From positions 96,001 to 160,000 of the forward strand of contig CAWJKZ010000015.1 of the NCBI GenBank assembly GCA_963843575.1: DNA of 64,000 nucleotides, given 5' to 3'. Positions 1 through 64,000 of this stretch are shown one piece after another. The stretch is from an uncultured Acidobacteriota bacterium (GTDB lineage: Bacteria > Acidobacteriota > UBA6911). Made by a program: the position numbers and the translations under genes. Every line of letters starts with the position of its first letter. Positions within the stretch are counted from its first letter, which is position 1. The notes beneath the pieces were generated by a model. The model worked only from the letters and a program-made list of their open reading frames with translations, did not search any database and had not been told where the DNA came from.

Positions 1-2855
1 CTTCTGGTTCCACCAGAATTCGGCCCTCAATGCCAACAGTTGGGGAGCCAACAACAACGGCAGGCTTGATCCCGAAACCGGTAAGGCCTACAAGGCCAAG
101 ACCAAGCTCAACAATTATGGCGCTACGTTCGGCGGGCCTATCCGCAAGGACAGATCGTTCTTCTTCTTCTCGTTTGAGGAAAACCGCCAGGCGAACTACA
201 ACCCCAGCACCACCTACAACAACTCTCCGACCGCGCAAATGAAGAAGGGTGATTTTTCGCAACTCCTGGATCCCGCCTTCACCGAGAACGCGAGCTCGGG
301 GAAGGTCGTCGGCACGGATGCCCTGGGGCGCCCGATTGTTTTCGGACAGATCTACGATCCGCTCACCACCCGTCAAGCTCCCAACGGTGCATATGTGCGG
401 GACCCCTTCCCCGGCAACATCATTCCGTCGAGCCGGTTCAGCGCCGTGACCAAGAGGATGCTTGATCCCGGTTACGCGCTGCCGGATCCCACCTTCCCAC
501 TGGTAGGTCAGCTTGGCGAGACGCTGCGAAGAAACACCATTCGCATCAGCGGTTGCTGCCCGGAACTGTACATCAAGAACTACAGTATCAAGGTAGACAA
601 CGTTCTTACGGCGCAGCACAGGCTTTCAGGGTCCTACACCAGGAACGACAGGTACCGCCTTCGCTACGGGGGTGGTAGTTACTATGCCTTGCCGGGCAAT
701 ATACCTAACGTGCCCGCTGCGGGAGACAAGAAGCAGAGCACGCCCGGGACTCTGGTCCGTGTGGCCGAAGACTGGACGATCAGTCCGACCATGCTGAACC
801 ACTTCGGGTTTGGCTACAACCGCTTCGTTAATGCGAACGTATCCAACTCCTTCTACTCCGGCAAAGACTGGGCGAAGGAACTGGGTTTTGTCAATGTCGG
901 AGGAGCGTCAACGCCGACAGTGACCTTTAACGGTCCCACAGTTTGGCAGAGCGGCACATACCTGCGCTGGGGGTATAGTTACAACGGCGTCTCACCGAAC
1001 GGCAGCAGTATCGTGCAGAACGATTTCACCTGGATCAGGGGAAAACACAGCCTGAGAATGGGTGTCGAGCACAGACGCTACTACAATAACGTCACGCAAG
1101 CGGATCATGTCGGCACCTACAACTTCGATGGCAACCAGACAGCCCTTTCCAGTTTTGACCGGCAAACCGGCTTCGCCTTCGCAAGTTTTTTGCTGGGGGC
1201 CGTTCGCAACTCGAGCGCACCTGTCTACGGCATAACCCAGGGAACTCGATCCAGGACGACCGCGATGTACGTCCAGGATGACTGGAAGGTGAGCCAGAAG
1301 CTGACGCTTAACCTGGGGCTGCGTTGGGATATACCGACCGGATATACCAACCCCAACAATTTCATGTCGGGACTGGATCCGAACGCTCCCAACCCGGGCG
1401 CTGACGGCTATCCCGGTGCGCTGGTCTTTCTCGGTACTTGCCCCCAGTGCAACGGTAAGACCCGTTGGACGGATCTCTACTACGGCGAGTGGGCACCAAG
1501 GATTGGTGTCGCCTACGCGGTGAACAACAAACTGATTCTCCGCGGGGGATATGGAATCAACTATGCCCCGCCACTTGCTGACGGTTTTGGAGCGCAGTTT
1601 TTTGATGGATTCGACGGGACCAACTTTATCTCGGCCAAAACGGGGCGCAAAGGGAACGCTAACGATCCGGCGTATTGGTGGGATAACCCGTATCCCGTAT
1701 ATACGGCCAGCCTGCCGAACTACGACCCCGCCCAGCTAAACGATGGAGGTATCGGGTACTATCCGAAAGACCTTAACAAGTACCCCAAGGTCCAGAACTG
1801 GAACATCGGCGTTCAGTTTGAGCTTCCCTGGCAAACACGGTTGGAGGCCAACTACGTCGGATCCAAGGGGACCCGGTTAAGCGACGGCTACTCATCGCAA
1901 CATCCAGCAGTTGAATCCATCGTATCTGTCACTCGGCGATACTCTGCTCGAAGACATCGCTGATCATCCGGAAATCAAGATGCCCTATCCCAGCTTCTCC
2001 GGGACAGTCGGCCAGGCCTTGCTGCCATTCCCGCAATACCGCGGAATTTCCACGCCTCGCCAGAACTCGGGCTGGTCCAATTACCATTCGTTGCAGATAA
2101 CTGCGACGAAGCGCGTGTCCACGGGCTTGAGTTTCCTGGTTGCTTACACCTTCTCCAAGAGTCTTGGGAGCGCCGATGATTCTCTTGGGTATTATGGCGG
2201 TTACGGACAGACGATTTATAACCGTAGACTCGATTACTCTGTCACCTCGCTGAACGTGCCCCAGGACCTGAAGGTCACCTGGATTTATGACCTGCCCTTT
2301 GGTGCGCAGGGGCATTGGTTGAAGTCCGGGCCTCTCAGTTATCTCCTGGGCGGATTGACCATCAGCGGGATCAACAATTGGCGTTCCGGCGCCCCGCTCA
2401 GCATCAGCAACGGCAGCGGCCCGGATACGGGCGCGCTATCCAACCCCGGCTTCTATGTCGACACCCTGTTGGCGCGAGATCAGCAGATCATCGGTTCGAA
2501 ACCCAGCGATCCGGATCGTGGTCTGGGGACCCCTTATCTGAATCCGGCAGCCTGGGGACCGGTGCCGGTTACTGACAACAGTGTGCCCTTGAGACTGCCT
2601 AATGGCGTGCGCTGGCAGCCAAACCTGCGCGGCTTTGCTCAAAACGGCGAGCAGCTGTCGATCATCAAACGGACGAGGCTGCCGTTCAGGGAGAGCGGTA
2701 CCTTCGAGCTCAGAGCGGATATGACCAATCCCCTAAATCGCACCTGGATTTCCGATCCGAATACGGATATTAGCGATCAAGAAACTTTCGGCCGTATCTT
2801 TAGCAAGTATGGCGGCGGCCGAACCATTCAGCTTGGCGTTCGCATCACCTTCTAG
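1..2855 (+). CDS. TonB-dependent receptor-like (Oar/acidobacterial type), 5'-partial, +1 frameshift near 1898
   Basis: Frame is open from position 2 (FWFHQNSALNAN...NNYGATFGGPIRKDRSFFF). Contains YVQDDWKVSQKLTLNLGLRWD and ends GRTIQLGVRITF. ORFs 239-1963 and 1911-2855 join if one extra base at ~1898 is removed. Confidence 0.88.
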
Positions 2856-2876
2856 GTAAGACTCGTCCACAAACGC

Positions 2877-2913
2877 AAGGGGGCGGATCCTCCGGGATCC
2901 GCCCCTTTCTTTT
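2877..2913 (+). terminator. Rho-independent terminator
   Basis: GGGGCGGATCC-TCCG-GGATCCGCCCC followed by TTTCTTTT, just after the receptor stop. Confidence 0.9.
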
Positions 2914-2914
2914 G

Positions 2915-3315
2915 GTGTGCCGAGCATGTTCGACGGCCGGTTATCTCTACGCTCACAAGATTCGCATCTTCGATTCCCCCCGGGTTTGCTGAACCGTTTC
3001 GCGACGAAATCCGGGAAAACGCGCATGATTTCGGTACTCTGATTCGGCCTCACGTTCAATGCCGGCCGAATGTCCATTTTCGGTCTTGAAGCGTGTGTAC
3101 GGCGCAGGCTATGGTCTGTGATCTGGAAGCAGTGGAAACGAGGATCAGTGCGGTTCGCTGAACTGCGTCAACGTGGTGTGGGTGAAGATCTCGCGGCCCA
3201 AACCGCGGGCAGCGCCCACGGCCCGCGGCGTCCTTCCAACAGCCCCGCCCTCAATATGTCTCTGCCCAATGCTTACATCGTCTCGCTTGGGATTCCGAGG
3301 TTGACTGGCGGATGA
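2915..3315 (+). mobile_element. Class IIC group II intron relic (5' boundary plus maturase C-terminal fragment)
   Basis: GTGTGCCGAGCATG starts right after the terminator U-tract. 3070-3315 encodes VRRRLWSVIWKQWKRG...AAQTAGSAHGP.R.SNSPAL...LPNAY..SLGIPRL, typical of a group IIC RT/maturase C-terminus. No RT core or domain V/VI seen. Confidence 0.75.
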
Positions 3316-3377
3316 TGGAGGTGAAGTCATAGTCGCCGTGAGGTGGGGCTTGAAGGAAGGAAGTGAGGAGCAAGCAC

Positions 3378-3788
3378 TCAAAGAATCTCGAACAACTCCA
3401 GCCCGCAGTGGGGAGCCATCCGCAGGAAATCCTCGTCAGTGGTCAGGAGCTGCGATTTGCATTCGACTGCAGTGGCCGCAATCAGGCAATCCACGGCCGA
3501 CGCGGCTACGCCCGAGTGGCGGCAGGCATTGGCGATCCTTGCCGCAGCAACATGATGCTCGCGCGCTGCGAGGATCACCGGGAATCCCTCCATGAGGTCC
3601 CGCAGCCGTTCGAAGTCGATTTCGGTTCGCACACCCGAGAGCAATTCCTGCAATACAATTCCGGGGACGGATACGGACTGGTCTTCTTCCACCATCCTGC
3701 GGAAGACTCGCACAATGGGCGCTTCGGGGCTTCCGCCGACTCTGCGGCGGAAAGTGAGCGACAAGACGGAGGTGTCGACGACGATCAT
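3378..3788 (-). CDS. vapC: PIN-domain toxin (VapC family)
   Basis: MIVVDTSV, ELLSG, DCLIAA, LLTTDEDF acidic PIN motifs; overlaps antitoxin stop by 4 nt. Confidence 0.92.
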   Translation of the reverse strand: MIVVDTSVLSLTFRRRVGGSPEAPIVRVFRRMVEEDQSVSVPGIVLQELLSGVRTEIDFERLRDLMEGFPVILAAREHHVAAARIANACRHSGVAASAVDCLIAATAVECKSQLLTTDEDFLRMAPHCGLELFEIL

Positions 3789-3985
3789 CGCTTCCTCCGC
3801 AGCTTCTTGTAGTCATAGGAGGGGTCCATAGCGACCGTCCCGAACGCCTCCAGCGCCTTCAGTCGCTTGCGACGTTGGATGTACTCGCGCAGCGCCTCGT
3901 TAACTGTCTCCCGTTTGGTTGGTCGGCCCCCTATTTTCAGGGCCTCTTCGAGCAACTGATCGTCGATTGCAAGATTGGTCGGCAT
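3785..3985 (-). CDS. vapB: VapB-type antitoxin (DUF2191-like)
   Basis: MPTNLAIDDQLLEEA...TKRETVNEALREYI; 66 aa directly upstream of the PIN gene. Confidence 0.9.
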   Translation of the reverse strand: MPTNLAIDDQLLEEALKIGGRPTKRETVNEALREYIQRRKRLKALEAFGTVAMDPSYDYKKLRRKR

Positions 3986-4007
3986 GCAGATGCTCCCTTC
4001 TACACAT

Positions 4008-4037
4008 AATCTAACACAACGTATTTGCTGCGGACAA
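4008..4037 (-). promoter_or_regulatory. Putative sigma70 promoter of vapBC
   Basis: Minus strand TTGTCC-N18-TAGATT, flanked by TGTGT direct repeats (possible operator). Confidence 0.4.
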
Positions 4038-4184
4038 TTCCTTGAATTGCGTAGTATCCCGACGGCAGTGTGCTGCGTTTTTGGGGCGCAGGCCTCGGCC
4101 GCCTCGGTACCGCTCTACGCGGGTATTGGATCGGTAACGTGGGTCCATGAGCGGTGCCTGGACGCCACCCACGACTTGAATTCC

Positions 4185-4211
4185 GGAACTTTTCCGGGGG
4201 CGGATCTCGTA
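4185..4211 (+). promoter_or_regulatory. Putative ECF sigma promoter
   Basis: GGAAC-N17-TCGTA about 27 nt upstream of the DUF2807 start. Confidence 0.4.
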
Positions 4212-4237
4212 CTGGAGGTCAAATGGGAGGATAGGCC

Positions 4238-4972
4238 ATGGCTACGTGGGCTCGCTGGTTGCTGCCGCTGGTTTCGCTGGCGTTCTGCGGTTGTGAAGGG
4301 TTTGATTTCGACGCAATTCAACTTCAAGGCTCCGGCAAGATGGCGACGGAGCAGCGGCCCGTGTCCGGTTTTAACGCTGTCGTTCTAACCGGGACCGGCG
4401 ACCTGAGGATCGAGACGGGCAATCCGGAGTCGCTGAAAATAGAGGCCGACGACAACATCATCCCCAAGATCCGCAGCGACATCGAAGGGGGGAAGCTCAG
4501 GATCGGGTTCGAGCGCGGGTATTCGGTGCGAGCCCGCGTCCCGATTCGCTACCTGCTGGTGGTTAAAGACCTGAAGGAAGTCGGGCTCTCCGGGTCGGGC
4601 ACCGTCAGCACGGCGGCGCTGCGCGCCGACGACATGGACGTGCACCTGTCCGGGTCCGGCGAGATCCGGTTCGACGAGTTGTCTGCGACCAAGCTGGTCG
4701 CGCACATCAGCGGGTCGGGCGACATCAAGATACCGGGAACCGTGGAGAGCCAGGAGATCCACATCTCGGGATCGGGCGACTACGACGCCCAGGATTTGCA
4801 GAGCCGCACCGCCTCGGTGTCGATCAGCGGGTCGGGAGGCTCAAAGCTGTGGGTGACCGAGGCGCTGTCCGCGAGTATCTCCGGGTCCGGGGACGTCGAG
4901 TATTACGGTGAACCCAAGCTGACGAAGAGCGTCTCTGGTTCCGGCGAACTCATCGGCCGCGGCAAGAGGTAA
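4238..4972 (+). CDS. Head GIN domain (DUF2807) lipoprotein
   Basis: Signal peptide with Cys; GSGK.ATEQR.VSGF; repeated ISGSG beta-helix units; YYGEP near the C-terminus. Confidence 0.9.
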   Translation: MATWARWLLPLVSLAFCGCEGFDFDAIQLQGSGKMATEQRPVSGFNAVVLTGTGDLRIETGNPESLKIEADDNIIPKIRSDIEGGKLRIGFERGYSVRARVPIRYLLVVKDLKEVGLSGSGTVSTAALRADDMDVHLSGSGEIRFDELSATKLVAHISGSGDIKIPGTVESQEIHISGSGDYDAQDLQSRTASVSISGSGGSKLWVTEALSASISGSGDVEYYGEPKLTKSVSGSGELIGRGKR

Positions 4973-4979
4973 CGAAAGC

Positions 4980-5089
4980 CAAGTGGGTCCGGGCTTCAGC
5001 CCGGACGTCTTTAAAACCGTGCCATACAGCTACGCTTGCGCCGCATAGCGACCGCAACAAGCGTCCGGGCTGAAGCCCGGACCCACTTG
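4980..5089. repeat. REPIN-like doublet, family A (GTGG-GTCCGGGC-TTCA-GCCCGGAC)
   Basis: Two inverted 24-27 bp palindromic units between convergent genes. Confidence 0.9.
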
Positions 5090-5096
5090 CACTTGA

Positions 5097-6995
5097 TTAA
5101 GTTCTCCGGATGGCGCGGTAGATGGCGACGGGGAGCGCGATCAGGACGGCGACCGACAGCAGGTCGCGCAGCCAGCCCCATGGGATCGCCGGCAACGGTA
5201 GCGCGACATCGAAGCCGATCGGCACCGCGAGGAAAATGCCCGTCAGCGCCTCGCCTGCGACGAGCCCGGCGCACAGGACCGTCCCGTTCTGGATCGCGGC
5301 CGCGAGCTTGGCTTCGTCCCTGGTCCGGGTGGTGATCATCAGGTGCACGAGCCCGCCGAGGAGGATCGGCAGCGTCGTCGTGAACGGCAGGTAGATCCCG
5401 ACGGCAACCGCCATCGGGCTGATCCCGAAACTCGAGCCGCGCCGCTTCAGTTCCTGCCCGACCAGGATCAGGATCACCGACAGCCCGGCACCCATCCCCA
5501 CCATTCCCCACGGCAAGCTGGAGCCCTGCATGAACAGCCCGCGCGCCATAGCCGAAAACATGCTTGCCTGCGGCGCAAGGAGCCGCTCGGAGCCGATCCC
5601 GAACGCCTTGTCGAGAAACGCCATCAGGGGCGCCGCCAGAAACGAGGTGACCACGACCGCGACGATGAGCCCCGCCTGGACCGACCTCGGAGTGCCGCCG
5701 ACGATCAGGGCGGTCTTGAAGTTCTGGGAGGCCGTCCCCGAGAGGCAGGCGGCGAGGCACACGACGCCGGAGATCAGCAGCACGGTCCGCACGGCCTCGG
5801 CGTCGGTGACGCGGCCGGCGAAAAGGAAGAGCGCCGCCAGGAGGAAGGTGCAGATCGTGATCCCCGAAACAGGCTGATTGGTGCTTCCGATCAACCCGAC
5901 GATGTAGACCGAGATCGCGACGAAGAAGAACACGGCGAGCAATGTGTACAGGGTGGCGATCGAAGCGCCCACTACCCCGACATTGAAGAAGTACACCCCG
6001 GACGCGAGCACCATCCCGAGAACGATCAGGGTCCAGATGACGCCGCGCGAGAGGTCGACGTCGCGCGGATCGGATCCCGCCGACTCCTGCGCGGTGGCAC
6101 TCGACAGGCCGGCGACGGCCGACCGTATCCCCGCCAGGAGCTGCTTGCGGATCTGGACGATGGACCAGATCCCGCCGACCGTCATACCGCCGACCCCGAT
6201 GTAGCGCACGCGGTCCGCCCACATCGTCTGGGCCGCCTCCGCGGCGGGGCCGGGCGCCGGGTAGAGCCACGTAAAAAGAGGGATGAAGACGAGCCAGGCC
6301 AGGGCTCCGCCCAGGGCGACCAGCGCGGCGCCGTTGAACTCGATGATGAAACCGACCCCGACCAGGGCGGCCGAAACATCCGAGCCTAGCCGGAACGCAG
6401 CGTTGCCGGCCCGGAACGCCCCGGAGACCGTCTCCTGCAGCACGGCGAATCCGGATGAAAACACCTTCACCGCCAGCCCGGCGCAGAAGGCCCCCACCAC
6501 ACCGGCGATCCCTTCGCGGCGTCCGCCGCCGAATGCGGCCATGCCGGTCTTCAGGATCTCGGCCGTCGCGACCCCTTCGGGGTACTTCAACTCGGTCGAT
6601 TCCACGACCATCGGGCGCCGGAGGAACCCCGTCAGGACCACTCCGAGGATGCTGCCGGCCAGCACCGCGACCGTGACGGTGGTGTATTCCCTCGCGCCCC
6701 ACTCCGCGAGAGGCTTCATGGCCCCGGACAGGACGAGGGCGGGGAAGACGAAGATCACGCCGGCGGCCATTCCCTCGCCCACCGAACCCGTGGCCTGGGA
6801 CAGGTTCACCTCGGCGACCGAGCGCGTTTTCATGATCGTGTGGAACAGGATCAGCGCGATGACGCTCGCCGGGATGTTGGCCGAGATCGTGATCCCGACC
6901 TTCAGCCCGAGGTACATGTTGGCCGCCGCCATCGCGAGGCTGAGCACGATCCCCACCACCACGGCCCGCAACGTGAATTCCCGCCCATCGGTCAT
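5097..6995 (-). CDS. OPT family oligopeptide transporter
   Basis: REFTLRAV, NMYLGLKVG, LKYPEGVA, NQPVSG, APQA; many TM helices; ATG at 6995 after GAGGG. Confidence 0.93.
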   Translation of the reverse strand: MTDGREFTLRAVVVGIVLSLAMAAANMYLGLKVGITISANIPASVIALILFHTIMKTRSVAEVNLSQATGSVGEGMAAGVIFVFPALVLSGAMKPLAEWGAREYTTVTVAVLAGSILGVVLTGFLRRPMVVESTELKYPEGVATAEILKTGMAAFGGGRREGIAGVVGAFCAGLAVKVFSSGFAVLQETVSGAFRAGNAAFRLGSDVSAALVGVGFIIEFNGAALVALGGALAWLVFIPLFTWLYPAPGPAAEAAQTMWADRVRYIGVGGMTVGGIWSIVQIRKQLLAGIRSAVAGLSSATAQESAGSDPRDVDLSRGVIWTLIVLGMVLASGVYFFNVGVVGASIATLYTLLAVFFFVAISVYIVGLIGSTNQPVSGITICTFLLAALFLFAGRVTDAEAVRTVLLISGVVCLAACLSGTASQNFKTALIVGGTPRSVQAGLIVAVVVTSFLAAPLMAFLDKAFGIGSERLLAPQASMFSAMARGLFMQGSSLPWGMVGMGAGLSVILILVGQELKRRGSSFGISPMAVAVGIYLPFTTTLPILLGGLVHLMITTRTRDEAKLAAAIQNGTVLCAGLVAGEALTGIFLAVPIGFDVALPLPAIPWGWLRDLLSVAVLIALPVAIYRAIRRT

Positions 6996-7026
6996 CTGCA
7001 GCCCCTCCCGCCTGTGAATATACACC

Positions 7027-7132
7027 TGGAGTGCGGCGCCTCGGCGCCGCTTTCCCGTTGCATCCTAAGGCCGGAATGCCCGGCGCCTCGGCGCCATCTC
7101 GAAATGCGGCGGCGTCGAGCCGCCGCACTCCA
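7027..7132. repeat. REP-like doublet, family B (TGGAGTGCGGCG...GCCGCACTCCA)
   Basis: Inverted terminal units with internal GGCGCCTCGGCGCC palindromes. Confidence 0.85.
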
Positions 7133-7218
7133 CAAATGCCGCCCCACCTGTGAAAATCTGGTCTGCGGCTCTGCCGTGGTGGTACATTGTGAATGTACTT
7201 TGAATCCAGGAGGAAATT

Positions 7219-8160
7219 GTGAGTCTGCCCAATTATGCATTCTTCAGAGGACGCATCGTTCCGTACGGCGAGGCCAAACTCGGCATTCTTACCCATACCC
7301 TCAACTATGGCACCGGGCTTTTCGGTGGCGTCCGCGGCTACTGGAACGAGGAGGAGCAACAGCTGTTTGTCTTCCGTCCCCACGACCACTTCCGGCGTTT
7401 CCTGGATTCGGCCAAGCTTCTCTGCATGGAGCTTCCCTACTCGGAAGACGACCTCGTCCAGGGTGTGTACGATCTCGTCCGGGCCGAGAACTTCCGCACG
7501 GACTGCTATGTCCGCCCCATCGCGTACTTCGCCGACGAGATCATCGGGGTGCGCCTGCACGACCTGCACGCGGACGTCGCGATGGCTTCGGTGCCATTCG
7601 GGGGGTATGTCGACAACGAAGAAGGGATCCACGTCACGGTGTCGTCCTGGCGCCGGGTGGACGACAACATGGTTCCGGCCCGCGGCAAGATCTCCGGCTC
7701 ATACGTGAACTCCGCGCTGATCAAGACCGACGCGCAGCGCGCGGGCTTCGACGAGGCGATCGTGCTCAACCAGGACGGCCACGTCGCCGAAGGCTCGGCC
7801 GAAAACATCTTCGTTTTGCGCCGGGGTGTCCTCAGTACTCCGCCGGTGACCGACAACATCCTCGAAGGGATCACCCGCCGCACCGTGATGATGCTCTTGC
7901 GCGACGAACTGGGCGTCGAGGTGGTGGAGCGCTCGATCGACCGGACCGAGCTCTACCTGGCCGACGAAATATTCTTCTGCGGCACCGGGGTGCAGATCGC
8001 CGCAATCACCCAGATCGACCACCGGCTCATCGGCACCGGGCGCCTCGGCTCGCTGACGGCCGACCTGCGGAAGCTGTACTTCGACGTCGTGCGCGGCCGC
8101 GTCACGAAATACCGCGACCTGTGCGCCCCCGTGTACCAGCGCACCGAAGTGAAGGCGTGA
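7219..8160 (+). CDS. ilvE: Branched-chain amino acid aminotransferase (class IV)
   Basis: LNYGTGLFGGVRGY, GKISGSYVNS (PLP Lys), EGSAENIF, ILEGITR. Confidence 0.93.
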   Translation: MSLPNYAFFRGRIVPYGEAKLGILTHTLNYGTGLFGGVRGYWNEEEQQLFVFRPHDHFRRFLDSAKLLCMELPYSEDDLVQGVYDLVRAENFRTDCYVRPIAYFADEIIGVRLHDLHADVAMASVPFGGYVDNEEGIHVTVSSWRRVDDNMVPARGKISGSYVNSALIKTDAQRAGFDEAIVLNQDGHVAEGSAENIFVLRRGVLSTPPVTDNILEGITRRTVMMLLRDELGVEVVERSIDRTELYLADEIFFCGTGVQIAAITQIDHRLIGTGRLGSLTADLRKLYFDVVRGRVTKYRDLCAPVYQRTEVKA

Positions 8161-8167
8161 CGGGCTG

Positions 8168-8235
8168 TGGAGTGCGGCGGCTCGACGCCGCTTTGGGGTC
8201 GGCGCCTGGGCGCCGCCCGCTCCGCCAGCCGACTC
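8168..8235. repeat. Family B REP-like unit (partial)
   Basis: TGGAGTGCGGCGGCTCGACGCCGCTTT between convergent ilvE and malQ. Confidence 0.75.
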
Positions 8236-9736
8236 AGCGCGTCGCGTCGCGGCCTGTTCGGCCGTAGGTGCGGGCGAGCTCGCGAAGCCTCTCGCTCAAT
8301 CCGGGCGCCAAATCCTCCTCTGCGCACCTCCAGATCCAGTTGTTTCCTATGGTCGCGGGCAGGTTCATGCGCGCCTCGGATCCGAGCCCCAGGACATCCT
8401 GCATCGGGTACACCGCGGTCGCGGCGACCGACGAGATGGCCAGCCGGATGAAGTCCCAGTGGATCTGGCTGCCGTCGCTCTGCACGTAGCGCAGCGCGAA
8501 CTCCCTTTCGTCCTGGAGTTGCGCGGCGGTCTGCGTGTTGTTGCTGCCCGGGGGCGTGTGGAGCCACCCCTGGGTGGTGTCGTTGTCGTGGGTTCCGGTG
8601 TACACGACGCAGTTTTGGATGAAGTTGTACGGCTTGAAAGGGTCGTCGACGTCCCGGCTGCCGAATGCGAACTGCAGCACCCTCATCCCGGGCAGTTCCC
8701 AGCGGTTGCGCAGGGCGTGCACCTCGTCGGTGATCAGCCCCAGGTCCTCGGCGACAAACGGCAGCGCGCCGAACACTTCCTTCAGCCGGGAGAAGAAACG
8801 GTCTCCCGGTCCTTCGACCCAGCGGCCGTGCACGGCGGTCTTGGAGCCGCCCGGTATTTCGTAATACTTCTCAAACCCGCGGAAGTGGTCGAGCCGGACG
8901 AGATCGACCTGCTCCAGGATCGAGCGCACCCTCTGGAACCACCACTCGTAGCCGTCTTCGGCCATGACGTCCCAGCGGTACAGCGGGTTGCCCCAGCACT
9001 GCCCGGTGGCGCTGAAATAGTCAGGGGGAACCCCGGCGATGATGCGGGGGTAGCCGAGCTCGTCGAGGTCGAACAGGTGGGGGTGCCCCCAGACGTCGGC
9101 GCTGTTGTGGGCTATGAAGATGGGGATGTCCCCCATGATCGCGATCCCGCGCTCGTTGCAGTAGCGGCGCAGTGCGGTCCACTGGCGCCAGAACTCGAAC
9201 TGCACGAATTTCTGCACCTCGATCTCGTGCGGGTCCGGTTCGGGTTGCGGGCCCCACTCGGGCCAGGTGGTGCCCGGGTTCCGTTCCATGAGCGCGGCGA
9301 AGCGAGAGAACGTGTCGAGCCAGTAACGCTTCTCAACGCAGAACCGGTCGAATTCGCGGCGCGCGTCCTCCCGGGCCGAGGCCAGGAAGGTCTCCGCGGC
9401 CTGGCGCAGCAGTTTCCATTTGAAGAGGGTCACCGCCTCAAAATCGACCCGGTCGCGTGGGAAGGCCGGTACCGCATCCAGCGCATGGGGCGGGACGTAC
9501 CCCTGGTCGGCGAGGAGTTCGAGGCTGATCAGGAGCGGGTTTCCCGCCATGCTCGAGTGGGCCTGGTACGGCGAGCTGCCGTAGCCCGGCGGGCCGAGCG
9601 GGAGGATTTGCCAGAGGCTCTGGCCGCCGTCGGCCAGCCAATCGGCGAAACGGTAAGCCCAGGGGCCGAGGTCGCCGATCCCGAACCGGCCCGGAAGCGA
9701 TGTGGGATGCAGCAAAACCCCGCACGTTCGTCTCAT
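8234..9736 (-). CDS. malQ: 4-alpha-glucanotransferase (GH77)
   Basis: GVLLHPTSLPG, AGVPPDYFSATGQ.WGNPLY, RLDHFRG, AEDLG, YTGTHDN. Confidence 0.96.
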   Translation of the reverse strand: MRRTCGVLLHPTSLPGRFGIGDLGPWAYRFADWLADGGQSLWQILPLGPPGYGSSPYQAHSSMAGNPLLISLELLADQGYVPPHALDAVPAFPRDRVDFEAVTLFKWKLLRQAAETFLASAREDARREFDRFCVEKRYWLDTFSRFAALMERNPGTTWPEWGPQPEPDPHEIEVQKFVQFEFWRQWTALRRYCNERGIAIMGDIPIFIAHNSADVWGHPHLFDLDELGYPRIIAGVPPDYFSATGQCWGNPLYRWDVMAEDGYEWWFQRVRSILEQVDLVRLDHFRGFEKYYEIPGGSKTAVHGRWVEGPGDRFFSRLKEVFGALPFVAEDLGLITDEVHALRNRWELPGMRVLQFAFGSRDVDDPFKPYNFIQNCVVYTGTHDNDTTQGWLHTPPGSNNTQTAAQLQDEREFALRYVQSDGSQIHWDFIRLAISSVAATAVYPMQDVLGLGSEARMNLPATIGNNWIWRCAEEDLAPGLSERLRELARTYGRTGRDATR

Positions 9737-9825
9737 GGAAGCATGATAGCAGATCGACGCCAAAGCCTTGCGCGGGGTTGCATGCCGCCGTGGAGTGTAG
9801 TTCAATTCGTACAACGGGGGTTGCG

Positions 9826-10707
9826 ATGACACGCAAAGGAACGTGCACTTCTGTGACTTTGGCGCTGATGCTCTCGGCGATCTCGGCAGGAGCCGCGGAC
9901 AAAAAGCCGTGGAAGGACGCGAGCGTCCAGGTGGGGGATATCAAGATCCACTACATCGAGGCGGGGGTGGGCGACCGCGCTCTTGTCCTGATCCCCGGGC
10001 TGAGCATGCCTGCGGAGGTCTGGAAAGAGCAGATGACCTACTTCTCGGCGCGGAATTACCGCGTCCTGGCGTACGACCCGCGCAGCCAGGGACTGACGAC
10101 GAAGACGGACCAGGGCAACACCTATCAGCAGCACGCCGCGGACCTGCACGCGTTTCTGCAGGCGCTCAAGGTCGAGCACGCAGCCCTGGTCGGCTGGTCG
10201 GCCGCCGTCCCGGTGCTGCTCGAGTTCCTGGCAAGCCCCGAAGCGATGCCGCCGGACAAGGTGGTGCTCGTCGACGGCTTCCCCTGCGGGTACAAGGACG
10301 GCGATTACCCCGGCGGCTTCACCCCCCAGCAGGCGCGCTCGCTGGCGCTGGCGTTCCAGGAGGACCGCGCCAAGGCCACCGACAAGTTCGTCCGCGGCAT
10401 GTTCAAGAACAAACAGGCCGAGATCCTCTACCGGGAACTGAGCGACGCGTCGCTCAAGACACCGACCGGCACGCTGATCTCGTTGTTCTTCGACCTCTAC
10501 ACGGGAGACCGGCGGCCGCTGCTGGCGCGCGTGTCGGTGCCGACCCTGGTCGTCATCTCGCCCGACAGCCGCCTGCTCGGCGAATACATGCAGTCCAAAA
10601 TCCCGCGCGCGAAGCTGGAGGCGATCCCCGAAGCCGGCCACGCGGTTTTCCTCGACAGGCCACAGACTTTCAACCAGGTGCTGGAGGCCTTCCTGGCGGA
10701 ACCGTAA
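9826..10707 (+). CDS. Secreted alpha/beta hydrolase (non-heme chloroperoxidase-like)
   Basis: Signal peptide; DPRSQG, GWSAA nucleophile elbow, AGHAVF. Confidence 0.85.
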   Translation: MTRKGTCTSVTLALMLSAISAGAADKKPWKDASVQVGDIKIHYIEAGVGDRALVLIPGLSMPAEVWKEQMTYFSARNYRVLAYDPRSQGLTTKTDQGNTYQQHAADLHAFLQALKVEHAALVGWSAAVPVLLEFLASPEAMPPDKVVLVDGFPCGYKDGDYPGGFTPQQARSLALAFQEDRAKATDKFVRGMFKNKQAEILYRELSDASLKTPTGTLISLFFDLYTGDRRPLLARVSVPTLVVISPDSRLLGEYMQSKIPRAKLEAIPEAGHAVFLDRPQTFNQVLEAFLAEP

Positions 10708-10730
10708 TCAAACAACAAAAGCAATCAACC

Positions 10731-10865
10731 AGTGGGTCGGGGCTTCAGCCAAGTGCGGCTCCCATGGGCGGCTTCAGCCCGGACGCAGTTGGCAGTCGCT
10801 ATTGAGTACAATTGTTGCTAAATAGCGCAGATCAAAAGACGTCCGGGCTTCAGCCCGACCCACTT
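10731..10865. repeat. Family A REPIN-like cluster
   Basis: GTGGGTCGGGGCTTCAGCC ... GTCCGGGCTTCAGCCCGACCCACTT. Confidence 0.85.
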
Positions 10866-10877
10866 ATCGTACTGGGT

Positions 10878-11192
10878 CTATTTCTCGGAGCTGCGGACCG
10901 GGAACAGGAGCAGCACCTGGATGCCGCCCAGGCGTGCTGCCAGGAGGTTGTACACCAGGGCGCCCAGCCCGACCATCAGCGACCCCACGATGCCGTAGAA
11001 GAGCGGGATCGCGACAATCGCGATCGGTCCCCAGATCATCGACGGCCGGTCCGCGCCGGCCATCCCCGAAAACGGCGTCAGCACCATCGTAAAGACGATC
11101 ATGACCAGTGCGGCCAAAAACCCGACGACAAGGTTGACTACAAAGCTGATCTTCATCACCGAGAGCACCCCGACCTTCCGCAGTTCCGCCAT
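10878..11192 (-). CDS. Small membrane protein (DUF3566-like)
   Basis: ELRKVGVLSVMK, two TM helices, YNLLAARLGGI. Confidence 0.75.
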   Translation of the reverse strand: MAELRKVGVLSVMKISFVVNLVVGFLAALVMIVFTMVLTPFSGMAGADRPSMIWGPIAIVAIPLFYGIVGSLMVGLGALVYNLLAARLGGIQVLLLFPVRSSEK

Positions 11193-11208
11193 TTCAGCTC
11201 CTCGCGTG

Positions 11209-11237
11209 CAAAAAAAAGGGGGGCAGACGCCCCCCTG
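11209..11237 (-). terminator. Rho-independent terminator
   Basis: Minus strand GGGGGC-GTCT-GCCCCC followed by CC and a T-run, after the 11260 gene. Confidence 0.8.
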
Positions 11238-11259
11238 GACATTGGGTCGTACTCTTCTG

Positions 11260-11592
11260 CTATTGCCCCTTGATGCTTTCGATCGTGACGGCCTTGCCGT
11301 CCTGGCTCATCGTGCCGGTCACGGTAACATTCTTGCCGGCGTACTTGGTGAGTTCGGCGTTGATCTTCGCGTCCTTCTGGTTCTGGATGTCCAGGATCTT
11401 GTCCTTGCTCACCACGAAGATAAACGGGCTGCCGTGCTTCACACAGTCGAGCGTGCAGGTCACCGGGTCCTGTCCCTTGTGGTCCGCGCCGCACATTTTG
11501 TCGCTGATGGATCCCTTCCAGGTTTCCGCCGCGGATGCGGCGACCGCACAGGCGAGCGCAAGCACCGCAACCAGGCACAATACTCTCTTCAT
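11260..11592 (-). CDS. Small secreted Cys/His protein (acidobacterial OB-fold-like)
   Basis: Signal peptide; GSISDKMCGADH...CTLDCVKHG...KYAGKNVTVTG; GGAGG RBS. Confidence 0.8.
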   Translation of the reverse strand: MKRVLCLVAVLALACAVAASAAETWKGSISDKMCGADHKGQDPVTCTLDCVKHGSPFIFVVSKDKILDIQNQKDAKINAELTKYAGKNVTVTGTMSQDGKAVTIESIKGQ

Positions 11593-11655
11593 CTGTCCCC
11601 TCCATTGAAGCGATTTCAAACTAAATGCTTCCGGCACTCGGATTGTACCATCAGT

Positions 11656-12393
11656 TTACTGCGGGCGGCGCTTGACGGTGCCCTTGGCGGTCAGGTAGAA
11701 CGGCTCGGCGATTGCCTCTTCCACCCGCTTCCGGTAGCCCTTCACGGGCCACTCGCGCTCGCAGAACAGGTCGAGGATGCGGCCCCTTACCCGCGGCCGC
11801 CCCTCGGCCTCCAGGAACGTCTCGATCAGCTTCTCGCGGCTCTCCTCCTCGCCGTTGCGCGCGAGGTACTCGGCCGTGGCGATGCAGACGTCGTCGTCTT
11901 CGTCTTTGAGGAATCTCAGGACGGCGTCGCGCATCAGCGGGAAGGCGTCGTCGGGGATGTGGTTGATCAGGACGGTCTTGGCCTCGGGCCAGCGCGTGTA
12001 GCCGCTGCCCAGTTCCTCCATGATCTTCTTGAGTTCTCCCCGGTACTCCTCCGGCGACAGGAGTTCGCGCAGGGCACGCACCGGCCAGGTGACTTCGCTC
12101 TCGGTGCGCAGGTACTTCAGGATCGGGTCGACGGCGACCCGTCCCATCTGCGCGAGCAGACGGGTGGTGTACTGTCTTTCCTCCAGGTCCATGCTGGCCT
12201 GGGGGACCTGGATGGTGAAGCGCCGCAGCAGCGCGGCCGCGGCGGCCGGGGTTTTCCACGAGGCCAGCCGCTCCATGGCGCCGACACGCGTGCCGGCGTC
12301 GCCGTGCGGCTGGGTAGCCTGCTTGAGGGCGCGGCGCACCTGCCGTTCCGATGGTCCGCTCTCGGCGGAGAAGAGCTTCCGGATCAATCCCAT
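11656..12393 (-). CDS. HEAT-repeat protein
   Basis: Helical repeats, e.g. FLKDEDDDVCIATAEYL; coding-like codon bias. Confidence 0.75.
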   Translation of the reverse strand: MGLIRKLFSAESGPSERQVRRALKQATQPHGDAGTRVGAMERLASWKTPAAAAALLRRFTIQVPQASMDLEERQYTTRLLAQMGRVAVDPILKYLRTESEVTWPVRALRELLSPEEYRGELKKIMEELGSGYTRWPEAKTVLINHIPDDAFPLMRDAVLRFLKDEDDDVCIATAEYLARNGEEESREKLIETFLEAEGRPRVRGRILDLFCEREWPVKGYRKRVEEAIAEPFYLTAKGTVKRRPQ

Positions 12394-12510
12394 ATCGTAT
12401 TGATCTTACATCAATGGCTGTCCCGGGGACCGGAAATACGCCGCCAGTGGTGACTGGCAGCGCGTTTCCACCTATAATCTGCCGGAAACCAAAGGACGGG
12501 GGTTACCGGT

Positions 12511-12783
12511 ATGGAAGAGCGGGATTTTTTCATTGAGAAGGACGAGTCGGTCCCCGCACAGATCTACTGTCCGAAGTGCCGCGTGACGGGAGAGTACCAG
12601 ATCAAGTGGCGGCGGCGCACGAAGAAGGGGTCTCTGCCGCCCCGGGCCGACGAGCGGGACCGCGCGCGCTTTGCCAAGGCGCGCAACTACCGCATCCGCC
12701 TCGACGACAAGATCCGCTGCAACAACCCGCGCTGCGGCAAGACCATCGAGATCACGACGCTTCAGACGGTCGTTTTCGATTGA
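12511..12783 (+). CDS. Small Zn-ribbon protein
   Basis: CPKC ... CNNPRC, 90 aa; 3' end overlaps hemE by 22 nt. Confidence 0.8.
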   Translation: MEERDFFIEKDESVPAQIYCPKCRVTGEYQIKWRRRTKKGSLPPRADERDRARFAKARNYRIRLDDKIRCNNPRCGKTIEITTLQTVVFD

Positions 12784-13802
12784 CCGTGCACGAAGTCGAT
12801 GAGGGCGCGCACGGCGTCCTCCGGCGTGGACGGCAGGATTCCGTGCCCGAGGTTGAAGATGTGGCCGGGACGCCCGGCGGCGCGATCCAGCACGTCCTGC
12901 GCCCGCTCCCTTAGCAGGTCCGTCGGAGCCATCAGGAGCACCGGGTCGAGATTGCCCTGGACGGCGGCCGTGTGGCCGATCCTGGCCCAGGCCTCGTCCA
13001 GCGGCGTCCGCCAGTCGACTCCCAGGACGTCTCCACCCGCTTCGCGCATGAGCGGCAGCAGGTCCCCAGTCCCGGTGCCGAAGTGAATCGACGGCACCCC
13101 CGCCTCCTTCAGGCCGCGGAAGACCTCCGCAGTGTGCGGCAGCACGTATTCGCGGTAGTCGTCCGGGCTCAGGCACCCGACCCAGGAGTCGAACAGCTGG
13201 AGCGCCTGGGCCCCGGCCGCGGCCTGGGCCAGGAGGTAAGCGCGTATGGTCTCGGCGAGTTTGCTCATCAGGACGTTCCACGATTCGCGCTCGTGATACA
13301 TCATCTTCTTGGTGAGCACGTAGTTTTTCGATGCGCCCCCCTCGATCGCGTAACTCGCCAGCGTGAAGGGCGCGCCGGCGAAGCCGATCAGGGGCACGCG
13401 GCCGTTCAGCTCGTCCCGGACCGCGCGGAGGCTCGCCGACACATAAGCCAGATCCCTCTCCGGGTCCGCCACACGCAGCGCCCGGGCGTCGGCCGGGCTC
13501 CGGACGGGGTTGCGGATCACGGGTCCTTCGCCTTCGGCGAACTCGAGCCGGATCCCCATTCCCTCGAGCGGCAACAGAATGTCCGCGAAAATAATGGCGG
13601 CGTCCACTTCGAAGGCCCGCACGGGTTGCAGGGTCACTTCGGTTGCGATTTCAGGAGTCTTGAACATCGTGAGGAGGGGATAGCGGGCGCGGATGTCGCG
13701 GTACTCCCGCATGTAGCGTCCCGCCTGCCGCATCAGCCAGATCGGCGTGCAGTCCGCCGTGCGCCTCCTGCAGGCGTCCAGGAACCTGTCGTTCCGCGCC
13801 AT
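12762..13802 (-). CDS. hemE: Uroporphyrinogen decarboxylase
   Basis: PIWLMRQAGRY, DAAIIFADIL, QGNLDP, HIFNLGHG. Confidence 0.97.
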   Translation of the reverse strand: MARNDRFLDACRRRTADCTPIWLMRQAGRYMREYRDIRARYPLLTMFKTPEIATEVTLQPVRAFEVDAAIIFADILLPLEGMGIRLEFAEGEGPVIRNPVRSPADARALRVADPERDLAYVSASLRAVRDELNGRVPLIGFAGAPFTLASYAIEGGASKNYVLTKKMMYHERESWNVLMSKLAETIRAYLLAQAAAGAQALQLFDSWVGCLSPDDYREYVLPHTAEVFRGLKEAGVPSIHFGTGTGDLLPLMREAGGDVLGVDWRTPLDEAWARIGHTAAVQGNLDPVLLMAPTDLLRERAQDVLDRAAGRPGHIFNLGHGILPSTPEDAVRALIDFVHGQSKTTV

Positions 13803-13829
13803 CGGTTGTCCTCCTGCACTGAAGCAATG

Positions 13830-13960
13830 TGGAGTGCGGCGCCTCGGCGCCGCTTTCACTTGTGCCGACGGCAGAAATGCCCGGCGCCTCTGGCGCCGAT
13901 GCTGGAGCGGCGGGCGCCGAGGCGCCCACCCCAAAGCGGCGTCGAGCCGGACGCACTCCA
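13830..13960. repeat. Family B REP-like doublet
   Basis: TGGAGTGCGGCGCCTCGGCGCCGCTTT ... AAAGCGGCGTCGAGCCGGACGCACTCCA. Confidence 0.85.
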
Positions 13961-14055
13961 CAAACAAGACAATCTATCACGTGTCGGCTCTCACAAGAAC
14001 CGGGCAGGGAATTCTGTTAGTATCAGGCGCGGACCTTCCTCGAGAGGAGACCCCC

Positions 14056-15519
14056 ATGCGTTCGATGATGCGTTTTGCCCTGCTGGCGCTGTTGTCCGTT
14101 TCAGCGGTTTCGTGGCTCCCGGCTCAGACGAGTGAGTGCATCTGCAACGGGTTCAACGGTGCGCGCACCGGCAACGAGTGGTCGTTCGTGGAGGGGGCGC
14201 ATTTCAGCCGGGCGCGGGCCAACCTGGTCGACCCGGCGTTTTTCGGGACACGCGGCGTGGTGGCCCGGCCGGTCCGCGTCGGATCGGGCATGGAGACCGC
14301 TGCGGAGGCGACGCTGGGCGGCACCCACGTCTTTTTCACGGGGTGGACCGAGGCCTCCAGCTACACGCCTTCCGAGCGGAGCGCCCTCCAGAGCATGGTC
14401 AGCCGCGGGATGAACCTCGTGCTCACATCGGACGACATCGGCCACAGCATCGCGGACCTCTTCGAGACCACCCTGGTGCAGGCGAACAACGAGCCCGAGA
14501 CGAACACGGCCGTCGCGGCCGAGCACCCGATTTTCGCCGGACCCTTCGGGCGCATCACCGAATTCCGGGGCGCCGGCCAGATCGGGCATTTCCGCGGATG
14601 GCCGGAGGGCGCCGTCCTGCTGGCCGCCAACAGCATGGGGCCGACGATGGTCCTCATCCCGCGCGGGGTGCTCAGCTCGGGGTCGGGCGCCGTGCTGCTG
14701 ATTTCCGACACCGACCAGTTGACCACCTACAACCGGACGGTCGACCCGAACGGGTCCGAGCCGAGCGTGCCGGTCACCGACGCGCTGGTAATGAACATCG
14801 TGGCCTTCCTGTGCAACCCCACGGCGCCGGCCTCCGCGCCCCACCTCGTCTTCCCGCAGTTTGCCAACGGCCAGAACAACGTCTCGTCGCTGAACCTCAC
14901 CAATACCGACATCCTGTCGTCCGTGGCGACCGTCAAGCTCTTCGGCGACGACGGCTCCCCCTTCAGCCCCAATCTCGTCGGGCACGGCGCGGCATCCACC
15001 TTCGCAACCTCCGCCATGCCCGCGAACCAGACCCTGACGTTTACGACCGACGGCGTCGGTACCCTGAAGTCCGGCACCGTCACGGTGCGTGCTTCCTCGC
15101 CAAACATTACGGGAAACGTCATCTTTTACGCGCCCGGGCTCGGGACGACCGGGGTCAGCCCGAGCGAAGTGGCCGGCGGCTTCGTGCTCCCCGTCGTGCA
15201 GCAGCCGACCGGGACCACACCCATCGAGGTCTACACCGGGCTGGCGATCAGCAACATGACCGCGAAAACCGCGGTGATCCGCCTCGAGCTGTGGGACGAT
15301 GTCGGCCGGCGCGGCGACGGGATCCTCCGCCTGGAACTGCCGCCCAACGGCCACCAGGCGGCCTTCCTCTACCAGTTGATGCCGAGCTTCGATTTCCGCG
15401 GCTTCAAGGGAACCCTGCGGATCGTCAGCACCAACGCCCTGATTTCCGTCACCGGGCTGCAGCTGGGGAGCGCCCCCGGCCAGTTCACGGCTCTGCCCAT
15501 CAAGGCCGTCTATCGGTAA
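14056..15519 (+). CDS. Secreted hypothetical protein with C-terminal beta-sandwich domains
   Basis: GAGGAG RBS, signal peptide, FPQFANG and YTGLAISN modules; strong codon bias. Confidence 0.75.
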   Translation: MRSMMRFALLALLSVSAVSWLPAQTSECICNGFNGARTGNEWSFVEGAHFSRARANLVDPAFFGTRGVVARPVRVGSGMETAAEATLGGTHVFFTGWTEASSYTPSERSALQSMVSRGMNLVLTSDDIGHSIADLFETTLVQANNEPETNTAVAAEHPIFAGPFGRITEFRGAGQIGHFRGWPEGAVLLAANSMGPTMVLIPRGVLSSGSGAVLLISDTDQLTTYNRTVDPNGSEPSVPVTDALVMNIVAFLCNPTAPASAPHLVFPQFANGQNNVSSLNLTNTDILSSVATVKLFGDDGSPFSPNLVGHGAASTFATSAMPANQTLTFTTDGVGTLKSGTVTVRASSPNITGNVIFYAPGLGTTGVSPSEVAGGFVLPVVQQPTGTTPIEVYTGLAISNMTAKTAVIRLELWDDVGRRGDGILRLELPPNGHQAAFLYQLMPSFDFRGFKGTLRIVSTNALISVTGLQLGSAPGQFTALPIKAVYR

Positions 15520-15527
15520 CGAGCCGG

Positions 15528-15695
15528 CAAGTGGGTCCGGGTCTCAGCGGCTGTCCAACGATTGAACCACCCGCCCCGCCCGTAAAACAAGTGGGTCCGG
15601 GCTTCAGCCCGGACGTCTTTAGACCTGCCCTGTTTGGAGACAGACGAACTCAATAGCGACCGCAAACAGCGTCCGGGCTGAAGCCCGGACCCACT
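15528..15695. repeat. Family A REPIN-like triple cluster
   Basis: Degenerate unit, linker and inverted doublet; same layout as 58987-59154. Confidence 0.88.
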
Positions 15696-15704
15696 GCTTT
15701 CGGG

Positions 15705-16865
15705 TCAGAGGTGGATGTCGGCGAAGATGGGGCGGTGATCCGAAATCCTGCCAGGGCCGGCGTTCTCGACGTCCCGCGTGCCGGAGCCGAGGGACTCCTC
15801 CCCGGAACCCGCGTCGCGCACCTCGCCCGCGCGCGCGGGCGAAATCCCTCTGCCGAGAATCCAGTCCAGCTTGAACCTCAGATAGCCCCGGTAGGCGGCC
15901 AGCCTGCGCTGGGCGAAGCGTGCCAGCGGTCCGGGGAGCAGGGAAGAATCCTCCAGGGATCCCAGCGGCGTGCAGGCGGTCGGTTCGTGCGTGTTCAGCC
16001 CCTCCCACTCGAAGCCCGCGGAACGAGCGAGGCGGAAAAGCGGTTCCGAACCCCGCTCGGGATGGCACATCCGCTCCTGCATGAACGCGGGTGAGCGGGC
16101 CAGCAGGAGGGCGACGGACCGCAGCGTGCGCCCGCGCGTCCCGCGGGCGAAGCCGCCCGTGTTGAAGTCGCCCGCCAGGATGTGCGGTTCGCCGCGGCCG
16201 CCGGGGAGGTGCGCCAGCACGTGGCCCATCTGGGAAGCCCGGCACCCGGGGGTGTTGCGGACCTCGAAGTGGACCGCCCCCAGCCAGAGGGTCCTCGTCC
16301 CCAGGTCGGCCCGCGCCCAGAGACAGGTGCGCGTACCGTAGCGCTTCTCGTGGAATTCGAACGGCTCAAAACAGGCGGGCAGCGGGACGACACGCGACTC
16401 GGACAGCGGGTAGCGGCTCAGGATGGCGTTTCCCTGCAGGCTTTCGCGGTTGTCGCCGGGCGCGTCGAGGTCGTCGTCGGTCCCCTTGGTCAGCTCCAGG
16501 TGTGCCGGCCCGAAGGTCATGTGCATGCCCAGCTCGCGGGCCAGGGTCAGGGCGATGTCCAGGTTTCCTGACCGCGCCATCCCCAGATCAACTTCGTTCA
16601 GGAGGATGACGTCGGCCCGGCGGAGTACCGGGTCGGACCGCAAGGTCTCCACGATCTGGGGCAGGCGCTTCCCCTTTTCGATGTTCCAGGTTGCGATGCG
16701 CAGGAACGACCGCAGACAGGGCCTGGCATCCGGCGAGCAGAAGTTCCGGGGTGTGCCGAGCAACTCCCTCAGCCCCGGTCCCGCCTCGGCAAAAAAGGGG
16801 GAGCGGTGCAACTCGCGCAGGGTCGGGTAGCGGCGCAGGTTGAGCAGCAGCGCGTCGTCGTGCAT
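15705..16865 (-). CDS. Endonuclease/exonuclease/phosphatase (EEP) family protein
   Basis: TWNIEKG, LLNEVD, GNAILSRYP, AGDFN, LDWI, SDH. Confidence 0.9.
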   Translation of the reverse strand: MHDDALLLNLRRYPTLRELHRSPFFAEAGPGLRELLGTPRNFCSPDARPCLRSFLRIATWNIEKGKRLPQIVETLRSDPVLRRADVILLNEVDLGMARSGNLDIALTLARELGMHMTFGPAHLELTKGTDDDLDAPGDNRESLQGNAILSRYPLSESRVVPLPACFEPFEFHEKRYGTRTCLWARADLGTRTLWLGAVHFEVRNTPGCRASQMGHVLAHLPGGRGEPHILAGDFNTGGFARGTRGRTLRSVALLLARSPAFMQERMCHPERGSEPLFRLARSAGFEWEGLNTHEPTACTPLGSLEDSSLLPGPLARFAQRRLAAYRGYLRFKLDWILGRGISPARAGEVRDAGSGEESLGSGTRDVENAGPGRISDHRPIFADIHL

Positions 16866-16946
16866 GACACCGGCATTCTAACCCGGGACGCTCGGGGTTC
16901 CCAATCACCTCCAAGGCAGCGGCTGGGTCGCGTCAAGGTGCTGAGG

Positions 16947-17027
16947 TGGAGTGCGGCGCCTCGGCGCCAACCCGAATCGCGGTGATCTTGAAGTGGTGGG
17001 CGGCGCCCGACCCGGCGCCGCACTCCA
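16947..17027. repeat. Family B REP-like doublet
   Basis: TGGAGTGCGGCGCC ... GGCGCCGCACTCCA. Confidence 0.85.
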
Positions 17028-17095
17028 AATTCGTTGCCCACGCCGGGGGCATTGTTCTATTCTGAATGATTGTCTCTGTTGGAGGGAGATCAGTC

Positions 17096-19288
17096 ATGAT
17101 AGTTCTGCGTAAATCGTTTCTTGTAGCCGTTCTGCTCGTGCCGCTGTCGGCGCTCCGCGCCGAGGAGGGGATGTGGATGCCGCAGCAGATCCCGGCGCTC
17201 GCGTCGCGGCTCCAGGCGCTGGGTTTCAAGGGCGACTCCAAGGAGTTCGCCGACCTCACCGGGCAGCCGATGGGGGCCATCGTTTCGCTGGGCGGGTGCA
17301 CGGCGTCGTTCGTTTCACCCGACGGGCTCATCGCGACCAACCACCACTGCGTGACCGGCGGGCTGCAGTTCAACTCCACACCGCAGCGCGACCTGCTGCG
17401 CGACGGCTATCTCGCCGGGACCCGCGAGGACGAACTTTCCAACGGGCCCGGGTCGCGCGTCTATGTCACCACCTCGGTCAAGGAAGTCACCGACGCCATC
17501 ACCGGCGGCATCGACCCGAAGTCCGCCGACCGGCAGCGTTACGACACGATCGAGCGGCGCATCAAGGAGCGGGTGGCTGCGTGTGAAAAGGGCGGCCTGC
17601 GCTGCACCGTCGCCTCCTTTTTCGAGGGGCTGAAGTACTTCGAGATCGCGCAGCTGGAGATCAGGGACGTACGGCTCGTCTACGCCCCGGCCGAGGGGAT
17701 CGGCGTCTTCGGCGGCGAGACCGACAACTGGCGTTGGCCCCGCCAGACGGGCGACTGGAGCTTCCTGCGGGCCTACATTGGCAAGGACGGCAAACCGGCC
17801 CCCTTCGCCAAGGACAACGTTTCGTACAAACCGGCGCACTGGCTCAAGGTCTCTACCGAAGGGGCGAAGGCCGGCGAACTCGTGTTCGTCGTCGGGTACC
17901 CCGGCCGCACGCAGCGCCACCAGACGTACGGCGAGGTGCGGGAAACCACCGAGTGGGCCTTCCCGCGGGCGATACGCCTCGCCCAGGAGCAACTGGCCAT
18001 CATCGATACCCTGACCCGGGACAACAAGGCGCTCGCGCTCAAGCTGGCCGGGCGCATCCAGGGGCTGAACAACGGGCTGACCAACCAGAAAGGCATGCTC
18101 GAAGGCCTCGTCAAGGGCGGCAGCCTGGCCCTCAAGGAAGCGCAGGAGAAGGAACTGACGGCCTGGATCGCCGCCGATCCCGCCCGGCAGAAGAAGTACG
18201 GCGACATCCTGCCGGCGCTCAATGCCCTGCAGGCCGAGGGGGAGAAGACGCGGGAACGCGATGCCGCGCTGGGAACCCTGTCCGGCTCCTCCTCGTACCT
18301 GGGCGCGGCGCAGACGCTGTACCGGCTGTCGATCCAGCGGCCGAAAAACGATCTCGACCGCGACCCCGGGTACCAGGAGCGCGACTGGGGACGCCTGCGG
18401 GAGGCACAGGAACGCCTCCAGCGCACGATAGACCCCGTCGCCGACCGCGCCCTGCTCCGCTGGGCCCTGCTCGCGGCTGCCGCGCTCCCTGCCGACCAGA
18501 GGATTGAGCCGCTCGACGGCGCTGCCGGCTTGTCGGCGGGAATGGCCGGGGCTGACGCCCAGAAGGCCGTCGATGCTTTCCTCGACGGGCTGTACGCGTC
18601 GACGAAGCTCGGGGACCGGGAATTCCGGTTGAGCCTCATGGACAAGAGCACGGCCGAGCTCGACGCCACCCGCGACCCGTTCATCGAGCTGGCCCGCAAG
18701 TTCGAGCCGTTGAACGAGAGCCTGCGGGAGCGGGCCAAGAACCGCGCGGGCGCCTACGCGCGTCTGCGCCCCCGGTACATGGAGGCGCTCCTCGCCCGGG
18801 CCGGCGGCCTCGTCGCCCCCGATGCCAACAGCACCCTGCGCGTGACCTACGGCCAGGTCAAGGGCGTCGACGCCCGCGACGGGCTGTTCTACAAGCCCCA
18901 CACGACGCTCGAGGGGATCGTCGAGAAGAACACCGGCGAAGGGGAATTCAACGCCCCTCCGAAACAGCTGGAGGCCATCAAGACGCTGCGCGCCGGGAAG
19001 AAGACGCCTTATCTCGACCCCGCGCTCAAGGATGTCCCGGTGAACTTCCTGTCCACGGTCGACACGACCGGAGGAAACTCAGGCTCACCGACCCTGAACG
19101 GCAAGGGCGAACTGGTCGGGCTGCTCTTCGACGGCACCTACGAGTCGGTCGCCTCCAATTTCCTCTTCGACCAGGTCAAGACGCGATCGATCCACGTCGA
19201 CAGTCGCTACATGCTCTGGAACATGACGGAAGTCGACGGCGCCGGCCGGCTGCTCAAGGAAATGGGGATCGGCACCGCCGCGCGCTGA
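17096..19288 (+). CDS. Peptidase S46 (DPP7/DPP11-like)
   Basis: EEGMWMP, GCTASFVS, TNHHC, DNWRWPRQTGD, DTTGGNSGSP. Confidence 0.95.
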   Translation: MIVLRKSFLVAVLLVPLSALRAEEGMWMPQQIPALASRLQALGFKGDSKEFADLTGQPMGAIVSLGGCTASFVSPDGLIATNHHCVTGGLQFNSTPQRDLLRDGYLAGTREDELSNGPGSRVYVTTSVKEVTDAITGGIDPKSADRQRYDTIERRIKERVAACEKGGLRCTVASFFEGLKYFEIAQLEIRDVRLVYAPAEGIGVFGGETDNWRWPRQTGDWSFLRAYIGKDGKPAPFAKDNVSYKPAHWLKVSTEGAKAGELVFVVGYPGRTQRHQTYGEVRETTEWAFPRAIRLAQEQLAIIDTLTRDNKALALKLAGRIQGLNNGLTNQKGMLEGLVKGGSLALKEAQEKELTAWIAADPARQKKYGDILPALNALQAEGEKTRERDAALGTLSGSSSYLGAAQTLYRLSIQRPKNDLDRDPGYQERDWGRLREAQERLQRTIDPVADRALLRWALLAAAALPADQRIEPLDGAAGLSAGMAGADAQKAVDAFLDGLYASTKLGDREFRLSLMDKSTAELDATRDPFIELARKFEPLNESLRERAKNRAGAYARLRPRYMEALLARAGGLVAPDANSTLRVTYGQVKGVDARDGLFYKPHTTLEGIVEKNTGEGEFNAPPKQLEAIKTLRAGKKTPYLDPALKDVPVNFLSTVDTTGGNSGSPTLNGKGELVGLLFDGTYESVASNFLFDQVKTRSIHVDSRYMLWNMTEVDGAGRLLKEMGIGTAAR

Positions 19289-19313
19289 TTCTGGGGGACC
19301 CCTGTAAACTGCA

Positions 19314-19419
19314 CAAGTGGGTTCGGGCTTCAGCCCGGACGCTGTGCTCGCATCGGGCAGGTGAACTCTATGGAACGGACTTAAAGACGTCCGGGCTTGG
19401 CAGAGCCCGGACCCACTTG
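19314..19419. repeat. Family A REPIN-like doublet
   Basis: CAAGTGGGTTCGGGCTTCAGCCCGGAC ... GCCCGGACCCACTTG between convergent genes. Confidence 0.88.
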
Positions 19420-19441
19420 TTCTGTACATGAGAGGGGGCGC

Positions 19442-20059
19442 TCAGTTCGTGGGGGCGGCTGTCTTCACGAAGGTGCGGGCCACGCGGAACTCCCGCTGCG
19501 GACCGAAACGGTAGGACACCGCCCAGGAGCCCAGCCGGTCGCTTCGCTTCAGCAGCGGGCCCGATTGCGGATTCCACTTCCCGCCGGAGTGAAACAACCC
19601 GTTGGAAATGCCCAGCTCCCAGCGGCGTCCCAAGGTGCGGCTGAAGTCCAGCGTGTCCAGGACCTGGTAGCGGCCGACTGCGCCGGACAGCGGAGCAAAG
19701 TGCGCGAGGAAGGAATTCAGCTTCCAGCCGTCCTTGTCCAGAGTGAACAGGAGGGCGGTCTTGATGCCGCGCTCGCCGTCCTCCTTCGCCAGCGTCGCGT
19801 AGAGGAGCGGCGCCAGGGTCAGCCACGGCCGGACTCTGAACCCATAGCCTCCCCCGACGTTGATTTCGTTGTTGCCCGGTACGCCGACGTAGAACACGTC
19901 GACCAGTGCGGCGTTTGGAAAGGTGTAGTTCCAATCGACGAAGCGGTACTTCGTGTCCGCTCCGCGCAGCTCGATGTAGTGCTGTGCCCGGGCGACGGCG
20001 GCGCAGCCGAGGAATGCCAGGGTGCAGAGGGCCAGACCATTCGTCCGGATGCGGCGCAT
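19442..20059 (-). CDS. Secreted or outer-membrane beta-rich hypothetical protein
   Basis: Signal peptide (AVARA), alternating beta-strand pattern. Confidence 0.7.
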   Translation of the reverse strand: MRRIRTNGLALCTLAFLGCAAVARAQHYIELRGADTKYRFVDWNYTFPNAALVDVFYVGVPGNNEINVGGGYGFRVRPWLTLAPLLYATLAKEDGERGIKTALLFTLDKDGWKLNSFLAHFAPLSGAVGRYQVLDTLDFSRTLGRRWELGISNGLFHSGGKWNPQSGPLLKRSDRLGSWAVSYRFGPQREFRVARTFVKTAAPTN

Positions 20060-20155
20060 AGTTTCCTCTTCGGCCAATGCGGCCGAAATGTGCCGATTAT
20101 AAGATCAGCCGCGTTATCCGATATACACCGGAGGCAACTGTTTTATGCTGTGGGA

Positions 20156-20890
20156 GTGCCAGAAGGGATTGTCTACGTCGACGAGCGCATCGTGGTGCTC
20201 GACAAACCGCCCGGGGTCAGCCTTCAGACCCGCAGGGCGGAGCCGGGGGCCGCGGTGGAGCGGTTGCTCGGGGCGCTTCCGCCCGATCAGGTTGCGGCTC
20301 ACGGCCTGGACGCCCGCGACCTGCTGCTGGTGCATCGTCTCGATGTGGGCACGTCCGGCCTGGTCCTGCTGGCCCGCGATCCGGAAGCGCACCGCGAGCT
20401 CTCCCGCGCCATGGGCGGCCACGCGGTCGAACGGGTGTACCTCGCGGTGGTGTGGGGACACCCGTCGCCAGCGGCGGGCCTGTACGGTTCGCCGATCGGG
20501 CCGGACCGCCGGGACCGGCGACGCATGGCCGTCGACCTTGCCGGCCGACGGGCGCTGACGCGGTACCGCAGCCTGGCCGCCGCGCTTCACGTCTCGCTCG
20601 TCGAATTGCGTCCGGAGACCGGCCGGACGCACCAGATCCGGGTGCATCTCGCCGCCGCCGGGCACTGGATCGTCGGCGACGACCTCTATGCCGGCGCACG
20701 GCACAGGGCCGTCCGGGACCCGCATCTCCGTTTGCTGCTCTCCGCTCCCCACACGCTCCTTCACGCGTGGCGCCTGGCGCTTCCCGAAAGCCGGCTGACG
20801 CCGGTGCGCTTTTTCGAGGCCCCGCCCCCGCCCGCTTTCCTGGCCGCTCTCGACGGGCTGGGCATCGAGCTCCCACTTGACGCGTACTAG
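20156..20890 (+). CDS. RluA-family pseudouridine synthase
   Basis: VLDKPPG, VHRLDVGTSG, TGRTHQIRVHL, GDDLY; start uncertain. Confidence 0.9.
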   Translation: MPEGIVYVDERIVVLDKPPGVSLQTRRAEPGAAVERLLGALPPDQVAAHGLDARDLLLVHRLDVGTSGLVLLARDPEAHRELSRAMGGHAVERVYLAVVWGHPSPAAGLYGSPIGPDRRDRRRMAVDLAGRRALTRYRSLAAALHVSLVELRPETGRTHQIRVHLAAAGHWIVGDDLYAGARHRAVRDPHLRLLLSAPHTLLHAWRLALPESRLTPVRFFEAPPPPAFLAALDGLGIELPLDAY

Positions 20891-21027
20891 AAGTGTGGGA
20901 TGGAGAGCCTCAGGCCGGACGTGGGCGGGGGCGGCCCGACCCCCCCCCGAGCTGCCGGCGGCCGCGTCGGGCCGCCGCGGCCCACAGTCACTTGCCTGCG
21001 GTGGGGGCGCTCGGCTAACCTATCGCT

Positions 21028-22692
<1,665 letters not shown>

Positions 22693-22712
22693 CAGCCGCT
22701 TTCGTAAGAAGA

Positions 22713-22807
22713 CAAGTGGGTCCGGGCTGTAAGCCCGGACCCGCTGTCGCTATGCGGGCAGGTGGAACTCTATGGAACGGACTTAGCGTCGGGCGAGCCC
22801 GGACCCA
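22713..22807. repeat. Family A REPIN-like doublet (degenerate)
   Basis: CAAGTGGGTCCGGGCTGTAAGCCCGGAC ... GCCCGGACCCA. Confidence 0.8.
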
Positions 22808-22809
22808 GC

Positions 22810-22885
22810 CTGCCGATCCGTGGGGATCCGCGCGCATCCGCGTCCTAAAAAATACGTTGGCGTATTTGTGAACATCAGTACTTAG
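22810..22885. mobile_element. MITE family C, right end only
   Basis: ATCCGCGCGCATCCGCGTCC...ACGTTGGCGTATTT...AGTAC-TTA; the TTA is the DUF3501 stop codon. Confidence 0.7.
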
Positions 22886-23433
22886 GCCAGGTCCTCGCGG
22901 AGGGCCGCCTGCTGATCCGGGGTGAGACGGGTCTCGCTTTCGAGCCCCGGCAGGTCGATTCCCACCGCGGCCGGAACGCGGCCCCCCACCGGGAAGCGGA
23001 CGTACTGGACGGAGGAAAGTCGGCCGCCTTCGTGCTGCCGCCCGTCGAACCTGCCACGCACGCGGCTTCCGTCCTCGAGCGCCGCGTAGATGTGGGCGGG
23101 CAGGTCGATCCAGTCGCGCAGCTTGGAGGGACGCTCGGCGGCGTCCTCTATCTCGATCAGGAGTGTCGCCCCGAGTTCCCCGTCCTCTCCCAGCAGCTCG
23201 TTGTAGGTGGCCAGCTCGTGCAGGATCTCACGCTCGCGGACGATACGCTCGGCCCGCATCATTTCCTGCACCTGGTAGCGGACGGTGAGCCGGTTTTCGA
23301 ACAGGAACGTGAAGTGGGCACCGACGTGAACCCTGCGGCGCTCCTTTTCCCGCAGCACCTGGGCTCGGAAGGCGTCGCGCGTCTCCTCGTAGGTCTGGTA
23401 ATCGACGATTTGGCTCCGTTGGACGGCGTTCAT
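22882..23433 (-). CDS. DUF3501 family protein
   Basis: FLFENR.TVRYQVQEMMRAER, ELGATLLIE, SSVQYV; position in the rubrerythrin operon. Confidence 0.92.
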   Translation of the reverse strand: MNAVQRSQIVDYQTYEETRDAFRAQVLREKERRRVHVGAHFTFLFENRLTVRYQVQEMMRAERIVREREILHELATYNELLGEDGELGATLLIEIEDAAERPSKLRDWIDLPAHIYAALEDGSRVRGRFDGRQHEGGRLSSVQYVRFPVGGRVPAAVGIDLPGLESETRLTPDQQAALREDLA

Positions 23434-24797
23434 GACTGTGTCCCTCCCAGGGCAGGCGGAAGTTTGCGTTCGAAGCCGTCCTCGCGATAAGCGCGAGCGA
23501 GGATGGACATCGGGTGCATTGGCTTGACCCCGGCGTGCTGCTGGAACTGCAGCGCCGCCAGCGGGCAGTCCGTGGACCAAAGGTCCGCCTTGGCCTCCTT
23601 CATCCCGTCGAACGCCCGTTTCCCGATGCGCTGCGACGGGCCGAAGCCGTCGACCGTCATGGCGTACGTGCCGTTGTGGCCGCAGCACTCCTGCACGAGC
23701 ACGGGTTTTACCCCCGGTATCTTGCGCAGCAGGTCCCGCGCGCGGAATCCGACTGCCTGCGCGCGCAGGTGGCAGGGCGTGTGATAGGCGACGGGCCCCG
23801 CGGGTGCGCTCTTGAAGTTGGTGTTAAACCGCGGCTGGTCGCGAATGGACCAGAGGTACTCGCTCGGGTCCATGGTGGCGGCCGCGAGTTTCGCGGCTGC
23901 GTCGCGCAGTTGCGGCGCGACCAGCTCGGGGTATTCGCGCCGGAACATCATCGAACAGGTGGGATTGATGACGATGACCTTGGCCCCTTTCTCCACGAAC
24001 GGGAGGAGGCGCCGGATGTTGTCCCGCGCCTGGGCCTGGAGCGATCCGAGGTCGCCCTTTTCCCAGGCGGGCATGCCGCAGCAACGCAGGCCGGCGACGC
24101 ACCGGACGTCGACGCCGTTCTGCTCGAGCACGGAGATCGTGTCTCGCCCGATCTCCGGCTCGTTGTGCTGAACGAAGCAGGTCTGGAAGAGCACGGCCTC
24201 GCATCCCCCCCCGGGTGCCGCCATCCGACCGGTCTTCTCGGCCCAGCGCTCGAACGTGCTGGAGGCGAAATCGGGGAGCAGCTTGTGCCGGTGGATGCCG
24301 ATGGCCTTCTCCATCAGCCAGCGGTTCAGGGGAATGCGGTTGGCGACGTTGGCCAGCCCGAAGCTGGCACGGGCGAACCGTGCCGTCGCGTCCGGGTCCG
24401 CCAGCACGCGGTCGCGCAACTTCACCCCCTCGGCTCGCGCCCGCACGGCGCGGTGCCGGTGGACCAGTTTGGGGAAATCGAGCTGGTAGGGGTGCCGGTC
24501 ACGGGGTGTGTAGGGGCAGTTGACCTCGCACAGCTTGCATTGGAAACAGGTGTCGAAGACCTTCCGCGTCTCCGCAGCGCTGATTTTGCGCACGTCTCCG
24601 TCGTGTTGGTTGTCTATGAGGGAAAAAAGATCGGGAAAAGTATCGCAGAACTTGAAACAAAGCCTGCAGCCGTGACAGACCTCGAAGACGCGCCGAATTT
24701 CCTTGTCGAGCGCGGCTGGGTCCCAGTATTTCTCTTCCGTGGGATCGTACGAGAGCCCGTCCGTCGGCTGGTATGAGATATTTCCGCCTTCGGCCAT
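23430..24797 (-). CDS. Fe-S oxidoreductase (GlpC/CCG-domain; rubrerythrin-associated)
   Basis: [34 protein letters not shown]. Confidence 0.92.
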
Positions 24798-24866
24798 CGG
24801 ACCTCCTTGTGGTGAGCCGTATCCAGGGGGATGGGGGCGCGGTCGTCGCGCCCCCCCTCGGGTTGA

Positions 24867-25286
24867 TCAGCTGATGCTCTGCAGCATGTGGGAAAACCTG
24901 CCGGCGTGCGATTTTTCCGCCTTGGCCAGCGTTTCGAACCAGTCCGCGATCTCGGCGAAGCCCTCCGCCCGGGCCGTTTTCGCCATCCCGGGGTACATGT
25001 CGGTGTATTCGTGGGTCTCGCCCTCGATGGCCGCCTTCAGGTTGTCCTCGGTGCCGCCCATAGGCAGGCCGGTCGCGGGGTCGCCCACCTTGCGCAGGTA
25101 GTCCAGGTGGCCGTGGGCGTGGCCCGTTTCGCCTTCGGCGGTCTCGCGAAAATTGCCGGCGACCTCGGGGTAGCCCTCGACGTCGGCGATCTTGGCGAAA
25201 TAGAGGTAGCGGCGGTTCGCCTGCGACTCGCCGGCGAACGCGGCCTTGAGGTTCTCGTGGGTCTTGGTGTTTTTCAGTTCAGCCAT
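24867..25286 (-). CDS. rbr: Rubrerythrin (short type, no rubredoxin domain)
   Basis: [34 protein letters not shown]. Confidence 0.95.
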
Positions 25287-25341
25287 GATGTTTCTCTCCG
25301 TGGTTGTGGGGAGACCTGCTCCCCGGGTTGTATCCTCGGGC

Positions 25342-25803
25342 TCAGCGACTGCGCCCGCTTCTTCGCAAGCCGCGCCGGCACGACTCGCATATCCCGAGAA
25401 TGCGGATGTCGAGTTCCTCGGCCTGAAATCCTCCGGGCAAGGTCCGGGGCAGCCCGACCCGCGACAGCGCCGCGTCCTCCAGGTCGCTCATCGTCCCGCA
25501 TTTCCTGCAGACGGCGTGCTGGTGGGGGGAGACGTTGGCGTCGAAGCGGCTTACGCTGTCGGTGGTGCTGACGCGGCGCACCAGCCCCTCGCGCTCCAGC
25601 GCGTCGAGAATGCGGTAGACCGTCGCCAGCGAGAGCGACGACATGCCGTCGCGGAGACGGTCGTGCACCGACTCGGCCGTGGGATGGCTCGTGTCGCGCG
25701 CGAGGGCCCGGTAGACCGCCAGGCGCTGTGGCGTCACCCGCATCCCCTGGGCGCGACAGCGCTCGATGAAGTGCTCGTGCTCGGACATCGCTGAATCCTT
25801 CAT
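25342..25803 (-). CDS. Fur/PerR family regulator
   Basis: TPQRLAV, HPTAE, SLATVYRIL, HQHAVCRKC, GICESC; true start may be 25788. Confidence 0.93.
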   Translation of the reverse strand: MKDSAMSEHEHFIERCRAQGMRVTPQRLAVYRALARDTSHPTAESVHDRLRDGMSSLSLATVYRILDALEREGLVRRVSTTDSVSRFDANVSPHQHAVCRKCGTMSDLEDAALSRVGLPRTLPGGFQAEELDIRILGICESCRRGLRRSGRSR

Positions 25804-25825
25804 AGCAATTAACTACAGGTGCGAA

Positions 25826-25854
25826 AGATTACCAGAAACAGAAGCCGGAAGCAA
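25826..25854 (-). promoter_or_regulatory. Putative sigma70 promoter of the perR-rbr operon
   Basis: Minus strand TTGCTT-N17-TAATCT with TG extension; quasi-palindrome TAGCAATTAACTA (25803-25815) downstream may be the operator. Confidence 0.5.
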
Positions 25855-25944
25855 GAAGCCGGAAGCCAAAACTGCGATTCAGACACTGGGGATCCTGCAA
25901 ACTTCCTGGAACGCGGATTCTCGCGGATTTGCGTTGTAGCTCGG

Positions 25945-25992
25945 CTTAGGGTTCGCGCCAAAATGTGAACTCATTCTTGTGCGAACTCTAAG
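25945..25992. repeat. 48-bp mini-element (family D)
   Basis: CTTAGGGTTCGCGC...GTGCGAACTCTAAG; inverted copy at 40764-40811. Confidence 0.75.
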
Positions 25993-26010
25993 TTTGCTTT
26001 GATCCGTGTG

Positions 26011-26190
26011 CAAAGCTCGACGGGGCGCTCTGGATGTGGTTCTCCGGGGTGGGCTGGCGGCAAACGCTCTCGTGCCAGGCCGGACCCGCGCTCCGAGCTC
26101 CAGTGCGCTTGCCGCAAGCCCACCCCGGAGAACCAACCGGCGCTTTGCGCCGGCCGCCGTGCGGCATCCAGGGCGCCCCGTCGAGCTTTG
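26011..26190. repeat. Long nested inverted repeat
   Basis: CAAAGCTCGACGGGGCGC/GCGCCCCGTCGAGCTTTG outer arms; GGTTCTCCGGGGTGGGCT/AGCCCACCCCGGAGAACC inner arms. Confidence 0.85.
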
Positions 26191-26260
26191 CCGGCGTTCG
26201 TCCGCGTTCGAGGGATTTTGAGTCGCCTGCGCACTGTTTGAATCGCAGAAGCCAAAAGCA

Positions 26261-27191
26261 CTAGAGGCGGGCGAGGGTGACCTGGGGGAGGAGGTGCTCG
26301 ACGTCGGTGAGGACGATGGTGCCGGAGGTCTCGGTCAGGGCGTTGGCGGCTCCGCAGGCCACCGCGAGGCGGGCGGCTTCCGGGAACGGTGTGCCGCGCA
26401 CGATGCCGGCGGCGAATCCGGCCGCGGCCGCGTCTCCGGAGCCGATCGGGTTGACGGCCTCGATGCGTGGCGCCGCCGCGCGCCAGCAGCGGGAGCCGTC
26501 GGATACGGCGATGCCGGCGGCGCCCAGGGTCACGCAGCCCCACCGCGCGCCGGCCTCGACCAGCAGGCGCAGGGCCGACCGCAGCGCCTCGTCGGTGTCG
26601 GCCGGCGCGTGGGTCAGTTCCTGCAGCTCCAGGCGGTTGGGCTTGACGACCCAGGGGCCAGCCGGGAGGGCCAGGCTCAGCGGCTCCCGGGACGCGTCGA
26701 GCACGACGGGGACGGCGGCGCGCTGCGCGAGCTCCACGCAGTCGCGGTAAAACGCCGGGCGAGCCGCCGGGGGCGAGGGAGCCCGAGAGGACGAGGGCCC
26801 GCGCGCCGGGGAGCAGCCTCGAGAGTTTTGCGGCGAGCGCTTCCCAGGCCTCTGCTGCGACGGGCCGCGGCTCCTCGACCAGTTCGGTGGCCGTGCCGCT
26901 GCCTCGGTCGAGCAGGGTCGTGCAGGTGCGGGTCGTCGCGGTGGTGGTGACGAAATCGTGCGCGATCCCCGCCCGGTCGAGTTCCGCCCTCAAAAAGTCC
27001 GAAACCGGGCCGCCGACGAAGCCGAGGGCGAGGGCGTCCTCGCCGAGCGAGTGCAGGACGCGGGCCACGTTGATCGACTTGCCCGAGGCGGTCTCGCGCA
27101 ACTCGACGACGCGGTTGACGGCGTCGACAGTCAGCCGAGGGAAGACCATCGTCCTTTGCAGGGCCGGCGTCGTGCCGAGGCAAATGATCAT
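26261..27191 (-). CDS. 1-phosphofructokinase/tagatose-6P kinase family (PfkB), +1 frameshift near 26765
   Basis: SGKSINVARVL, LSGSL, then in the other frame KPNRLEL and NPIGSGD. Confidence 0.88.
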
Positions 27192-27224
27192 TCCGGGCTA
27201 TTCCCCGATTCGGGTGTCGACATA

Positions 27225-27989
27225 TTACTGCGCCGCGGGCTTGGCGAACTTCGACTCATCGATCTCGACGTTGTGCTTGACCTCGTCGAGCTTGATCGTG
27301 ATTTCCATACCGGGCAGGACCTGCCGCAGCCCGAAGGGAAGCTTCACGCCGTCGACCTCCCGGTAGTCCAGGAAGAACATCTGCAGCTCGACGCTCCCCT
27401 GCGGGCTCTCGCGCTGCACGTCCTGGCGGAGGAGCAGGCCGTTATCGACGTCGAAATACCACTTTTCCACCGTGCCCGAGGCGGGCTCGGCCTCGATGAG
27501 CCACGCGTCCCGCTCGCCGACCTTCTGCCTGCCCTTCACGGTTCGAGCCGGGTAGAGCTCTTTCAGGTGCAGGGGCCGGTAGAAATCCAAGTCGAGCTTC
27601 TTGGCCTCCAGTTCGGCGCCGGCGAGGTCGCGCACGCCGGCCTGGGGCATTTGATCCCAACCGTTCGTGCCGTCGAACCCTTGCCGGATGACCCCGAATT
27701 TCGGCACGTCCAAGACCATGACCGCTTTCCCCGGGGCCTTGACCAGCATGAGGATGGTGCCGCTTGAGCCGAGGGCGGGGACCTCGAAAGTCCCCTTCGA
27801 CTCGCGGCTGGTCAGTTTCTCCAGCGCGGTCCTGCCCCCTATGCTTTCGACGTACTTGTCGAGTATCTGTTCGGATGCCGGGAGCGCCGGGGTAGCTTCC
27901 TCGGCCTTGATTTCTGGTTTCGGCTGGGGTTCCTGGGCCGCCAGCGGGACGGCTCCAAGGAGGAGCATGAGCAACACCTGGTCTTTCAT
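27225..27989 (-). CDS. Secreted LolA-like/DUF620-like protein
   Basis: Signal peptide; ILDKYVESIGG, GFDGTNGW, DYREVDGVKLPF. Confidence 0.75.
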   Translation of the reverse strand: MKDQVLLMLLLGAVPLAAQEPQPKPEIKAEEATPALPASEQILDKYVESIGGRTALEKLTSRESKGTFEVPALGSSGTILMLVKAPGKAVMVLDVPKFGVIRQGFDGTNGWDQMPQAGVRDLAGAELEAKKLDLDFYRPLHLKELYPARTVKGRQKVGERDAWLIEAEPASGTVEKWYFDVDNGLLLRQDVQRESPQGSVELQMFFLDYREVDGVKLPFGLRQVLPGMEITIKLDEVKHNVEIDESKFAKPAAQ

Positions 27990-28141
27990 GCGAAATTCCT
28001 TTCTCTCCCGGGTGGGGCCAAGGCGTTCCATCCCTGTCGGAACGCGACCATCATAGCGTAACGGCCTTGCTGCGGGCGTGGTAATATTCCACTCCCGCAG
28101 CAGATCCGGAAGCGACATCGACGAGTGGGGAAGGGGGCGAA

Positions 28142-28945
28142 TTGAGCAAGGCAGTCAAGCTCTGGGTTCTGGCGTTTGTGGTGACGGCGGCTTCGGCGGT
28201 GTATCAGAGGATCACCGGCCCAACCCACCCGGTCTCCGGGTACGTGACGCTTTCCGGGAGGCCGATCGCGTACAAGCTGGCCAGGAGCCACGGCGGCAAC
28301 ACCAACCAGCCCGTGTCGGTCGAGACCCGGGACCCGCAGATCAAGGGGGACCTGCTGTGGCGCAGGTATCGTGCCGGGGGAGAGTGGACGCGCGTCCCCA
28401 TGGAATTCCGCGACGGCTTCCTTTCGGGCGAACTGCCGTGGCAGCCACCGGCGGGGAAGCTGGAATACCGCGTGGAACTCACCGCCGCGGGGGAGCGGGC
28501 CGCGCTGCCCGAGGGGGGCCCCATCGTGACGCGTTTCAAGGGGGACGTGCCCGTTTCGGTCCTGGTCCTGCACATCATCACGATGTTCGGCGGGATGCTG
28601 CTGTCCACGCGGGCCGGCCTGGAGTTCCTGCAGCCGACCATCAACCTGCGCCGGCTCGCGCTGTGGACCATCGTGTTCCTGGCCATCGGCGGAGCCGTGC
28701 TCGGCCCGATCGTCCAGAAGTACGCCTTCGGAGCCTATTGGACCGGGTGGCCGTTCGGCACGGACTTGACCGACAACAAGACGGCGGTAGCGCTTGCCGG
28801 GTGGGTGGGGGCCTATTTTGCCCTGAACCGCTCACGGCGGCCGCGCCTCTGGGCCGCGCTCGCGGCAGTCCTGCTGCTGGCCGTGTTCCTGATCCCTCAC
28901 AGCCTGTTCGGGTCGGAGTTCGATTACGGACAGAAGGGGCCCTAA
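28142..28945 (+). CDS. Conserved hypothetical membrane protein
   Basis: YQRITGPT, QPPAGKLEY, QKYAFGAYWTGWPFGTDLTDNKT, IPHSLFGSE; about 5 TM helices. Confidence 0.8.
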   Translation: MSKAVKLWVLAFVVTAASAVYQRITGPTHPVSGYVTLSGRPIAYKLARSHGGNTNQPVSVETRDPQIKGDLLWRRYRAGGEWTRVPMEFRDGFLSGELPWQPPAGKLEYRVELTAAGERAALPEGGPIVTRFKGDVPVSVLVLHIITMFGGMLLSTRAGLEFLQPTINLRRLALWTIVFLAIGGAVLGPIVQKYAFGAYWTGWPFGTDLTDNKTAVALAGWVGAYFALNRSRRPRLWAALAAVLLLAVFLIPHSLFGSEFDYGQKGP

Positions 28946-29295
28946 GCACCCCAATTCGCAAGTACGCTCACGTATTCTTTGGATGGAGCTGGTCACCGAT
29001 TGACCACAGCAGAACGCGGATCTTCGCGGATTTTACGGATTCACGCGGATCGGCCGCGCCCGGCATTCCTCCCCGAGGGCCGGCGCTTCGCGCCGAGGCA
29101 TCAAAGCCCGGCTCCCGCAGGAAAGCGCGCGGTTGGAAGGATGCCGCTTCGATTCAAGGTCCACGTTTTCCTGCGGGAGCCGGGCTTTGATGCATGCCAA
29201 AGGGCAGCCCTCGGGGAGGAATGCCGGGCGCGGCCTGCCGCCGGGTCGATCCGTGGCGATCCGCGCGCATCCGCGTCCTGATAAATACATTGTTT
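28942..29295. mobile_element. MITE family C copy with nested palindromic insert
   Basis: Left end at the TAA stop of the upstream CDS; high similarity to 40563-40767; right end degenerate. Confidence 0.75.
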
Positions 29296-29319
29296 CCGTT
29301 CGGCTTGTCTGCGCTGCCG

Positions 29320-30633
29320 TCACATCATCCCGCGACGCGCGACCCCGTCCATGACTTCGCAGAAGCGGTCCAGCTCGGGAAGGGTCGTGTAGACGTTCGG
29401 GGTGATCCGGATCCCTCTGAACTCGTCGTGCACGATGGGAGTTGTGTATATCTTGTGTTTGTCCATCAGGTAGCCGACCAGCTTGACCGGGTCGGTTCCC
29501 TCGATCTCGACGTTGGCGATCCCGCAGGACTGCCGGTCGTCGAACGAGGTGTTGAAGCGCACGTTCGGCGCATCCTTCAAACGGTTCATCCAGTACCGGG
29601 CCAGATAACGGAGGCGCGCCTCCTTGCGTTGCGGTCCGATCCCGTCGTGGAAGAGTATGGCTTCCCCGATGGCCAGCCGCGGGGCGGCGGAATGGGTGCC
29701 CACCTCTTCGAACTTGCGGATGTCGGCGGCGTTTTTCCGCTCCGCCGCCATGAGCGGCCAGATTTTCGGGATGCGCTCGCGCTTTACGTACAGGAGCCCG
29801 GTGCCTTTGGGTGCATAAAGCCACTTGTGCAGGCTCGTGCCGAAGTAATCGCAACCCAGGTCGGCCTGTTTGAAATCGAAGTGGGCGAACGAGTGCGCGC
29901 CGTCGACGATGACCTCGATGCCCCGCGCGCGCGCCAGGTCGCAGATCGCTTTGACCGGCGTGATCTGTCCCGTGATATTCACGACGTGCGAGATCAGGAT
30001 GACGCGGGTCCGCGGCGTTATCCCGCGCGCGAACGCGTCGGTGATCTCGTCGAGGTCCTTGGGCGGCACCGGGATTTTGACCATCTTCAAGGCGATCCCC
30101 TCGCGGGCCTCGCGCTGCCTCAGGGTCGTGAGCATCCGGGGGTAGTCCTGGGTCGTCGTGAGGATCTCGTCGCCGGACTTGAGGTCCATACCCATGAGCA
30201 GGATCTCCAGCGACTCGGATGCGTTCCGGGTTATGGCGATCTCCTCCGGGTCGCAGCCGAACAGCCGGGCGAGGCCGCTTCGGACCGTCTCCGACTGGGG
30301 CTCGAGGATCTGCCACATGGTATAGGCGGTGACGTCCTCCTGTTCCCAGATGTAGCGGATGAGCGATTCGGTCACGATGCGGGGCGATGGGGAGACCCCC
30401 CCGTTGTTGAGGTTGGTGATGCCGCGCGTGACCGTGAAGGCGCGCTGAATGTCGAACCAGAAATCTTCGTCCAGCGCAGCCTGATCCGGGGCGAGATGCT
30501 CTACGCGGCGCGCCGCCGCGCGAATCTCGCCGAGCAATGAGGCGACCGTGGCGGAGGAGAGGGCTGCCAGCCCGATCCCCGTGCCCGCCATCGATAGGAA
30601 CTGCCTTCGACCGGATGCACCTGCTGCCGTCAT
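29320..30633 (-). CDS. Class V aminotransferase/PLP enzyme with Tat signal
   Basis: GRRQFLS Tat motif; NNGGVSP, DGAHS, SLHKW (PLP Lys). Confidence 0.9.
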   Translation of the reverse strand: MTAAGASGRRQFLSMAGTGIGLAALSSATVASLLGEIRAAARRVEHLAPDQAALDEDFWFDIQRAFTVTRGITNLNNGGVSPSPRIVTESLIRYIWEQEDVTAYTMWQILEPQSETVRSGLARLFGCDPEEIAITRNASESLEILLMGMDLKSGDEILTTTQDYPRMLTTLRQREAREGIALKMVKIPVPPKDLDEITDAFARGITPRTRVILISHVVNITGQITPVKAICDLARARGIEVIVDGAHSFAHFDFKQADLGCDYFGTSLHKWLYAPKGTGLLYVKRERIPKIWPLMAAERKNAADIRKFEEVGTHSAAPRLAIGEAILFHDGIGPQRKEARLRYLARYWMNRLKDAPNVRFNTSFDDRQSCGIANVEIEGTDPVKLVGYLMDKHKIYTTPIVHDEFRGIRITPNVYTTLPELDRFCEVMDGVARRGMM

Positions 30634-31188
30634 AGCGACCTCCGGGATTGGTTTGAGAATGCGTCATTGTAACGCGGGCTGGGGTTTTTTCGGATGCAGA
30701 TTGACGTGGATCGAGGAACGGCACCTGGTGACGGGCCGCAGCCGATCCGTCGAGTGTTGGAAGGAGGCCGGGGGTAAACTCCCGGCCCCCTGGTGGGCTA
30801 GTTCACCATTTACTCACGAGCGAAAGACCGGGGAGATGCGGACGATCCTGGAAGGAGCAAACCGCATACCATCCGGGCGCGCCCCGTCGGATCGACTCAA
30901 CTCACTCTAATGGTGTGAATTGCCTGGATCCGACCCGACAAGGCGATTCAGCAGGTGAATGTGGGTATTCGTAAAGTATTCCGACGCGCGAAGGGCCCGA
31001 GGCAGCAGCCGGCGGCTGTAATCTGTTTTGCACTAATACTTTGCAGGCCCGTAATCCCGCGCGACCAACCGCGCCGACACTGACGGAAGGTTTTACAGCA
31101 CCGGCGGCACGGGTTGCCCGCGATCGGGGCTACAAAATGATTGCATCGGATCGCGGAACCCTTTATCTTCAGAGAGCTACGAACCGTT

Positions 31189-32271
31189 ATGGAATTGGTG
31201 TGCCGGCATCGTCTGGGTTGGTCCTTGCTCTTTCTCGCGCTTCTTTGCGTGGTGCAGGGACTGGCGGCGAAGACCCGCAAGACGTCTCTCAAGCCATACG
31301 AGTTTGCACTTGCCCGCATGGGCACCATGTTTCGAATCGTGGCGTACGATTCGGAACAGTCCAGGGCAGCGAGTGCGGCGACGGCTGCGTTCGAGCGCAT
31401 CGAGGAGCTCGAGGCTGTCCTGAGCGATTATCGCGAGGACAGCGAGGTTACCAGCCTTTGTCGTGACGGGAACAATGCGCCCCGCGGGGTGAGTCCGGAA
31501 CTGTTCTCGGTGCTGGAGCAATCGCTCCGGATTTCGCGGCTGAGCGGGGGGGCTTTCGACGTCACGGTCGGCCCCGTCGTGCGGCTCTGGCGGGAGGCGC
31601 GCAGGAGCGGCCGCGTCCCGGACACCGACGCGCTGAAGAAGGCCCGCGCCGCCGTAGGATATGGCAACGTTGAGTTGAACCCGGATGCGCGGACCGTTTG
31701 GCTCAAGCTTCCGGGGATGCAGCTGGACTTCGGCGGGATCGGCAAGGGGTACGCCGCCGACCAGGCGCTGGCGCTGCTGCGCGAGCGGGGTATCGCGTGC
31801 GCGCTGGTGGATGCCGGAGGTGATTTGACGCTGGGTGCCTCGCCTCCGGGGACGCCGGGGTGGAGGATCGTGCTCCGCAACCCGGACACGGCGCGGGGTG
31901 CCGAGCCTGGCGTCATGTTCCTGCACGACGTGGGCGTCGCGACCTCCGGGGATGCCTTCCAGTATCTGGAGGTCGACGGGCGGCGCTACTCGCACATCGT
32001 CAATCCCGGAGACGGGATGGGGTTGCGGGGGTCGGCCGGTGTCACCGTGATTGCCCCGGATGGAACCACGGCCGACGCGCTGGCTACCGCGCTGAGCGTG
32101 ATGCCGGTCGCGGATGGTATGAGGTTAGTAGAATCGATGGAGGGGGTCTCCGCCGCTGTCGTGAGGCGAAGCGACGGCGTGTTGAGGCGCACCTCCTCGA
32201 AGCGGTTCCCGAAGGCGGCGGGCGTTCGACCCGCACTGCGCGAGAGCGCCACCGCCTCCGGGCGGCGCTGA
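31189..32271 (+). CDS. apbE: FAD:protein FMN transferase
   Basis: MGT, GAFDVTVGP, LDFGGIGKGYA, ATSG, YSHIVNP, ADALATA. Confidence 0.95.
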   Translation: MELVCRHRLGWSLLFLALLCVVQGLAAKTRKTSLKPYEFALARMGTMFRIVAYDSEQSRAASAATAAFERIEELEAVLSDYREDSEVTSLCRDGNNAPRGVSPELFSVLEQSLRISRLSGGAFDVTVGPVVRLWREARRSGRVPDTDALKKARAAVGYGNVELNPDARTVWLKLPGMQLDFGGIGKGYAADQALALLRERGIACALVDAGGDLTLGASPPGTPGWRIVLRNPDTARGAEPGVMFLHDVGVATSGDAFQYLEVDGRRYSHIVNPGDGMGLRGSAGVTVIAPDGTTADALATALSVMPVADGMRLVESMEGVSAAVVRRSDGVLRRTSSKRFPKAAGVRPALRESATASGRR

Positions 32272-32341
32272 TTACATATACGCTCACCGGCTCAGGGCGA
32301 ACGCGCGCTGCGCCCTCCGGCTTGAACACAGGTTGTCCCCG

Positions 32342-33898
32342 ATGAGTCTTAATCCCGAAAAGAAGAAAGCACGACGCAAGTCCCGTTTCCTGTTTCTCGC
32401 CGGCATGGTCATCGGCGTGGCCGCCATCCTTGGGGCAAAAGCAGGCGTAGACTACAGCTCGACAGACAAATTCTGCGACCAGTTATGCCATTCGCACCCC
32501 CATGCGACCCAGACGTGGATCAAGTCGACCCACTTCACGACGAAGAGCGGCGTCGTGACACACTGCGTGGACTGCCACCTGCCGGGCGGCGGCATTGAGT
32601 ACTACACCGAGAAGGCGCGTCTGGGCCTGCACGACGCCTACGGCAAGCTGTTCAAAGACCCCGCCAAACTCGACTGGATTTCGAAGCGCAGCATCGAGGC
32701 GGCCTCCGACTTCACCTACGACTCGGCGTGCGTCCGCTGCCATCAGAATCTGTTCAGCGCCAAGCTCACAAAGAAAGGCGTGGACGGCCACCTGCACTAT
32801 CAGCGTGCGAAAGAGTCGCTGCGCTGCATCAGCTGTCATCTGACCGCAGGGCACTATCGGGACAAGAAGGCCGACGAAGGAGTGGAGGCCGGCGAGGACC
32901 TGTTCGACCTGACTGCCTACCCGGAAAAGATCGAAGGGTTCAAGGGTTACACGGAGGTGCTTCCCGGAACGCCGGTGAAGTTCGAGATGGTGGCCGTGCC
33001 CGGCGGGTCTTTCCAGATGGGGAGCCCCGACACGGAGCCGTATCGCCGGGTGGACGAAGGCCCCCAGCGGACGGTCAAGCTGAGCCCGTTCTGGATCGGG
33101 CGCACGGAAGTGCGCTGGCGCGAGTGGGAGGTTTTCTACGCTCAGCGCGGCGTCGCCGGCAAGAATGATTCGGACTACGATCCCAACAAGGCGGTGTCCG
33201 GCCCCACCCCCCCATACGGTTCGCCCGACCAGGGTTGGGGGCGCGGTTCGCGGCCGGTCATCACCATGACCCACCATGCGGCAACGGTCTACTGCGAGTG
33301 GCTTACCTCGGTGACGGGCAAGAAATTCCGCCTGCCGACCGAGGCGGAGTGGGAATACGCCTGCCGGGCAGGCACCACGACGCCGTATTTCTTCCCCGGC
33401 GACCCGTCCAGGTTTACCGCCCACACCTGGTGGAACCGGCTGGTCGGCGCCAAGTTGACGCCGATCGGCGACTATGCCCGCTTTGCGGGCACAAGCCGCA
33501 TGCGGACGTTCCCCCCGAGCGCGAGCAAACCCAACCCGTGGGGCATCGTCAACATGCTCGGGAACGTGCGCGAGTTCTGCCTGGATTGGTACGACGCCAA
33601 GGCGTACGGCAAGTACCCGGCTTCCGGGGTCGAGAATCCGCGCGGTCCCGAAGAAGGAAAGGAACACGTCGTCCGCGGCGGATCGTACAAGTCCGACGCC
33701 GCGGACCTCCGCTCGGCCGCACGCGATTTCACGCGTCACGACCGGTGGATGGTCACCGACCCTCAGTCCCCCAAGAGCATCTGGTGGTATTCGGACTGCA
33801 CGGATGTCGGGTTCCGCGTTGTGCGCGAGTATGAACCCGGAGAAATACCGGGAGGGCCGAAGCCCGCCGCGGTCCAGACGGTTGCGCAGGGCAACTGA
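32342..33898 (+). CDS. NapC/NirT tetraheme cytochrome fused to an FGE/SUMF1-like domain
   Basis: N-terminal TM; CDQLCH, CVDCH, CVRCH, CISCH; then VPGGSFQMGS, RLPTEAEWEYACRAG, NMLGNVREF, RGGS, VGFRVV. Confidence 0.9.
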   Translation: MSLNPEKKKARRKSRFLFLAGMVIGVAAILGAKAGVDYSSTDKFCDQLCHSHPHATQTWIKSTHFTTKSGVVTHCVDCHLPGGGIEYYTEKARLGLHDAYGKLFKDPAKLDWISKRSIEAASDFTYDSACVRCHQNLFSAKLTKKGVDGHLHYQRAKESLRCISCHLTAGHYRDKKADEGVEAGEDLFDLTAYPEKIEGFKGYTEVLPGTPVKFEMVAVPGGSFQMGSPDTEPYRRVDEGPQRTVKLSPFWIGRTEVRWREWEVFYAQRGVAGKNDSDYDPNKAVSGPTPPYGSPDQGWGRGSRPVITMTHHAATVYCEWLTSVTGKKFRLPTEAEWEYACRAGTTTPYFFPGDPSRFTAHTWWNRLVGAKLTPIGDYARFAGTSRMRTFPPSASKPNPWGIVNMLGNVREFCLDWYDAKAYGKYPASGVENPRGPEEGKEHVVRGGSYKSDAADLRSAARDFTRHDRWMVTDPQSPKSIWWYSDCTDVGFRVVREYEPGEIPGGPKPAAVQTVAQGN

Positions 33899-33993
33899 CC
33901 CCGTCACCGCGGCGGGGAGGGTGAGATTTTTGTCCCGGGGTTTGCCGAACTGCGGTACAGTGCATTGATCTGTCATTATCCGAGGAGGCAGGA

Positions 33994-35346
33994 ATGAAAG
34001 AGGACTTCAGTCGTCGAGACTTTTTTGGGGCGGCTGCCGTAGCCGGCGCCGGCCTCGTCATGGCTTCATGTGCTCAAAAGAAGACTTTCCCAAAGATGAC
34101 CTTTACGGACAAGGCACCGGACGGCCCCGTCCTGAAGGCCGGATTGGTCGGCTGCGGCGGCAGGGGCACGGGTGCGGCCGAGAATTTTCTCAAGGCCGGC
34201 CCCAATCTCCAGGTGGTCGCTCTGGCCGACATGTTCCAGGACCGGATCGACAAGTGCAAGACACGCCTCGAGAGCAAGTATCAGCAGAAGATCGCCCCCG
34301 AGCGGACATACCTCGGGTTCGACGCCTACAAGAAGCTGATCGATTCCGAAGTCGACATCGTCCTGCTGGCTGCTCCGCCGCACTTCCGCCCCATCCACTT
34401 CGATTATGCGGTGGAAGCGAAGAAACACGTCTTCGCCGAGAAACCGGTCGGAGTCGACCCGGTGGGCATCCGCGCGCTGATGGCTTCGGGCGAAAAGGCG
34501 AAGGCCTACAACCTCAACGTTGTGACCGGCACGCAGCGCCGGCACCAGCGCCAGTACCTCGAGAACTACAGCCACGTCAGCAACGGCGCCATCGGCAAGA
34601 TCCTCGCTGCCCGCTGCTACTGGAACCAGGGCCAGCTCTGGTACAAGCAGCGCCAGAAGGAGTGGAGCGACATGGAAGCCATGCTGCGCGACTGGGTCAA
34701 CTGGACATGGCTCTCCGGCGACCACATCGTCGAGCAGCACGTGCACAACATCGACGTCATCGCCTGGTTCATGGGCGCTCACCCGGTCAAGGCCGTGTCG
34801 ATGGGCGGACGCATGCGGCGCGTGACCGGCGACCAGTTCGACTTCTTCTCGACCGACTTCACGTTCGAGAACGGCGTGCACCTGCTCAGCCAGTGCCGCC
34901 AGATCGACGGCTGCGACAACGAAATCTCCGAGTACCTGGTCGGCACCGAAGGCTCCACCAACTGCAGGGGCACGATCTGGGACAAGGAAGGCAAGATAGT
35001 GTGGCAGTTCCAGGAAGCCGCGAAGGAACAGGAGACCCCTGGACAGGTCACCATGCTGGATCCCGAAAAGTCCGACGTCTCGCCCTATGATCAGGAGCAC
35101 GTCGACCTGGTCACCGCAATCCGGACGAACAAGCCGATCAACGAGGCCGAGAGCACGGCCAAGTCGACCCTGACCGCAATAATGGGCCGCATTTCGGCCT
35201 ACACCGGCAAGGAAACGACCTGGGAGCAGATGATGTCCCTGGATCTGAAGCTCGGGCCCGCCGAATATGCCATGGGCCCGATCCCCACTATCCAGGCGAC
35301 CATTCCGGTCCCCGGCACCAGCAAGGTCGTGCTTCCAGCGGAATAG
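33994..35346 (+). CDS. Tat-exported Gfo/Idh/MocA oxidoreductase (possible lipoprotein)
   Basis: SRRDFF, MASC lipobox-like, GCGGRG, EKP, WLSGDHIVEQHVH. Confidence 0.93.
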   Translation: MKEDFSRRDFFGAAAVAGAGLVMASCAQKKTFPKMTFTDKAPDGPVLKAGLVGCGGRGTGAAENFLKAGPNLQVVALADMFQDRIDKCKTRLESKYQQKIAPERTYLGFDAYKKLIDSEVDIVLLAAPPHFRPIHFDYAVEAKKHVFAEKPVGVDPVGIRALMASGEKAKAYNLNVVTGTQRRHQRQYLENYSHVSNGAIGKILAARCYWNQGQLWYKQRQKEWSDMEAMLRDWVNWTWLSGDHIVEQHVHNIDVIAWFMGAHPVKAVSMGGRMRRVTGDQFDFFSTDFTFENGVHLLSQCRQIDGCDNEISEYLVGTEGSTNCRGTIWDKEGKIVWQFQEAAKEQETPGQVTMLDPEKSDVSPYDQEHVDLVTAIRTNKPINEAESTAKSTLTAIMGRISAYTGKETTWEQMMSLDLKLGPAEYAMGPIPTIQATIPVPGTSKVVLPAE

Positions 35347-35356
35347 CTGAAAAGCA

Positions 35357-35579
35357 GGTTTTGGGTGTTGGGTTTTGGCAGAGATGCCTGAACCCAACAC
35401 CCGCCCTCGAAGTCTCAAATACAACTGCAACAACCTGCCACGGAAACCACGGAATACACCAAGTCTCAAATGTCAGTATTCCCTGTTCTTCCGTGTCTTC
35501 CGTGGCGAGTTTTTACCTGTGTGGGCGAATCCCTTCCGGGAAACACCAACACCCAGAACCCAGTCCCCACCCCCCACCT
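35357..35579. repeat. Family E CCACGGAA doublet flanked by inverted heptamer-like arrays
   Basis: GCCACGGAAACCACGGAA ... TTCCGTGTCTTCCGTGGC; flanks GGGTGTTGGGTTTTGG and CCAACACCCAGAACCCAG. Confidence 0.7.
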
Positions 35580-36449
35580 TTAATGCACCCAGCGTCCGAT
35601 CCCGTGCGTCAGGCGCGAGAAGGATTTCCTGGCCGAGGCCGGGATGTCCGGGATCATTCCCGACAGGGTACTCAGGTCGGGCAAGGATGGGACCATCCTG
35701 CGCCATCGTGGGGCCGGGGTGCGGTAACGAAGCGCCATCCTGGCGCCGTAGTATGCCAGCGCGCCGGCCGCGGTTCCGGCAAGCGCACGGTTTTCGGGAG
35801 ACCATCGACGCAGCCGTCCGAAGTCGTACGAAGGCATGCGGCGCATCACCCTGTCCCAACGCGAAACTGGTTTGTGCCGCTCCAGCGCGTAACGCACGCC
35901 GTAGTACGTTCCGATCCCGCCGGCCGTGAGTCCGAGAACCCTCCACGCCCGCGGCATTCCTCCCGGTACGCGCCGGCGGTGGCGCCGGTGTCCCTTCAGT
36001 GCCGGGGCGTTGTCGGCGGAATCGTGCACGGAGATTCTGTTTTCCGCACTTGTCACGCCAGGGGTACGGGCCACCTCGGTCATAAGGTCGTCGACTTCGT
36101 CCCTCAGGATATCGCCGGTCAGGATGACACTGCCGCCCTGGGCATTGACCGAGATGGCGGACGGGTACGACACCACGTGTCCAATCCGTGACCGGACTCT
36201 CGCTTCCAGAACGCTGTCGTCGCCAACCCCTTCCTGTCCTGCCACGCCCACACTGGCCAGGGTGCCCTGTGCCCGGTTGCCGATGTCTCTGGCGGTTGCG
36301 TCCAGTGCCCTGTGCCCCTTCCTCCACCAACTCGAAATCTTGTCGCGCACAAGCGCACGTCTGCGTCGCCCCGCTGCCGGGTCCAGGAAATACATGACGA
36401 CGCCTGCGCCAAGGCCTACTCCGCCCAACAGTGCAATTTTCCGGTTCAT
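35580..36449 (-). CDS. BON-domain membrane protein
   Basis: [19 protein letters not shown]; DDSVLEARVRSRIG...GVTSAENRI. Confidence 0.82.
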   Translation of the reverse strand: MNRKIALLGGVGLGAGVVMYFLDPAAGRRRRALVRDKISSWWRKGHRALDATARDIGNRAQGTLASVGVAGQEGVGDDSVLEARVRSRIGHVVSYPSAISVNAQGGSVILTGDILRDEVDDLMTEVARTPGVTSAENRISVHDSADNAPALKGHRRHRRRVPGGMPRAWRVLGLTAGGIGTYYGVRYALERHKPVSRWDRVMRRMPSYDFGRLRRWSPENRALAGTAAGALAYYGARMALRYRTPAPRWRRMVPSLPDLSTLSGMIPDIPASARKSFSRLTHGIGRWVH

Positions 36450-36624
36450 GGCTGCTCCTCCTTGAGTGACACAGAAAACCCCGCCCCCGAGAGAGCAATT
36501 TCTGGCCCACGCGCGCCGAAAGCGGAACGGCTGCAGGTGCAATCACCTCCGGGGGCGCCGGTCGCGAAGCGGCTCCTGAGTTAAGGGGAGTTCCTCCCTG
36601 GCGGGACCCAAACAAATGGTAACC

Positions 36625-36711
36625 TGGAGTTTGGCGCCTCGGCGCCACGCCGAATTGCGAGATGCGACCCTGCGACCTCGTCCTTTGGTGGCGCCGAGCC
36701 GCCGCACTTCA
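36625..36711. repeat. Family B REP-like doublet (degenerate)
   Basis: TGGAGTTTGGCGCCTCGGCGCC ... GAGCCGCCGCACTTCA. Confidence 0.7.
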
Positions 36712-36894
36712 TAACTGCGTCACTACTTCCGCCTCACTTTATAAGGATCTGAAAGGAAGCGAAAGCATTCGTTTGACTCGGGGGGGACGTTCATCGTTTA
36801 ATAGGTGCGAGCTGGCACGAACTTTCGTTATGATAGCTCCCACTTGAGCCGCTGCGTCCGGAGGATTCCGCGCAGGGCAGGAAAGGTTAAGGAC

Positions 36895-38094
36895 ATGAAA
36901 CGACGCTTTGATCTTACCAGGCGCGAGTTCATCCTGTCGTCAGCAGCGGCAGGGACCGCGGCCACCATTACCATCGTCAAACCCGAATCGGTTCGGGGCA
37001 CGCAGGCCAACAGTGCCATCACCCTCGGCTGGGTCGGCCTGGGCGGTCGCGGCACCGCCGATGCCAAGGGGCTCGCGGCTGCCGGCGCCCGGATCACGGC
37101 GCTGGGCGACGTGTTCCAGGAGCGGATTGACGCGGCGCGCAAGATTTTCACCGTCGACGACAGCATGTGTTTCACCGGTTTCGATGCCTACAAGAGAGTC
37201 TGTGACCAGAAAGTCGACGCCGTGATGCTGGTGACGCCGCCGGGATTCAGGCCCGACGAGTTCAGGACGGCGGTGGAGGCAGGCAAGCACATTTTCGCCG
37301 AGAAGCCGCTGGCGGTGGACGCCTGGGGCTGCCGGGACGTGCTGGCGAACGGCGAGAAGGCGAAGACGAAGAAGTTGAGCGTGGTGGTTGGGCTGCAGCG
37401 GCGCTACAGCACAGCCTACCAGGAGGCGCAGAAACTCATCGCCGGCGGAAGGCTGGGCACCATAGTCACGGCGCGCGGATTCTATCTGACCGGCGACGTG
37501 TGGAAAGGGAGAACCTGGCCGCGCGCCGACTTCCCTTCCGAGCAGCACTGGATGGCTCGGAACTGGTATTATTTCAGGGCGCTGTCGGGCGACCTGATCA
37601 CGGAACAGAACATACACAACCTGGATGCGCTCAACTGGGTCCTGGGATCGCACCCGGACCGTTGCGTCGGCTACGGCGGGCGCAAGTGGCGCAAATACAT
37701 CGGAGACATCTTCGATCACTTCAACGTCACCTATGAGTACCCCGGGGGCGTACACCTGACCTTCATGTCGGGCCAGTTCGCCACGCTGCACGACAGTTCG
37801 GAGCAAGTCCTGGGCACCGATGGCACCTTCATGACGACCGGCGGGATGCGCATCGAGGGTAAGGACCCGTGGAAGTACGAAGGCGATAGCGACTCCAACA
37901 AGAACGAGTGGGAAGCGTTCGTCAACAGCGTCAAGAACGGCCAGCCCCGTGCCGACACGGCTCACGCCGTCGACGGCACGTTCACCACGATCCTGGGCCG
38001 GGAAGCCGCCTACACCCGTAAAGAGGTTGAGTGGACGAAGCTCTGGGAAAAGAACGAGAAACTGGAGCGCAAGGCCTATCCGGTGGCGACCTAG
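36895..38094 (+). CDS. Tat-exported Gfo/Idh/MocA oxidoreductase
   Basis: TRREFI, GLGGRG, EKP, LSGDLITEQNIH. Confidence 0.92.
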   Translation: MKRRFDLTRREFILSSAAAGTAATITIVKPESVRGTQANSAITLGWVGLGGRGTADAKGLAAAGARITALGDVFQERIDAARKIFTVDDSMCFTGFDAYKRVCDQKVDAVMLVTPPGFRPDEFRTAVEAGKHIFAEKPLAVDAWGCRDVLANGEKAKTKKLSVVVGLQRRYSTAYQEAQKLIAGGRLGTIVTARGFYLTGDVWKGRTWPRADFPSEQHWMARNWYYFRALSGDLITEQNIHNLDALNWVLGSHPDRCVGYGGRKWRKYIGDIFDHFNVTYEYPGGVHLTFMSGQFATLHDSSEQVLGTDGTFMTTGGMRIEGKDPWKYEGDSDSNKNEWEAFVNSVKNGQPRADTAHAVDGTFTTILGREAAYTRKEVEWTKLWEKNEKLERKAYPVAT

Positions 38095-38160
38095 ATTCTG
38101 AGGACTTCGGGCCTCCACCGCGGGGGCCCGGGGTCAAACCGATAACAGGAGATACGACAC

Positions 38161-39093
38161 ATGATGAAAAACGTGAATCGCCGCGAGTTCCTGAAAGCCA
38201 CTTCGTCTCTCGCCGTGAGCGGCGCCGTGCTAGGCGCCGGCTTGGCCGTGCGCCCGGAAGCGGCGCCGGCGGCGCCGGCCCCCGGGGCGGGCCCCTGGAA
38301 GGGATTCTGCATCGGCGTCCTCCCGAAGGAGATGAGCGTACTGGACAAGTTCAAGCTGGCCAAGAAGGTCGGCATCGAGGGCATCGAGCCCAACACCCTG
38401 ACAACCCCCGAGGAAGTAGCCGAATACAAGGAAGCAGCCAAAAACACCGGGGTCAAGATTCTCTCGATCATGAACTCGGACCATTGGAAGTTTCCGCTTT
38501 CGGATAACGATCCCGAAGTGGTCAAGAAGAGCATCGACGGCGTGAAGACGTCGCTGAAGAATGCGGCGGAACTGGGAGCCCCCGTCATCCTCCTGGTGCC
38601 AGCGGTGGTCGCCGCGGATGTCCGTTATGCGGACGCCTACACGAGATCGCAGAAGATCATCACGGAGCAGCTGCTCCCGATGGCGAAGGACCTGAAGGTC
38701 ATCATCGGCATCGAAAACGTCGGCAACCGCTTCCTTCTCAGCCCTCTTGAATTCGCCCGCTACGTCGACGAATTTAAAAGCCCCTGGGTCAAGGCCTATT
38801 TCGACGTCGGCAACATCGTTTCGAACGGCTGGCCCCAGGACTGGATTCGCACCCTGGGCCCCAGGCTCTGCAGCATCCACATCAAGAGATTCGAACCGGG
38901 GAAGGATTACCCGAAATACGATCCGGCCGATAGGCGCGGGCAGGGCGTCGGCTGGCCTGAAGTTCGGAGCGCTCTGGCAGAAGTCAAATACACCGGCTGG
39001 ATCACCGCGGAAGTCCGCGGGGGCGACGAGGCCTACCTGACCGAGCTCAGCGCCCGGATGGACAAGATTCTCGCCGGAGACAGCCCCGCCTAG
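38161..39093 (+). CDS. Tat-exported sugar phosphate isomerase/epimerase TIM-barrel protein
   Basis: NRREFL; IENV, YFDVGN, HIK, TAE metal ligands. Confidence 0.9.
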   Translation: MMKNVNRREFLKATSSLAVSGAVLGAGLAVRPEAAPAAPAPGAGPWKGFCIGVLPKEMSVLDKFKLAKKVGIEGIEPNTLTTPEEVAEYKEAAKNTGVKILSIMNSDHWKFPLSDNDPEVVKKSIDGVKTSLKNAAELGAPVILLVPAVVAADVRYADAYTRSQKIITEQLLPMAKDLKVIIGIENVGNRFLLSPLEFARYVDEFKSPWVKAYFDVGNIVSNGWPQDWIRTLGPRLCSIHIKRFEPGKDYPKYDPADRRGQGVGWPEVRSALAEVKYTGWITAEVRGGDEAYLTELSARMDKILAGDSPA

Positions 39094-39324
39094 GTCACGC
39101 CTGCCCGGGGTTGCTCTCGTTTGTGGGGTTGTCGGGCTTGCCTCTCCCGCTGAGGCGGGCGAAAGCACTGCCCGGCAACCCCTAATCAAGATTTGGCCCC
39201 GGCTCCCCTCTTCCCTTGAAGTGCCCGGGAATGTATTCTCTGTCCCAAGTAGGGTCATAGTATTTCCCGGCAAGCGCAGAGCTTGCTTCCCGTTGAAGGC
39301 CAAGACCGACGCGGAGGTGCACTC

Positions 39325-40560
39325 TTGTCCATCCAGCGGTTTCTTCACGAGACGCTTACCTTAATACTGGCCGGTGGACAGGGGGAGCGACTCTACCCGC
39401 TCACGAAAGACCGCGCGAAGCCGGCGGTCCCGTTCGCGGGGGAATACCGCATCATCGATTTCACGCTCTCCAACTGCGTCAACTCCGGCCTGAAGCGCAT
39501 CTACGTGCTGACCCAGTACATGAGCCACTCCCTCGACCGGCACCTGAAGCTCGGGTGGAACATCCTCGCGACCGCGCTCGACGAATTCCTGTACACCATC
39601 CCCCCGCAATTCAGGACGGGCAACCGCTGGTACCTTGGGACTGCCGACGCGGTCTTCCAGAACGTCTACATCCTGCAAAACGAGCGCCCGTCCCACGTCG
39701 TGATCCTCTCCGGAGATCACATCTACAAGATGGACTACAGCGAGATGATCGAGGCGCACGCGCGCACCGGGGCGCTGTGCACCGTGGCGGTCGTGGAACA
39801 CGACAGGGCGACGGCGAACAGGATGGGGGTGGTCGAGGTCGACGCGGACAACCGCTTCGTGAGCTTCTCGGAGAAGCCGGCCGACCCGAAGCCCATGCCC
39901 GGCCAGCCGGCCGTCGCCTTGGTGAACATGGGGGTGTACGTTTTCGAGACCGCGACCTTGGTCCAGGCCGTGTCGGAGGATTCGCGGCGCGACTCCGCCC
40001 ACGATTTCGGCCAGAACATCCTCCCCTCGCTCATCCGTACGGGCAAGGTTTTCGCGCACCCGTTCCGGGACGAAAACCGCGCACAGGTGAAGTACTGGCG
40101 GGACATCGGCACGTTGGACGCCTACTACGAAGCCAGCATGGACCTGGTCAGGGTCAATCCGTCCTTTAACCTCTACGACCGCAGTTTCCCGATCCGGACC
40201 TTCATGGAGCCGAGGCCTCCGGTGAAGATGGTGTTCGGCGGCCAGGAGGAGGGGCGCGCCGGTATGGCGCTCGATTCGCTGCTCTGCAGCGGCTGCATCA
40301 TCAGCGGAGGACGTGTCGAGCGATCGATCCTCTCGCCCAACGTGCGGATAAACTCCTACTCGCTGGTGCAGGACTCGATCCTGTTCGATTACGTCCAGAT
40401 CGGCCGTCACGCCCGGATCCGCCGCGCCATCATCGACAAGGACGTGCACGTGCCCCCCGGGTTCCAGATCGGCTACGACCCGAAGGAGGACGCGCGCCGC
40501 TTTACCGTGACGGATTCAGGCCTCGTCGTGGTCCCGCGCGGCACCGTTATCGAGGAATAG
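39325..40560 (+). CDS. glgC: Glucose-1-phosphate adenylyltransferase
   Basis: LAGGQGERLYPLT.DRAKPAVPF, LSGDHIYKMDY, YWRDIGT; TTG start after GGAGG. Confidence 0.97.
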   Translation: MSIQRFLHETLTLILAGGQGERLYPLTKDRAKPAVPFAGEYRIIDFTLSNCVNSGLKRIYVLTQYMSHSLDRHLKLGWNILATALDEFLYTIPPQFRTGNRWYLGTADAVFQNVYILQNERPSHVVILSGDHIYKMDYSEMIEAHARTGALCTVAVVEHDRATANRMGVVEVDADNRFVSFSEKPADPKPMPGQPAVALVNMGVYVFETATLVQAVSEDSRRDSAHDFGQNILPSLIRTGKVFAHPFRDENRAQVKYWRDIGTLDAYYEASMDLVRVNPSFNLYDRSFPIRTFMEPRPPVKMVFGGQEEGRAGMALDSLLCSGCIISGGRVERSILSPNVRINSYSLVQDSILFDYVQIGRHARIRRAIIDKDVHVPPGFQIGYDPKEDARRFTVTDSGLVVVPRGTVIEE

Positions 40561-40562
40561 AG

Positions 40563-40767
40563 TTAGTACCACATTTCGCAAATACGCTAACGTATTCTCG
40601 GGATGGAGCTGGTCACCGATTGACAACGTGCAGAACGCGGATCTTCCCGGATTTAACGGATTCACGCGGATCGGCCGGGCGCGGCCTGCCACCAGGTAGA
40701 AATCCGCGTGCATCCGCGCAAATCCGCGTCCTGGAAACGTTAGCGTATTTCTGAACACGAGTACTTA
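40563..40767. mobile_element. MITE family C, complete copy
   Basis: TTA-GTAC...GTAC-TTA ends; perfect 14-bp subterminal inverted repeat AAATACGCTAACGT (40580-40593)/ACGTTAGCGTATTT (40737-40750). Confidence 0.8.
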
Positions 40768-40840
40768 GGGTTCGCGCAAGAATGAGTTCACATTTTGGCG
40801 CGAGCCCCAAGCTACAACGTAAATCCCCGAGAATCCGCGG
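40764..40840. repeat. Family D mini-element plus shared flank
   Basis: Reverse-complement match to about 25912-25992. Confidence 0.75.
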
Positions 40841-40907
40841 CACTTCCACAATAGCTGGCCTGCTCACTGGTTTCAGGGTAAAGTTGTGGGTTCCCCCGGG
40901 GGTGCGC

Positions 40908-43900
40908 ATGGGAGCCCTACACCGTTTCTACCGGATGGCCGGTGCCGGATTCGAGAACTGTTTTTACGTCGAGGCCTGCGAGCCGCTGGAGCCGAACGAA
41001 CTCCAGGTACTGAGATGGCTTCTGGCCGAGACGTTCGAGCCGGACTCGTTTTCGTTCTCCTCGCTGATAGAAGCCGGCGGCGCCGTGGCCGAGGTCGGCC
41101 CGCGCCTGAATTTCGAGACCGCGTTCTCCACCAACGCCGTGTCGATCTGCCGCGCCTGTGGGTTGGGCAAGGTCGTGCGCGTCGAAAAGTCGAGACGCTG
41201 GTTGCTCCCGACCGGGGTTGCGCCGGCGGAATTCGTCGCCGCGCACCATGACCGCATGACCGAGTGCCGTTACCCGGAACCCCTCGCCAGTTTTGAAACC
41301 GGACTCGTGCCTGAGCCGGTGCGGCGGATCCCCGTGCTCGAGCAGGGATGTGAAGCCCTGCGCGCCCTCAACCGTGAATTGGGCCTCGGGATGGACGCCT
41401 GGGACCTGGATTTCTACTACGATTTGTTCCGCAACCATTTCCGGCGCGACCCCACCGACGTGGAGTGCTTCCAGCTTGCCCAGGCCAACAGCGAACATTC
41501 CCGGCACTGGTTTTTCAAGGGTCAGCTCATCATCGACGGCCAGGCGGCGCCCGAAACACTGTTGCAGATCATCAAGTCCACTCTCGAAGCGAACCCGTCG
41601 AACAGCGTCATCGCGTTCCACGACAATTCCAGCGCCATCCGGGGCTACGACGTATGCACGATCTCCCCCCGCGCTCCCGGCCGATGCTCGCCGTTCGACG
41701 TCACGCGAAATGCCTACGACATCATCTTCACCGCGGAGACCCACAACTTCCCGAGCGGGGTCGCGCCATTTCCCGGGGCCGAGACCGGAACGGGCGGACG
41801 AATCCGCGACGTGCACGCGACGGGCCGCGGAGCACTGGTCGTCGCCGGCACCGCGGGTTACTGCACGGGCGGGCTCAACATCCCGGGCCACGCCATTCCC
41901 GGGGAGGACCCCGGATTCGCCTATCCGGGCAATCTCGCGACCCCGCTGCAGATCCTCATCGGGGAAAGCAACGGCGCGTCGGACTACGGCAACAAGTTCG
42001 GAGAACCGCTCATCCAGGGTTTCGCGCGCTCCTTCGGGTTGCGGCTGCCGGACGGGAGCCGGCGCGAATGGGTCAAGCCGATCATGTTTACGGGCGGCGT
42101 CGGGCAGATCGACGCCCGGCACATTCGCAAGGGCGAACCACGTCGGGGGATGCTCGTGGTGCAGGTGGGGGGGCCCGCGTACCGCATCGGTATCGGCGGC
42201 GGGGCCGCCTCGAGCATGATGCAGGGGGAAAACAAGGAAGAGCTCGATTTCAGCGCCGTCCAGCGCGGCGACGCCGAGATGGAGCAGAAAATGAACCGGG
42301 TCATCCGCGCCTGCGTGGAACTGGGGGAGGCCAACCCCATCGTGAGCATTCACGATCAGGGCGCCGGCGGACCCTGCAACGTCGTCACGGAACTCGTGGA
42401 CCCGGCTGGCGGGCGCATCGAGATCAGAAACATCCGGCTGGGCGACCGGACGATGTCGGTGCTCGAGATCTGGGGTGCCGAGTATCAGGAGCGCGTAGCC
42501 CTCCTGTTGCATGCCAAGCGCCTGGCGGGATTCCAGGAGATCTGCGCCCGCGAGAAGGTGAGCTGCGAAATCCTCGGGGAAGTGACCGGTGACGGCAGTA
42601 TCACGGTGCACGACGAGATCGACGATTCGTGCCCGGTTGACCTGGAGCTCGCCCCGATCCTCACCAACATACCCCAGAAGCGGTTCGAGCTGGAGCGGCT
42701 GGCGCAGGCTCGCTCGCCCCTGCGCCTTCCGCCGGATCTGAGGCTGGTGGATGCGGTGCGCGACGTGTTGCGCCTCCCGGCGGTCGGTTCGAAGGGGTTT
42801 CTCGTGCGCAAGGTGGACCGCAGCGTCACGGGCCTGATCGCCCGGCAGCAGTGTTGCGGGCCGCTCCACCTGCCGGTCTGCGACGTGTCGGTGGTCGCTC
42901 AGAGTCACTTCGGTCTGACCGGTGCGGCCCTCAGCATCGGCGAGCAACCGGTCAAGAGCCTGGTCGACGTGCGGGCCGGGGCGCGCATGGCCGTCGCCGA
43001 AGCATTGACCAACATGGTTTGGGCCCTCATCTCCGACCTGTCGCACGTCAAGTGCTCGGTCAACTGGATGTGGGCCGCGAAGACCCCCGGCGAGGGTGCC
43101 GCGATGCACGATGCCGCCGTCGCGTTGCGCGACCTGATGGTCGAACTCGGCATCGCGGCCGACGGCGGGAAGGACAGCCTCTCGATGGCGGCCCGCGTCG
43201 GCGAGGAACTGGTCAAGGCCCCTGGCCAGGTGGTGGTCTCGGGGTACGCCTCGATGCCCGATGTGACCCGCGTCGTGACCCCGGACCTCAAGAGTCCCGG
43301 CGAGAGCCGTCTGATGCTGCTGGACCTGGCTCCAGGGAAGGCGCGCCTCGGGGGCTCCGCCCTCGCCCAGGCGCTTGGCCAGGTCGGGGATGAATCTCCC
43401 GACATCGACGATCCTGCCCTGCTCAAGCGCGCCTTCGTCGTGCTGCAGGACCTCATCCGGGAGGGCCTGGTGCTCGCCGGCCACGATCGCAGCGACGGCG
43501 GCCTGGTCACCACCGTGGCCGAGATGGCCATGGCCGGGAACTGCGGCGTCGACATCGGGCTGGAGGGGGAGTTCGACGATGTTTCTCAACTCTTCGCCGA
43601 GGAAGCCGGGCTGGTTCTGGAATACCTCCCGCAGCACGAGGAACGCATCCGAACGCTGCTCGGCGGGTGCGGCGTCCCGTTCCGCGTCCTGGGCGACACC
43701 ATCAGGGAGCGCCGCGTCACGATGCGCCGGGGCGGCCTCCGCCTCCTGGATCTACCGACCCCACTGCTGCTCTCCTGGTGGGAGGAGACCTCCGACCGCA
43801 TCGAGAGCCTGCAGATGAACCCCGACTGCGCCCGGGAGCAGGCCCTGGCGCACGACCGTCCGGGTCCGCGCTACACGCTTGCGTTCGACCCCGAACCCAC

Positions 43901-44728
43901 GACCGGCGCCTGTCCTTCAGCGAAAGACCAAGCCGAAGGTGGCCATCATCAGGGAAGAGGGGAGCAACGGCGACAGGGAAATGACGTCGGCATTCTATGC
44001 CGCCGGGTTCGAGCCCTGGGACATCACGATGTCGGACCTGCAGCGGGGCGACGTCGAGCTCGACCCCTTCAGGGGCGTCGTGTTCGTCGGAGGCTTCTCC
44101 TACGCCGACGTGCTCGACAGCGCCAAGGGCTGGGCCGGCATCATCCGGTTCGACGAGTCGCTGCGCCACATGTTCGACGGCTTCTACCGGCGCCAGGACA
44201 CGTTTTCGCTCGGCGTCTGCAACGGTTGCCAGCTCATGGCGCTCCTCGGATGGATCCCGTGGGCTGGTATCCCCGACACCAGCCAACCCAGGTTCATCAG
44301 GAACACCTCGGGCCGGTTCGAGTCCCGCTGGGCCACGGTGAAGATCGTCGAGAGCCCCGCCGTCATGCTGAGCGGCATGGAAGGCTCCACGCTCGGCATC
44401 TGGGTCGCCCACGGCGAAGGGCGCTTGCTCTGCCCGGACGGCTCGGTGCTCGACGAGATCCGGCGGCGGAACCTGGCGCCGATGCATTTCGTCGACGACT
44501 CGGGTGAAGCGACGGAGAAATACCCGTTCAACCCGAACGGATCGACCCTCGGGATAACTGTCGCTCTGTTCGGCCGACGGCCGGCACCTGGCGATGATGC
44601 CGCATCCCGAGCGCTCCTTCCTGAAATGGCAGTGGCCTTGGATGCCCGAGGACTGGCGGGCTTCTCTGCGCGCATCCCCGTGGTTGCGCATGTTCCAGAA
44701 TGCGCGTGCCTGGTGCGAAGCGGGGTAG
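40908..44728 (+). CDS. purL: Phosphoribosylformylglycinamidine synthase, large fused type; two +1 frameshifts (~43900, ~44561)
   Basis: NSEHSRH, AETHNFP, HDQGAGG, GGKDSLS; then REEGSNGDREM, GVCNGCQ; final frame gives HLAMMPHPER and ends at TAG 44728. Confidence 0.94.
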
Positions 44729-44737
44729 AGACACAAC

Positions 44738-44818
44738 CACAACAACTTGCCACGGAAATCACGGAATTTCAAAAGTGGAGTTTTCGGTGTTCTTCCGTGG
44801 CCTCCGTGGCGAGTTTTG
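44738..44818. repeat. Family E CCACGGAA doublet
   Basis: CAACAACTTGCCACGGAAATCACGGAA ... TTCCGTGGCCTCCGTGGCGAGTTTT. Confidence 0.75.
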
Positions 44819-44936
44819 GCTTGTGTGCGCCATAGTCTTCGGCGCCCCGATGTACTAATCTTATTCGGTCCCTCCCTGTATGGCATGCGGCCGCTTCCAG
44901 TGCCGCCGCCTCCAGCACACTGTCCATCGGCGATTT

Positions 44937-46865
44937 ATGTCATTGAAACCGGGAGTGCTCTTCAAGGTCGGCAGGGAGGTTGCCCGCCGGTACGCGATCG
45001 GGGCCGAGGTGCTCCCGCAGGGGGGCGTGCATTTCAGGGTGTGGGCGCCGCGCCGGCGCTCGGTCGAAGTTGTGCTGGAGGGCGGGCCCGGCTCCGGCAC
45101 AGGAGAACGGGTCGCGCTCGAGCTTGCGCCGGAGCCGGCCGGATATTTTTCGGTGGTTGCGCCCGACGCAGCCCACGGAACCCTGTACCGGTTCAAGCTG
45201 GACGGGGGCACGCCGGCATACCCCGATCCAGGCTCCCGTTTCCAGCCCGAAGGGCCTGACGGGCCATCACAGGTGATCGATCCGAGGCGCTTTCAATGGA
45301 CGGACGGCCGGTGGCGGGGCGCCGGGCTGAAGGGACAAATCATCTACGAGATGCACATCGGGACCTTCACCCAGACCGGGACGTGGAAGAGCGCGACGCG
45401 CGAACTCCCCGAAGTGGCGGAGACGGGGGTGACCGTCCTGGAAATCATGCCCGTGGCGGACTTCCCCGGCAGGTTCGGCTGGGGGTATGACGGGGTCAAC
45501 CTCTTTGCCCCGACGCGCCTTTATGGCGAGCCCGACGATTTCCGCCGGTTTGTCGACCGCGCCCACGCGCTCGGACTCGCCGTGATCCTGGACGTCGTTT
45601 ACAGCCACCTGGGACCGGATGGTGACTACCTGGGAGAATTCTCCGACTCCTACCTCACCGACCGTCACGAAAACGAGTGGGGGCGGCCCATCAACTTCGA
45701 CGGCCCGGACTCCGGACCCATTCGGGAATTTTTCCTCGCCAACGCAGGCTACTGGGTCGAGGAATTCCACATCGACGGGCTGCGCCTCGCCGCCACCGAC
45801 CAAATCTTCGACAGCTCCCCGGACCACATCATCGCGGAGGTGAGGCGGTGTGTGCGTCAGACGGCACGCGGCCGGACGACGCTCGTGCTGGCCGAGAACG
45901 AGCGCAGGGACGTCAAACTCGTGCGGCGCGAGGAACAGGGCGGATACGGTGTCGACGGCCTCTGGAACGACGACTTCCACCTCAGCGCCATGGTCGCGAT
46001 GACCGGGCGGAAGGAGGCCTACACCACGGACTACTTCGGAAGCCCCCAGGAGTTCATTTCCGCGGTCAAATGGGGTTACCTGTACCAGGGGCAGCGCTGC
46101 AAGTGGATGAAGAAGAAGCGGTGCGGAACCCCTTCGGCCGGCATCGAGCCGGCGGCGTTCGTCCTGTTCATTCAAAACCACGACCAGGTGGCCAACTCGC
46201 CCCGAGGGCTGCGGGTCCACGCCCTGACGAGTCCCGGGGTGTGCCGCGCCGTGACGGCTTTGATGCTACTGGCCCCGGGCACGCCGATGCTGTTTCAGGG
46301 GCAGGAGTTTGCCGCCTCGTCTCCCTTTCTGTATTTCGCCGATCACACGGCCGGCCTGGGCTCCGCAGTACGCAAAGGGAGGGCGGTCTTCCTGTCGCAA
46401 TTCCCCTCCCCCGAGGCGCAGGCGCTGCTGGCCGACCCCGGTTCCGACGAGACCTTCATGCGTTCAAAGCTCGACCTGTCCGAGCGCGCCCTCCACGCGG
46501 AGGCCTACGCGTTGCACTGCGATCTCATCAGGCTTCGACGGGAGGATCCCGTCTTCGTGGCGCAGCGCTGGGGAGGGGTGGACGGTGCCGTCCTCGGGCC
46601 CAACGCGTTTGTCTTGCGCTTCTTCGACGACGGCGCCAACGACCGCCTGCTGATCCTCAACCTCGGCGTCGACCTGCACCTCGATCCCGCCCCGGAGCCG
46701 CTGCTGGCGCCGCCTGAGGGCATGCGCTGGCGCACGATCTGGTCGAGCGAGGACCCGCGTTACGGCGGCAGCGGCACGACGGAGGCGGAAACCGAGGAGG
46801 ATTGGCGCATACCCGGCCACGCCGCGCTGGTGCTGGGTCCGGAAAGAGAAGAACCCGCGGGGTGA
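44937..46865 (+). CDS. treZ: Malto-oligosyltrehalose trehalohydrolase-like GH13 (nucleophile Asp replaced)
   Basis: FRVWAP, WGYDGV, QNHDQVAN, MLFQGQEF; conserved region II reads GLRLAA. Confidence 0.88.
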   Translation: MSLKPGVLFKVGREVARRYAIGAEVLPQGGVHFRVWAPRRRSVEVVLEGGPGSGTGERVALELAPEPAGYFSVVAPDAAHGTLYRFKLDGGTPAYPDPGSRFQPEGPDGPSQVIDPRRFQWTDGRWRGAGLKGQIIYEMHIGTFTQTGTWKSATRELPEVAETGVTVLEIMPVADFPGRFGWGYDGVNLFAPTRLYGEPDDFRRFVDRAHALGLAVILDVVYSHLGPDGDYLGEFSDSYLTDRHENEWGRPINFDGPDSGPIREFFLANAGYWVEEFHIDGLRLAATDQIFDSSPDHIIAEVRRCVRQTARGRTTLVLAENERRDVKLVRREEQGGYGVDGLWNDDFHLSAMVAMTGRKEAYTTDYFGSPQEFISAVKWGYLYQGQRCKWMKKKRCGTPSAGIEPAAFVLFIQNHDQVANSPRGLRVHALTSPGVCRAVTALMLLAPGTPMLFQGQEFAASSPFLYFADHTAGLGSAVRKGRAVFLSQFPSPEAQALLADPGSDETFMRSKLDLSERALHAEAYALHCDLIRLRREDPVFVAQRWGGVDGAVLGPNAFVLRFFDDGANDRLLILNLGVDLHLDPAPEPLLAPPEGMRWRTIWSSEDPRYGGSGTTEAETEEDWRIPGHAALVLGPEREEPAG

Positions 46866-46923
46866 TCCGCCGCTCTGGATGCCGGATCGCTGTTGACCGG
46901 GGAACCGCGATTCGGCGAGGACC

Positions 46924-49410
46924 CTATTGCTGCCTAAGGGTGAGAAGCGGGTCCACGCGCGTCGCCCGTCGCGCCGGGAAGTAGATCGATATGGCGGCCA
47001 CGATCAGCAGCAAGACCGGCACCGTGACAAACGTCCACAAGTCGCGGGGGCCGACGCCGTACAGCAGCGACCCGATGACACGGGTGAGGTGCCAGGCGAG
47101 CACCCAGCCGGCCGCAATCCCCGCACCGGCCAGCAGCAACCCCTGCCGCACCACCATGTGGCGCACGTCCGTCCCGCTCGCGCCGAGCGCCAGGCGAATG
47201 CCGATCTCTCTCCGGCGCTGGCTCACCGAGTAGGCCATGACGCCGTAGATGCCCAAGGCCGCCAGCAGCAGGGCGACGACGGCGAAGACGATCAGCAGGA
47301 ACGTGTTGAACCGTTGCGGGGCGACGGACGCGTTGATCAGTTGGTCCATGGTCTGGACTGCAGTTACTGGGAGGGAAGCGTCCAGCTCCCGAATGGCGTC
47401 GCGCAGCGGGGTCACCAGCGCCAGGGGCTCGCGGTCCGACCGGATCAGCAGATCGACCGCGCGGAGCCAGCCTGTCACGGTTTCGGAGAGCTCCTCGTCG
47501 GGTACCTGCAGATAGGGCTCGTACACCTGCGGGATGGTTTCCGTGTGGAGCGGTCCGTTCTTTGTGTCCGCGACCACGCCTACAATCTCGTACCACGGCG
47601 CCGAGGAGTTTGCGATGCCCCACTTCATACGGCGGCCGACCGGATCCAATCCGGGCCAGAACGTGCGCGCCATCGTTTCGTTGACGACAACCACGCCTTC
47701 CCCTGCGTCGCCGTCCCGATCGGCCAGGTACCTCCCCCGCTTCAACTGGATGCCGAGGACCGTGAAGTAATCGCCGAAAATGCGGGCGCACGACACGACC
47801 TGGGGCGGGCCGTTTTCCCTCGCATACGCGGGTTCGGGGGAGAAGACCCTCCTTTCATGGACCGACAGTGGCAGGTCCGTGGCGATTGCGGCTGCGCGCA
47901 CCCCCGGCACGGCCCTGGCCCGCTCCAGCAGTCCGCGATGAAAGGACCGGATCTGGTACGCTCGGGTGTAGGCGGTGCCTGGCAAGCTCGTCGAGAGACT
48001 CAGCACGTGCTGGGACCGGAATCCAGGGTCCGTCGAGACGAGCCGGATGAAGCTGCGCGCAAGGAGCCCCGCCCCTACCAGGAGAGTGACCGCCAGGGCG
48101 AACTGGGTAACGACCAGGGCCCCGAGAACACGGCCGGGCCGTCTTCCCGCCGTCCCGGTGGGGCCGCCCTCCTTCAGGACCTCGACGAGGTCCCGGCCGG
48201 AGGTCCCCAGTGCCGGGGCGACCCCCGATAACACCGCCGTCAGCACGCAGAGGGTGAGGGTGAACGCGAGCACGCGGCCGTCGATGCCGATCTCGCCGGT
48301 CCGCGGGATGCTGACCGGGGCGAGCGAGACGAGGGCATCGGTCGCCCACTGCGCGATCATCAGCCCTGCTATCCCACCCGACAGGGCGACGGCGAACGTC
48401 TCCGTCAGCACCTGGGTCACGAGGCGGCGGCGCGGGGCCCCCAGCGCGCTGCGGACGGCCATCTCGCGCTGGCGCACGACTGCCCGGGTAAGCAGGAGAT
48501 TGGTGACGTCCGCGCAGGCAATCAGCAGCACCGCCCCTACCGCCGCCAGCAGGATCAGGAGCTGACGCCGCACCGCGCCCACGACCTCGTCGTGAAGCGG
48601 GACGAGCACGGCCCCGAGCTCGAAACTGGGCAGATTCCGGAGGTAAGCAGGGTACTGCTCCTGGAACCGGTGAATCACGACCTCGGCTTCCGCCGTCGCA
48701 TGGCTGAGCGTCGCCTCCGGGGCCAGGCGCGCCAGGACCCCGTTGTTGTACATCATCCCGAAACCGCCCAGTTCGCTGTCGGTAAACGACATCGGCAAGA
48801 ACACTTCGGCCGGCTCGTCGTTGTACACGGGGCCTCGAAGCGGAAACTCGAAACCGACCGGCAGGACCCCCAAAATGGTGTATGGGGTGCGGTCGAGGTA
48901 GATTGCCTGGCCCACCGCCTCGGGATTCCCGCCAAACTGCCTGCGCCAGAGGCCATTGCCGAGAACCGCAACCTTCGCCCGGATCGATTCTTCTTCCCGG
49001 GAGTAAACCCGCCCCAGCGCCGGTTCCACCCCGAGCAGGGGGAACAGGTCTGCCGTGGCCCGCAGGCCGATGATCCTTAGCGGCTGCCCCGAACCCGAAA
49101 GCTCGTACGTGCGGTTCTGGTACGCAGCCGTGCGCTCGAGGAGACGCACCTGCCGGCTGAACGCCACGTAGTCGGGCGCCGAAAAAGGGATCTTCGCCGC
49201 CCCCATCCTGGGCATGGCTTCGTGCACCGTCACCAGACGCTCCGAGTGGGCAAAGGGCAAGGGACGCAGCAGGACGGCGTTCACGACACTGAAGATGGCG
49301 GCGTTTGCCCCGATCCCCAGCCCGAGGGACAGGACGGCGGCAAGGGTGAACGAAGGGTGCTTCAGGAGCAATCTGAACCCGTGACGCAAGTCCCGCAGCA
49401 GGATATCCAT
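46924..49410 (-). CDS. ADOP duplicated ABC permease (MacB/FtsX domains)
   Basis: [55 protein letters not shown]. Confidence 0.94.
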
Positions 49411-49445
49411 GATGGCTCCAGTCTATGGCCCAAGCCTGCGACAGG

Positions 49446-49460
49446 GCAATACCTGTGCCC
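49446..49460 (-). promoter_or_regulatory. Putative sigma54 (-24/-12) promoter
   Basis: Minus strand GGCAC-AGGTA-TTGC (GG-N10-GC), about 36 nt upstream of the ADOP ATG. Confidence 0.45.
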
Positions 49461-49644
49461 ATCACCGGTGAGCGGAACTGAAGCCCACCCGCGACACGGA
49501 ACCGGCCGCATCGAATTACCGGCCTTAGCTCTTTGTTTGCTATGGAATATCAGTGCTGTGCAGAGGGAGTTTCAGGCTCGGGGCCCGTCGCCGAGGCGCG
49601 TGCGCCGGACCGCAAACGGAATGCGGCCGTCCCACTTTCGAAAC

Positions 49645-49884
49645 TAAGTAGACAGTCTCATGGGTACGCTGACTTATTTTTCAGGACGCAGAACAACACG
49701 GGCGATGAAAGACAAAAGCCAAAACAGAACGCAGATTCCGCGGATCCAACGGGTTCCCACGGATCGGCCGCGCCCGGCAGTCCTCGGGAAGGAATGCCGG
49801 GCGCGTCCTGCCACCAGGCAGCAATCCGCGTGCATCCGCGAAGATCCGCGTCCTGGAAACGTTAGCGTATAACACGAGTACTAA
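49645..49884. mobile_element. MITE family C copy
   Basis: TAA-GTAG...TACGCTGAC ... GTTAGCGTA...GTAC-TAA; internal ATCCGCGTGCATCCGCG. Confidence 0.78.
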
Positions 49885-49930
49885 GGGAGTCGGAATCCAA
49901 CTTCCGGCTGCCGGCTTCTGGCTTCTGTTT

Positions 49931-50893
49931 CTACGTCTTCGCCAGGATCGTACGTTCCAGGACGGCCTTGGTCAGTCTGACCCCCTTCAGCTCGTTTTCC
50001 CAGATCTGTTCAGGAGGGATCTGGGGCGGGGCTGCGGCACCCGGGGCGCGGCGCTCCGTCCTGGGATATGAGGATTCTATGCCGTAGAAACCGTGGTATC
50101 CGGAGTCGCGGCAGATCGTGAGCAGTTTCTCGAGATCCCAGCCCGTGTGCGTCTCGTCGGCGTTCCAGGACGCCTTCACCGAGATGCCCTTGGCGTAGGG
50201 GACGATCTTGCGCAGCACCTCGGCATTGTCGTCTCCCTCGTTGACGTTGCCGAAATCCGGGAGGGTCCCGAAATTCGGGTTGTTGACGGTCTTCATGAGG
50301 CTGACCAGAATTCCCGGGTCCGAGGAGGCCCCGCCGTGATTTTCGATGACCACGTTCATGTCCGCCTGCTTGGCATAGTCGAGCAGGTGGTTGAAGCTCT
50401 CCGCCGCGCGGCTGACAAGGTCCCTATCCTGTTTCCATTCGTCGCCTCGTCCACCCCCCATGTTGCAGCGGATCGCGTGGCAGCCCAGGTAGTGGCCGAC
50501 GTCGATCCACTTGCGGTGCAGGACGGCCGCCTGCATGCGCTCCGCCTTGTCTTTCGCCGACATGTCCCCCTCGCCGTCGACCATGACGAGTACGAAGGTG
50601 ATCCCGTTGGCGTTGGCGTTGTTCTTCAGCTGTTGGAGGTAGCGCTGCACCGGGTTTTCGAAGAACTGGTTGACGAGTTCGATCCCGTTGATGTTGAACT
50701 CCTGCCGCACGATCTTGGGCAGGTCGAGCAGCTTCCATTTCTTCGCCTGGAAGAAGCTGCGATTGATGGACCAGGCCGCTATTGAGATATCGTCCTTTGT
50801 CGGACGGTCCGCGGCGCGCAATGCGCCGCTGGTCACCGCCGCCGCGGCAGCCGCTGCCGAAGCGGACAAAAACTCCCGCCTTGTCGTTTCCAT
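49931..50893 (-). CDS. Tat-exported sugar phosphate isomerase/epimerase TIM-barrel protein
   Basis: TRREFL; ISIAAWS, IENHGG, LPDFGN, GIE. Confidence 0.9.
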   Translation of the reverse strand: METTRREFLSASAAAAAAAVTSGALRAADRPTKDDISIAAWSINRSFFQAKKWKLLDLPKIVRQEFNINGIELVNQFFENPVQRYLQQLKNNANANGITFVLVMVDGEGDMSAKDKAERMQAAVLHRKWIDVGHYLGCHAIRCNMGGGRGDEWKQDRDLVSRAAESFNHLLDYAKQADMNVVIENHGGASSDPGILVSLMKTVNNPNFGTLPDFGNVNEGDDNAEVLRKIVPYAKGISVKASWNADETHTGWDLEKLLTICRDSGYHGFYGIESSYPRTERRAPGAAAPPQIPPEQIWENELKGVRLTKAVLERTILAKT

Positions 50894-51042
50894 GTGTGCT
50901 CCCAATGAGTTACGCGTACAGGCCGTGTCCGGCTCCCGTCGCAGGCGCCGAACCGCGGCAGGGCGCGATTATATGACGATTCGAAGCGAATCGACAGAAA
51001 TGATCGGGCTATCGAAACTAGAAGGCGGGGCTGTCGTCGATC

Positions 51043-51216
51043 TCAGGGGTGCCGCGAGAGTTCCTGTGCCGGGTCGGGGGGCTTTTCTTCTTCGCGTCGC
51101 GACGCGACGTCGCACGAATTGGACATTCAGGTCTGCACGCCTAGGCGCGGGAGCACCCAGCGCATGGCCGCGAAATAGGCGGCGAAGACCAAGACCATCA
51201 CGAGCCATTCGGGCAT
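51043..51216 (-). CDS. Candidate small membrane selenoprotein (57 aa, UGA at codon 30)
   Basis: GAGGT RBS; MPEWLVMVLVFAAYFAAMRWVLPRLGVQT-(TGA 51127-51129)-MSNSCDVASRREEEKPPDPAQELSRHP; hairpin right after the UGA. Missed by the ORF track. Confidence 0.65.
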
Positions 51217-51233
51217 TTTAACCTCTACAAATA

Positions 51234-51242
51234 AGTATAGCA
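51234..51242 (-). promoter_or_regulatory. Extended -10 promoter for the small ORF
   Basis: Minus strand TGC-TATACT, 17 nt upstream of ATG 51216. Confidence 0.55.
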
Positions 51243-51293
51243 CGACGCGAGTCCAAGGCTCAGCCGCTATCCTCGATCGAAGACAACACAACA

Positions 51294-51384
51294 CAAGTGG
51301 GTCCGGGCTTCAGCCCGGACGCAGTTTGATCTGAGCTATATAGCGACCGCAAACTACGTCCGGGCTGAAGCCCGGACCCACTTG
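51294..51384. repeat. Family A REPIN-like doublet
   Basis: Perfect inverted 27-bp units. Confidence 0.9.
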
Positions 51385-51398
51385 GTTTTTAGGCGGTG

Positions 51399-52535
51399 TC
51401 AGTCGAGGCGCTTGCGAAAGAGGATGACGCTCAAGGTCAGGATTGAGGCGCCGAGCACGGTGAGCGACAGGATCTGCGGCCAGAGCAACTCGACTCCGAT
51501 CCCCTTGAGGAAGAGGCCGCGGACGATTTCCATGAAATACCGCATCGGGTTGAGGTAGGTGAGGTATTGCACGAGGGCAGGCATGTTGCGGATCGGGAAG
51601 GCGAACCCGCTCAGCAGCAGCGCGGGCATGAAGAAGAAAAAGGAAGATATCATCGCCTGCTGCTGGGTGTGGGAGATGCCGGAGATGAACAGGCCGATCC
51701 CCAGGGTGGCAAGCAGGAACAGAACGGAACAGGCGAACAGGGCCGGGACGCTGCCGCGCAGGGGAGTTCGAAACACCACGAGGGCGGCCAATGTCACGAG
51801 GGCGACCTCGAAGATTCCGATGATGGCAAACGGAAGGATCTTGCCGAGGATCAGCTCGACGGCCCGGATTGGGGTGACCATGAGCTGTTCCATGGTGCCG
51901 ATCTCTTTTTCGCGGACGACGCTCATGGCGGTGAGCATGATGGTGACCAGGGCGATGATGTTCACGACCACGCCGGGAACGAAGTAGTCCTGGCTCTTCA
52001 GCTCGGGGTTGAACCAGATGCGGTGGCGCACCGAGACGGACGGAACCGCGGCGGCCGCAGACCCTCCGCCTGCCGCCGCCTGCCGCCGGGCCGCCACCGC
52101 GGCCGCGTAGCTCGCCACGACCTGCCCGGCATAGCTGGAGGCAATGGCGGCGGTGTTCGAATTGGTCCCGTCGACGAGGATCTGGACCGCGGCGCTGTTC
52201 CCGCGGCGGATGTCGCGTCCGAAGCCGGGGAGCAGGCGCACTACGGCCTGGACCCTTCCGCGGTCGAGCAGTCCGCGCACCTCGTCCTCGCGCGCGGGGG
52301 TGGCGGTAATCTCGAAATAGCGCGATCCCTGAAACGCAGCCAGCAGTTCGCGGCTCTCGGGCGTGCGGTCCATGTCCATCCAGGCGGTGCGCGTGTGCTC
52401 CACGTCGAGGTTGACGGCGTACCCGAAGATGACCAGCTGCAGCAGCGGCGGACCGAACAGCAGGGCGCGCGTCCTCGCGTCCCGGAGGGTCTGGCGGAAC
52501 TCTTTCTTTATGATCTCCCGGATCCTTCCCCACAT
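51399..52535 (-). CDS. ABC-2 permease (YbhR-like)
   Basis: KKEFRQTLRD, FNPELKSQDYFVPG, REKEIGTMEQL. Confidence 0.92.
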   Translation of the reverse strand: MWGRIREIIKKEFRQTLRDARTRALLFGPPLLQLVIFGYAVNLDVEHTRTAWMDMDRTPESRELLAAFQGSRYFEITATPAREDEVRGLLDRGRVQAVVRLLPGFGRDIRRGNSAAVQILVDGTNSNTAAIASSYAGQVVASYAAAVAARRQAAAGGGSAAAAVPSVSVRHRIWFNPELKSQDYFVPGVVVNIIALVTIMLTAMSVVREKEIGTMEQLMVTPIRAVELILGKILPFAIIGIFEVALVTLAALVVFRTPLRGSVPALFACSVLFLLATLGIGLFISGISHTQQQAMISSFFFFMPALLLSGFAFPIRNMPALVQYLTYLNPMRYFMEIVRGLFLKGIGVELLWPQILSLTVLGASILTLSVILFRKRLD

Positions 52536-52536
52536 G

Positions 52537-53673
52537 TCATGCCACCTTTTGTCTCAACCTGCGGGTTGCGAGCAGGAAAACGAGCCCGCCGTAGGCGGCG
52601 AGCAGGGCCGTTTCGAACCAGAGGATTTCGATGCCCACGCCGCGCAGGAATATCCCCTTGAGGATCGTGACAAAGTAACGGGTGGGGAACACGTAGGTGA
52701 CGACCTGGATGGGCAAGGGCATGTTCTCGATCGAGAACACGAACCCGGAGAGCAGGAAGGCGGGGAGGAACGAGGTCAGCATAGCCAGCTGGTAGGCGAC
52801 GAGCTGGGTGCGTGCGAGCGCGGAGAGAAGGATGCCCCAGAACAGGGCGCCGACCAGGAAAAGCGAGCCGGTGAAGGCCAGCAGGAGGAGGCTCCCGGCC
52901 ATGGGCACCTGGAACACGCCGACACCGACCACGATGGTCAGCGTCATGTCCACGATCCCGAGGCCGAAGTACGCCGACATCTTCCCGAACGCCACTTCGG
53001 ACGGCCGCAGCGGGGTCGAGAGCAGCTGCTCCATGGTGCCCATCTCCCACTCGCGAGCCAGCGTCAGCGAGGTGAGCAGGGCTCCGATGATCATCAGGAT
53101 CAGGGCGATCAGCCCGGGGACGATGTAGTTTTTCGACTTGAGTTCGCTGTTGTACCAGATCCGCAGCCGGGCTTCGACCGGCGGAGGGGAGACGGGGGCG
53201 CCGGCCCGGGCGTTGAGCGCTTTCCCGCGCATCTCCGCGAAATAGGCCTGAAGGAGGGCGTTGGCGTAGCCCGAGGCGATCGAAGCGGTGTTCGAATCGC
53301 TGCCGTCGAAAATCAGCTGCACCTGAGCTTCGCGCCCGGCCAGCAGGTCGCGTGCGTAACCCCTCGGAACGACCAGGGCCATCATGCAGCTGCTGCGGTT
53401 GATCTCCCGTTCGACGGTCCGGTACGTTTCGGCCTCGCCGACTAGCTCGAAGTACCGCGATCCCTCGAAGCGCGAGACCAGCGCGCGGCTCTCCGGACTC
53501 CGGTCCGAGTCGTAGACGACGGTGGGGATGCGGTCCACGTCCAGGGTGAGGGCGTAGCCGAACAGCAGGATCATCAGCAGCGGGAGGGCGAGCGCGAGCG
53601 TGAGGCTGCGCGGATCCCGGACGATGTGCAGGAACTCCTTGTGGGCCACGGCCTTGGTCCGGCGGAGGTTCAT
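52537..53673 (-). CDS. ABC-2 permease (YbhS-like)
   Basis: KEFLHIVRD, REWEMGTMEQL; ATG 53673 overlaps the upstream stop. Confidence 0.92.
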   Translation of the reverse strand: MNLRRTKAVAHKEFLHIVRDPRSLTLALALPLLMILLFGYALTLDVDRIPTVVYDSDRSPESRALVSRFEGSRYFELVGEAETYRTVEREINRSSCMMALVVPRGYARDLLAGREAQVQLIFDGSDSNTASIASGYANALLQAYFAEMRGKALNARAGAPVSPPPVEARLRIWYNSELKSKNYIVPGLIALILMIIGALLTSLTLAREWEMGTMEQLLSTPLRPSEVAFGKMSAYFGLGIVDMTLTIVVGVGVFQVPMAGSLLLLAFTGSLFLVGALFWGILLSALARTQLVAYQLAMLTSFLPAFLLSGFVFSIENMPLPIQVVTYVFPTRYFVTILKGIFLRGVGIEILWFETALLAAYGGLVFLLATRRLRQKVA

Positions 53674-54614
53674 GACGTCTTGCGCTCCTCCCGCTCGATC
53701 AGGGCCACGAACACGTCCTCCAGCGAAGGCGGGATGGGCTCGAAGCGCCGGATGGAAATTCCCGCCCGGGTCAGCGCGGCGCGCGCTGCGGCGCCGGCCG
53801 CCGCCGGCTCGTCGACGGTGACGTGCAGGCCGCCGCCGAACACCGCCACGTCCCCGATGCCGGGCACGCCGCGCAGCGCTTTCATGCTGGCCGACGTGTC
53901 GGAGGACTCCAGGACCATGAGGTTGCCTGCGCCGAAATCCCGCTTCATGTGGTCCGGGGTGCCGAGCGCGATGATGCGGCCGCGGTACATGAGGGCCAGC
54001 CGGTGGCAGTACTCGGCCTCGTCCATGTAATGGGTGGAGACAAACACCGTGTGGCCCGCGTCCGACAGCCGGTAGATGAGCTCCCAGAAGGTGCGCCGCG
54101 CGAGCGGGTCGACGCCCGACGTTGGCTCGTCCAGGAACAGGATCGGGGGCTGATGAAGGATGGCGCAGCCGAGCGCGAGGCGCTGCTTCCAGCCTCCGGC
54201 CAGTTCTCGGGTCATGGAGGAAGCCCGGTCTTCCAGCCCGGCCATGCGCAGCGCTTCGGCCTTGCGCTCGTTGCGGATCGCGCCGGGGACGCTGTAGACG
54301 CCGGCGAAGAAATCGAGGTTCTCCCCGACCGTCAGGTCGTCGTAGAGGGAAAACTTCTGGGACATGTAGCCTATGCTGCCCCGCACGGTTTCCGGTTTGC
54401 GGGCGACGTCGACCCCTCCGACAAGCGCCTGGCCGGCGGTGGGGACCAGCAGCCCGCAGAGCATCCGGATCGTGGTCGATTTCCCTGCGCCGTTCGGGCC
54501 CAGGAAGCCGAAGATCTCGCCCCGGGACACCTCGAACGAAACGTCGTCGACGGCGACAAACGTGCCGAACCGCTTGACGAGGCGCCTCACCTCCACGGCC
54601 ATCGCGGGGGTCAT
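53670..54614 (-). CDS. ABC ATP-binding protein
   Basis: GPNGAGKST, LAGGWKQR, LDEPT, THYMDEAE. Confidence 0.94.
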   Translation of the reverse strand: MTPAMAVEVRRLVKRFGTFVAVDDVSFEVSRGEIFGFLGPNGAGKSTTIRMLCGLLVPTAGQALVGGVDVARKPETVRGSIGYMSQKFSLYDDLTVGENLDFFAGVYSVPGAIRNERKAEALRMAGLEDRASSMTRELAGGWKQRLALGCAILHQPPILFLDEPTSGVDPLARRTFWELIYRLSDAGHTVFVSTHYMDEAEYCHRLALMYRGRIIALGTPDHMKRDFGAGNLMVLESSDTSASMKALRGVPGIGDVAVFGGGLHVTVDEPAAAGAAARAALTRAGISIRRFEPIPPSLEDVFVALIEREERKTS

Positions 54615-55567
54615 GGTTGTGCTCCGGGCGGTCTGTCCGTGTCCGCCCCCGCCTTCTGCACGAGCGCGATGAACACGTCTTCGAGCGACGGGACCATGCG
54701 GGCGAGGCGGGCGGGGCCGAGTCCACGGGCGTCGAGCGCCTCCTGCAGTTGCTCCGGTGTCGCGGGCCCCGGCGCCAGGAACAGGTGTAGGGACGATCCG
54801 GCAGGCTGGACGCTCAGTACCTGCGGGAGCGTCTCGAGGAAGGCCTTGGCAGCCCGCCGGTCCGGCGCGAGCACTTCGTAGCACGGTTCCTCCATCTGGG
54901 TGCGCAGCTGCTCGGGCGCGTCGCACCGTATGAGCCTCCCGCGGTACATCAGGCCGACGCGGTTGCAGCGCTCGGCCTCGTCGAGGTAGGCGGTCGCGAT
55001 GAGGACAGTCAGCCCGTCGTTGACGAGCTGGTAGAGGATGGCCCAGAAGTCGCGACGCGAGACCGGGTCGACGCCGTTGGTCGGCTCGTCGAGGAAAAGC
55101 ACCTGCGGGCGGTGCAGCAGGGTGCACATCAGGGCGAGCTTCTGCTTCATCCCGCCCGAGAGTTTCCCGGCGGGCCTGTTGCGGAACGGCTCCATCCGGG
55201 TCATCTGCAGCAGCCGCGGCATGAGCTCCTGCCGCTCGGCGCGGCTGATGCCGAACAGGTCGGCGTAAAAGAGCATGTTCTCCTGGACGGTGAGGTCGAC
55301 GTAGAGCCCGAAGCGCTGCGCCATGTAGCCGATACGGTCTTTCACCCCTTCGGGCTGCGCGCCGACGTCGAGCCCGGCGACCGACAGGGTGCCCCCGTCC
55401 GGATCCAGCAGGCCGCACAAAAGCCGCAGGGTGGTCGTCTTTCCCGCGCCGTCGGGGCCCACCAGCCCGAAGATCTCCCCTGGCGCGATGTCGAGGCTCA
55501 GGCCGTCGACGGCCGTGAGCCCGCCGAAGCGCCGCGTCAGGTCCCGGATCTGCACCATGGGCGGCAT
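54611..55567 (-). CDS. ABC ATP-binding protein
   Basis: GPDGAGKTT, LSGGMKQK, LDEPT. Confidence 0.94.
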   Translation of the reverse strand: MPPMVQIRDLTRRFGGLTAVDGLSLDIAPGEIFGLVGPDGAGKTTTLRLLCGLLDPDGGTLSVAGLDVGAQPEGVKDRIGYMAQRFGLYVDLTVQENMLFYADLFGISRAERQELMPRLLQMTRMEPFRNRPAGKLSGGMKQKLALMCTLLHRPQVLFLDEPTNGVDPVSRRDFWAILYQLVNDGLTVLIATAYLDEAERCNRVGLMYRGRLIRCDAPEQLRTQMEEPCYEVLAPDRRAAKAFLETLPQVLSVQPAGSSLHLFLAPGPATPEQLQEALDARGLGPARLARMVPSLEDVFIALVQKAGADTDRPPGAQP

Positions 55568-55571
55568 CGCT

Positions 55572-56762
55572 TCACCTGCCCCCGCCCAATAGGATTTCGG
55601 CGTCGGCGGGCATGTTCAGTTTCAGCTCGTGCTGCGGGTTCTCGATGTCGATCTTGATGCGGTAGACCAGCTTGACCCTCTCCTCGGGGGTCTGGATCTG
55701 TTTGGGCGTGAACTCGGCCTCCGACGCGATGAACGACACGCGGCCGCCGTACGCCTTGCCGGGGTACGAGTCGGTCGTCACCCGGACCGGCGCGCCCAGT
55801 TTGACCCGGCCCAAGTCCTGCTCCCGGATGTAGGCGCGCAGCCAAGGCTTGTTCATCTCCCCGAGGGTGAGCAGGGTGGTTCCCGCCGCCACGACCTCGC
55901 CGGCTTCGGCCGACTTGACCAAGACCACGCCGTTGATGGGCGAGTGGATGACCGTGTCGGCCAGCTGAGACTCGACGACGGCCACCTGGGCGCGGGCCTG
56001 TTCGGCCTGGGCCTTGCGGGTCGTCAGCTCCTGCTGCCTGCGCTTCAGCTCGATGCGCGCCGCCTCGGCGAGCTGCACGGCGGCGCGCGCCTGCCCGACC
56101 TGCGCGCGGGCGGCCTCGATCGTTTCCTGGCGCGGCCCGGCCTTGACGAGCGAGAGCTGCTCCTCGGCCCTCTTGAGCGCCGCGCCGGTCGCGTCGAAAC
56201 GGGCCCGGAACTGGTCGCGCTGGGCCGTAGATATGTCGTCGGTCTTGTAGAGCGCCTGGGCACGCTCCCAATCCTGGGCGGCCAGCGCCTGCTGGGTGCG
56301 CGCCTCGTCGGCCGCCGCCGTTGCCTGTCGGATCTCCTGTTCGCGGGACCCGGCCAGCAGCTCCGCCAGCCTCGCCTCGGCCTGCGCGAGCGCCGCCTTC
56401 CGCGCCTGGACATCGGCCTCCAGGGTGGCCCGCTGGTAATCGACGGCCGTGCCCTGCTGCGCCGTCTGCGAGTCGGCGACGGCGACACCGGCCTCGTTCA
56501 GGGTGCGCTGCTTCTGGAGCTGGTCGGCGTCCAGCCGGGCCAGCAGCGTTCCCTGGCGCACCTCCGTCCCTTCCTCGGCTGCGAGCTCGATCAGCCTGCC
56601 CGGCAGTTTGAAGGCGATGTCGACCTGGGTGAGCTCGATGTTACCGGAGAGGAGGATCCTGTCGGTGCTGCCCCCACGCCACCAGCGGCAGCCTGCCGGG
56701 AACATGCTCCAGAGCAGGGCCAGCCCGAGGAGTGGGAGGGCTCGGAGGGTCTTCGGCTTCAT
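55572..56762 (-). CDS. HlyD-family periplasmic adaptor (YbhG-like)
   Basis: Long coiled coil; AEFTPKQIQT.EERVKLVYR. Confidence 0.92.
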   Translation of the reverse strand: MKPKTLRALPLLGLALLWSMFPAGCRWWRGGSTDRILLSGNIELTQVDIAFKLPGRLIELAAEEGTEVRQGTLLARLDADQLQKQRTLNEAGVAVADSQTAQQGTAVDYQRATLEADVQARKAALAQAEARLAELLAGSREQEIRQATAAADEARTQQALAAQDWERAQALYKTDDISTAQRDQFRARFDATGAALKRAEEQLSLVKAGPRQETIEAARAQVGQARAAVQLAEAARIELKRRQQELTTRKAQAEQARAQVAVVESQLADTVIHSPINGVVLVKSAEAGEVVAAGTTLLTLGEMNKPWLRAYIREQDLGRVKLGAPVRVTTDSYPGKAYGGRVSFIASEAEFTPKQIQTPEERVKLVYRIKIDIENPQHELKLNMPADAEILLGGGR

Positions 56763-56805
56763 GGTATCTCCTTGTCCCGGGGGAGACCCCGGACTGCGTC
56801 CCGTG

Positions 56806-58176
56806 TCATTGCGTGATGTCGCGGATCGTGCCCATGGCGGTGTGCAGGTCGACCCGGGCCACGTTGTAGCCGTAGAGCGCCAGGATCCGGTTCTCCCGCG
56901 CCCGCGCCAGGCGGGTCTGGGCGTCGGTCAGCTCGATGCTGCTTCCGAGGCCGGCCTCGTAGCGGCGTTGCGCGTGCGCCACCTCGTCCTCGGCGAGCGC
57001 CTGCCCCTCCTCCGCCGTCCTCAACTGCTCTTCCGACGACTTCAGGGTGTCGAGGGCCACCCGGATCTCCATCTCGATCTGCAGGGCGAGGTCGCGCGTC
57101 CGGACCTGTTCCTGCCGCAGCAGAGAGGCCGTCTCGGCGCGCCGCGCGTCGCGCCGGCCGCCGTCGAAGACGGGGACGCGGACGGCCACGCCGATCGTGC
57201 GGGTCGGGAGCGCGTTGTCGGCGGAGGTCCCGATGGCACCGTAATCGCCGAAAAGGCTCACGGCCGGGACCCGCTCCAGCGCGGTCGCGCTCCGGTTCAG
57301 CCGCGCCATGTCCTCGCGTTTCTTCTGGGCCCGGTAGTCGGAGCGCGACTCGAGCGCCGTCCGGAGCCGCTCGGCGGCCGGGTGCGGCTCGACCGGGACG
57401 AACGACAGGGGGTCGGTGAGCTCGACGTCCCGGTCGAGGGCGATCCCCATGGTCCGCAGCATCAGCAGCCCGGCCCGCGTCCGGTTGTTTTGCGCGACCA
57501 GCAGCCGCTGGCGCGCGTCGGCCAGCTGGACGCGCGCCCGGGTCACCTCGATGCCGGTGCCCGTGCCCGCCTCCTTCTGGTCCGCGGCGGTCTTGAGCAC
57601 CGCCTCGGCGAGGCTCACGTCCGCGGAGGCCGCGCGGACGCTGGCCTCGGCCCGCACCCCCCCGAGGTAGGCGCGGGCGACTTGATCGCGCACCTGGTCG
57701 TGCGCGCTGTCCTGTTCCGCCTCCGCCTGCCCGACCCCGGCGCGCGACGCCTGGTAGCGCCGGACCGCCCCGAGGTCGAATACCGTCTGGCTGGCCGTGG
57801 CGCGCGCGTCGAAGATGCTGAACGGCCCGACAAAGGTCGGGCTCTGGAAGCCCGGGATCGGGATCTGCAGCCTGATTCCGAAGGCGGCGAGGTTCCGCGT
57901 GACGCTCTGCTCGGCCACGGAGCCCTCGATGTTCGGGAGGAGCGCCGCCCTGGACTGGCGCGCGCGCGACTCCGCCTGCCGGATGAACTCCTCGGCGATC
58001 GTGGCGCGGGCGCTGCCGTCGGGGCCGAGCGCGACGGCCACCGCCTGCTTCAGGCTCAGCTGGAGCACGGGGCGCCCGGATCCGGGTTCGGCCGGGGTGG
58101 GCGGTTGCTGCGCTGGAGCCGGGGACGCCGGCAGCAGGAGTGTGCAGGTCAGAAGCTTGGCGATTCTCGGATTCAT
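56806..58176 (-). CDS. TolC-family outer membrane protein
   Basis: Signal peptide; LSLKQAV, VPVFDGG, RYEAGLGSSIEL. Confidence 0.92.
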   Translation of the reverse strand: MNPRIAKLLTCTLLLPASPAPAQQPPTPAEPGSGRPVLQLSLKQAVAVALGPDGSARATIAEEFIRQAESRARQSRAALLPNIEGSVAEQSVTRNLAAFGIRLQIPIPGFQSPTFVGPFSIFDARATASQTVFDLGAVRRYQASRAGVGQAEAEQDSAHDQVRDQVARAYLGGVRAEASVRAASADVSLAEAVLKTAADQKEAGTGTGIEVTRARVQLADARQRLLVAQNNRTRAGLLMLRTMGIALDRDVELTDPLSFVPVEPHPAAERLRTALESRSDYRAQKKREDMARLNRSATALERVPAVSLFGDYGAIGTSADNALPTRTIGVAVRVPVFDGGRRDARRAETASLLRQEQVRTRDLALQIEMEIRVALDTLKSSEEQLRTAEEGQALAEDEVAHAQRRYEAGLGSSIELTDAQTRLARARENRILALYGYNVARVDLHTAMGTIRDITQ

Positions 58177-58182
58177 AGGCGC

Positions 58183-58896
58183 CTACCGTCCGGAGGTCCG
58201 GGAATTGAGTGTGTCGCGACGGGGGCGGGAGCGCGCGTGCGCAGGACGCCTCCCGGGCGTGCGCTTGCGGTTGCGCGCGCCGGCTGGCGGGCTTTCCATG
58301 CCCCCCTCGATGAAGGCGACCAGCATCTTCACCGCAGTCTCCACGTCGCCCGGGTCGCAGGTGCCCCCCGAGACCAGCCGCAGCAGGTCCGGGGCTGCGA
58401 GGGTGTGGGCCATGGCCCCGATGGCAAAAAAGACGCGCCAGATGCGCTCGACGTCGGAAAGGCCCGGCAGCGCGCGCCGGAACGCGGCGACAAACCGGCC
58501 CGAGAGTTCCCGTACCTCCTCGGCCAGCATCGGAAAGCCCCCGGGGTCGGAATACATGCGACCCAGCAGGACTCCGAAACCCGTCGTGCCGGGGTCGCCG
58601 GCCAGGCGGAGCGGCGGTTCGAGCAGCCCCCGGACCAGTTGCGCTACCGGCACCGGTCCGTCCCCCGCCGCCGCCTCGAGCTCGTCCAGGAGCCGGAGGC
58701 GTTCGCGGTTCAACTGCCCGAGCCGGCGCCTGAACAACGCGCCGATCAGCGCCTCCTTCGAGTTGAAGTGGTAGTTGACGGCCGCGAGGTTGACCCCGGC
58801 CCGGGCCGTGATGGCGCGCAGCGAGCTGCCGTCGTAGCCGCGCTCGGCAAACAACCCCTCCGCGGCGTCGAGGATCCGTTCCTTGGTGGAGCTCAT
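58183..58896 (-). CDS. TetR-family regulator (PsrA/CecR-like)
   Basis: TKERILDAAEGLFAERG...VNLAAVNYHF.SKEAL. Confidence 0.94.
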   Translation of the reverse strand: MSSTKERILDAAEGLFAERGYDGSSLRAITARAGVNLAAVNYHFNSKEALIGALFRRRLGQLNRERLRLLDELEAAAGDGPVPVAQLVRGLLEPPLRLAGDPGTTGFGVLLGRMYSDPGGFPMLAEEVRELSGRFVAAFRRALPGLSDVERIWRVFFAIGAMAHTLAAPDLLRLVSGGTCDPGDVETAVKMLVAFIEGGMESPPAGARNRKRTPGRRPAHARSRPRRDTLNSRTSGR

Positions 58897-58924
58897 CGGT
58901 TACTCTCCGGCCCGAACGACCGTA

Positions 58925-58967
58925 TCAAACATACGTTTGAATAAAACAAACGTATGTCTCCTGTCAA
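58925..58967 (-). promoter_or_regulatory. TetR operator(s) and promoter
   Basis: TCAAACATACGTTTGA palindrome (58925-58940); perfect 11-bp inverted repeat ACATACGTTTG/CAAACGTATGT (58929-58957); minus-strand TTGACA at 58962-58967. Confidence 0.75.
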
Positions 58968-58986
58968 GAGAAAAACACGCAAACAC

Positions 58987-59154
58987 GTGGGTCCCGGGCT
59001 GAAGAGGCTGTCCAACGGTTGAACCCCCCGCCCTGCCCATCAAACAAGTGGGTCCGGGCTTCAGCCCGGACCCAGTTTGCAGTTGCCATGCAGGGGCAGG
59101 TGGAGCTTATGGAACGGATTTAAAGACGTCCGGGCTGAAGCCCGGACCCACTTG
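58987..59154. repeat. Family A REPIN-like triple cluster
   Basis: Same layout and linker as 15528-15695. Confidence 0.88.
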
Positions 59155-59186
59155 TGGTTTGCCGTGCACTCGATGGCGCCCGCATA

Positions 59187-61334
59187 CTACAGGTAGAGGC
59201 GGTAGGTGATCTTGAAGATCGCGGCGCGCTGGCTCAGCATCCAGCCGCCGGCCCGGTCGAGCTGGCGCTCGTTGAAGACCAGGTACACGTTCGAATCCCT
59301 GGCGTAGATGACGCGCAGCAGGATGTTGGCCGAGAACTCCCGGGTGATGCTGTTCCACTGCAGCAGCCCGCTGATGCCGAGGTTGGGGTTGTGGTCGTAG
59401 CCGACCCGGACGCGGGCGACCGACGTCGAAAAACCGCCGGTCGGCAGGCGCACCCGGTTGTACTCGTACTGCCAGGTCGTCCGGAACCGGGGGGAGAACT
59501 GCACCGTGTTCGACAGCAGCGCGGTCTGCTCGGTGCCGTTGTAAAAGCTCCCCCATGAGCATTCCGCGCGGCCGTACACGCGGCGGCTGTTGGCGGAGGT
59601 GAAATCCAGGGTCGTCCGCTGGAAGCCGTAAGGGGCGAGGGGGATCGTCACCTCGGGCATGATGCGGAAATCCTCGGTCAGCTGTTCGAACTGCCGGGAG
59701 TATGCGGCGCCGAAGTGGGCGCCCGAGGGGAGGACGTTACTGGCCTCCACGGCGGCCACGCGCGTCAGCAGCCGTCCTCCCGTGTCGGTGAGATAGGAGA
59801 TGCCGGCCGTGAGGTCGACGTTGCGGCTCCAGCCCCGGTTGAAGCGATGCCGGTGCCGGCCGACGCCCTCGGCCGACCGGATGTCGCGCCGCCGCACGTA
59901 ACCGATGCCGGGGTCGAAGCCCGCGCCGACGGTTTTCTCGGAAAGGGTCAGGCCCCACGAGTCGGTCTGGTAATCGAGCGAGGCGAGGTGCGCCGTGCCG
60001 TCCGGGTCCGTCCCGCTGTTGACCGTCGAAGCCACGAAACCCTTGAACTGGAGCGTCGGGGAGAGCCACAGGCTGGTGTCCAGCCCATACGCGCGGTTCT
60101 CGTACCTGGTGTTGTCGGCATTGGTGAAGATCGCGCCGACGGTCGACCGGCCGCGCAGGCCCCGGCGCAGCCGGACGACCGAGTAGTTGGTGGCAGGCTG
60201 GTCGGGCGATTCCTTAGTCTGCATGTTCATGACGCCCACGTCGTACCTGCCGGCTTTCCCGGTGAGCCGCGCGCCGCCGAAGATGGGTACCTCGTGCCCG
60301 TTCGCGATCCCGATCCTGCGGCTGAAGAAGAGCTGCGTGTCGGCGGCAACGCCAAAATCAAAGACGCTGGCCGATTCCAGGAAAAACTCGCGCTTCTCGG
60401 GGAAAAACAGGCTGAACCGCGTGAGGTTCACCTGGGTCTCGTCGGCCTCCACCTGCGCGAAATCGGTGTTGGCCGTCAGGTCGAGCGTCATGTTCGAGCC
60501 CAACACGTACTTGACGTCGAGGCTGGGTTCGACGTCGTACCGGGCGCGCTCGAGCCCCTCGGCCTGCAGCCTCGTCGGGACCAGCGCCGGGATCGCCTGC
60601 AGGTTCCGCTGCTGGGCGAGGTCCGCGAAACCCGACAGGTTGCCGGCATACCCGAGGTGCGAGACGTCGTACTGGGTCGGCACCGGTGACCAGTAATCCC
60701 ACTCCTGCTTGTGCTGGATGCGGCGCTGCACGTTGAAGCCCCAGACGTCGCGCCCGGGCTGGAAGCGCAGCACGCGCACCGGGATCCGAAACTCGGCGCA
60801 CCAGCCGTCGGGCTGCAGCGACGAGTGCACATCCCAGACCTCGTCCCAGTTGTTGTTGAACCCCTTGAACCCGTCCACCTGGGTGTCGTGTTTGGCGCCG
60901 TTGGCGTTGGTGAGAAATATGAACCCGCGCAGGTGATCGTGAAAGGTGTCGAAGATCACCTCGATCGTGTCGTCCTGCGGCAGGTTGTCGTGCCGCCGGA
61001 TCTTGTTCCGCCTTATGGATCTCGGCTCCTGGTACATGTAGGCGCCGACGTAGATGTAGCGATCGTCCCGCATGATCCGGACGACCGTTTCGTCGGAAGC
61101 CTTCTCCCCGTTGTAGGGCACCCTTTGGGTGAAATCCCCGAGCACGGTCGCATCCAGCCACGCGGCGTCGGTGAGGACGCCGTCGATCACCGGGGCCCGG
61201 GACGTCCGGGAAATCGCCGCGGACCGGTTCGGCGCATCCGCCGCAGGGGCCTGGCCGCAGAAACCCGCGGCATGTTCCCAGAGAAGCGCCAGCAGCAGCG
61301 TACACAGCAAGTTCCTGAAACCGACCACGTGCAC
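59187..61334 (-). CDS. DUF5916/CBM9-like outer-membrane protein
   Basis: PVIDGVL.D..W, NTDFAQVEAD, RFSLFFPEKREFFLE, FFSRRIG; start uncertain. Confidence 0.88.
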   Translation of the reverse strand: MHVVGFRNLLCTLLLALLWEHAAGFCGQAPAADAPNRSAAISRTSRAPVIDGVLTDAAWLDATVLGDFTQRVPYNGEKASDETVVRIMRDDRYIYVGAYMYQEPRSIRRNKIRRHDNLPQDDTIEVIFDTFHDHLRGFIFLTNANGAKHDTQVDGFKGFNNNWDEVWDVHSSLQPDGWCAEFRIPVRVLRFQPGRDVWGFNVQRRIQHKQEWDYWSPVPTQYDVSHLGYAGNLSGFADLAQQRNLQAIPALVPTRLQAEGLERARYDVEPSLDVKYVLGSNMTLDLTANTDFAQVEADETQVNLTRFSLFFPEKREFFLESASVFDFGVAADTQLFFSRRIGIANGHEVPIFGGARLTGKAGRYDVGVMNMQTKESPDQPATNYSVVRLRRGLRGRSTVGAIFTNADNTRYENRAYGLDTSLWLSPTLQFKGFVASTVNSGTDPDGTAHLASLDYQTDSWGLTLSEKTVGAGFDPGIGYVRRRDIRSAEGVGRHRHRFNRGWSRNVDLTAGISYLTDTGGRLLTRVAAVEASNVLPSGAHFGAAYSRQFEQLTEDFRIMPEVTIPLAPYGFQRTTLDFTSANSRRVYGRAECSWGSFYNGTEQTALLSNTVQFSPRFRTTWQYEYNRVRLPTGGFSTSVARVRVGYDHNPNLGISGLLQWNSITREFSANILLRVIYARDSNVYLVFNERQLDRAGGWMLSQRAAIFKITYRLYL

Positions 61335-61595
61335 CCGCCCGTCAATGAGATCGGCGTCGATCTTCCTACAGTTGGGCAAGGAATCGCAACAAAAAGTACG
61401 GAAAAATAAGCACATGCGGAAGCAGGCCGCCGCGCCGAAGACGCGCGCACTCAAGTGGGTCCGGGCTGACGTAAACCGGCCCGGTTCCCATCTTTGCAAA
61501 TGCTCGCACGGCCGATCGCGGGATCCGCCGGCCAACCCAATCTTGTGGATTTTCGGGGTGCTCCGGACGAGAATGGCTCATCCTGGAGGGGTGCC

Positions 61596-62955
61596 ATGGC
61601 AGAACGGAAATCCACGTCGGACGGTGCGGGGAGCATGCCCCGCCGCGAGTTCGTAAAAAAGACTTCGCTCCTGGCGGTGGGCGGGGCGGTGACGCAGTTC
61701 CCGTACGTCGTCACGGGGCACGCCGAGCCGGACGATCCGATCCGGGTCGGCGTGATCGGTTGCGGCGGGCGCGGCACGGGTGCGGCGCTCAACATCCTGG
61801 GCGCGCAGACGAGGGTTGTCTATCCGCGGACGGGCTACCACACGGAGAACGCCCTCCCGAATGCGCGGGTACAGGTGGAGAACGTGAAGGTGACGGCGCT
61901 GGCCGACCTGTTTCGAGACCGGCTGGATCATTGCCGGACGCAGCTGGCCGCAGTGGGCAACCCCGTTGCCGAAGACCACTGCTTCTCCGGGCTTCGACGC
62001 CTACAAGAAGCTGACGCATGCTCCCGGATGTGAATTACGTCATCCTCGCCACCCCGCCGCATTTCCGCCCTGCGACGCTGCGCGCCGCGGTCGAGGGCGG
62101 GCAAGCACGTGTTCATGGAAAAGCCGCTGGCCGTGGACGGTCCGGGCGTGCGCTCGGTCATCGAATCGGCCGAAATTGCCACGAAAAAGGGGCTGGGCAT
62201 CGCCTGCGGCGCCCAGCGACGGCACCAGTCGAGCTATGTCGAGGCGGCGCAGAGGATCCGCGACGGTGCCATCGGCGAGATCGTCGAGTGCCGCGCTTAC
62301 TGGAACGGCGGGGGATTGTGGGTGATCGCGCGCCAGCCCGGCTGGTCCGACATGGAGTGGCAGCTTCGCAACTGGAACTATTTCACCTGGCTGTCGGGCG
62401 ATCACATCGTCGAGCAGCACCTGCACAACTACGACGTCATCAACTGGATCCTGGGCAAGCCGCCGGTCAAGGCCACCAGCCTCGGCGGCCGCCAGGTGCG
62501 CACCGCCCCGGAGTACGGCAACGTTTTCGACCATTTCGCCACCGAGTTCGAGTACGACAACGGCATGCGGCTCTTCAGCCAGTGCCGCCAGATCGACGGC
62601 TGCTCCGGGTAACGTGAGCGAAGCCATGGTGGGGACCAAAGGGACGACAAACTGCAGGGACTCGATCAAGGGGGCGCAGGAGTGGCGCTACGGCGGGCCC
62701 AATCCCAACCCGTACGAGGTGGAGCACGCGGAACTGATCGCGAGCATCAGGGCCGGCAAACCGCTGAACGAGGCTCGTTCCGTCGCCGAAAGCACTCTGA
62801 TGGGGATCATGGCGCGCAATTCGGCCTACACCGGGCAGACCCTGACCTGGGAGCAGGTCCTCAATTCCAAGCAGGATCTGTCGCCGCCGAATTACGAGTT
62901 CGGCGACCTGCCGATAGCCCCGGTGCCCGTGCCGGGATCGTACACCTTCGAATGA
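61596..62955 (+). CDS. Tat-exported Gfo/Idh/MocA oxidoreductase; four +1 frameshifts
   Basis: PRREFV, GCGGRG, TPPHFRP, EKP, WLSGDHIVEQHLH spread over successive frames; shifts near 61988, 62017, 62097 and 62606. Confidence 0.85.
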
Positions 62956-62957
62956 CT

Positions 62958-63057
62958 TGGAGATGCGGCGCCAAAGTCGTTTTTGGATGCCCCGAAAATC
63001 AAAAGCCCGCCACGGAAGATACGGACGGACGAGTCCGACCTCGTCGGCCGCACTCCA
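62958..63057. repeat. Family B REP-like doublet (degenerate)
   Basis: TGGAGATGCGGCG ... GGCCGCACTCCA between convergent genes. Confidence 0.6.
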
Positions 63058-63059
63058 GG

Positions 63060-64000
63060 TCATTTCGAGGTGGTGGCTGGGGCGCGGCCGGCCGTGCGCA
63101 CGAATTCGTGCAGGTGGGAATTGGCCGGCTCCAGGAATTCGGCCGCCTTCAGGTACTCCATGAACGCGCCGACGTCGTCGCCGGAGGGCAAGGGCAGCCT
63201 GGTGCCCCTGTGTAGAGCAAACGGCTTCGCTCCGTCGAACACCAGGCAGGCCCGCCCTTCCCCGTAGACCTTGCTGATGCCCACGTCGATGAGGATCACC
63301 TTGCCGCCGAATCTCGGCAGCACTATCCCGGGCGTGGGGCTGTGGGCGACGACGATGTGGCTCGCACCAAACCGGGCCAGGACCGAATCCACGTGTGCGG
63401 CCATCTCCGGTCCAGTCTGTTCGGACAATCCCCGATACCACAGGGGTCCCTCTGGGTCCGTGACCAGCCCGCCGTTGATCTTGGAGAAATCCTGCAATTC
63501 CGCCCTGATCCGGTCGTTGATCTCCTGAAGGCTCAAGGCGGCGTATTTCGGGCTGATGCCGCCGTGCATGAAAAGGGCTTTGTTGATCTTGACGACCGCG
63601 TTCTTCTCCCTGAGCCAGCGGCCGTATTTCCCGGTCTTCCCGAAGGCGAGGCGATGCTCCACCCAGCCGAGCGGGTGTTCATCCTCCCACTTGCTGCGGT
63701 ATTTCCCGTCATCCTTCTTCGCGGGATCGGCCAGCTGTTCGTAGTTGTGGTCGCGCAGGGCGCGGGACTCCGGGGTCCGGAAGGCGTCGTATTCCCCCCT
63801 GTCCACGTAGCGCAGGTCACCCAGCATGTTCATGGTTTCGTGGTTGCCCAGCAGGGCGTGCACCATCCCTCCGGCTTTCGGCGCCTGCCGTTCGAGGTCC
63901 ATGAGCAGATCCAGCACTTTTCTGGAATCGGCTCCCCGGTCGACCACGTCCCCCGTCTGTACCAGGTGCGAGTCTCCCCCCTTCCACTGGTTGCGCCCGT
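63060..64000 (-). CDS. Calcineurin-like metallophosphoesterase (Shewanella-like phosphatase), 5'-partial
   Basis: HLVQTGDVVDRG, GNHE, HGG, GPLWYRG, IDVGIS. Confidence 0.9.
   Translation of the reverse strand, partial: GRNQWKGGDSHLVQTGDVVDRGADSRKVLDLLMDLERQAPKAGGMVHALLGNHETMNMLGDLRYVDRGEYDAFRTPESRALRDHNYEQLADPAKKDDGKYRSKWEDEHPLGWVEHRLAFGKTGKYGRWLREKNAVVKINKALFMHGGISPKYAALSLQEINDRIRAELQDFSKINGGLVTDPEGPLWYRGLSEQTGPEMAAHVDSVLARFGASHIVVAHSPTPGIVLPRFGGKVILIDVGISKVYGEGRACLVFDGAKPFALHRGTRLPLPSGDDVGAFMEYLKAAEFLEPANSHLHEFVRTAGRAPATTSK

Follow-up and report, generated by a model that had tools for sequence, protein, structure and literature searches.

Three co-oriented genes on the plus strand of the 64,000-nt stretch of DNA analysed here (the window), at positions 31189–35346, may together form a periplasmic electron wire that leads from an exported dehydrogenase to quinone, a reading to which we give a probability of roughly 55%. 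The genes, found at the positions given in an earlier note on this DNA, are apbE (31189..32271), whose product is a periplasmic FAD:protein FMN transferase that begins with a signal peptide, a fusion gene (32333..33898) coding for a TM anchor, a tetraheme NapC/NirT domain, a linker and an FGE-fold domain, and the gene of GfoA (33994..35346), a Tat-exported Gfo/Idh/MocA dehydrogenase. They are separated by 61 nt (apbE/fusion) and 95 nt (fusion/Gfo). The earlier note had read the locus as a flavin-heme chain, which is supported by the present analysis, and had known of no characterised example, in agreement with our literature searches, where no published account of such a module was found. If true, the reading would answer how exported dehydrogenases with trapped NAD are recycled, and a repurposed 'sulfatase-maturase' fold would serve as the flavin carrier that drains the dehydrogenase.

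The apbE product matches Pfam ApbE (PF02424) with 259.4 bits (cut-off 25.6) over profile positions 1–264 of 266, scores 148 bits on the NCBIfam ApbE equivalog, under its cut-off of 498, and has a signal-peptide-like N-terminus (MELVCRHRLGWSLLFLALLCVVQGLAAK); its start is the ATG at 31189, in an ORF open from TTG 31141. For the fusion gene, a start at TTG 32333 gives 521 aa and one at ATG 32342 gives 518 aa. The AF2 model of the fusion protein (mean pLDDT 85.9, pTM 0.85) shows helix 8–42 as the anchor, and residues 13–174 match Pfam Cytochrom_NNT (PF03264) with 90.3 bits. Direct reading of the plus strand from 32474 to 32839 yields four motifs for the attachment of heme c (C48xxxC52H, C78xxC81H, C133xxC136H, C165xxC168H), namely CDQLCH (32474–32491), CVDCH (32564–32578), CVRCH (32729–32743) and CISCH (32825–32839), the first of which is the single CX3CH motif that the earlier note had described. 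The Cys and His residues of these motifs are invariant across 80 relatives; among 14 aligned sequences, 5 have CX3CH as their first motif and 9 have CX2CH. Of the 120 database relatives that match the fusion protein best, 119 have both PF03264 and PF03781. No FGE-Gfo or FGE-ApbE fused protein was found among the 120 best longer relatives, which counts weakly against the proposed wire. In other lineages the FGE-like domain is fused to the monoheme PSCyt1 domain according to Pfam (L014, two copies in L016, L018), or carries an N-terminal extension with one CxxCH (L017 and L027), and these cases are independent fusions to other cytochromes.

The FGE-fold (PvdO-like) domain comprises residues 218–499 (32984..33829, plus strand), with a match to Pfam FGE-sulfatase (PF03781) of 141.9 bits over residues 218–466. 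As the earlier note had stated, it lacks the catalytic Cys pair of FGE: residues 448–464 (RGGSYKSDAADLRSAAR, 33674–33724) contain no Cys, nor does the 80-sequence consensus of this stretch. Because the pair is absent, the domain is not a formylglycine-generating enzyme. Foldseek returned PvdO (5hha, TM-score 0.77 on target) as the best match, followed by FGE structures. This similarity, the database name 'SUMF1/EgtB/PvdO family nonheme iron enzyme' and the NCBIfam assignment of PvdO as a dihydropyoverdine dehydrogenase would suit a metal-dependent oxidase or maturase that modifies GfoA or its product and draws on the hemes for electrons to activate O2. We regard this as very improbable, given that FGE's copper-binding Cys pair is missing, that the iron site of EgtB lies not in its FGE-like domain but in a different one, absent from the fusion protein, and that the PvdO, EgtB, SenA and OvoA equivalog scores are far under their cut-offs; ApbE would also be left unexplained. 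Two features missing in generic FGE proteins mark the subfamily, a loop ending in Thr or Ser and a DPQxPKSxWW insertion. The latter is D476-PQSPKSIWWYS-D488 in the window (33758..33796, plus strand); D476, P477, Q478, P480, K481, S482, W484 and W485 are each conserved in 80/80, and the insertion is absent in the generic FGE-family ORFs compared.

Conservation of the neighbourhood, which had been proposed as a check, was examined in 40 subfamily loci, defined by an FGE-like ORF with a D-A-x-[ST]-x-[PA]-[TS] loop, and in 36 comparison loci without the loop (generic FGE); L057, positive under a loose rule, was counted among the negatives, and L048 gave no ORF. A GfoA-type gene lies at most 1.5 kb away in 26/40 subfamily loci and in 0/36 generic ones (Fisher 4e-10), and ApbE at most 3 kb away in 14/40 and 0/36 (Fisher 5e-5), the loci in both tests not being phylogenetically independent. 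ApbE was not found within 3 kb in 26/40 subfamily loci; Gfo and/or ApbE accompany the FGE-like gene in 30/40 and neither does in 10/40. The GfoA-type gene is located directly downstream in 8 of the 9 full-fusion loci (L001–L009), L003 stopping at a contig end, and no ApbE was found in the examined flanks of L002 and L004–L009, the 7 further loci with the full-length fusion and flank on both sides. According to their record titles, carriers belong to at least seven phyla (Acidobacteriota, Bacteroidota, KSB1, Planctomycetota, Verrucomicrobiota, Gemmatimonadota and Armatimonadota), and the gene order of the module varies among loci. The fused architecture in nearly all best relatives and the cross-phylum linkage to Gfo and ApbE together place the three-gene arrangement beyond chance. 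That the three genes are unrelated neighbours is thus hardly credible: promoter and terminator scans gave counts at chance level and no operon evidence, as expected of unrelated genes, but the linkage is kept across these phyla despite the varying order, and the controlled predicted interface described below speaks against it as well. ApbE also stands beside the FGE-like gene where no Gfo is present in the flank, cleanly in L010 and L021 and at contig ends in L023 and L042, which links it with the FGE-like protein and not with Gfo.

We know of no flavin-binding member of the FGE fold. The subfamily loop nevertheless offers a concrete candidate flavinylation site, T292 (codon 33206–33208), at the end of K286-A-V-S-G-P-T292 (33188..33208, plus strand). 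The loop follows the pattern D-A-[VI]-[ST]-x-[PA]-[TS], with SGPT as the core in the window. Position 292 is T77/S3 among 80 relatives and T46/S7 among 53 aligned sequences, where it is one of three columns with 100% Ser/Thr; G290 is found in 80/80, and position 291 is P65/A15. The four-residue cores of the 80 fusion relatives are TGPT (54), TGAT (12), SGPT (8), SGAT (2), SGPS (2), TGPS (1) and VGAT (1), so that 14/80 have the canonical [ST]GAT. The ApbE motif is D-x-x-[S/T]-G-A-[S/T], in which G-to-A and A-to-V substitutions still allow about 50% flavinylation and the effect of D-to-A is minor, according to the available text of the review PMC12052999; the window deviates from it twice, Asp being replaced by Lys and, at -1, Ala by Pro, and no test of Pro at -1 was found in that text. 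In the FGE-only clade, positions -2/-1 are mostly R-P. In a solved bona fide FGE, DAVVPEAPWW aligns at the loop position, so the D-A-V part is ancestral to the fold and the likeness to the ApbE motif is partly inherited. The four-residue pattern [ST]G[AP][ST] often arises by chance; what lends it weight is its invariance together with the linkage. No [ST]G[APSG][ST] motif occurs in GfoA. S482 in D-P-Q-x-P-K-S, a second invariant hydroxyl with equal D-to-S spacing, could be the real attachment site instead.

On this evidence the FGE-like domain is probably a substrate of ApbE. It might otherwise work without flavin, as a docking, lectin-like or chaperone subunit for GfoA, which binds the glycan substrate or holds GfoA at the membrane near the hemes while ApbE serves another target or periplasmic flavin trafficking. 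The stronger linkage to Gfo (26/40) than to ApbE (14/40), the motif being non-canonical in most members and partly ancestral, and the relation of the FGE fold to C-type lectin folds all fit such a subunit, which we nonetheless consider unlikely. An ApbE count of 14/40 against 0/36 is far above chance for a gene present in one or two copies, ApbE is kept in L010 and L021 where Gfo is absent, and Pfam scans of the window and neighbour loci found none of the other ApbE substrate families known (FMN_bind, DUF2271, DUF3570). Such a subunit would moreover leave the Thr/Ser-only column unexplained and demand direct hydride transfer from NADH to heme, with no converter between two-electron and one-electron steps.

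GfoA contains the N- and C-terminal GFO_IDH_MocA domains (Pfam, NCBIfam) and a twin-arginine signal (MKEDFSRRDFF; TIGR01409 17.2 bits, cut-off 16.7). Among 65 relatives G53, G55, R57, G58 and E149-K150-P151 are invariant, and RRxF and D79 are at least 90% conserved. No equivalog match indicates its substrate (inositol 2-dehydrogenase 63.7, cut-off 355; glycoside 3-dehydrogenase BT_2158_fam 39.7, cut-off 750). Tat-exported Gfo-type enzymes bind NAD(P) tightly, as described in the available text of Liu et al. 2021 (PMC8121099) and bioRxiv 10.1101/2024.03.25.586180, which creates the need for an electron-accepting partner; GfoA presumably carries non-exchangeable NAD likewise. A clade-specific loop of GfoA with P364-Y365 (348–365) is missing in two non-adjacent paralogues and in GfoB, a second Tat-signal Gfo/Idh/MocA paralogue downstream (36895..38094, plus strand, ORF open from 36805). 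Lacking this loop, GfoB is not the predicted docking partner; it is probably an accessory enzyme of the GfoA pathway. It is followed by a xylose-isomerase-like TIM barrel of the AP_endonuc_2 family with a Tat signal (38161..39093, plus strand; Pfam 125.8 bits, TIGR01409 19.9 bits). The family adjoins the module in seven loci (L004, L005, L007, L026, L030, L034, L037), the window copy has homologues in L001 and L027, and the Tat-signal TIM barrel is a recurrent accessory gene of the module.

Modelling of the complex of GfoA and the fusion protein, also suggested by the earlier note, gave ipSAE scores of 0.48, 0.65 and 0.65 (median 0.65), compared with 0.00 for the best of three controls, the score being the model's own confidence. 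At least 73% of contacts agree between runs, and partner pLDDT is at least 88. The score mark is passed by 116/157 solved complexes and 2/215 mismatched pairs, rates that hold only roughly here since our runs used their own alignments and two ligands. No solved complex of a Gfo with an FGE-like protein is known to us, which makes it unlikely that the model passed by having memorised one. In the predicted interface, FGE residues 293, 296–297, 300–301 and 477–480 meet the Gly-rich NAD loop of Gfo (56–60), Q181 and loop 359–365; inserted-loop residues 477–480 and 488 contact Gfo residues 56–63, 91, 181 and 359–365 in the model. Both partners have clade-specific insertions at this interface. The T292 loop, the lowest-confidence part of the otherwise confident AF2 model (pLDDT <50 for residues 290–298), and the DPQxPKSxWW loop are predicted to lie over the NAD/active-site cleft of Gfo. 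The FGE-like protein and GfoA very likely form one functional unit.

In the wire that we propose, GfoA would fold around NAD in the cytoplasm before Tat export, leaving the cofactor non-exchangeable, and in the periplasm would oxidise a hydroxyl substrate, for which a sugar, glycoside or cyclitol is most likely, with the NADH staying bound. ApbE would link FMN through a phosphoester bond to Thr292 on the flexible loop, and the FGE-fold domain would dock over the active-site cleft of GfoA by its Thr292 and DPQxPKSxWW loops. The tethered isoalloxazine, acting as second substrate of a ping-pong cycle, would take the hydride from bound NADH, and the FMN would pass single electrons through the four c-type NapC/NirT hemes to membrane quinone. 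Where a monoheme PSCyt1 replaces the NapC domain, the exit would be a cytochrome c/oxidase route.

Flow from substrate to quinone or cytochrome is the direction that we favour, with some reserve. In the reverse direction, NapC/NirT would oxidise quinol and electrons would pass from heme to FMN and to bound NAD, making GfoA a periplasmic keto-sugar or carbonyl reductase with a respiratory or detoxifying role. The family resemblance to NapC/NirT/NrfH agrees with this; characterised members are quinol dehydrogenases that feed periplasmic reductases and as a rule draw electrons from quinol instead of passing them to quinone, which counts against the direction we propose. Transfer from menaquinol (about -75 mV) to NAD (about -320 mV) would however run uphill, and reverse flow is improbable in our view. 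The second half-cycle of Gfo-type enzymes is indeed a keto-sugar reduction (available text of PMC8121099 and bioRxiv 10.1101/2024.03.25.586180), but carbonyl reduction needs no hemes given a sugar co-substrate, and an oxidative exit is the better match for the fusions to monoheme PSCyt1-type cytochrome c.

The proposed substrate-to-quinone wire shares elements with several known systems. Like the NapC/NirT/NrfH/CymA tetraheme quinol dehydrogenases, the fusion protein combines a single N-terminal TM helix with four c-type hemes within about 175 residues, and electron exchange with the quinone pool is presumed for it as well. It differs in the CX3CH first motif of its clade, the fused FGE-fold domain and the flow proposed towards quinone, and its heme domain stays below every NCBIfam equivalog cut-off (NrfH 65 vs 134, NapC 46.5 vs 349, TorC 50.5 vs 478). 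PvdO (5hha) is likewise a periplasmic FGE-fold protein without the Cys pair and implicated in oxidation by its NCBIfam name, but it lacks a heme domain, no flavin has been reported for it, and the fusion protein scores 104 on the PvdO equivalog (cut-off 500).

Zymomonas glucose-fructose oxidoreductase and the Bacteroides BT2158/AL3 glycoside 3-dehydrogenase have, like GfoA, a Tat signal and Rossmann and Gfo C-terminal domains. Tat-exported Gfo nicotinoproteins also resemble GfoA in a tightly bound cofactor recycled in place (available text of PMC8121099 and bioRxiv 10.1101/2024.03.25.586180) and in nearby genes for Tat/Sec TIM barrels and a second Gfo. In the Zymomonas and Bacteroides enzymes the cofactor is recycled by reduction of a second sugar in a redox-neutral ping-pong cycle, whereas the dedicated flavin-heme acceptor proposed for GfoA, which by its BT_2158_fam score is no BT2158 orthologue, would make the oxidation respiratory. 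Periplasmic sugar oxidation is linked with c-type heme and with the respiratory chain, as proposed here, in the cytochrome c-dependent complexes LacABC lactose 3-dehydrogenase and FAD-type glucoside 3-dehydrogenases (available text of PMC8121099); there the catalytic subunit is itself a flavoprotein, while here bound NAD would serve catalysis and the flavin would sit on a separate FGE-fold protein. With the ApbE-flavinylated proteins (NqrC/RnfG FMN_bind, DUF2271, DUF3570, FMN_red, Flavodoxin_4; Meheust 2021, PMC8238504; bioRxiv 10.1101/2024.03.13.584918) the module shares an apbE beside a secreted redox protein with an [S/T]GA[S/T]-like motif and the tie to membrane cytochromes and the quinone pool. 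An FGE/PvdO-like carrier fold is not described among the substrates in these two sources, in which FGE, sulfatase, Gfo and NapC have 0 mentions, and the module is set apart further by a motif with mostly Pro at -1 and by a nicotinoprotein as the proposed electron donor.

The three co-oriented genes that the earlier note had placed at window positions 31189–35346 are present, on the plus strand, in every detail described there, and all are intact within a stretch of 62–69% G+C. According to Pfam and a reading of its N-terminus, the product of the first gene, apbE (31189–32271, plus strand), is extracytosolic with a full-length ApbE domain: PF02424 scores 259.4 bits over profile positions 1–264 of 266, and the N-terminus is signal-peptide-like. 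Against the E. coli-type ApbE equivalog it reaches 148, below the cut-off of 498. A gap of 61 nt separates apbE from the fusion gene (32333–33898, plus strand), which has 521 codons from the TTG at 32333 or 518 residues from the ATG at 32342, and 95 nt further on follows the gene for GfoA (33994–35346, plus strand), a Gfo/Idh/MocA protein of 450 residues with a twin-arginine signal. The fusion protein is composed of an N-terminal helix (residues 8–42 in the model), a NapC/NirT-type domain, a hydrophilic linker and an FGE-sulfatase-fold domain. Its N-terminal membrane helix and four heme c motifs together form a single compact domain, which scores 90.3 bits versus 24.1 for PF03264. The count of four motifs, one of them atypical, agrees with the DNA read, which gives CDQLCH (CX3CH, 32474–32491, plus strand) for the first and CxxCH for the other three. 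Every score against the NapC, NrfH and TorC equivalogs is below cut-off and gives no orthology to a characterised member; electron exchange of this domain with quinone/quinol is presumed by analogy.

The C-terminal domain matches PF03781 (141.9 bits versus 23.3), and Foldseek aligns FGE structures to it at E ~1e-17. The catalytic copper-binding Cys pair of true FGEs, which we take to follow the GGS motif, corresponds to the stretch RGGSYKSDAADLRSAAR in the fusion protein. There is no Cys in residues 448–464, nor in the consensus of 80 sequences at this place, just as had been claimed from the sequence, and because the pair is absent we do not file the domain as an FGE. PvdO is its closest fold only, as the score against the PvdO equivalog is 104.4 versus 500. 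PF03264 and PF03781 occur together in 119 of the 120 best database relatives, the exception being a 430-residue fragment. These relatives come from Acidobacteriota, KSB1, Latescibacteria and Bacteroidota, and where the source gives a name it is formylglycine-generating enzyme or "SUMF1/EgtB/PvdO family nonheme iron enzyme". Such names would make the domain a metal-dependent oxidase, which is very improbable with the metal ligands missing. Heme Cys and His are invariant across the 80 aligned relatives; among 14 aligned members, 5 carry CX3CH as their first motif and the remaining 9 have CX2CH and a one-residue gap there, and those CX3CH carriers that have names are Terriglobia or Acidobacteriota. 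A search of the ESM Atlas with the FGE domain returned generic FGE-family clusters only. The best 120 longer matches are multi-domain generic FGE proteins, and neither PF01408 nor PF02424 was found among them, which is weak evidence either way on whether the FGE-like domain is ever joined to Gfo or ApbE in one protein.

In GfoA, which has a Rossmann part and a C-terminal alpha/beta domain, PF01408, PF22725 and PF02894 all score above cut-off, and the GxGxxG residues G53, G55 and G58 and the EKP triad E149-K150-P151 are invariant in 65 sequences. The Tat signal assigned to it earlier stands (TIGR01409, 17.2 versus 16.7), with R7, R8 and F10 conserved in at least 90%. From Tat export and the precedents in the available text of PMC8121099 and 10.1101/2024.03.25.586180 we infer a non-dissociable NAD(P), and D79 at the end of beta-2, also conserved in at least 90%, suggests by analogy NAD rather than NADP. 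Scores of 39.7 against 750 for the BT_2158 glycoside 3-dehydrogenase family and 63.7 against 355 for inositol 2-dehydrogenase fall short of the equivalogs, so any substrate class named for GfoA is a best guess at most. GfoA was also weighed as a target of flavinylation and set aside, since it lacks an [ST]G[APSG][ST] motif and the Ser/Thr columns conserved in it belong to core motifs.

Regarding the surroundings, a Tat-signal class-V aminotransferase gene (29320–30633, minus strand) lies divergently upstream of apbE. Its best NCBIfam match is PvdN, a periplasmic pyoverdine-tailoring enzyme, at 160.5 bits, far below the equivalog cut-off of 650. The adjoining PvdN- and PvdO-like proteins recall the arrangement of the pvdMNO operon; the aminotransferase is kept beside the module in the close relative L001 only and was dropped as a part of the system. 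Downstream, a membrane protein gene with a weak BON match (17.9 bits, below cut-off; 35580–36542, minus strand) lies between the two Gfo units and is found at the same position in L001. It is followed by GfoB, a second Tat-signal Gfo paralogue (36895–38094, plus strand), and by a Tat-signal xylose-isomerase-like TIM barrel of the AP_endonuc_2 family (38161–39093, plus strand). By analogy, the TIM barrel and GfoB resemble accessory enzymes of 3-keto-glycoside pathways as given in the available text of PMC8121099 and 10.1101/2024.03.25.586180. Pfam found no other known ApbE substrate family among the larger ORFs of the window, promoter and terminator counts in 30500–39400 were at shuffle level, and an Rfam scan of 26000–41000 gave no riboswitch and no RNA family. 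A minus-strand cluster at 22882–25803 (DUF3501, CCG/4Fe-4S HdrD-like, rubrerythrin, Fur family) has the look of a unit for oxidative stress or iron, with no relation to the module. Apparent frameshifts affect three genes at 25971–27191 (minus strand), 40782–44835 (plus strand) and 62109–62612 (plus strand): pfkB is split over two frames (profile positions 23–143 in one ORF, 154–294 in the ORF at 26261–26737), the GATase domain of purL is in an overlapping ORF (43879–44835), and there is a lone Gfo C-terminal fragment. ApbE and GfoA of L001 are likewise broken into several frames by tblastn, and the frameshifts in the window may reflect indels of the assembly and not pseudogenes.

When 185,579 species genomes were scanned with the two most conserved peptides of the family, 78 loci were obtained (numbered from L001), and these were searched by tblastn with the window proteins. 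The full fusion was found in nine (L001–L009), with a GfoA-type gene directly downstream in eight and the ninth stopping at the contig end. About 30 more loci carry a protein matching the FGE-like half only (32–44% identity), with a GfoA-type gene after or before it in most and ApbE adjoining in many. The Gfo/ApbE-linked proteins share a loop D-A-[VI]-[ST]-x-[PA]-[TS] (window protein residues 286–292) and an inserted W..DPQxPKSxWWxxD (residues 472–488), neither of which, loop or DPQxPKS insertion, is present in the generic FGE-family proteins of the alignment. The columns of a domain-trimmed alignment of all FGE-like ORFs divide the two sets cleanly, with the loop D-A-x-[ST]-x-[PA]-[TS] defining the positives. 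In total 77 loci were counted, as L048 gave no ORF, and L057 was re-classed as negative and added to the 36 negatives already called. Among the 40 loop-positive loci 26 have Gfo within 1.5 kb, 14 have ApbE within 3 kb and 30 have at least one of them, while the corresponding numbers are 0, 0 and 0 for the 36 negatives. Counting only loop-positive loci flanked by at least 1.5 kb on either side gives 18/26 for Gfo and 8/26 for ApbE. Fisher values of 4e-10 (Gfo) and 5e-5 (ApbE) for positives versus negatives overstate independence because the positives form a clade; going by record titles, this clade extends over at least seven phyla. Conserved linkage, which the earlier note had named as one check on its proposal, recurs across loci and phyla and is seen in 0/36 generic FGE loci. 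That the genes are neighbours by mere chance is excluded by this conservation, and we give it next to no weight.

Gene order varies, with Gfo upstream in L017 and L027, ApbE divergent in L010 and L020 and convergent in L019. The only other conserved neighbour among 186 Pfam-annotated ORFs is a Tat/Sec TIM barrel of the AP_endonuc_2 family, near the module in at least 7 other loci by clustering and confirmed by Pfam in the 4 scanned. No recurrent alternative partner was found by Pfam in the Gfo-less loci L013, L014, L024, L029, L032, L033 and L040; L024 has neither Gfo nor ApbE in its 8-kb flanks. Tandem duplicates of the loop-bearing FGE-like gene were noted in two Planctomycetota loci (L020, 1367–3651; L024, 7770–10414). 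The module is also present in cultured organisms, namely Pedobacter sp. Hv1, Eudoraea adriatica DSM 19308 and Tautonia sociabilis GM2012.

In several loci ApbE adjoins the FGE-like gene and the flank is free of Gfo (cleanly so in L010 and L021, whereas contig ends cut L023 and L042), and this association suggests that ApbE serves the FGE-like protein there and not Gfo. In L021 (Flavobacteriaceae) a YceI-like gene of the polyisoprenoid-binding family (8960–9502) is located between the FGE-like gene and apbE and might be a hint of a connection to quinone in versions without heme. The ApbE motif is D-x-x-[S/T]-G-A-[S/T] with FMN on the last residue; according to the available text of PMC12052999, D-to-A has little effect, and G-to-A or A-to-V roughly halves flavinylation. 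The window loop K-A-V-S-G-P-T matches it in the terminal Thr (T292), the Gly and the Ser, and does not match in the Asp or the Ala (Pro at −1). Among the 80 fusion relatives the core reads TGPT in 54, TGAT in 12, SGPT in 8, SGAT in 2, SGPS in 2, TGPS in 1 and VGAT in 1; it is fully canonical in 14/80, and Asp heads the motif in 65/80. The last position is Thr in 77 and Ser in 3 of these relatives. In the alignment of 53 sequences, which takes in the FGE-only clade (core mostly [ST]RP[TS]), the same position is Thr in 46 and Ser in 7, and only two other columns are 100% Ser/Thr. An attachment site would be expected to show just such a hydroxyl-only column alternating between Thr and Ser, which makes T292 the candidate. 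The D-A-V part of the motif is ancestral to the fold, because a solved FGE aligns DAVVPEAPWW at that place. An alternative candidate for flavin attachment is S482 (region 33773–33778) in D476-P-Q-x-P-K-S482 (33758–33796), a second invariant hydroxyl with the Asp-to-Ser spacing of the ApbE motif that falls within the predicted interface. A flavin-free docking or lectin-like role of the FGE-like domain would account for the Gfo linkage being stronger than that of ApbE; we regard it as unlikely, since it explains neither the enrichment of ApbE nor the restriction of the column to Thr/Ser.

Domain shuffling gives a second line of evidence, independent of the first: in Verrucomicrobiota and Acidobacteriota the loop-bearing FGE-like domain is found joined to monoheme "Planctomycete cytochrome C" domains, one or two of them, instead of NapC/NirT. 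PSCyt1 was identified by Pfam in L014, L016 and L018, and L017 and L027 each show one CxxCH in an N-terminal extension of similar kind; in Bacteroidota the loop-bearing domain has only a signal peptide in front of it. That c-type cytochrome modules unrelated to each other have been fused to it repeatedly argues for electron transfer as the job of the domain. In L015 (Planctomycetaceae) a large DUF7133-HEAT-cytochrome c protein (4690–7701) is encoded directly upstream of a heme-less FGE-like/Gfo pair and is possibly a separate cytochrome partner. Electrons might also run in reverse, with the module working as a quinol-driven reductase. This direction matches the usual role of NapC/NirT proteins, yet it is thermodynamically uphill from quinol to NAD by the known potentials and is hard to square with the fusions to monoheme cytochrome c, and we consider it distinctly unlikely.

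The AlphaFold2 model of the fusion protein (80 sequences) is confident, with a mean pLDDT of 85.9 and a pTM of 0.85, and its best Foldseek match is PvdO (5hha), followed by FGEs. Among its internal segments, the motif loop 290–298 has the lowest confidence (pLDDT below 50) and is predicted to be flexible; residues 470–490 are soft too. We then modelled GfoA (27–450) with NAD, FMN and the FGE domain (195–505), using alignments of 65 and 53 rows. This complex, put forward earlier as a check, scored 0.48, 0.65 and 0.65 (median 0.65) versus 0.00 in each of three controls. The score mark is attained by 116/157 solved complexes and 2/215 mismatched pairs, counts that hold only roughly here because own alignments were used and two ligands were included. 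Contacts agree between runs to at least 73%, and the partner pLDDT is at least 88. To our knowledge there is no solved complex of a Gfo with an FGE-like protein, so it is unlikely that the score merely reproduces a known structure. On the FGE side the confident interface is predicted to comprise 293, 296–297 and 300–301, which flank T292, and 471–480 and 488 of the inserted loop; on the Gfo side it would involve the Gly-rich dinucleotide loop (56–60, 62–63), Q181 of the GTQRRH strand, 212–218 and the loop 359–365. The latter holds P364-Y365, a pair retained by at least 92% of the Gfo proteins encoded next to an FGE-like gene, and is absent from GfoB and two non-adjacent paralogues. In the model, the clade-specific insertions of both partners meet exactly at the contact, over the NAD/active-site cleft.

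The best-supported reading remains that of the earlier note, now with specific parts and with support from the available in-silico tests; we put the full chain at slightly better than even (about 0.55). GfoA would be exported folded with NAD inside and would oxidise its substrate, whereupon FMN tethered to T292 of the FGE-like domain would enter the cleft and accept the hydride. The flavin would then split the electron pair and pass single electrons to the four hemes, of which the one nearest the membrane would reduce quinone. More tentatively, and somewhat short of an even chance, the catalytically dead FGE/PvdO fold may be a new class of ApbE substrate, whose phosphoester-tethered FMN would swing as second substrate into the active site of another protein, the Tat-exported NAD-nicotinoprotein. 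The two-electron chemistry of a trapped NAD would in this way become a flow of single electrons that reaches the respiratory chain by way of the fused c-type hemes.

Exported Gfo/Idh/MocA dehydrogenases abound in soil, marine and gut bacteria, where they start non-hydrolytic glycoside breakdown, and their NAD is not exchangeable in the periplasm. The only known route demonstrated for its recycling is reduction of a second sugar. Recycling by 3-ketoglucose is shown in 10.1101/2024.03.25.586180, and in the available text both this preprint and PMC8121099 leave the physiological acceptor open. The module is a concrete candidate for the postulated "specialised protein" that re-oxidises periplasmic sugar dehydrogenases of the Gfo type. 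If true, it would be widespread in Acidobacteriota, Bacteroidota, Planctomycetota, Verrucomicrobiota and others under the labels "nonheme iron enzyme" and "formylglycine-generating enzyme", and with a flavin-heme partner dedicated to the task, cells could conserve energy when sugars are oxidised in the periplasm. The annotation of the family (at least 119 fused-architecture clusters, plus FGE-only members) would then be corrected, and there would be a modular NAD-to-electrode wire of biosensor interest; the cultured carriers make the proposal directly testable. The earlier note knew of no characterised example, and a literature search linking ApbE/flavinylation, FGE, MocA, PvdO and NapC, with most subscription journals outside its coverage, found none either. 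By main-text term search, two surveys of ApbE substrates (PMC8238504; 10.1101/2024.03.13.584918) make no mention of FGE, sulfatase, Gfo or NapC, and the module would bring a new fold into the list of these substrates. ApbE-dependent extracytosolic electron transfer and flavocytochrome dehydrogenases are known kinds of system; what would be new here is the fold of the carrier and the type of donor.

Follow-up and report, generated by a model that had tools for sequence, protein, structure and literature searches.

We propose that the FGE-like domain of a cytochrome fusion from an uncultured Acidobacteriota bacterium is a substrate of ApbE, with Thr292, located in a conserved loop, as the predicted site of flavin attachment. 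In the reading that we consider reasonably probable, Thr292 would receive FMN from ApbE and carry electrons from GFO-bound NAD(P)H onto the haems, from where they would reach quinone. A preliminary description of this DNA had already read the SGPT of the loop as an FMNylation site and the FGE fold as an ApbE substrate, and that prediction gains support from a motif that is retained in nearly every orthologous locus, from the exact ApbE consensus in distant orthologs and from frequent adjacency to apbE. Only a handful of folds are known to undergo flavinylation by ApbE.

Organization of the locus

The window (the whole 64,000-nucleotide stretch of DNA that was analysed) carries the following features.

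31141..32271, + strand: apbE (FAD:protein FMN transferase; PF02424, E 5.1e-77), with a hydrophobic N-terminal export segment
32333..33898, + strand: fusion of a NapC/NirT tetrahaem cytochrome (PF03264, residues 13-174) and an FGE-like domain (PF03781, residues 218-466)
32354..32458, + strand: N-terminal membrane-anchor helix, residues 8-42, a helix in the AF2 model with the hydrophobic stretch FLFLAGMVIGVAAILGA
32474..32839, + strand: four haem c motifs, C48x3C52H, C78xxC81H, C133xxC136H and C165xxC168H
32984..33730, + strand: FGE-fold domain without the FGE catalytic Cys pair (PF03781, E 3.7e-41)
33188..33241, + strand: conserved loop K286-G303 (KAVSGPTPPYGSPDQGWG), column entropy averaging 0.46 bits (whole domain, 1.17)
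33206..33208, + strand: Thr292, candidate FMN-bearing residue, the last of [ST]-G-[PA]-[ST]
33994..35346, + strand: GFO1, a Tat-exported Gfo/Idh/MocA oxidoreductase (PF01408, PF22725, PF02894) directly downstream of the fusion

The closest solved structure to the window ApbE is 7esa, an FAD:protein FMN transferase (E 2.4e-45), and its gene ends 61 nt before the fusion ORF on the same strand. Counted from the TTG at 32333 the fusion ORF encodes 521 aa; because the database copy is 518 aa long, the protein probably starts at the ATG at 32342 (518 aa). The TAT signal of GFO1 is recognised by TIGR01409 at 17.2 bits (cut-off 16.7).

Like NrfH, CymA and NapC of the NapC/NirT family, the fusion has an N-terminal membrane helix and four C-x(2-3)-C-H motifs (PF03264, E 1.6e-25), and it matches the profile of NrfH (2j7a) at E 4.7e-9. 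It departs from these cytochromes in its additional C-terminal FGE-like domain and in its first haem motif, which is CX3CH; within the family, 72 of 121 members share this CX3CH form and the other 49 have CX2CH. An extra C-terminal domain is also present in TorC, another NapC/NirT family member. The eight Cys and four His of the haem motifs are invariant across the 121 members, and both domains (PF03264 and PF03781) were found in 119 of the best 120 database relatives listed. The AF2 model of the fusion has a mean pLDDT of 84.7 and a pTM of 0.86. Motifs for c-type haem mature outside the cytoplasm, and on this single chain one N-terminal helix is followed by the haem motifs and then by the FGE-like domain, which places the proposed target residue on the extracytosolic side.

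Conservation of a flavinylation-like loop

The KAVSGPT motif was found where the preliminary description had put it, in a loop of the FGE-like domain. K-A-V-S-G-P-T-P-P-Y-G is encoded by codons 33188-33220, with S289-G-P-T292 at 33197-33208, and the motif lies inside the PF03781 span, where residues 289-301 have no secondary structure. In an AF2 model that is otherwise confident, pLDDT drops below 50 in this loop and at no other internal site. In column entropy, K286-G303 nevertheless belongs with the least variable 18-mers of the domain, and G290, P298, Q300 and G303 are invariant. The tryptic peptide carrying Thr292 spans AVSGPTPPYGSPDQGWGR.

As described in a review, the ApbE target is D-x-x-[S/T]-G-A-[S/T] with FMN on the last residue, to which Thr292 corresponds (PMC12052999). 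Compared with this consensus, the window K-A-V-S-G-P-T keeps the S, G and T and has Lys286 in place of Asp and Pro291 in place of Ala. [ST]G[PA][ST]PP occupies the loop column in 79 of the 80 orthologous loci (TGPT 34, SGPT 19, TGAT 13, SGAT 7, SGPS 3, TGAS 2 and TGPS 1), so that [ST]GA[ST] is carried by 22 of the 80, and Asp is found at -6 in 69. At the Thr292 column the same 79 loci have Thr or Ser, with at least 90% Thr in A2. The family extends over Acidobacteriota, Planctomycetota, Gemmatimonadota, Bacteroidota, Calditrichia and KSB1, and the exact ApbE consensus appears in distant orthologs from Gemmatimonadota (VDAITGATPPY), from Marinifilum of the Bacteroidota (VDAISGATPPF) and in the KSB1 copies. 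The motif had been called non-canonical. That fits the window copy, in which Pro occupies -1 and Lys -6, and also the majority of copies from Acidobacteriota and Planctomycetota, which share the Pro, but it does not fit the family as a whole. In a mutational study summarized in the same review, replacing Asp with Ala had minor effects, while the Ala-to-Val and Gly-to-Ala changes each cut flavinylation to about 50%; that review gives no result for Pro at the Ala position (PMC12052999).

A short motif of this kind can also arise by chance. Among the ORFs of at least 400 aa in the genome, [ST]GP[ST] occurs at 0.041 and [ST]GA[ST] at 0.113 per 1000 residues, and 206 of 2412 such ORFs (9%) contain at least one of these 4-mers. 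A lone SGPT is therefore not significant, and the signal is conservation together with synteny rather than the 4-mer itself. The D-A-V part of the motif likewise offers no independent evidence, since profile alignment sets MDAVVPEAPWW of the true FGE 6s07 against the loop and the motif is thus partly inherited from the fold.

Association with ApbE and with a putative partner dehydrogenase

An apbE gene was adjacent to the fusion and co-directional with it in 49 of the 80 orthologous loci, which include Acidobacteriota, Planctomycetota and one Gemmatimonadota locus. In each of the 31 genomes that lack an adjacent apbE, one to five ApbE matches were found elsewhere. This is weak evidence because ApbE was present in 253 of the 401 sampled genomes of the phylum (63%), among them all 16 with the fusion or its cytochrome-less sister. 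Thr or Ser was kept at the Thr292 column in apbE-linked and unlinked members alike, contrary to the expectation that an invariant Thr would be confined to linked members. In a quick tree search, the window ApbE fell in a clade of ApbEs that adjoin FGE-like genes (SH-aLRT 99).

An adjacent apbE accompanied 47 of the 57 loci with Pro at -1 compared with 1 of the 22 with Ala. Co-evolution of Pro with an adjacent apbE was considered and rejected, as the family tree contains only two or three independent Pro/Ala changes (sign test, p = 1); L095, L026 and L056 were excluded from this tree test as fragments, and adjacency was left unscored where the upstream flank was shorter than 1.5 kb.

The source genome, which is 88% complete, has four full ApbE genes. 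The preliminary description had seen no canonical FMN_bind substrate beside apbE, and the scans bear this out on a larger scale: the profile scan found no FMN_bind domain in the 10 neighbouring ORFs, PF04205 (FMN_bind) had no match in the fusion protein, and FMN_bind, NqrB/RnfD and DUF2271 had no matches in the 88% complete genome. No other known ApbE target was thus found in it.

All 80 loci have a GFO1 ortholog downstream and in the same orientation, at a distance of at most 500 nt in 68. The dehydrogenase itself was ruled out as an ApbE target: among 87 GFO orthologs no [ST]G[APSG][ST] is conserved, the maximum at any position being 4 of 87.

The pairing of ApbE, GFO and an FGE-like domain recurs in a cytochrome-less sister family, in which all 8 loci have an adjacent GFO gene and 6 have ApbE within 2.1 kb. 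The ApbEs of this family and the fusion-linked ApbEs of Acidobacteriota form one clade (SH-aLRT 99, quick tree). Its loop is DAVTRPTPPY, and its motif, [ST]-[RK]-P-[ST], places Arg or Lys where the ApbE consensus has Gly. Given this substitution and the halving of flavinylation by Gly-to-Ala (PMC12052999), the flavin may be non-covalent in the sister family, or the role of ApbE may differ there. Neither a cytochrome c gene nor any other conserved neighbour was found in the 8 loci, and a search of them for a haem partner gave no candidate.

It could be argued that the conservation of the loop reflects a structural or docking function, for example contact with GFO or with the haem domain, that the loop is never flavinylated, and that ApbE acts on another target or only provides FMN to the periplasm. 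True FGE indeed has the same D-A-V with Pro-aromatic residues after it, the sister family breaks the ApbE motif at Gly, and a comparable 4-mer occurs in 9% of long ORFs. In addition, both Ftp/ApbE classes are described as able to hydrolyse or bind FAD; both also transfer FMN, so neither the transferase nor the pyrophosphatase class is assigned to the window ApbE (PMC4767422). This explanation, however, does not account for the exact seven-residue consensus in distant orthologs or for the adjacency of apbE in three phyla and two architectures, and it names no alternative target, and the known target families were not found in the genome. A structural loop would also be expected to be modelled confidently, yet its pLDDT is below 50 (AF2). 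We judge a purely structural loop unlikely.

Alternatively, flavinylation may be real for the canonical [ST]GA[ST] orthologs, with the Pro variants, KAVSGPT included, modified poorly or not at all and their FMN non-covalent or dispensable. The window copy has neither Asp at -6 nor Ala at -1, and substitutions at the Gly and Ala positions lower flavinylation to about 50% (PMC12052999). However, it is the Pro variants that most often keep a dedicated adjacent apbE (47/57), the effects of Asp-to-Ala are only minor (PMC12052999), and Thr/Ser and Gly are fixed in the Pro copies, which suggests continued selection on the site. We regard this as quite improbable and retain flavinylation of Thr292 as the preferred reading.

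Relationship of the domain to formylglycine-generating enzymes

The window domain shares its fold (PF03781) with SUMF1, with the FGEs of T. curvata and S. coelicolor, and with PvdO. Its profile matches FGE 6s07 at E 3.5e-33, and FGE structures were also matched by Foldseek at E of about 1e-16. The Cys pair near the C terminus of FGE, which we take to be catalytic and copper-binding (entries 2aft and 2afy are named as C336S and C341S mutants), is absent from the window domain: the profile alignment places GGSFlchESYCNRY of 6s07 opposite GGSf...ksdaadl, with no Cys in either place, and LCHESYC has no counterpart. True FGEs thus have the Cys pair and a VPEAPWW loop, whereas the window family lacks the pair, is fused to a cytochrome and has a TGPT/TGAT loop. 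The FGE fold is not known to have a flavin site. The eight other FGE-domain paralogs in the genome all lack the loop, and all are more than 54 kb from any ApbE and more than 34 kb from any GFO-like gene.

The top fold match was PvdO (5hha; E 6e-18, TM(target) 0.79; Foldseek) and the top NCBIfam match was the dihydropyoverdine dehydrogenase model NF051459, so the domain could be a PvdO-type enzyme that oxidises a small molecule made or used by GFO, with the haems as electron sink and the loop as part of the active site, but the NF051459 score (104.4 bits) is far under the equivalog cut-off of 500, the copper-binding Cys pair of FGE is missing and no role would be left for ApbE, which makes this idea more improbable still.

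Proposed mechanism

In the preferred reading, the fusion is a membrane-anchored, periplasm-facing tetrahaem cytochrome whose C-terminal FGE fold would act as a flavin carrier and not as a formylglycine-generating enzyme. The ApbE encoded upstream would move FMN from FAD onto the hydroxyl of Thr292 in the exposed AVSGPT loop. The covalent FMN would then accept hydride from NAD(P)H held tightly in the Tat-exported Gfo/Idh/MocA dehydrogenase and hand single electrons to the four haems, from which they would pass to the quinone pool. The three genes would jointly encode a periplasmic dehydrogenase:quinone oxidoreductase, and through the fusion an exported sugar dehydrogenase is probably connected to the respiratory chain. 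What the analysis shows is the domain architecture, the loop conservation, the synteny and the lack of other known ApbE targets in the genome; we infer the covalent flavin, the contact between the partners and the direction of electron flow. Other NapC/NirT cytochromes take electrons from quinol, whereas flow towards quinone is proposed for the window fusion.

Tat-exported Gfo-type dehydrogenases are described as carrying a tightly bound NAD(P) that is exported with the enzyme, and their acceptor is an open question in Bacteroides (PMC8121099). Zymomonas GFOR and Bacteroides BT2158 are, like the gene downstream of the fusion, Gfo/Idh/MocA proteins with a Tat signal. Their cofactor is thought to be regenerated through a second sugar, whereas a haem-flavin membrane partner is proposed here as the acceptor.

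In a broader form, to which we give slightly less than an even chance, evolution has turned the FGE fold into a new flavin-carrying electron-transfer domain and a dedicated ApbE clade takes the relaxed motif [ST]-[G/R/K]-[P/A]-[ST]. The domain, with or without the tetrahaem anchor, would then supply the missing electron acceptor for Tat-exported, NAD(P)-loaded Gfo/Idh/MocA dehydrogenases and re-oxidise them. In that case, electrons from sugars would enter respiration by a widespread, previously undescribed route in Acidobacteriota, Planctomycetota, Gemmatimonadota, Bacteroidota and others.

Comparison with known ApbE substrates and significance

The FMN_bind-type substrates NqrC, RnfG, NosR and PplA are described as extracytosolic electron relays between the membrane and periplasmic redox partners (PMC12052999; PMC8238504). 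The window protein shares with them an extracytosolic location and a proposed relay role. It differs in that its FGE/C-type-lectin-like fold is unrelated to FMN_bind, that its candidate site has Pro at -1 and Lys at -6, and that its proposed flavin domain forms one chain with a tetrahaem cytochrome.

Two further ApbE substrate families were recognised from apbE colocalisation and a motif-like loop, the same logic that is applied here, and then confirmed experimentally (Huang et al. 2024, 10.1101/2024.03.13.584918). In that study the motif-like sequence sits on a loop that is inserted or unstructured, and Ser/Thr-to-Ala variants confirmed the site. Those families, mostly from Firmicutes, have folds that bound flavin non-covalently beforehand, in contrast to the FGE fold with no such known site. 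Our literature search found no paper on flavin attachment to a cytochrome-fused FGE-like domain, and the papers in which ApbE or NapC is mentioned together with formylglycine appeared unrelated. The terms sulfatase, formylglycine, NapC, NirT, FGE and PF03781 are absent from the main text of Meheust 2021 and Huang 2024, whose large supplementary tables might list the domain.

If the proposal is correct, an FGE-fold target with a Pro motif would widen both the set of ApbE substrates and the sequence rule by which they are recognised, and genome screens based on [ST]GA[ST] would miss targets of this type. Thousands of database entries named formylglycine-generating enzyme or SUMF1/EgtB/PvdO family nonheme iron enzyme would then be misnamed. 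It would also offer a testable answer to how periplasmic Gfo-type dehydrogenases with permanently bound NAD(P) dispose of their electrons (PMC8121099). The fusion family is common in phyla of soil and sediment that are hard to culture, and it may matter for extracytoplasmic sugar respiration there.

Architecture of the fusion and its neighborhood

The preliminary description had read a variant flavinylation motif in a loop of the FGE-like domain, and the sequence reading was borne out: positions 33188-33220 translate to KAVSGPTPPYG, with S289-G-P-T292 at 33197-33208. The protein that carries the loop joins a tetraheme cytochrome to the FGE-like domain, and it is encoded among the following features:

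31141-32271, +: apbE (PF02424, E 5e-77), upstream of the fusion gene
32333-33898, +: fusion gene, 521 aa counted from TTG
Residues 13-174 of the fusion: NapC/NirT cytochrome module (PF03264, E 1.6e-25, Pfam)
Residues 218-466 of the fusion: FGE-sulfatase domain (PF03781, E 3.7e-41, Pfam)
33994-35346, +: Gfo/Idh/MocA oxidoreductase with a twin-arginine signal (GFO1), downstream of the fusion gene
36805-38094: second GFO gene, after GFO1
38161-39093: xylose-isomerase-like TIM barrel with a signal, after the second GFO gene

The database entry with an identical sequence has 518 aa, so the likely start of the fusion is the ATG at 32342. The protein has four heme c motifs, the first of which (C48DQLC52H, window 32474-32491) is CX3CH rather than CXXCH; across the family alignment this first motif is CX3CH in 72/121 sequences and CX2CH in 49/121. 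Both domains are present in 119 of the 120 best database relatives (52-75% identical).

Elsewhere in the window, ORF 25971-27191 (-) starts like a sugar/nucleoside kinase and turns Arg/Pro-rich after about 150 residues, which looks like a frameshift or assembly error. The very long ORF 40782-44507 (+) is purL-like by eye with an Arg-rich stretch over its last ~200 residues; ORF 43879-44835 (+) overlaps it in another frame and continues with ordinary-looking protein sequence, and the two may be one large single-chain gene broken by a frameshift.

The FGE-like domain and its loop

A profile search of solved structures matched FGEs (6s07, E 3.5e-33), PvdO, and PorK, and the best fold match was PvdO 5hha (TM(target) 0.79); the PvdO model, whose cut-off is 500 bits, scored 104. 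Identity as a formylglycine-generating enzyme was ruled out because, in the profile alignment, nothing corresponds to the FGE segment with the two catalytic cysteines. At the loop, this alignment sets "MDAVVPEAPWW" of FGE against "vDAVTGPTPPY" of the fusion family, so the D-A-V portion is inherited from the fold and only [ST]-G-[PA]-[ST] is new.

By itself, the four-residue motif is no more than chance. In ORFs of at least 400 aa in the same genome, the frequencies per 1000 residues are 0.041 for [ST]GP[ST] and 0.113 for [ST]GA[ST]; of 2412 ORFs of this size, 206 have one or more of these 4-mers. In an initial pattern search across the family, 114 of 121 sequences had [ST]G[PA][ST] and then PP[YW]G; the other seven were failures of the pattern itself. 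In an alignment of 121 members, G290, P298, Q300, and G303 are invariant and T292, P293, P294, Y295, and G296 are each at least 90% conserved. Mean entropy over residues 286-303 (18 residues) is 0.46 bits, compared with 1.17 domain-wide and 2.57 in the preceding linker, which puts this segment with the best-conserved parts of the FGE-like domain. An AlphaFold2 model built from the family alignment was confident (mean pLDDT 84.7, pTM 0.86), and residues 289-301 were its sole internal segment with pLDDT below 50. Near-invariance combined with a failure to be modelled is the expected behavior of a site that only a cofactor or partner puts in order.

Conservation of the motif in orthologous loci

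We took 80 loci from species-representative genomes whose record titles name Acidobacteriota, Planctomycetota, Gemmatimonadota, Bacteroidota (Marinifilum, Mariniphaga), Calditrichia, KSB1, and, for two MAGs, Acidimicrobiia. The pattern [ST]G[PA][ST]PP occupies the aligned column in 79/80, the exception (L095) being a fragment, and the variants are TGPT (34), SGPT (19), TGAT (13), SGAT (7), SGPS (3), TGAS (2), and TGPS (1), with Asp at -6 in 69/80. The published ApbE target consensus is D-x-x-[S/T]-G-A-[S/T] (PMC12052999). Among the most distant orthologs (39-54% identity), the loops from Gemmatimonadota (VDAITGATPPY) and Marinifilum (VDAISGATPPF) fit it exactly, and that of KSB1 reads EIITGATPPY. 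Departing from this consensus, Pro stands at -1 in the window copy and in the relatives closest to it, a small clade that has also lost the Asp. As covered in that review, Asp-to-Ala had only minor effects, Gly-to-Ala and Ala-to-Val left about 50% flavinylation, and Thr-to-Ala abolished it; its section 8 gives nothing on the effect of Pro (PMC12052999). An adjacent apbE is present in 47/57 loci with Pro at -1 versus 1/22 with Ala, yet this reflects only two to three independent changes and is not significant.

Linkage to GFO1 and apbE

Every one of the 80 loci has a GFO1 ortholog downstream in the same orientation, and in 68 of them the distance is within 500 nt. The second GFO and TIM-barrel genes clearly recur only in the closest relative, L016. 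A co-directional apbE lies upstream within 2.5 kb in 49/80 loci, comprising most Acidobacteriota, 5/6 Planctomycetota, and one from Gemmatimonadota (L086). No apbE was found in the fetched stretch of the other 31; for four of these, the upstream flank is shorter than 1.1 kb. Each of the 31 genomes has one to five ApbE matches elsewhere. Both Calditrichia genomes (L077 on G003:C2 and L082 on G008:C61) lack an apbE adjoining the fusion and have an ApbE gene ~17-19 kb off on the same contig. Across 401 genomes sampled evenly from the phylum of the window (including G059, G162, and G034, flagged unpublished), ApbE is present in 253 (63%) and in 16/16 of those with the fusion (eight, counting genome G000) or its cytochrome-less sister (eight), which is supporting rather than strong evidence because relatives are not independent.

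This sister family comprises eight homologs that share 44-51% identity across residues ~200-510; their N termini resemble signal peptides, and their loop reads D-A-V-[ST]-[RK]-P-[ST]-P-P-Y. A GFO gene adjoins the sister gene in 8/8 loci and apbE lies within 2.1 kb in 6/8; no local cytochrome gene or other conserved neighbor was seen in these loci (L099-L106). Among 77 ApbEs placed in a quick maximum-likelihood tree, one clade (SH-aLRT 99) unites 42 Acidobacteriota fusion-linked and six sister-linked ApbEs with the "unlinked" L132. The L132 gene shares its genome with L037, one of the Acidobacteriota fusion loci that lack an adjacent apbE. Planctomycetota-linked ApbEs form a separate clade joined by the unlinked L129, encoded in the same Phycisphaerae genome as L043, and the L086-linked ApbE clusters with unlinked Gemmatimonadota ApbEs (SH-aLRT 95). 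From the sister loci and these groupings, the ApbE/FGE-like/GFO association therefore covers two architectures and at least three phyla.

Other candidate targets in the same genome

The known ApbE target families FMN_bind, NqrB/RnfD, and DUF2271 had no match in the genome (6.68 Mb, 88% complete). The loop is absent from its eight other FGE-domain paralogs, all of them distant from ApbE and GFO genes, and no conserved motif-like site was found in 87 GFO orthologs. The genome has four full ApbE genes. On contig C21, one paralog (L096:6668-7951, +) directly follows a gene for a 515-aa DoxX membrane-domain protein (L096:5251-6798, +) with HAITGAT and no FMN_bind match (Pfam), a possible second unconventional target. 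The third, on contig C24 (L097:6773-7876 and L097:8441-9712, both +), is flanked by a gene for tyrosyl-tRNA synthetase and by a further Gfo/Idh/MocA oxidoreductase, with no FGE-like gene among the ORFs scanned there. The fourth, on contig C9 (L098:5556-6896 and L098:6905-7861, both +), directly follows a DUF362 protein.

Proposed role in extracytoplasmic electron transfer

The FGE fold is unmentioned in the main texts of two papers on ApbE substrates (Meheust 2021, Huang 2024), whose supplementary tables may bear on it, and literature full text gave nothing relevant joining ApbE with formylglycine or NapC with FGE. Two other new ApbE substrate families were found and validated by like logic (Huang et al. 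2024, 10.1101/2024.03.13.584918). New here are the Pro/Lys variant analysis of the window copy, the sister trio, the ApbEs elsewhere in 31 unlinked genomes, the ApbE tree, and the negative result on Pro at -1 and an adjacent apbE.

The export segment of ApbE, the membrane anchor and c-type hemes that precede the FGE-like domain, and the Tat signal of the GFO enzyme place all three outside the cytoplasm. Since covalently tethered FMN can accept hydride and donate single electrons, it would be a logical link between nicotinamide and heme. Tat-exported Gfo-type enzymes hold NAD(P) tightly, and their acceptor is described as an open question in Bacteroides (PMC8121099). Electrons would pass from sugar to GFO-NAD(P)H, FMN-Thr292, the four hemes, and finally quinone, a direction suggested by standard redox potentials. 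The comparative evidence supports the fusion loop as a probable ApbE site, which would place this protein in the class of ApbE-flavinylated extracytosolic electron carriers.

Follow-up and report, generated by a model that had tools for sequence, protein, structure and literature searches.

The question this locus raises is whether a frame of 57 codons, interrupted by an in-frame UGA, encodes a selenoprotein, and what so small a membrane protein might do with selenium. It concerns positions 51216..51043 (minus strand) of the window, the whole 64,000-nucleotide stretch of DNA from an uncultured Acidobacteriota bacterium that was analyzed here. From comparison of sequences, we consider it highly likely that this is a genuine selenoprotein gene in which the UGA is decoded as selenocysteine (Sec), giving a 57-residue product. 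The protein is very probably real, with a single membrane helix and a predicted Sec immediately after it.

The gene and its reading frame

The gene and its surroundings comprise the following features.

51234..51242, minus strand: possible extended -10, TGC TATACT (TGn-TATACT), putative and recognized by eye only
51221..51226, minus strand: Shine-Dalgarno-like AGAGGT (contains GAGGT, 51225-51221), 5-10 nt before the ATG, read directly
51043..51216, minus strand: whole predicted gene of the micro-selenoprotein, comprising 57 sense codons (Sec30 among them) and the true stop; homologues have the same architecture
51130..51216, minus strand: N-terminal 29 codons, transmembrane helix and LP..G..T motif, the sole part annotated by gene callers
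51127..51129, minus strand: UGA predicted to be read as selenocysteine (U30); TGA in 43/43 unbiased Sec forms, Cys in homologues
51112..51114, minus strand: Cys35 codon, U-x4-C partner of U30, 5' of the hairpin stem
51095..51109, minus strand: SECIS-like hairpin with a 6-bp stem and apical loop GUC (51103-51101) beginning 23 nt past the UGA; covariation
51046..51094, minus strand: charged Pro/Glu/Ser/Lys-rich tail, predicted to be disordered (AlphaFold coil; read-through composition)
51043..51045, minus strand: true stop codon, TGA at this locus, with TAG or TAA common among relatives
51293..51385, no strand assigned: REP-like inverted repeat lying outside the gene, between it and the ABC-2 operon, and bounding its transcription unit

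Read on the minus strand, the gene runs MPEW...LPRLGVQT-UGA-MSNSC...RHP-UGA (51216..51043), with its start ATG at 51216-51214. The 29 sense codons ahead of the first TGA encode MPEWLVMVLVFAAYFAAMRWVLPRLGVQT, and the stretch between the first TGA (51129-51127) and the second (51045-51043) encodes MSNSCDVASRREEEKPPDPAQELSRHP. An earlier note on this DNA had listed a start ATG, a ribosome-binding site, 29 codons, an in-frame TGA, and a second TGA at 51043-51045; all are present on re-reading, and the U-x4-C spacing that it described is real (U30 and C35). Purine-rich GGAG/GAGG stretches also precede the start in most relatives. The proposed extended -10 fares less well: its letters are there by eye, but a sigma-70 consensus scan yielded no full promoter at the gene. 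The locus is flanked by an OEP/HlyD/ABC/ABC-2 efflux operon, upstream on the same strand and separated from the gene by the REP-like repeat, and by a xylose-isomerase-like TIM-barrel gene. The position downstream of the efflux operon, to which the earlier note had drawn attention, is thus real, but the link is not conserved across the family.

Conservation of the UGA and of the frame beyond it

A search of 61 related genomes (E<=1e-5) recovered the same ORF, with an in-frame TGA inside the match, in 30 of them. A profile of the read-through products matched 105 of 401 sampled Acidobacteriota genomes, 99 of these matches having the in-frame TGA, and the profile search gave an unbiased set of 43 Sec-form loci. 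A degenerate DNA pattern scan of a wider collection fixes the ATG at +1 and Cys at +5 and is therefore biased for both, so such counts are taken only from the 43 profile loci. Carriers found by the pattern scan include a Candidatus Kuenenia stuttgartiensis MAG and relatives of Syntrophobacter, Solibacter, and Bryobacter. The family, with Sec or Cys at position 30, reaches Acidobacteriota, Planctomycetota, Desulfobacterota, Verrucomicrobiota, and other phyla; one genome of the same genus (G001, 81% complete) has no copy in its assembled part. Judged from the sequences, the recurrence of the ORF with its TGA is far beyond chance.

The homologues keep the TGA at position 30, with conservation and an open frame beyond it (43/43 Sec forms), as the earlier note had reasoned that a selenoprotein family should. 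The read-through frame stays open for 18-31 codons after the UGA in every one of the 43, the other two frames for 0-508 codons. Past the UGA an M/x-S-x-S-C motif is conserved, and the conserved stretch there has a single indel, exactly one codon long and seen in 3 of 20 sequences; ahead of the UGA L22, P23, G26, and T29 are invariant in alignments. The partner Cys35, invariant in one protein alignment of the family, lies at +5 in 37 of the 43 Sec forms and at +6 in another 3; the remaining 3 have it at neither position, though two of them have a Cys at -5. Beyond the first 11 codons or so the read-through is rich in E, P, S, and K, and only length and composition are conserved there.

A covarying SECIS-like hairpin

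The hairpin that the earlier note had proposed as a SECIS element is present and covaries in relatives but is unremarkable on the window sequence alone, where its fold has a z of -0.46 and is equaled by 59 of 200 shuffles. The single-sequence fold, being indistinguishable from shuffles, is not used as evidence; its significance comes only from relatives. When the stem arms (51109-51104 paired with 51100-51095) are aligned over 20 close relatives, 95.7% of cells pair and 3 pairs show compensation, and sliding the pairing reduces the figure to 14-46%. Across 54 wider matches, fitted to the model in a way that favors pairing, 94.1% of cells are paired, compensation is seen in 6 of 7 pairs with 85 double-change cells, and none of 500 shuffles reaches the observed covariation score. 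Stems of >=5, >=6, and >=7 bp with a G in loop position 1-2 occur in 145, 128, and 84 of 152 Sec forms against shuffle rates of 31%, 12%, and 5%, counts that overstate significance because the sequences are related. The Cys forms serve as a small control, 3 of 8 having a weak hairpin.

In the family hairpins a G(U/G) loop begins ~23 nt past the UGA. The bacterial SECIS consensus, as given in PMC13188914, calls for a G in the first two loop positions and a small apical loop 16-37 nt from the UGA, and the family hairpin agrees with it. An Rfam scan of 50800-51500 matched no SECIS family and returned only spurious miRNA-type matches on the REP-like repeat.

Cysteine homologues and annotation

Homologues with Cys in place of Sec, which the earlier note had suggested looking for with a tBLASTn-type search, exist. 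One (L051) reads ...GIGT-C-MSGAC... in an uninterrupted ORF, many proteins of 50-100 aa with T-C-MSGxC are found among 1914 protein matches (E<=1e-3), and TGY replaces TGA in 7 of 120 pattern-scan matches. One Cys form sits in a genome with neither selA nor a tRNA-Sec above threshold. One homologue from a separate protein search, P0093, is a fusion with thioredoxin; no other longer fused form was found at E<=1e-6, a weak test.

In annotation the Sec forms are cut at 29 residues. Among database proteins, many entries labeled "hypothetical protein" are 29 aa long and end in LPxxGxxT, so that both the truncation by gene callers and the small hypotheticals mentioned in the earlier note can be seen there. 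In the protein atlas the sole label is "hypothetical protein, Planctomycetota" (score 0.85). There are also pipelines that wrongly translate the TGA as Trp or Gly. Pfam-A and NCBIfam 20.0 assigned no family above its cut-off to the 15 Sec and 13 Cys forms, the one real curated-family match being the thioredoxin domain of P0093; a PDB sequence search gave no match. Full-text literature searches found no description of the family, which the supplements of deep-Sep and BSepDB could list.

Sec machinery in the genome and the phylum

The window's own genome has a tRNA-Sec (74.6 bits), selB (373 bits), and a selD whose catalytic site has an in-frame TGA and whose hairpin loop is also GUC. The machinery sought as a check on the selenoprotein proposal is thus present, except that selA is found only as pieces in different frames, which reflects either an assembly fault or decay. 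The assembly has frame breaks in both selA and selD. A Sec-type FdhA was not found in this genome.

Across the phylum sample, selA is present in 101 of 105 genomes with the gene and 199 of 296 without it, an association whose significance is likewise overstated by relatedness. Of the four carriers that lack selA, two have tRNA-Sec, one is the window's genome with its selA in pieces, and one has a Cys form. In the window's class almost every genome has selA (58 of 61), so co-occurrence discriminates little there.

Topology and gene neighborhood

In an AlphaFold model, residues 3-24 form a helix (pLDDT ~89 over residues 1-20) and the rest is coil, with a pLDDT of 55-68 in the tail. The mean number of K+R is 0.8 in the N flank of the helix and 3.2 in the C flank, a charge bias that suggests a short N-terminus outside and a cytoplasmic Sec/Cys pair and tail.

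We surveyed the neighborhoods of 156 loci. Overall they are not conserved across the family; some sulfur or redox neighbor is found at 57 loci, the window's own locus having none. A thioredoxin-like ORF with WCxPC lies within 3 kb at 11 loci, directly downstream on the same strand in 8; several of these ORFs are of TrxA type, ~110 aa long and lacking a signal peptide. Genes for a rhodanese, YgaP-TM, a persulfide-dioxygenase-rhodanese, or a CoA-disulfide-reductase occur near 20 loci, ArsR/BigR-like regulators near 15, SQR-like genes near 6, and TauE near 5, and DUF302 adjoins the gene in 19. Full sulfide/persulfide sets (SQR, persulfide dioxygenase, rhodanese, TauE, and a BigR/SqrR-type repressor) occur at a few Planctomycetota-labeled loci (L131, L154, L161, and L176). 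Neighbors of these kinds suggest that a Sec/Cys pair, tethered to the membrane and facing the cytoplasm, takes part in handling sulfur or thiol redox.

A model for synthesis and function

We posit that the ribosome would read the codon-30 UGA as selenocysteine under the direction of the short hairpin with its G-U apical loop ~23 nt downstream, presumably bound by SelB carrying Sec-tRNA(Sec). The predicted product comprises one N-terminal transmembrane helix, a juxtamembrane W-x-L-P-x-x-G-x-x-T-U-M-S-x-S-C motif, and a disordered acidic/prolyl tail. On the inner side of the membrane the U-x4-C pair could alternate between a selenol/thiol and a selenenylsulfide state, plausibly recycled by thioredoxin, and may serve thiol or sulfane-sulfur (persulfide) chemistry beside rhodanese/YgaP, persulfide dioxygenase, SQR, and TauE-type systems. 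What the analysis shows directly is the conserved UGA, a hairpin that covaries, homologues with Cys, Sec machinery in the genome, and a single helix; SelB binding, topology, and a redox role are inferred. The earlier note had proposed a single-pass redox or metal-binding selenoprotein: as to the selenoprotein the proposal is well supported, whereas the role is drawn from context, and a thiol/sulfane-sulfur redox function is a tentative assignment, plausible but somewhat short of an even chance.

Alternative explanations

A genuine selenoprotein could instead bind soft metals or metalloids at the membrane, or hand them over, as an efflux accessory and not in thiol redox chemistry. This role would fit the position of the window copy behind an OEP/HlyD/ABC/ABC-2 operon, the RND pumps near 10 of the 156 loci (HlyD near 7, OEP near 6), the order ArsR, DUF302, micro-selenoprotein gene, OEP, HlyD, RND at several loci, and the nearby ArsR/SmtB-family regulators, which are classed as metalloregulators. 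The RND neighbor at one locus (L180) is of the CusA/CzcA type (1141 bits), and Sec/Cys pairs bind soft metals in other selenoproteins (PMC13188914, Table 1). We nevertheless regard a metal role as unlikely, if still a serious contender: four of the five scanned RND neighbors score best as multidrug-type, all four below curated cut-offs; thioredoxin, rhodanese, persulfide dioxygenase, SQR, and TauE neighbors are at least as frequent; and no metal-binding family was matched.

Two other explanations deny that the UGA is decoded. In one, only the 29-residue peptide is made, the hairpin is a regulatory or terminator-like RNA, and the downstream conservation acts at the RNA level, as might be read from the fact that protein conservation past the UGA peaks in the ~11 codons shared with the hairpin and is poor in the tail. 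What makes this very improbable is that the codons for the conserved Cys and for M/S precede the stem and are preserved as amino acids, that Cys forms keep T-C-MSGxC without a consistent hairpin, that the frame is open for 18-31 codons of hydrophilic composition in all 43 Sec forms, and that no U run follows the stem at this locus.

In the other, a 29-residue membrane peptide ends at the TGA and a 27-residue peptide reinitiates at TGAATG. TGA is a common stop codon in G+C-rich genomes, and an ATG follows it in the window and in 37 of the 43 unbiased Sec forms. The residue after the UGA is not always Met, however, which counts against stop and restart: in the other 6 of 43 it is R, A, or L, and the downstream motif is still conserved. 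Furthermore, the supposed stop is TGA in 43 of 43, never TAA or TAG, whereas the real stop varies (TGA 18, TAG 17, TAA 7, and one locus running off its contig); the Cys homologues are single uninterrupted ORFs with the same motif; and the covarying hairpin and the link to Sec machinery would have no role. Two mini-genes are therefore an extremely remote prospect.

Finally, an error of assembly or sequencing at the TGA, or decay of a Cys-encoding gene into a pseudogene, has a negligible chance of being the explanation despite the frame breaks in selA and selD: the same TGA stands at the same codon in 152 distinct sequences from independent assemblies in several phyla, and because more than 150 assemblies share it, sequencing error, which the earlier note had named as a possible refutation, is excluded.

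Comparison with known selenoproteins

The selenoprotein reading invites comparison with eukaryote-type membrane selenoproteins. SELENOK combines a single N-terminal transmembrane helix with a disordered tail in the cytosol, and its Sec pairs with a nearby Cys. SELENOS (SelS) is a 189-aa transmembrane protein for which a Sec188-Cys174 selenosulfide has been proposed (PMC3628699). The micro-selenoprotein resembles both in its N-terminal helix and its predicted disordered cytosolic tail and Sec-Cys pair, but the likeness is architectural only: there is no sequence relationship (Pfam SelK_SelG and Selenoprotein_S give no match at E<=1), its Sec lies at the membrane interface rather than at the C-terminal end, it would be decoded by a bacterial in-ORF hairpin rather than a 3'-UTR SECIS, and it is three times smaller.

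Among bacterial families, the small or uncharacterized entries in Table 1 of PMC13188914 (2026), such as dual-CXXC OS_HP3, KCU-star, UXX-star, TsoA (LULAxC), and the hypothetical proteins DG, DW, DF, and GOS_B/C, are similarly short, found by computation only, and annotated in truncated form, with Sec in a redox-type motif and Cys homologues. Compared by description, none of the 119 families as listed in PMC13188914 has a T-U-x4-C motif or is presented as a single-pass membrane protein, and NCBIfam models of those families did not match the 15 Sec and 13 Cys forms even at E<=10 or E<=1. Membrane selenoproteins of transport systems (the MerT-like putative mercuric transporter, SaoP permease, YeeE/YedE, and the SO_0444 efflux transporter; PMC13188914, Table 1; Haft and Gwadz) also place Sec in or at the membrane and handle sulfur compounds or soft metals; they are polytopic with known Pfam/NCBIfam domains, whereas the micro-selenoprotein has 57 residues, one helix, and no domain match. 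YgaP-type membrane rhodanese/DUF2892 proteins have a membrane-anchored reactive Cys on the cytoplasmic side, comparable to the predicted pair here, and are associated with sulfur transfer, and YgaP-like neighbors occur in several loci, but YgaP-like TM (PF11127) does not match the micro-selenoprotein, and architecture and motif differ.

Concluding remarks

If confirmed, the gene would add one more family to the 119 prokaryotic selenoprotein families listed in 2026 (PMC13188914), in a form unlike any of those listed, with a single transmembrane helix and Sec at the membrane interface. About one in four of the genomes sampled from the phylum carries it, as do members of at least four further phyla. 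Because gene callers output either a 29-residue "hypothetical protein" or no call at all, the family escapes both small-protein and selenoproteome censuses. At this length the peptide could be made chemically with its Sec in place, opening the proposed chemistry to direct tests.

In genomes with few selenoproteins the gene may help keep the Sec trait; in the window's own genome we found a Sec-containing SelD and no Sec-type FdhA. A bolder reading, which we offer as speculative and rather doubtful, is that of a pan-bacterial SelK/SelS-like micro-selenoprotein, the smallest known in membranes and among the more widespread bacterial selenoprotein families, whose tethered selenol at the cytoplasmic face would accept sulfane sulfur, or reduce persulfides or selenenylsulfides, for SQR, rhodanese, and TauE systems and be recycled by thioredoxin. 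Were this true, it would place selenium at the center of bacterial reactive-sulfur homeostasis.

A hidden gene with an in-frame TGA

Mechanical ORF listing breaks the locus into two pieces, a core of 29 codons and an ORF of 27, which read-through of an in-frame TGA would join into one gene of 57 codons (U30, Cys35). The earlier note, written from the sequence alone, had proposed a hidden membrane selenoprotein that gene callers cut short; the ORF with its in-frame UGA is as described, and its interpretation as a micro-selenoprotein survives every computational test that we ran, leaving a candidate whose selenium content and function are predicted computationally.

Features of the gene and copies of the nearby REP-like element
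51216, minus strand: start ATG, preceded by AGAGGT
After ATG 51216 and up to the first TGA, minus strand: 29 codons, MPEWLVMVLVFAAYFAAMRWVLPRLGVQT
51129-51127, minus strand: in-frame TGA (predicted Sec codon)
From the first to the second TGA, minus strand: continuation in the same frame, MSNSCDVASRREEEKPPDPAQELSRHP
51045-51043, minus strand: second TGA, end of the gene
51293-51385: long inverted repeat, one copy of the REP-like element
4986-5083, 15594-15691 and 59051-59148: further copies of the REP-like element

Of the promoter that had been suggested upstream, the stretch TGCTATACT is present, but a promoter scan did not find the full sigma-70 consensus there. The gene does lie downstream of an efflux operon, as claimed: same-strand genes for an outer-membrane efflux protein, an HlyD-type adaptor, two ABC ATPase domains and two ABC-2 permeases lie upstream, and a xylose-isomerase-like TIM-barrel gene with a TAT signal follows downstream. 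The inverted repeat stands between the efflux/ABC-2 genes and the micro-selenoprotein gene. The element has a 21-base core, GGTCCGGGCTTCAGCCCGGAC, of which the window contains 10 copies (at most two mismatches) and the genome 300 (154 forward, 146 reverse), mostly in inverted pairs spaced 57-77 nt apart; Rfam calls of miRNA precursors at this element are a misreading. A tRNA-Ser gene (anticodon TGA; 59178-59254, plus strand) directly follows the element pair at 59051-59148.

Conservation across the TGA

With Cys standing in for Sec, the read-through product was searched against six-frame translations of the window's genome and 60 related genomes. At E<=1e-5, 30 of these 61 genomes gave a match, and every match crosses an in-frame TGA to reach query positions 43-58. 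The best 20 loci align without gaps across the first 32 residues, with L22, P23, G26, T29, the TGA, M31 and R40 invariant. A profile built from these relatives matched 105 of 401 genomes sampled evenly across the phylum; the TGA lies inside the best match in 99, the match stops short of that codon in five, and the remaining genome, G399, has TGT there in an uninterrupted ORF (locus L051, ...LPAMGIGT-C-MSGACKVPAPHK...). The assembled same-genus genome G001 (81% complete) has no copy of the gene, its locus L194 matching the TIM-barrel side alone (window 50901-51020).

Among 43 relatives with TGA at the Sec codon (Sec forms), drawn from profile or protein searches and thus selected independently of the features counted, the first stop is TGA in every case, never the TAA or TAG that would have spoken for ordinary termination, while the terminal stop is TGA in 18, TAG in 17 and TAA in seven, with one locus running off its contig. 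Past the TGA the frame is conserved, and each of the 43 keeps it open for a further 18-31 codons (median 26), as against 0-508 codons in the other two frames; E, P, S and K abound in the tail beyond its first 11 codons. Termination followed by restart at the adjacent ATG would fit the 37 Sec forms in which Met follows the TGA, but R (three), A (two) or L (one) stands there in the other six, which rules it out as the general explanation. A Cys occurs at +5 from Sec in 37 of the 43 and at +6 in three; two of the remaining three carry Cys at -5 (LPACGVQT-U).

When 1.84 billion representative proteins were searched with a profile, 1914 matched at E<=1e-3, of which 131 reached E<=1e-10. Full-length proteins of 50-100 aa that read ...NRWVLPWFGVPT-C-MSGAC... 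are numerous among them and, together with L051, supply the uninterrupted Cys homologues expected of a selenoprotein family. Others are fragments of 29-31 residues ending in ...GVxT, in keeping with the predicted truncation at 29 aa and with the small hypotheticals that the earlier note mentioned; a word-indexed search yielded 288 proteins at E<=1e-5, and among the 120 listed most have 29 residues and none a name other than "hypothetical protein." In a few entries the Sec position is occupied by W, G or S (P0002, P0006, P0010, P0029 and P0005 among public proteins); since such residues are what a gene call under another genetic code would produce, these are apparently calls made under codes that reassign TGA, and they are a trap when alternative genetic codes are inferred.

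A degenerate DNA pattern of the motif, run against a single genome from each GTDB species, matched at least 120 stretches, with 113 TGA and seven TGY among the matches listed. The 80 matches listed with taxa include Acidobacteriota (Bryobacteraceae, Solibacter, Terriglobia, Pyrinomonadaceae), Planctomycetota (Pirellulaceae, Gemmataceae, Isosphaeraceae, Kuenenia), Desulfobacterota-type lineages (Syntrophobacter, Smithella, Desulfomonile, Desulfuromonadales), Verrucomicrobiota, Rokubacteria, Myxococcales and others; the labels of MAGs are sometimes mistaken, and a single odd one is not to be trusted.

A SECIS-like hairpin

The hairpin claimed 3' of the UGA emerges from comparison: folded alone, the window's stretch is not unusually stable (z -0.46), but a covarying stem with a G-U loop is found in its relatives. 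In 20 close relatives, RNAalifold predicts a stem of 6-7 bp with a G-U-N loop, the stem starting 16-17 nt and the loop 23 nt past the UGA (26 nt in three sequences with an extra codon). Here 95.7% of cells are paired; sliding the 3' partners lowers this to 14-46%. Compensatory changes occur at three pairs (CG/GC/UA, UA/UG/CG, AU/GC/CG), and none of 500 column shuffles attained the observed covariation score. Searched with a covariance model from this alignment, 100 loci belonging to other families and phyla gave 54 matches at E<=1e-3, with 94.1% of cells paired versus 22-45% slid, compensation at six of seven pairs and 85 double-change cells, figures that flatter the hairpin because the model guided this second alignment and its sequences are related.

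An alignment-free finder (stem >=5 bp; loop of 3-8 nt with G at position 1 or 2, starting 14-37 nt past the UGA) was run on the downstream 63-mers of 152 distinct Sec forms and on 3040 dinucleotide shuffles. It found stems of at least 5 bp in 145 of the 152 (31% of shuffles), at least 6 bp in 128 (12%) and at least 7 bp in 84 (5%), the most frequent loops being GUC (56) and GGUC (16); a small control of Cys forms gave weak hairpins at scattered positions in three of eight. These features agree with the bacterial SECIS consensus as summarized in PMC13188914.

Sec machinery

The Sec machinery to which the earlier note tied its proposal is encoded in the window's genome: a tRNA-Sec (74.6 bits), an intact selB (373 bits) and a selD whose catalytic site carries an in-frame TGA (SCAG-U-ASKLS; L017, G000:C13:704799-705260), with an 8-bp hairpin downstream that has the same GUC loop as the micro-selenoprotein gene. 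SelD is itself a selenoprotein; a Sec-type formate dehydrogenase was not found in this genome. selA is matched just as four or five pieces in several frames (L001-L005, G000:C8:2711-3523) and selD is split over two (L017 and L018, G000:C13:704799-705723). Given these frame breaks in an assembly of 27 contigs and 88% completeness, indel errors are probable, with decay of selA a possible alternative cause of its pieces; selA is likewise in pieces in G001. In the window, at 53670-55567 on the minus strand, two overlapping ORFs with an ABC ATPase domain each (53670-55418 and 54611-55567), together with a 729-aa ORF at 52537-54726 whose first half has no family match, have the look of a double-ATPase gene that a frame shift has interrupted, in agreement with indel errors elsewhere in the window's assembly.

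selA and selB each exceed the cut-off in 58 of 61 genomes of the window's class. Among the 401 phylum genomes, which are kin and hence not independent, selA (E<=1e-40) is present in 101 of 105 carriers of the micro-selenoprotein gene versus 199 of 296 genomes without it. The tallies include unpublished genomes that lack the gene: G046 (class selA/selB and phylum selA), G083 and G201 (phylum selA). The four carriers without selA at this threshold are the window's genome, G273 and G369, both with tRNA-Sec above threshold, and G399, the Cys form, without tRNA-Sec above the gathering score.

A family with no description in the sources searched

Pfam-A and NCBIfam 20.0 (June 2026) hold no family for the window's read-through product, NCBIfam none for 14 Sec forms from other phyla, and the two together none for 13 Cys forms, the one real match being the thioredoxin domain of P0093. 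PDB sequences gave no match, and the protein atlas nothing beyond "hypothetical protein." Motif and form are absent from all 119 families and subfamilies in Table 1 of a 2026 review of the prokaryotic selenoproteome (PMC13188914), and a search of full texts found no description. Because none of these sources gave a match, the family is undescribed as far as they reach. Nothing similar is mentioned in passages from the papers on deep-Sep (PMC12013277) and BSepDB (PMC13326102); the former gives three known and no new selenoprotein genes for its one tested Acidobacteriota genome.

Topology, neighbourhood and possible function

AlphaFold, with a 36-sequence alignment, predicts a single helix at residues 3-24 (pLDDT ~89 across the first 20 residues) and low-confidence coil beyond it. 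Over 80 members, Lys+Arg averages 0.8 in the N-terminal flank versus 3.2 in the post-helix flank, the flank windows being of unequal length, and net charge is ~-0.2 versus +2.1; this difference suggests that the N-terminus is out and the C-terminus in, which would place the Sec/Cys pair at the cytoplasmic face.

Gene order around the gene is not conserved among 156 loci, in which ORFs within 3 kb were clustered and recurrent clusters annotated.

Recurrent neighbours (loci of 156)
Rhodanese-domain or YgaP-like proteins: 20
DUF302 proteins, always adjoining, same strand, without signal peptide, two conserved Cys: 19 (L025, L027, L030, L050, L060, L062, L081, L095, L100, L114, L116, L117, L132, L152, L159, L166, L167, L177, L179)
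Thioredoxin-fold proteins (whole redoxin cluster): 18
ArsR/SmtB-family regulators, BigR-like scores weak: 15
ECF sigma factors: 14
RND pumps: 10
Universal stress proteins: 10
SQR-like flavoproteins: 6
TauE/SafE: 5
Cysteine desulfurase: 5

The rhodanese group takes in YgaP-type membrane rhodaneses, fusions of a persulfide-dioxygenase-type metallo-beta-lactamase fold with rhodanese, and CoA-disulfide reductases, part of them with a rhodanese domain. The DUF302 neighbours (~135 aa) carry their conserved Cys in the motifs ILGACNP and LLLPCNV and may act with the micro-selenoprotein as a thiol-based partner. Within the thioredoxin-fold group, a WCxPC ORF lies within 3 kb in 11 loci and directly downstream on the same strand in eight, several being TrxA-like, ~110 aa long and without a signal peptide. 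In several Planctomycetota-labelled loci the order is a regulator, a rhodanese, a persulfide-dioxygenase-rhodanese, the micro-selenoprotein gene, TauE and an SQR-like gene. At least one sulfur or redox neighbour occurs in 57 of the 156 loci and at least two in 24; the window's own locus has none among ORFs within 3 kb. In P0093 (208 aa), a natural fusion, the family's helix and T-C-MSGQC motif share one chain with an entire thioredoxin domain (TIGR01068; 105.7 bits, above the cut-off).

The main functional rival, likewise drawn from gene context, is that the micro-selenoprotein hands soft metals to efflux systems. Gene context is best read as pointing to a membrane-tethered Sec/Cys pair that would do redox work in thiol or sulfane-sulfur chemistry and would be recycled by thioredoxin.
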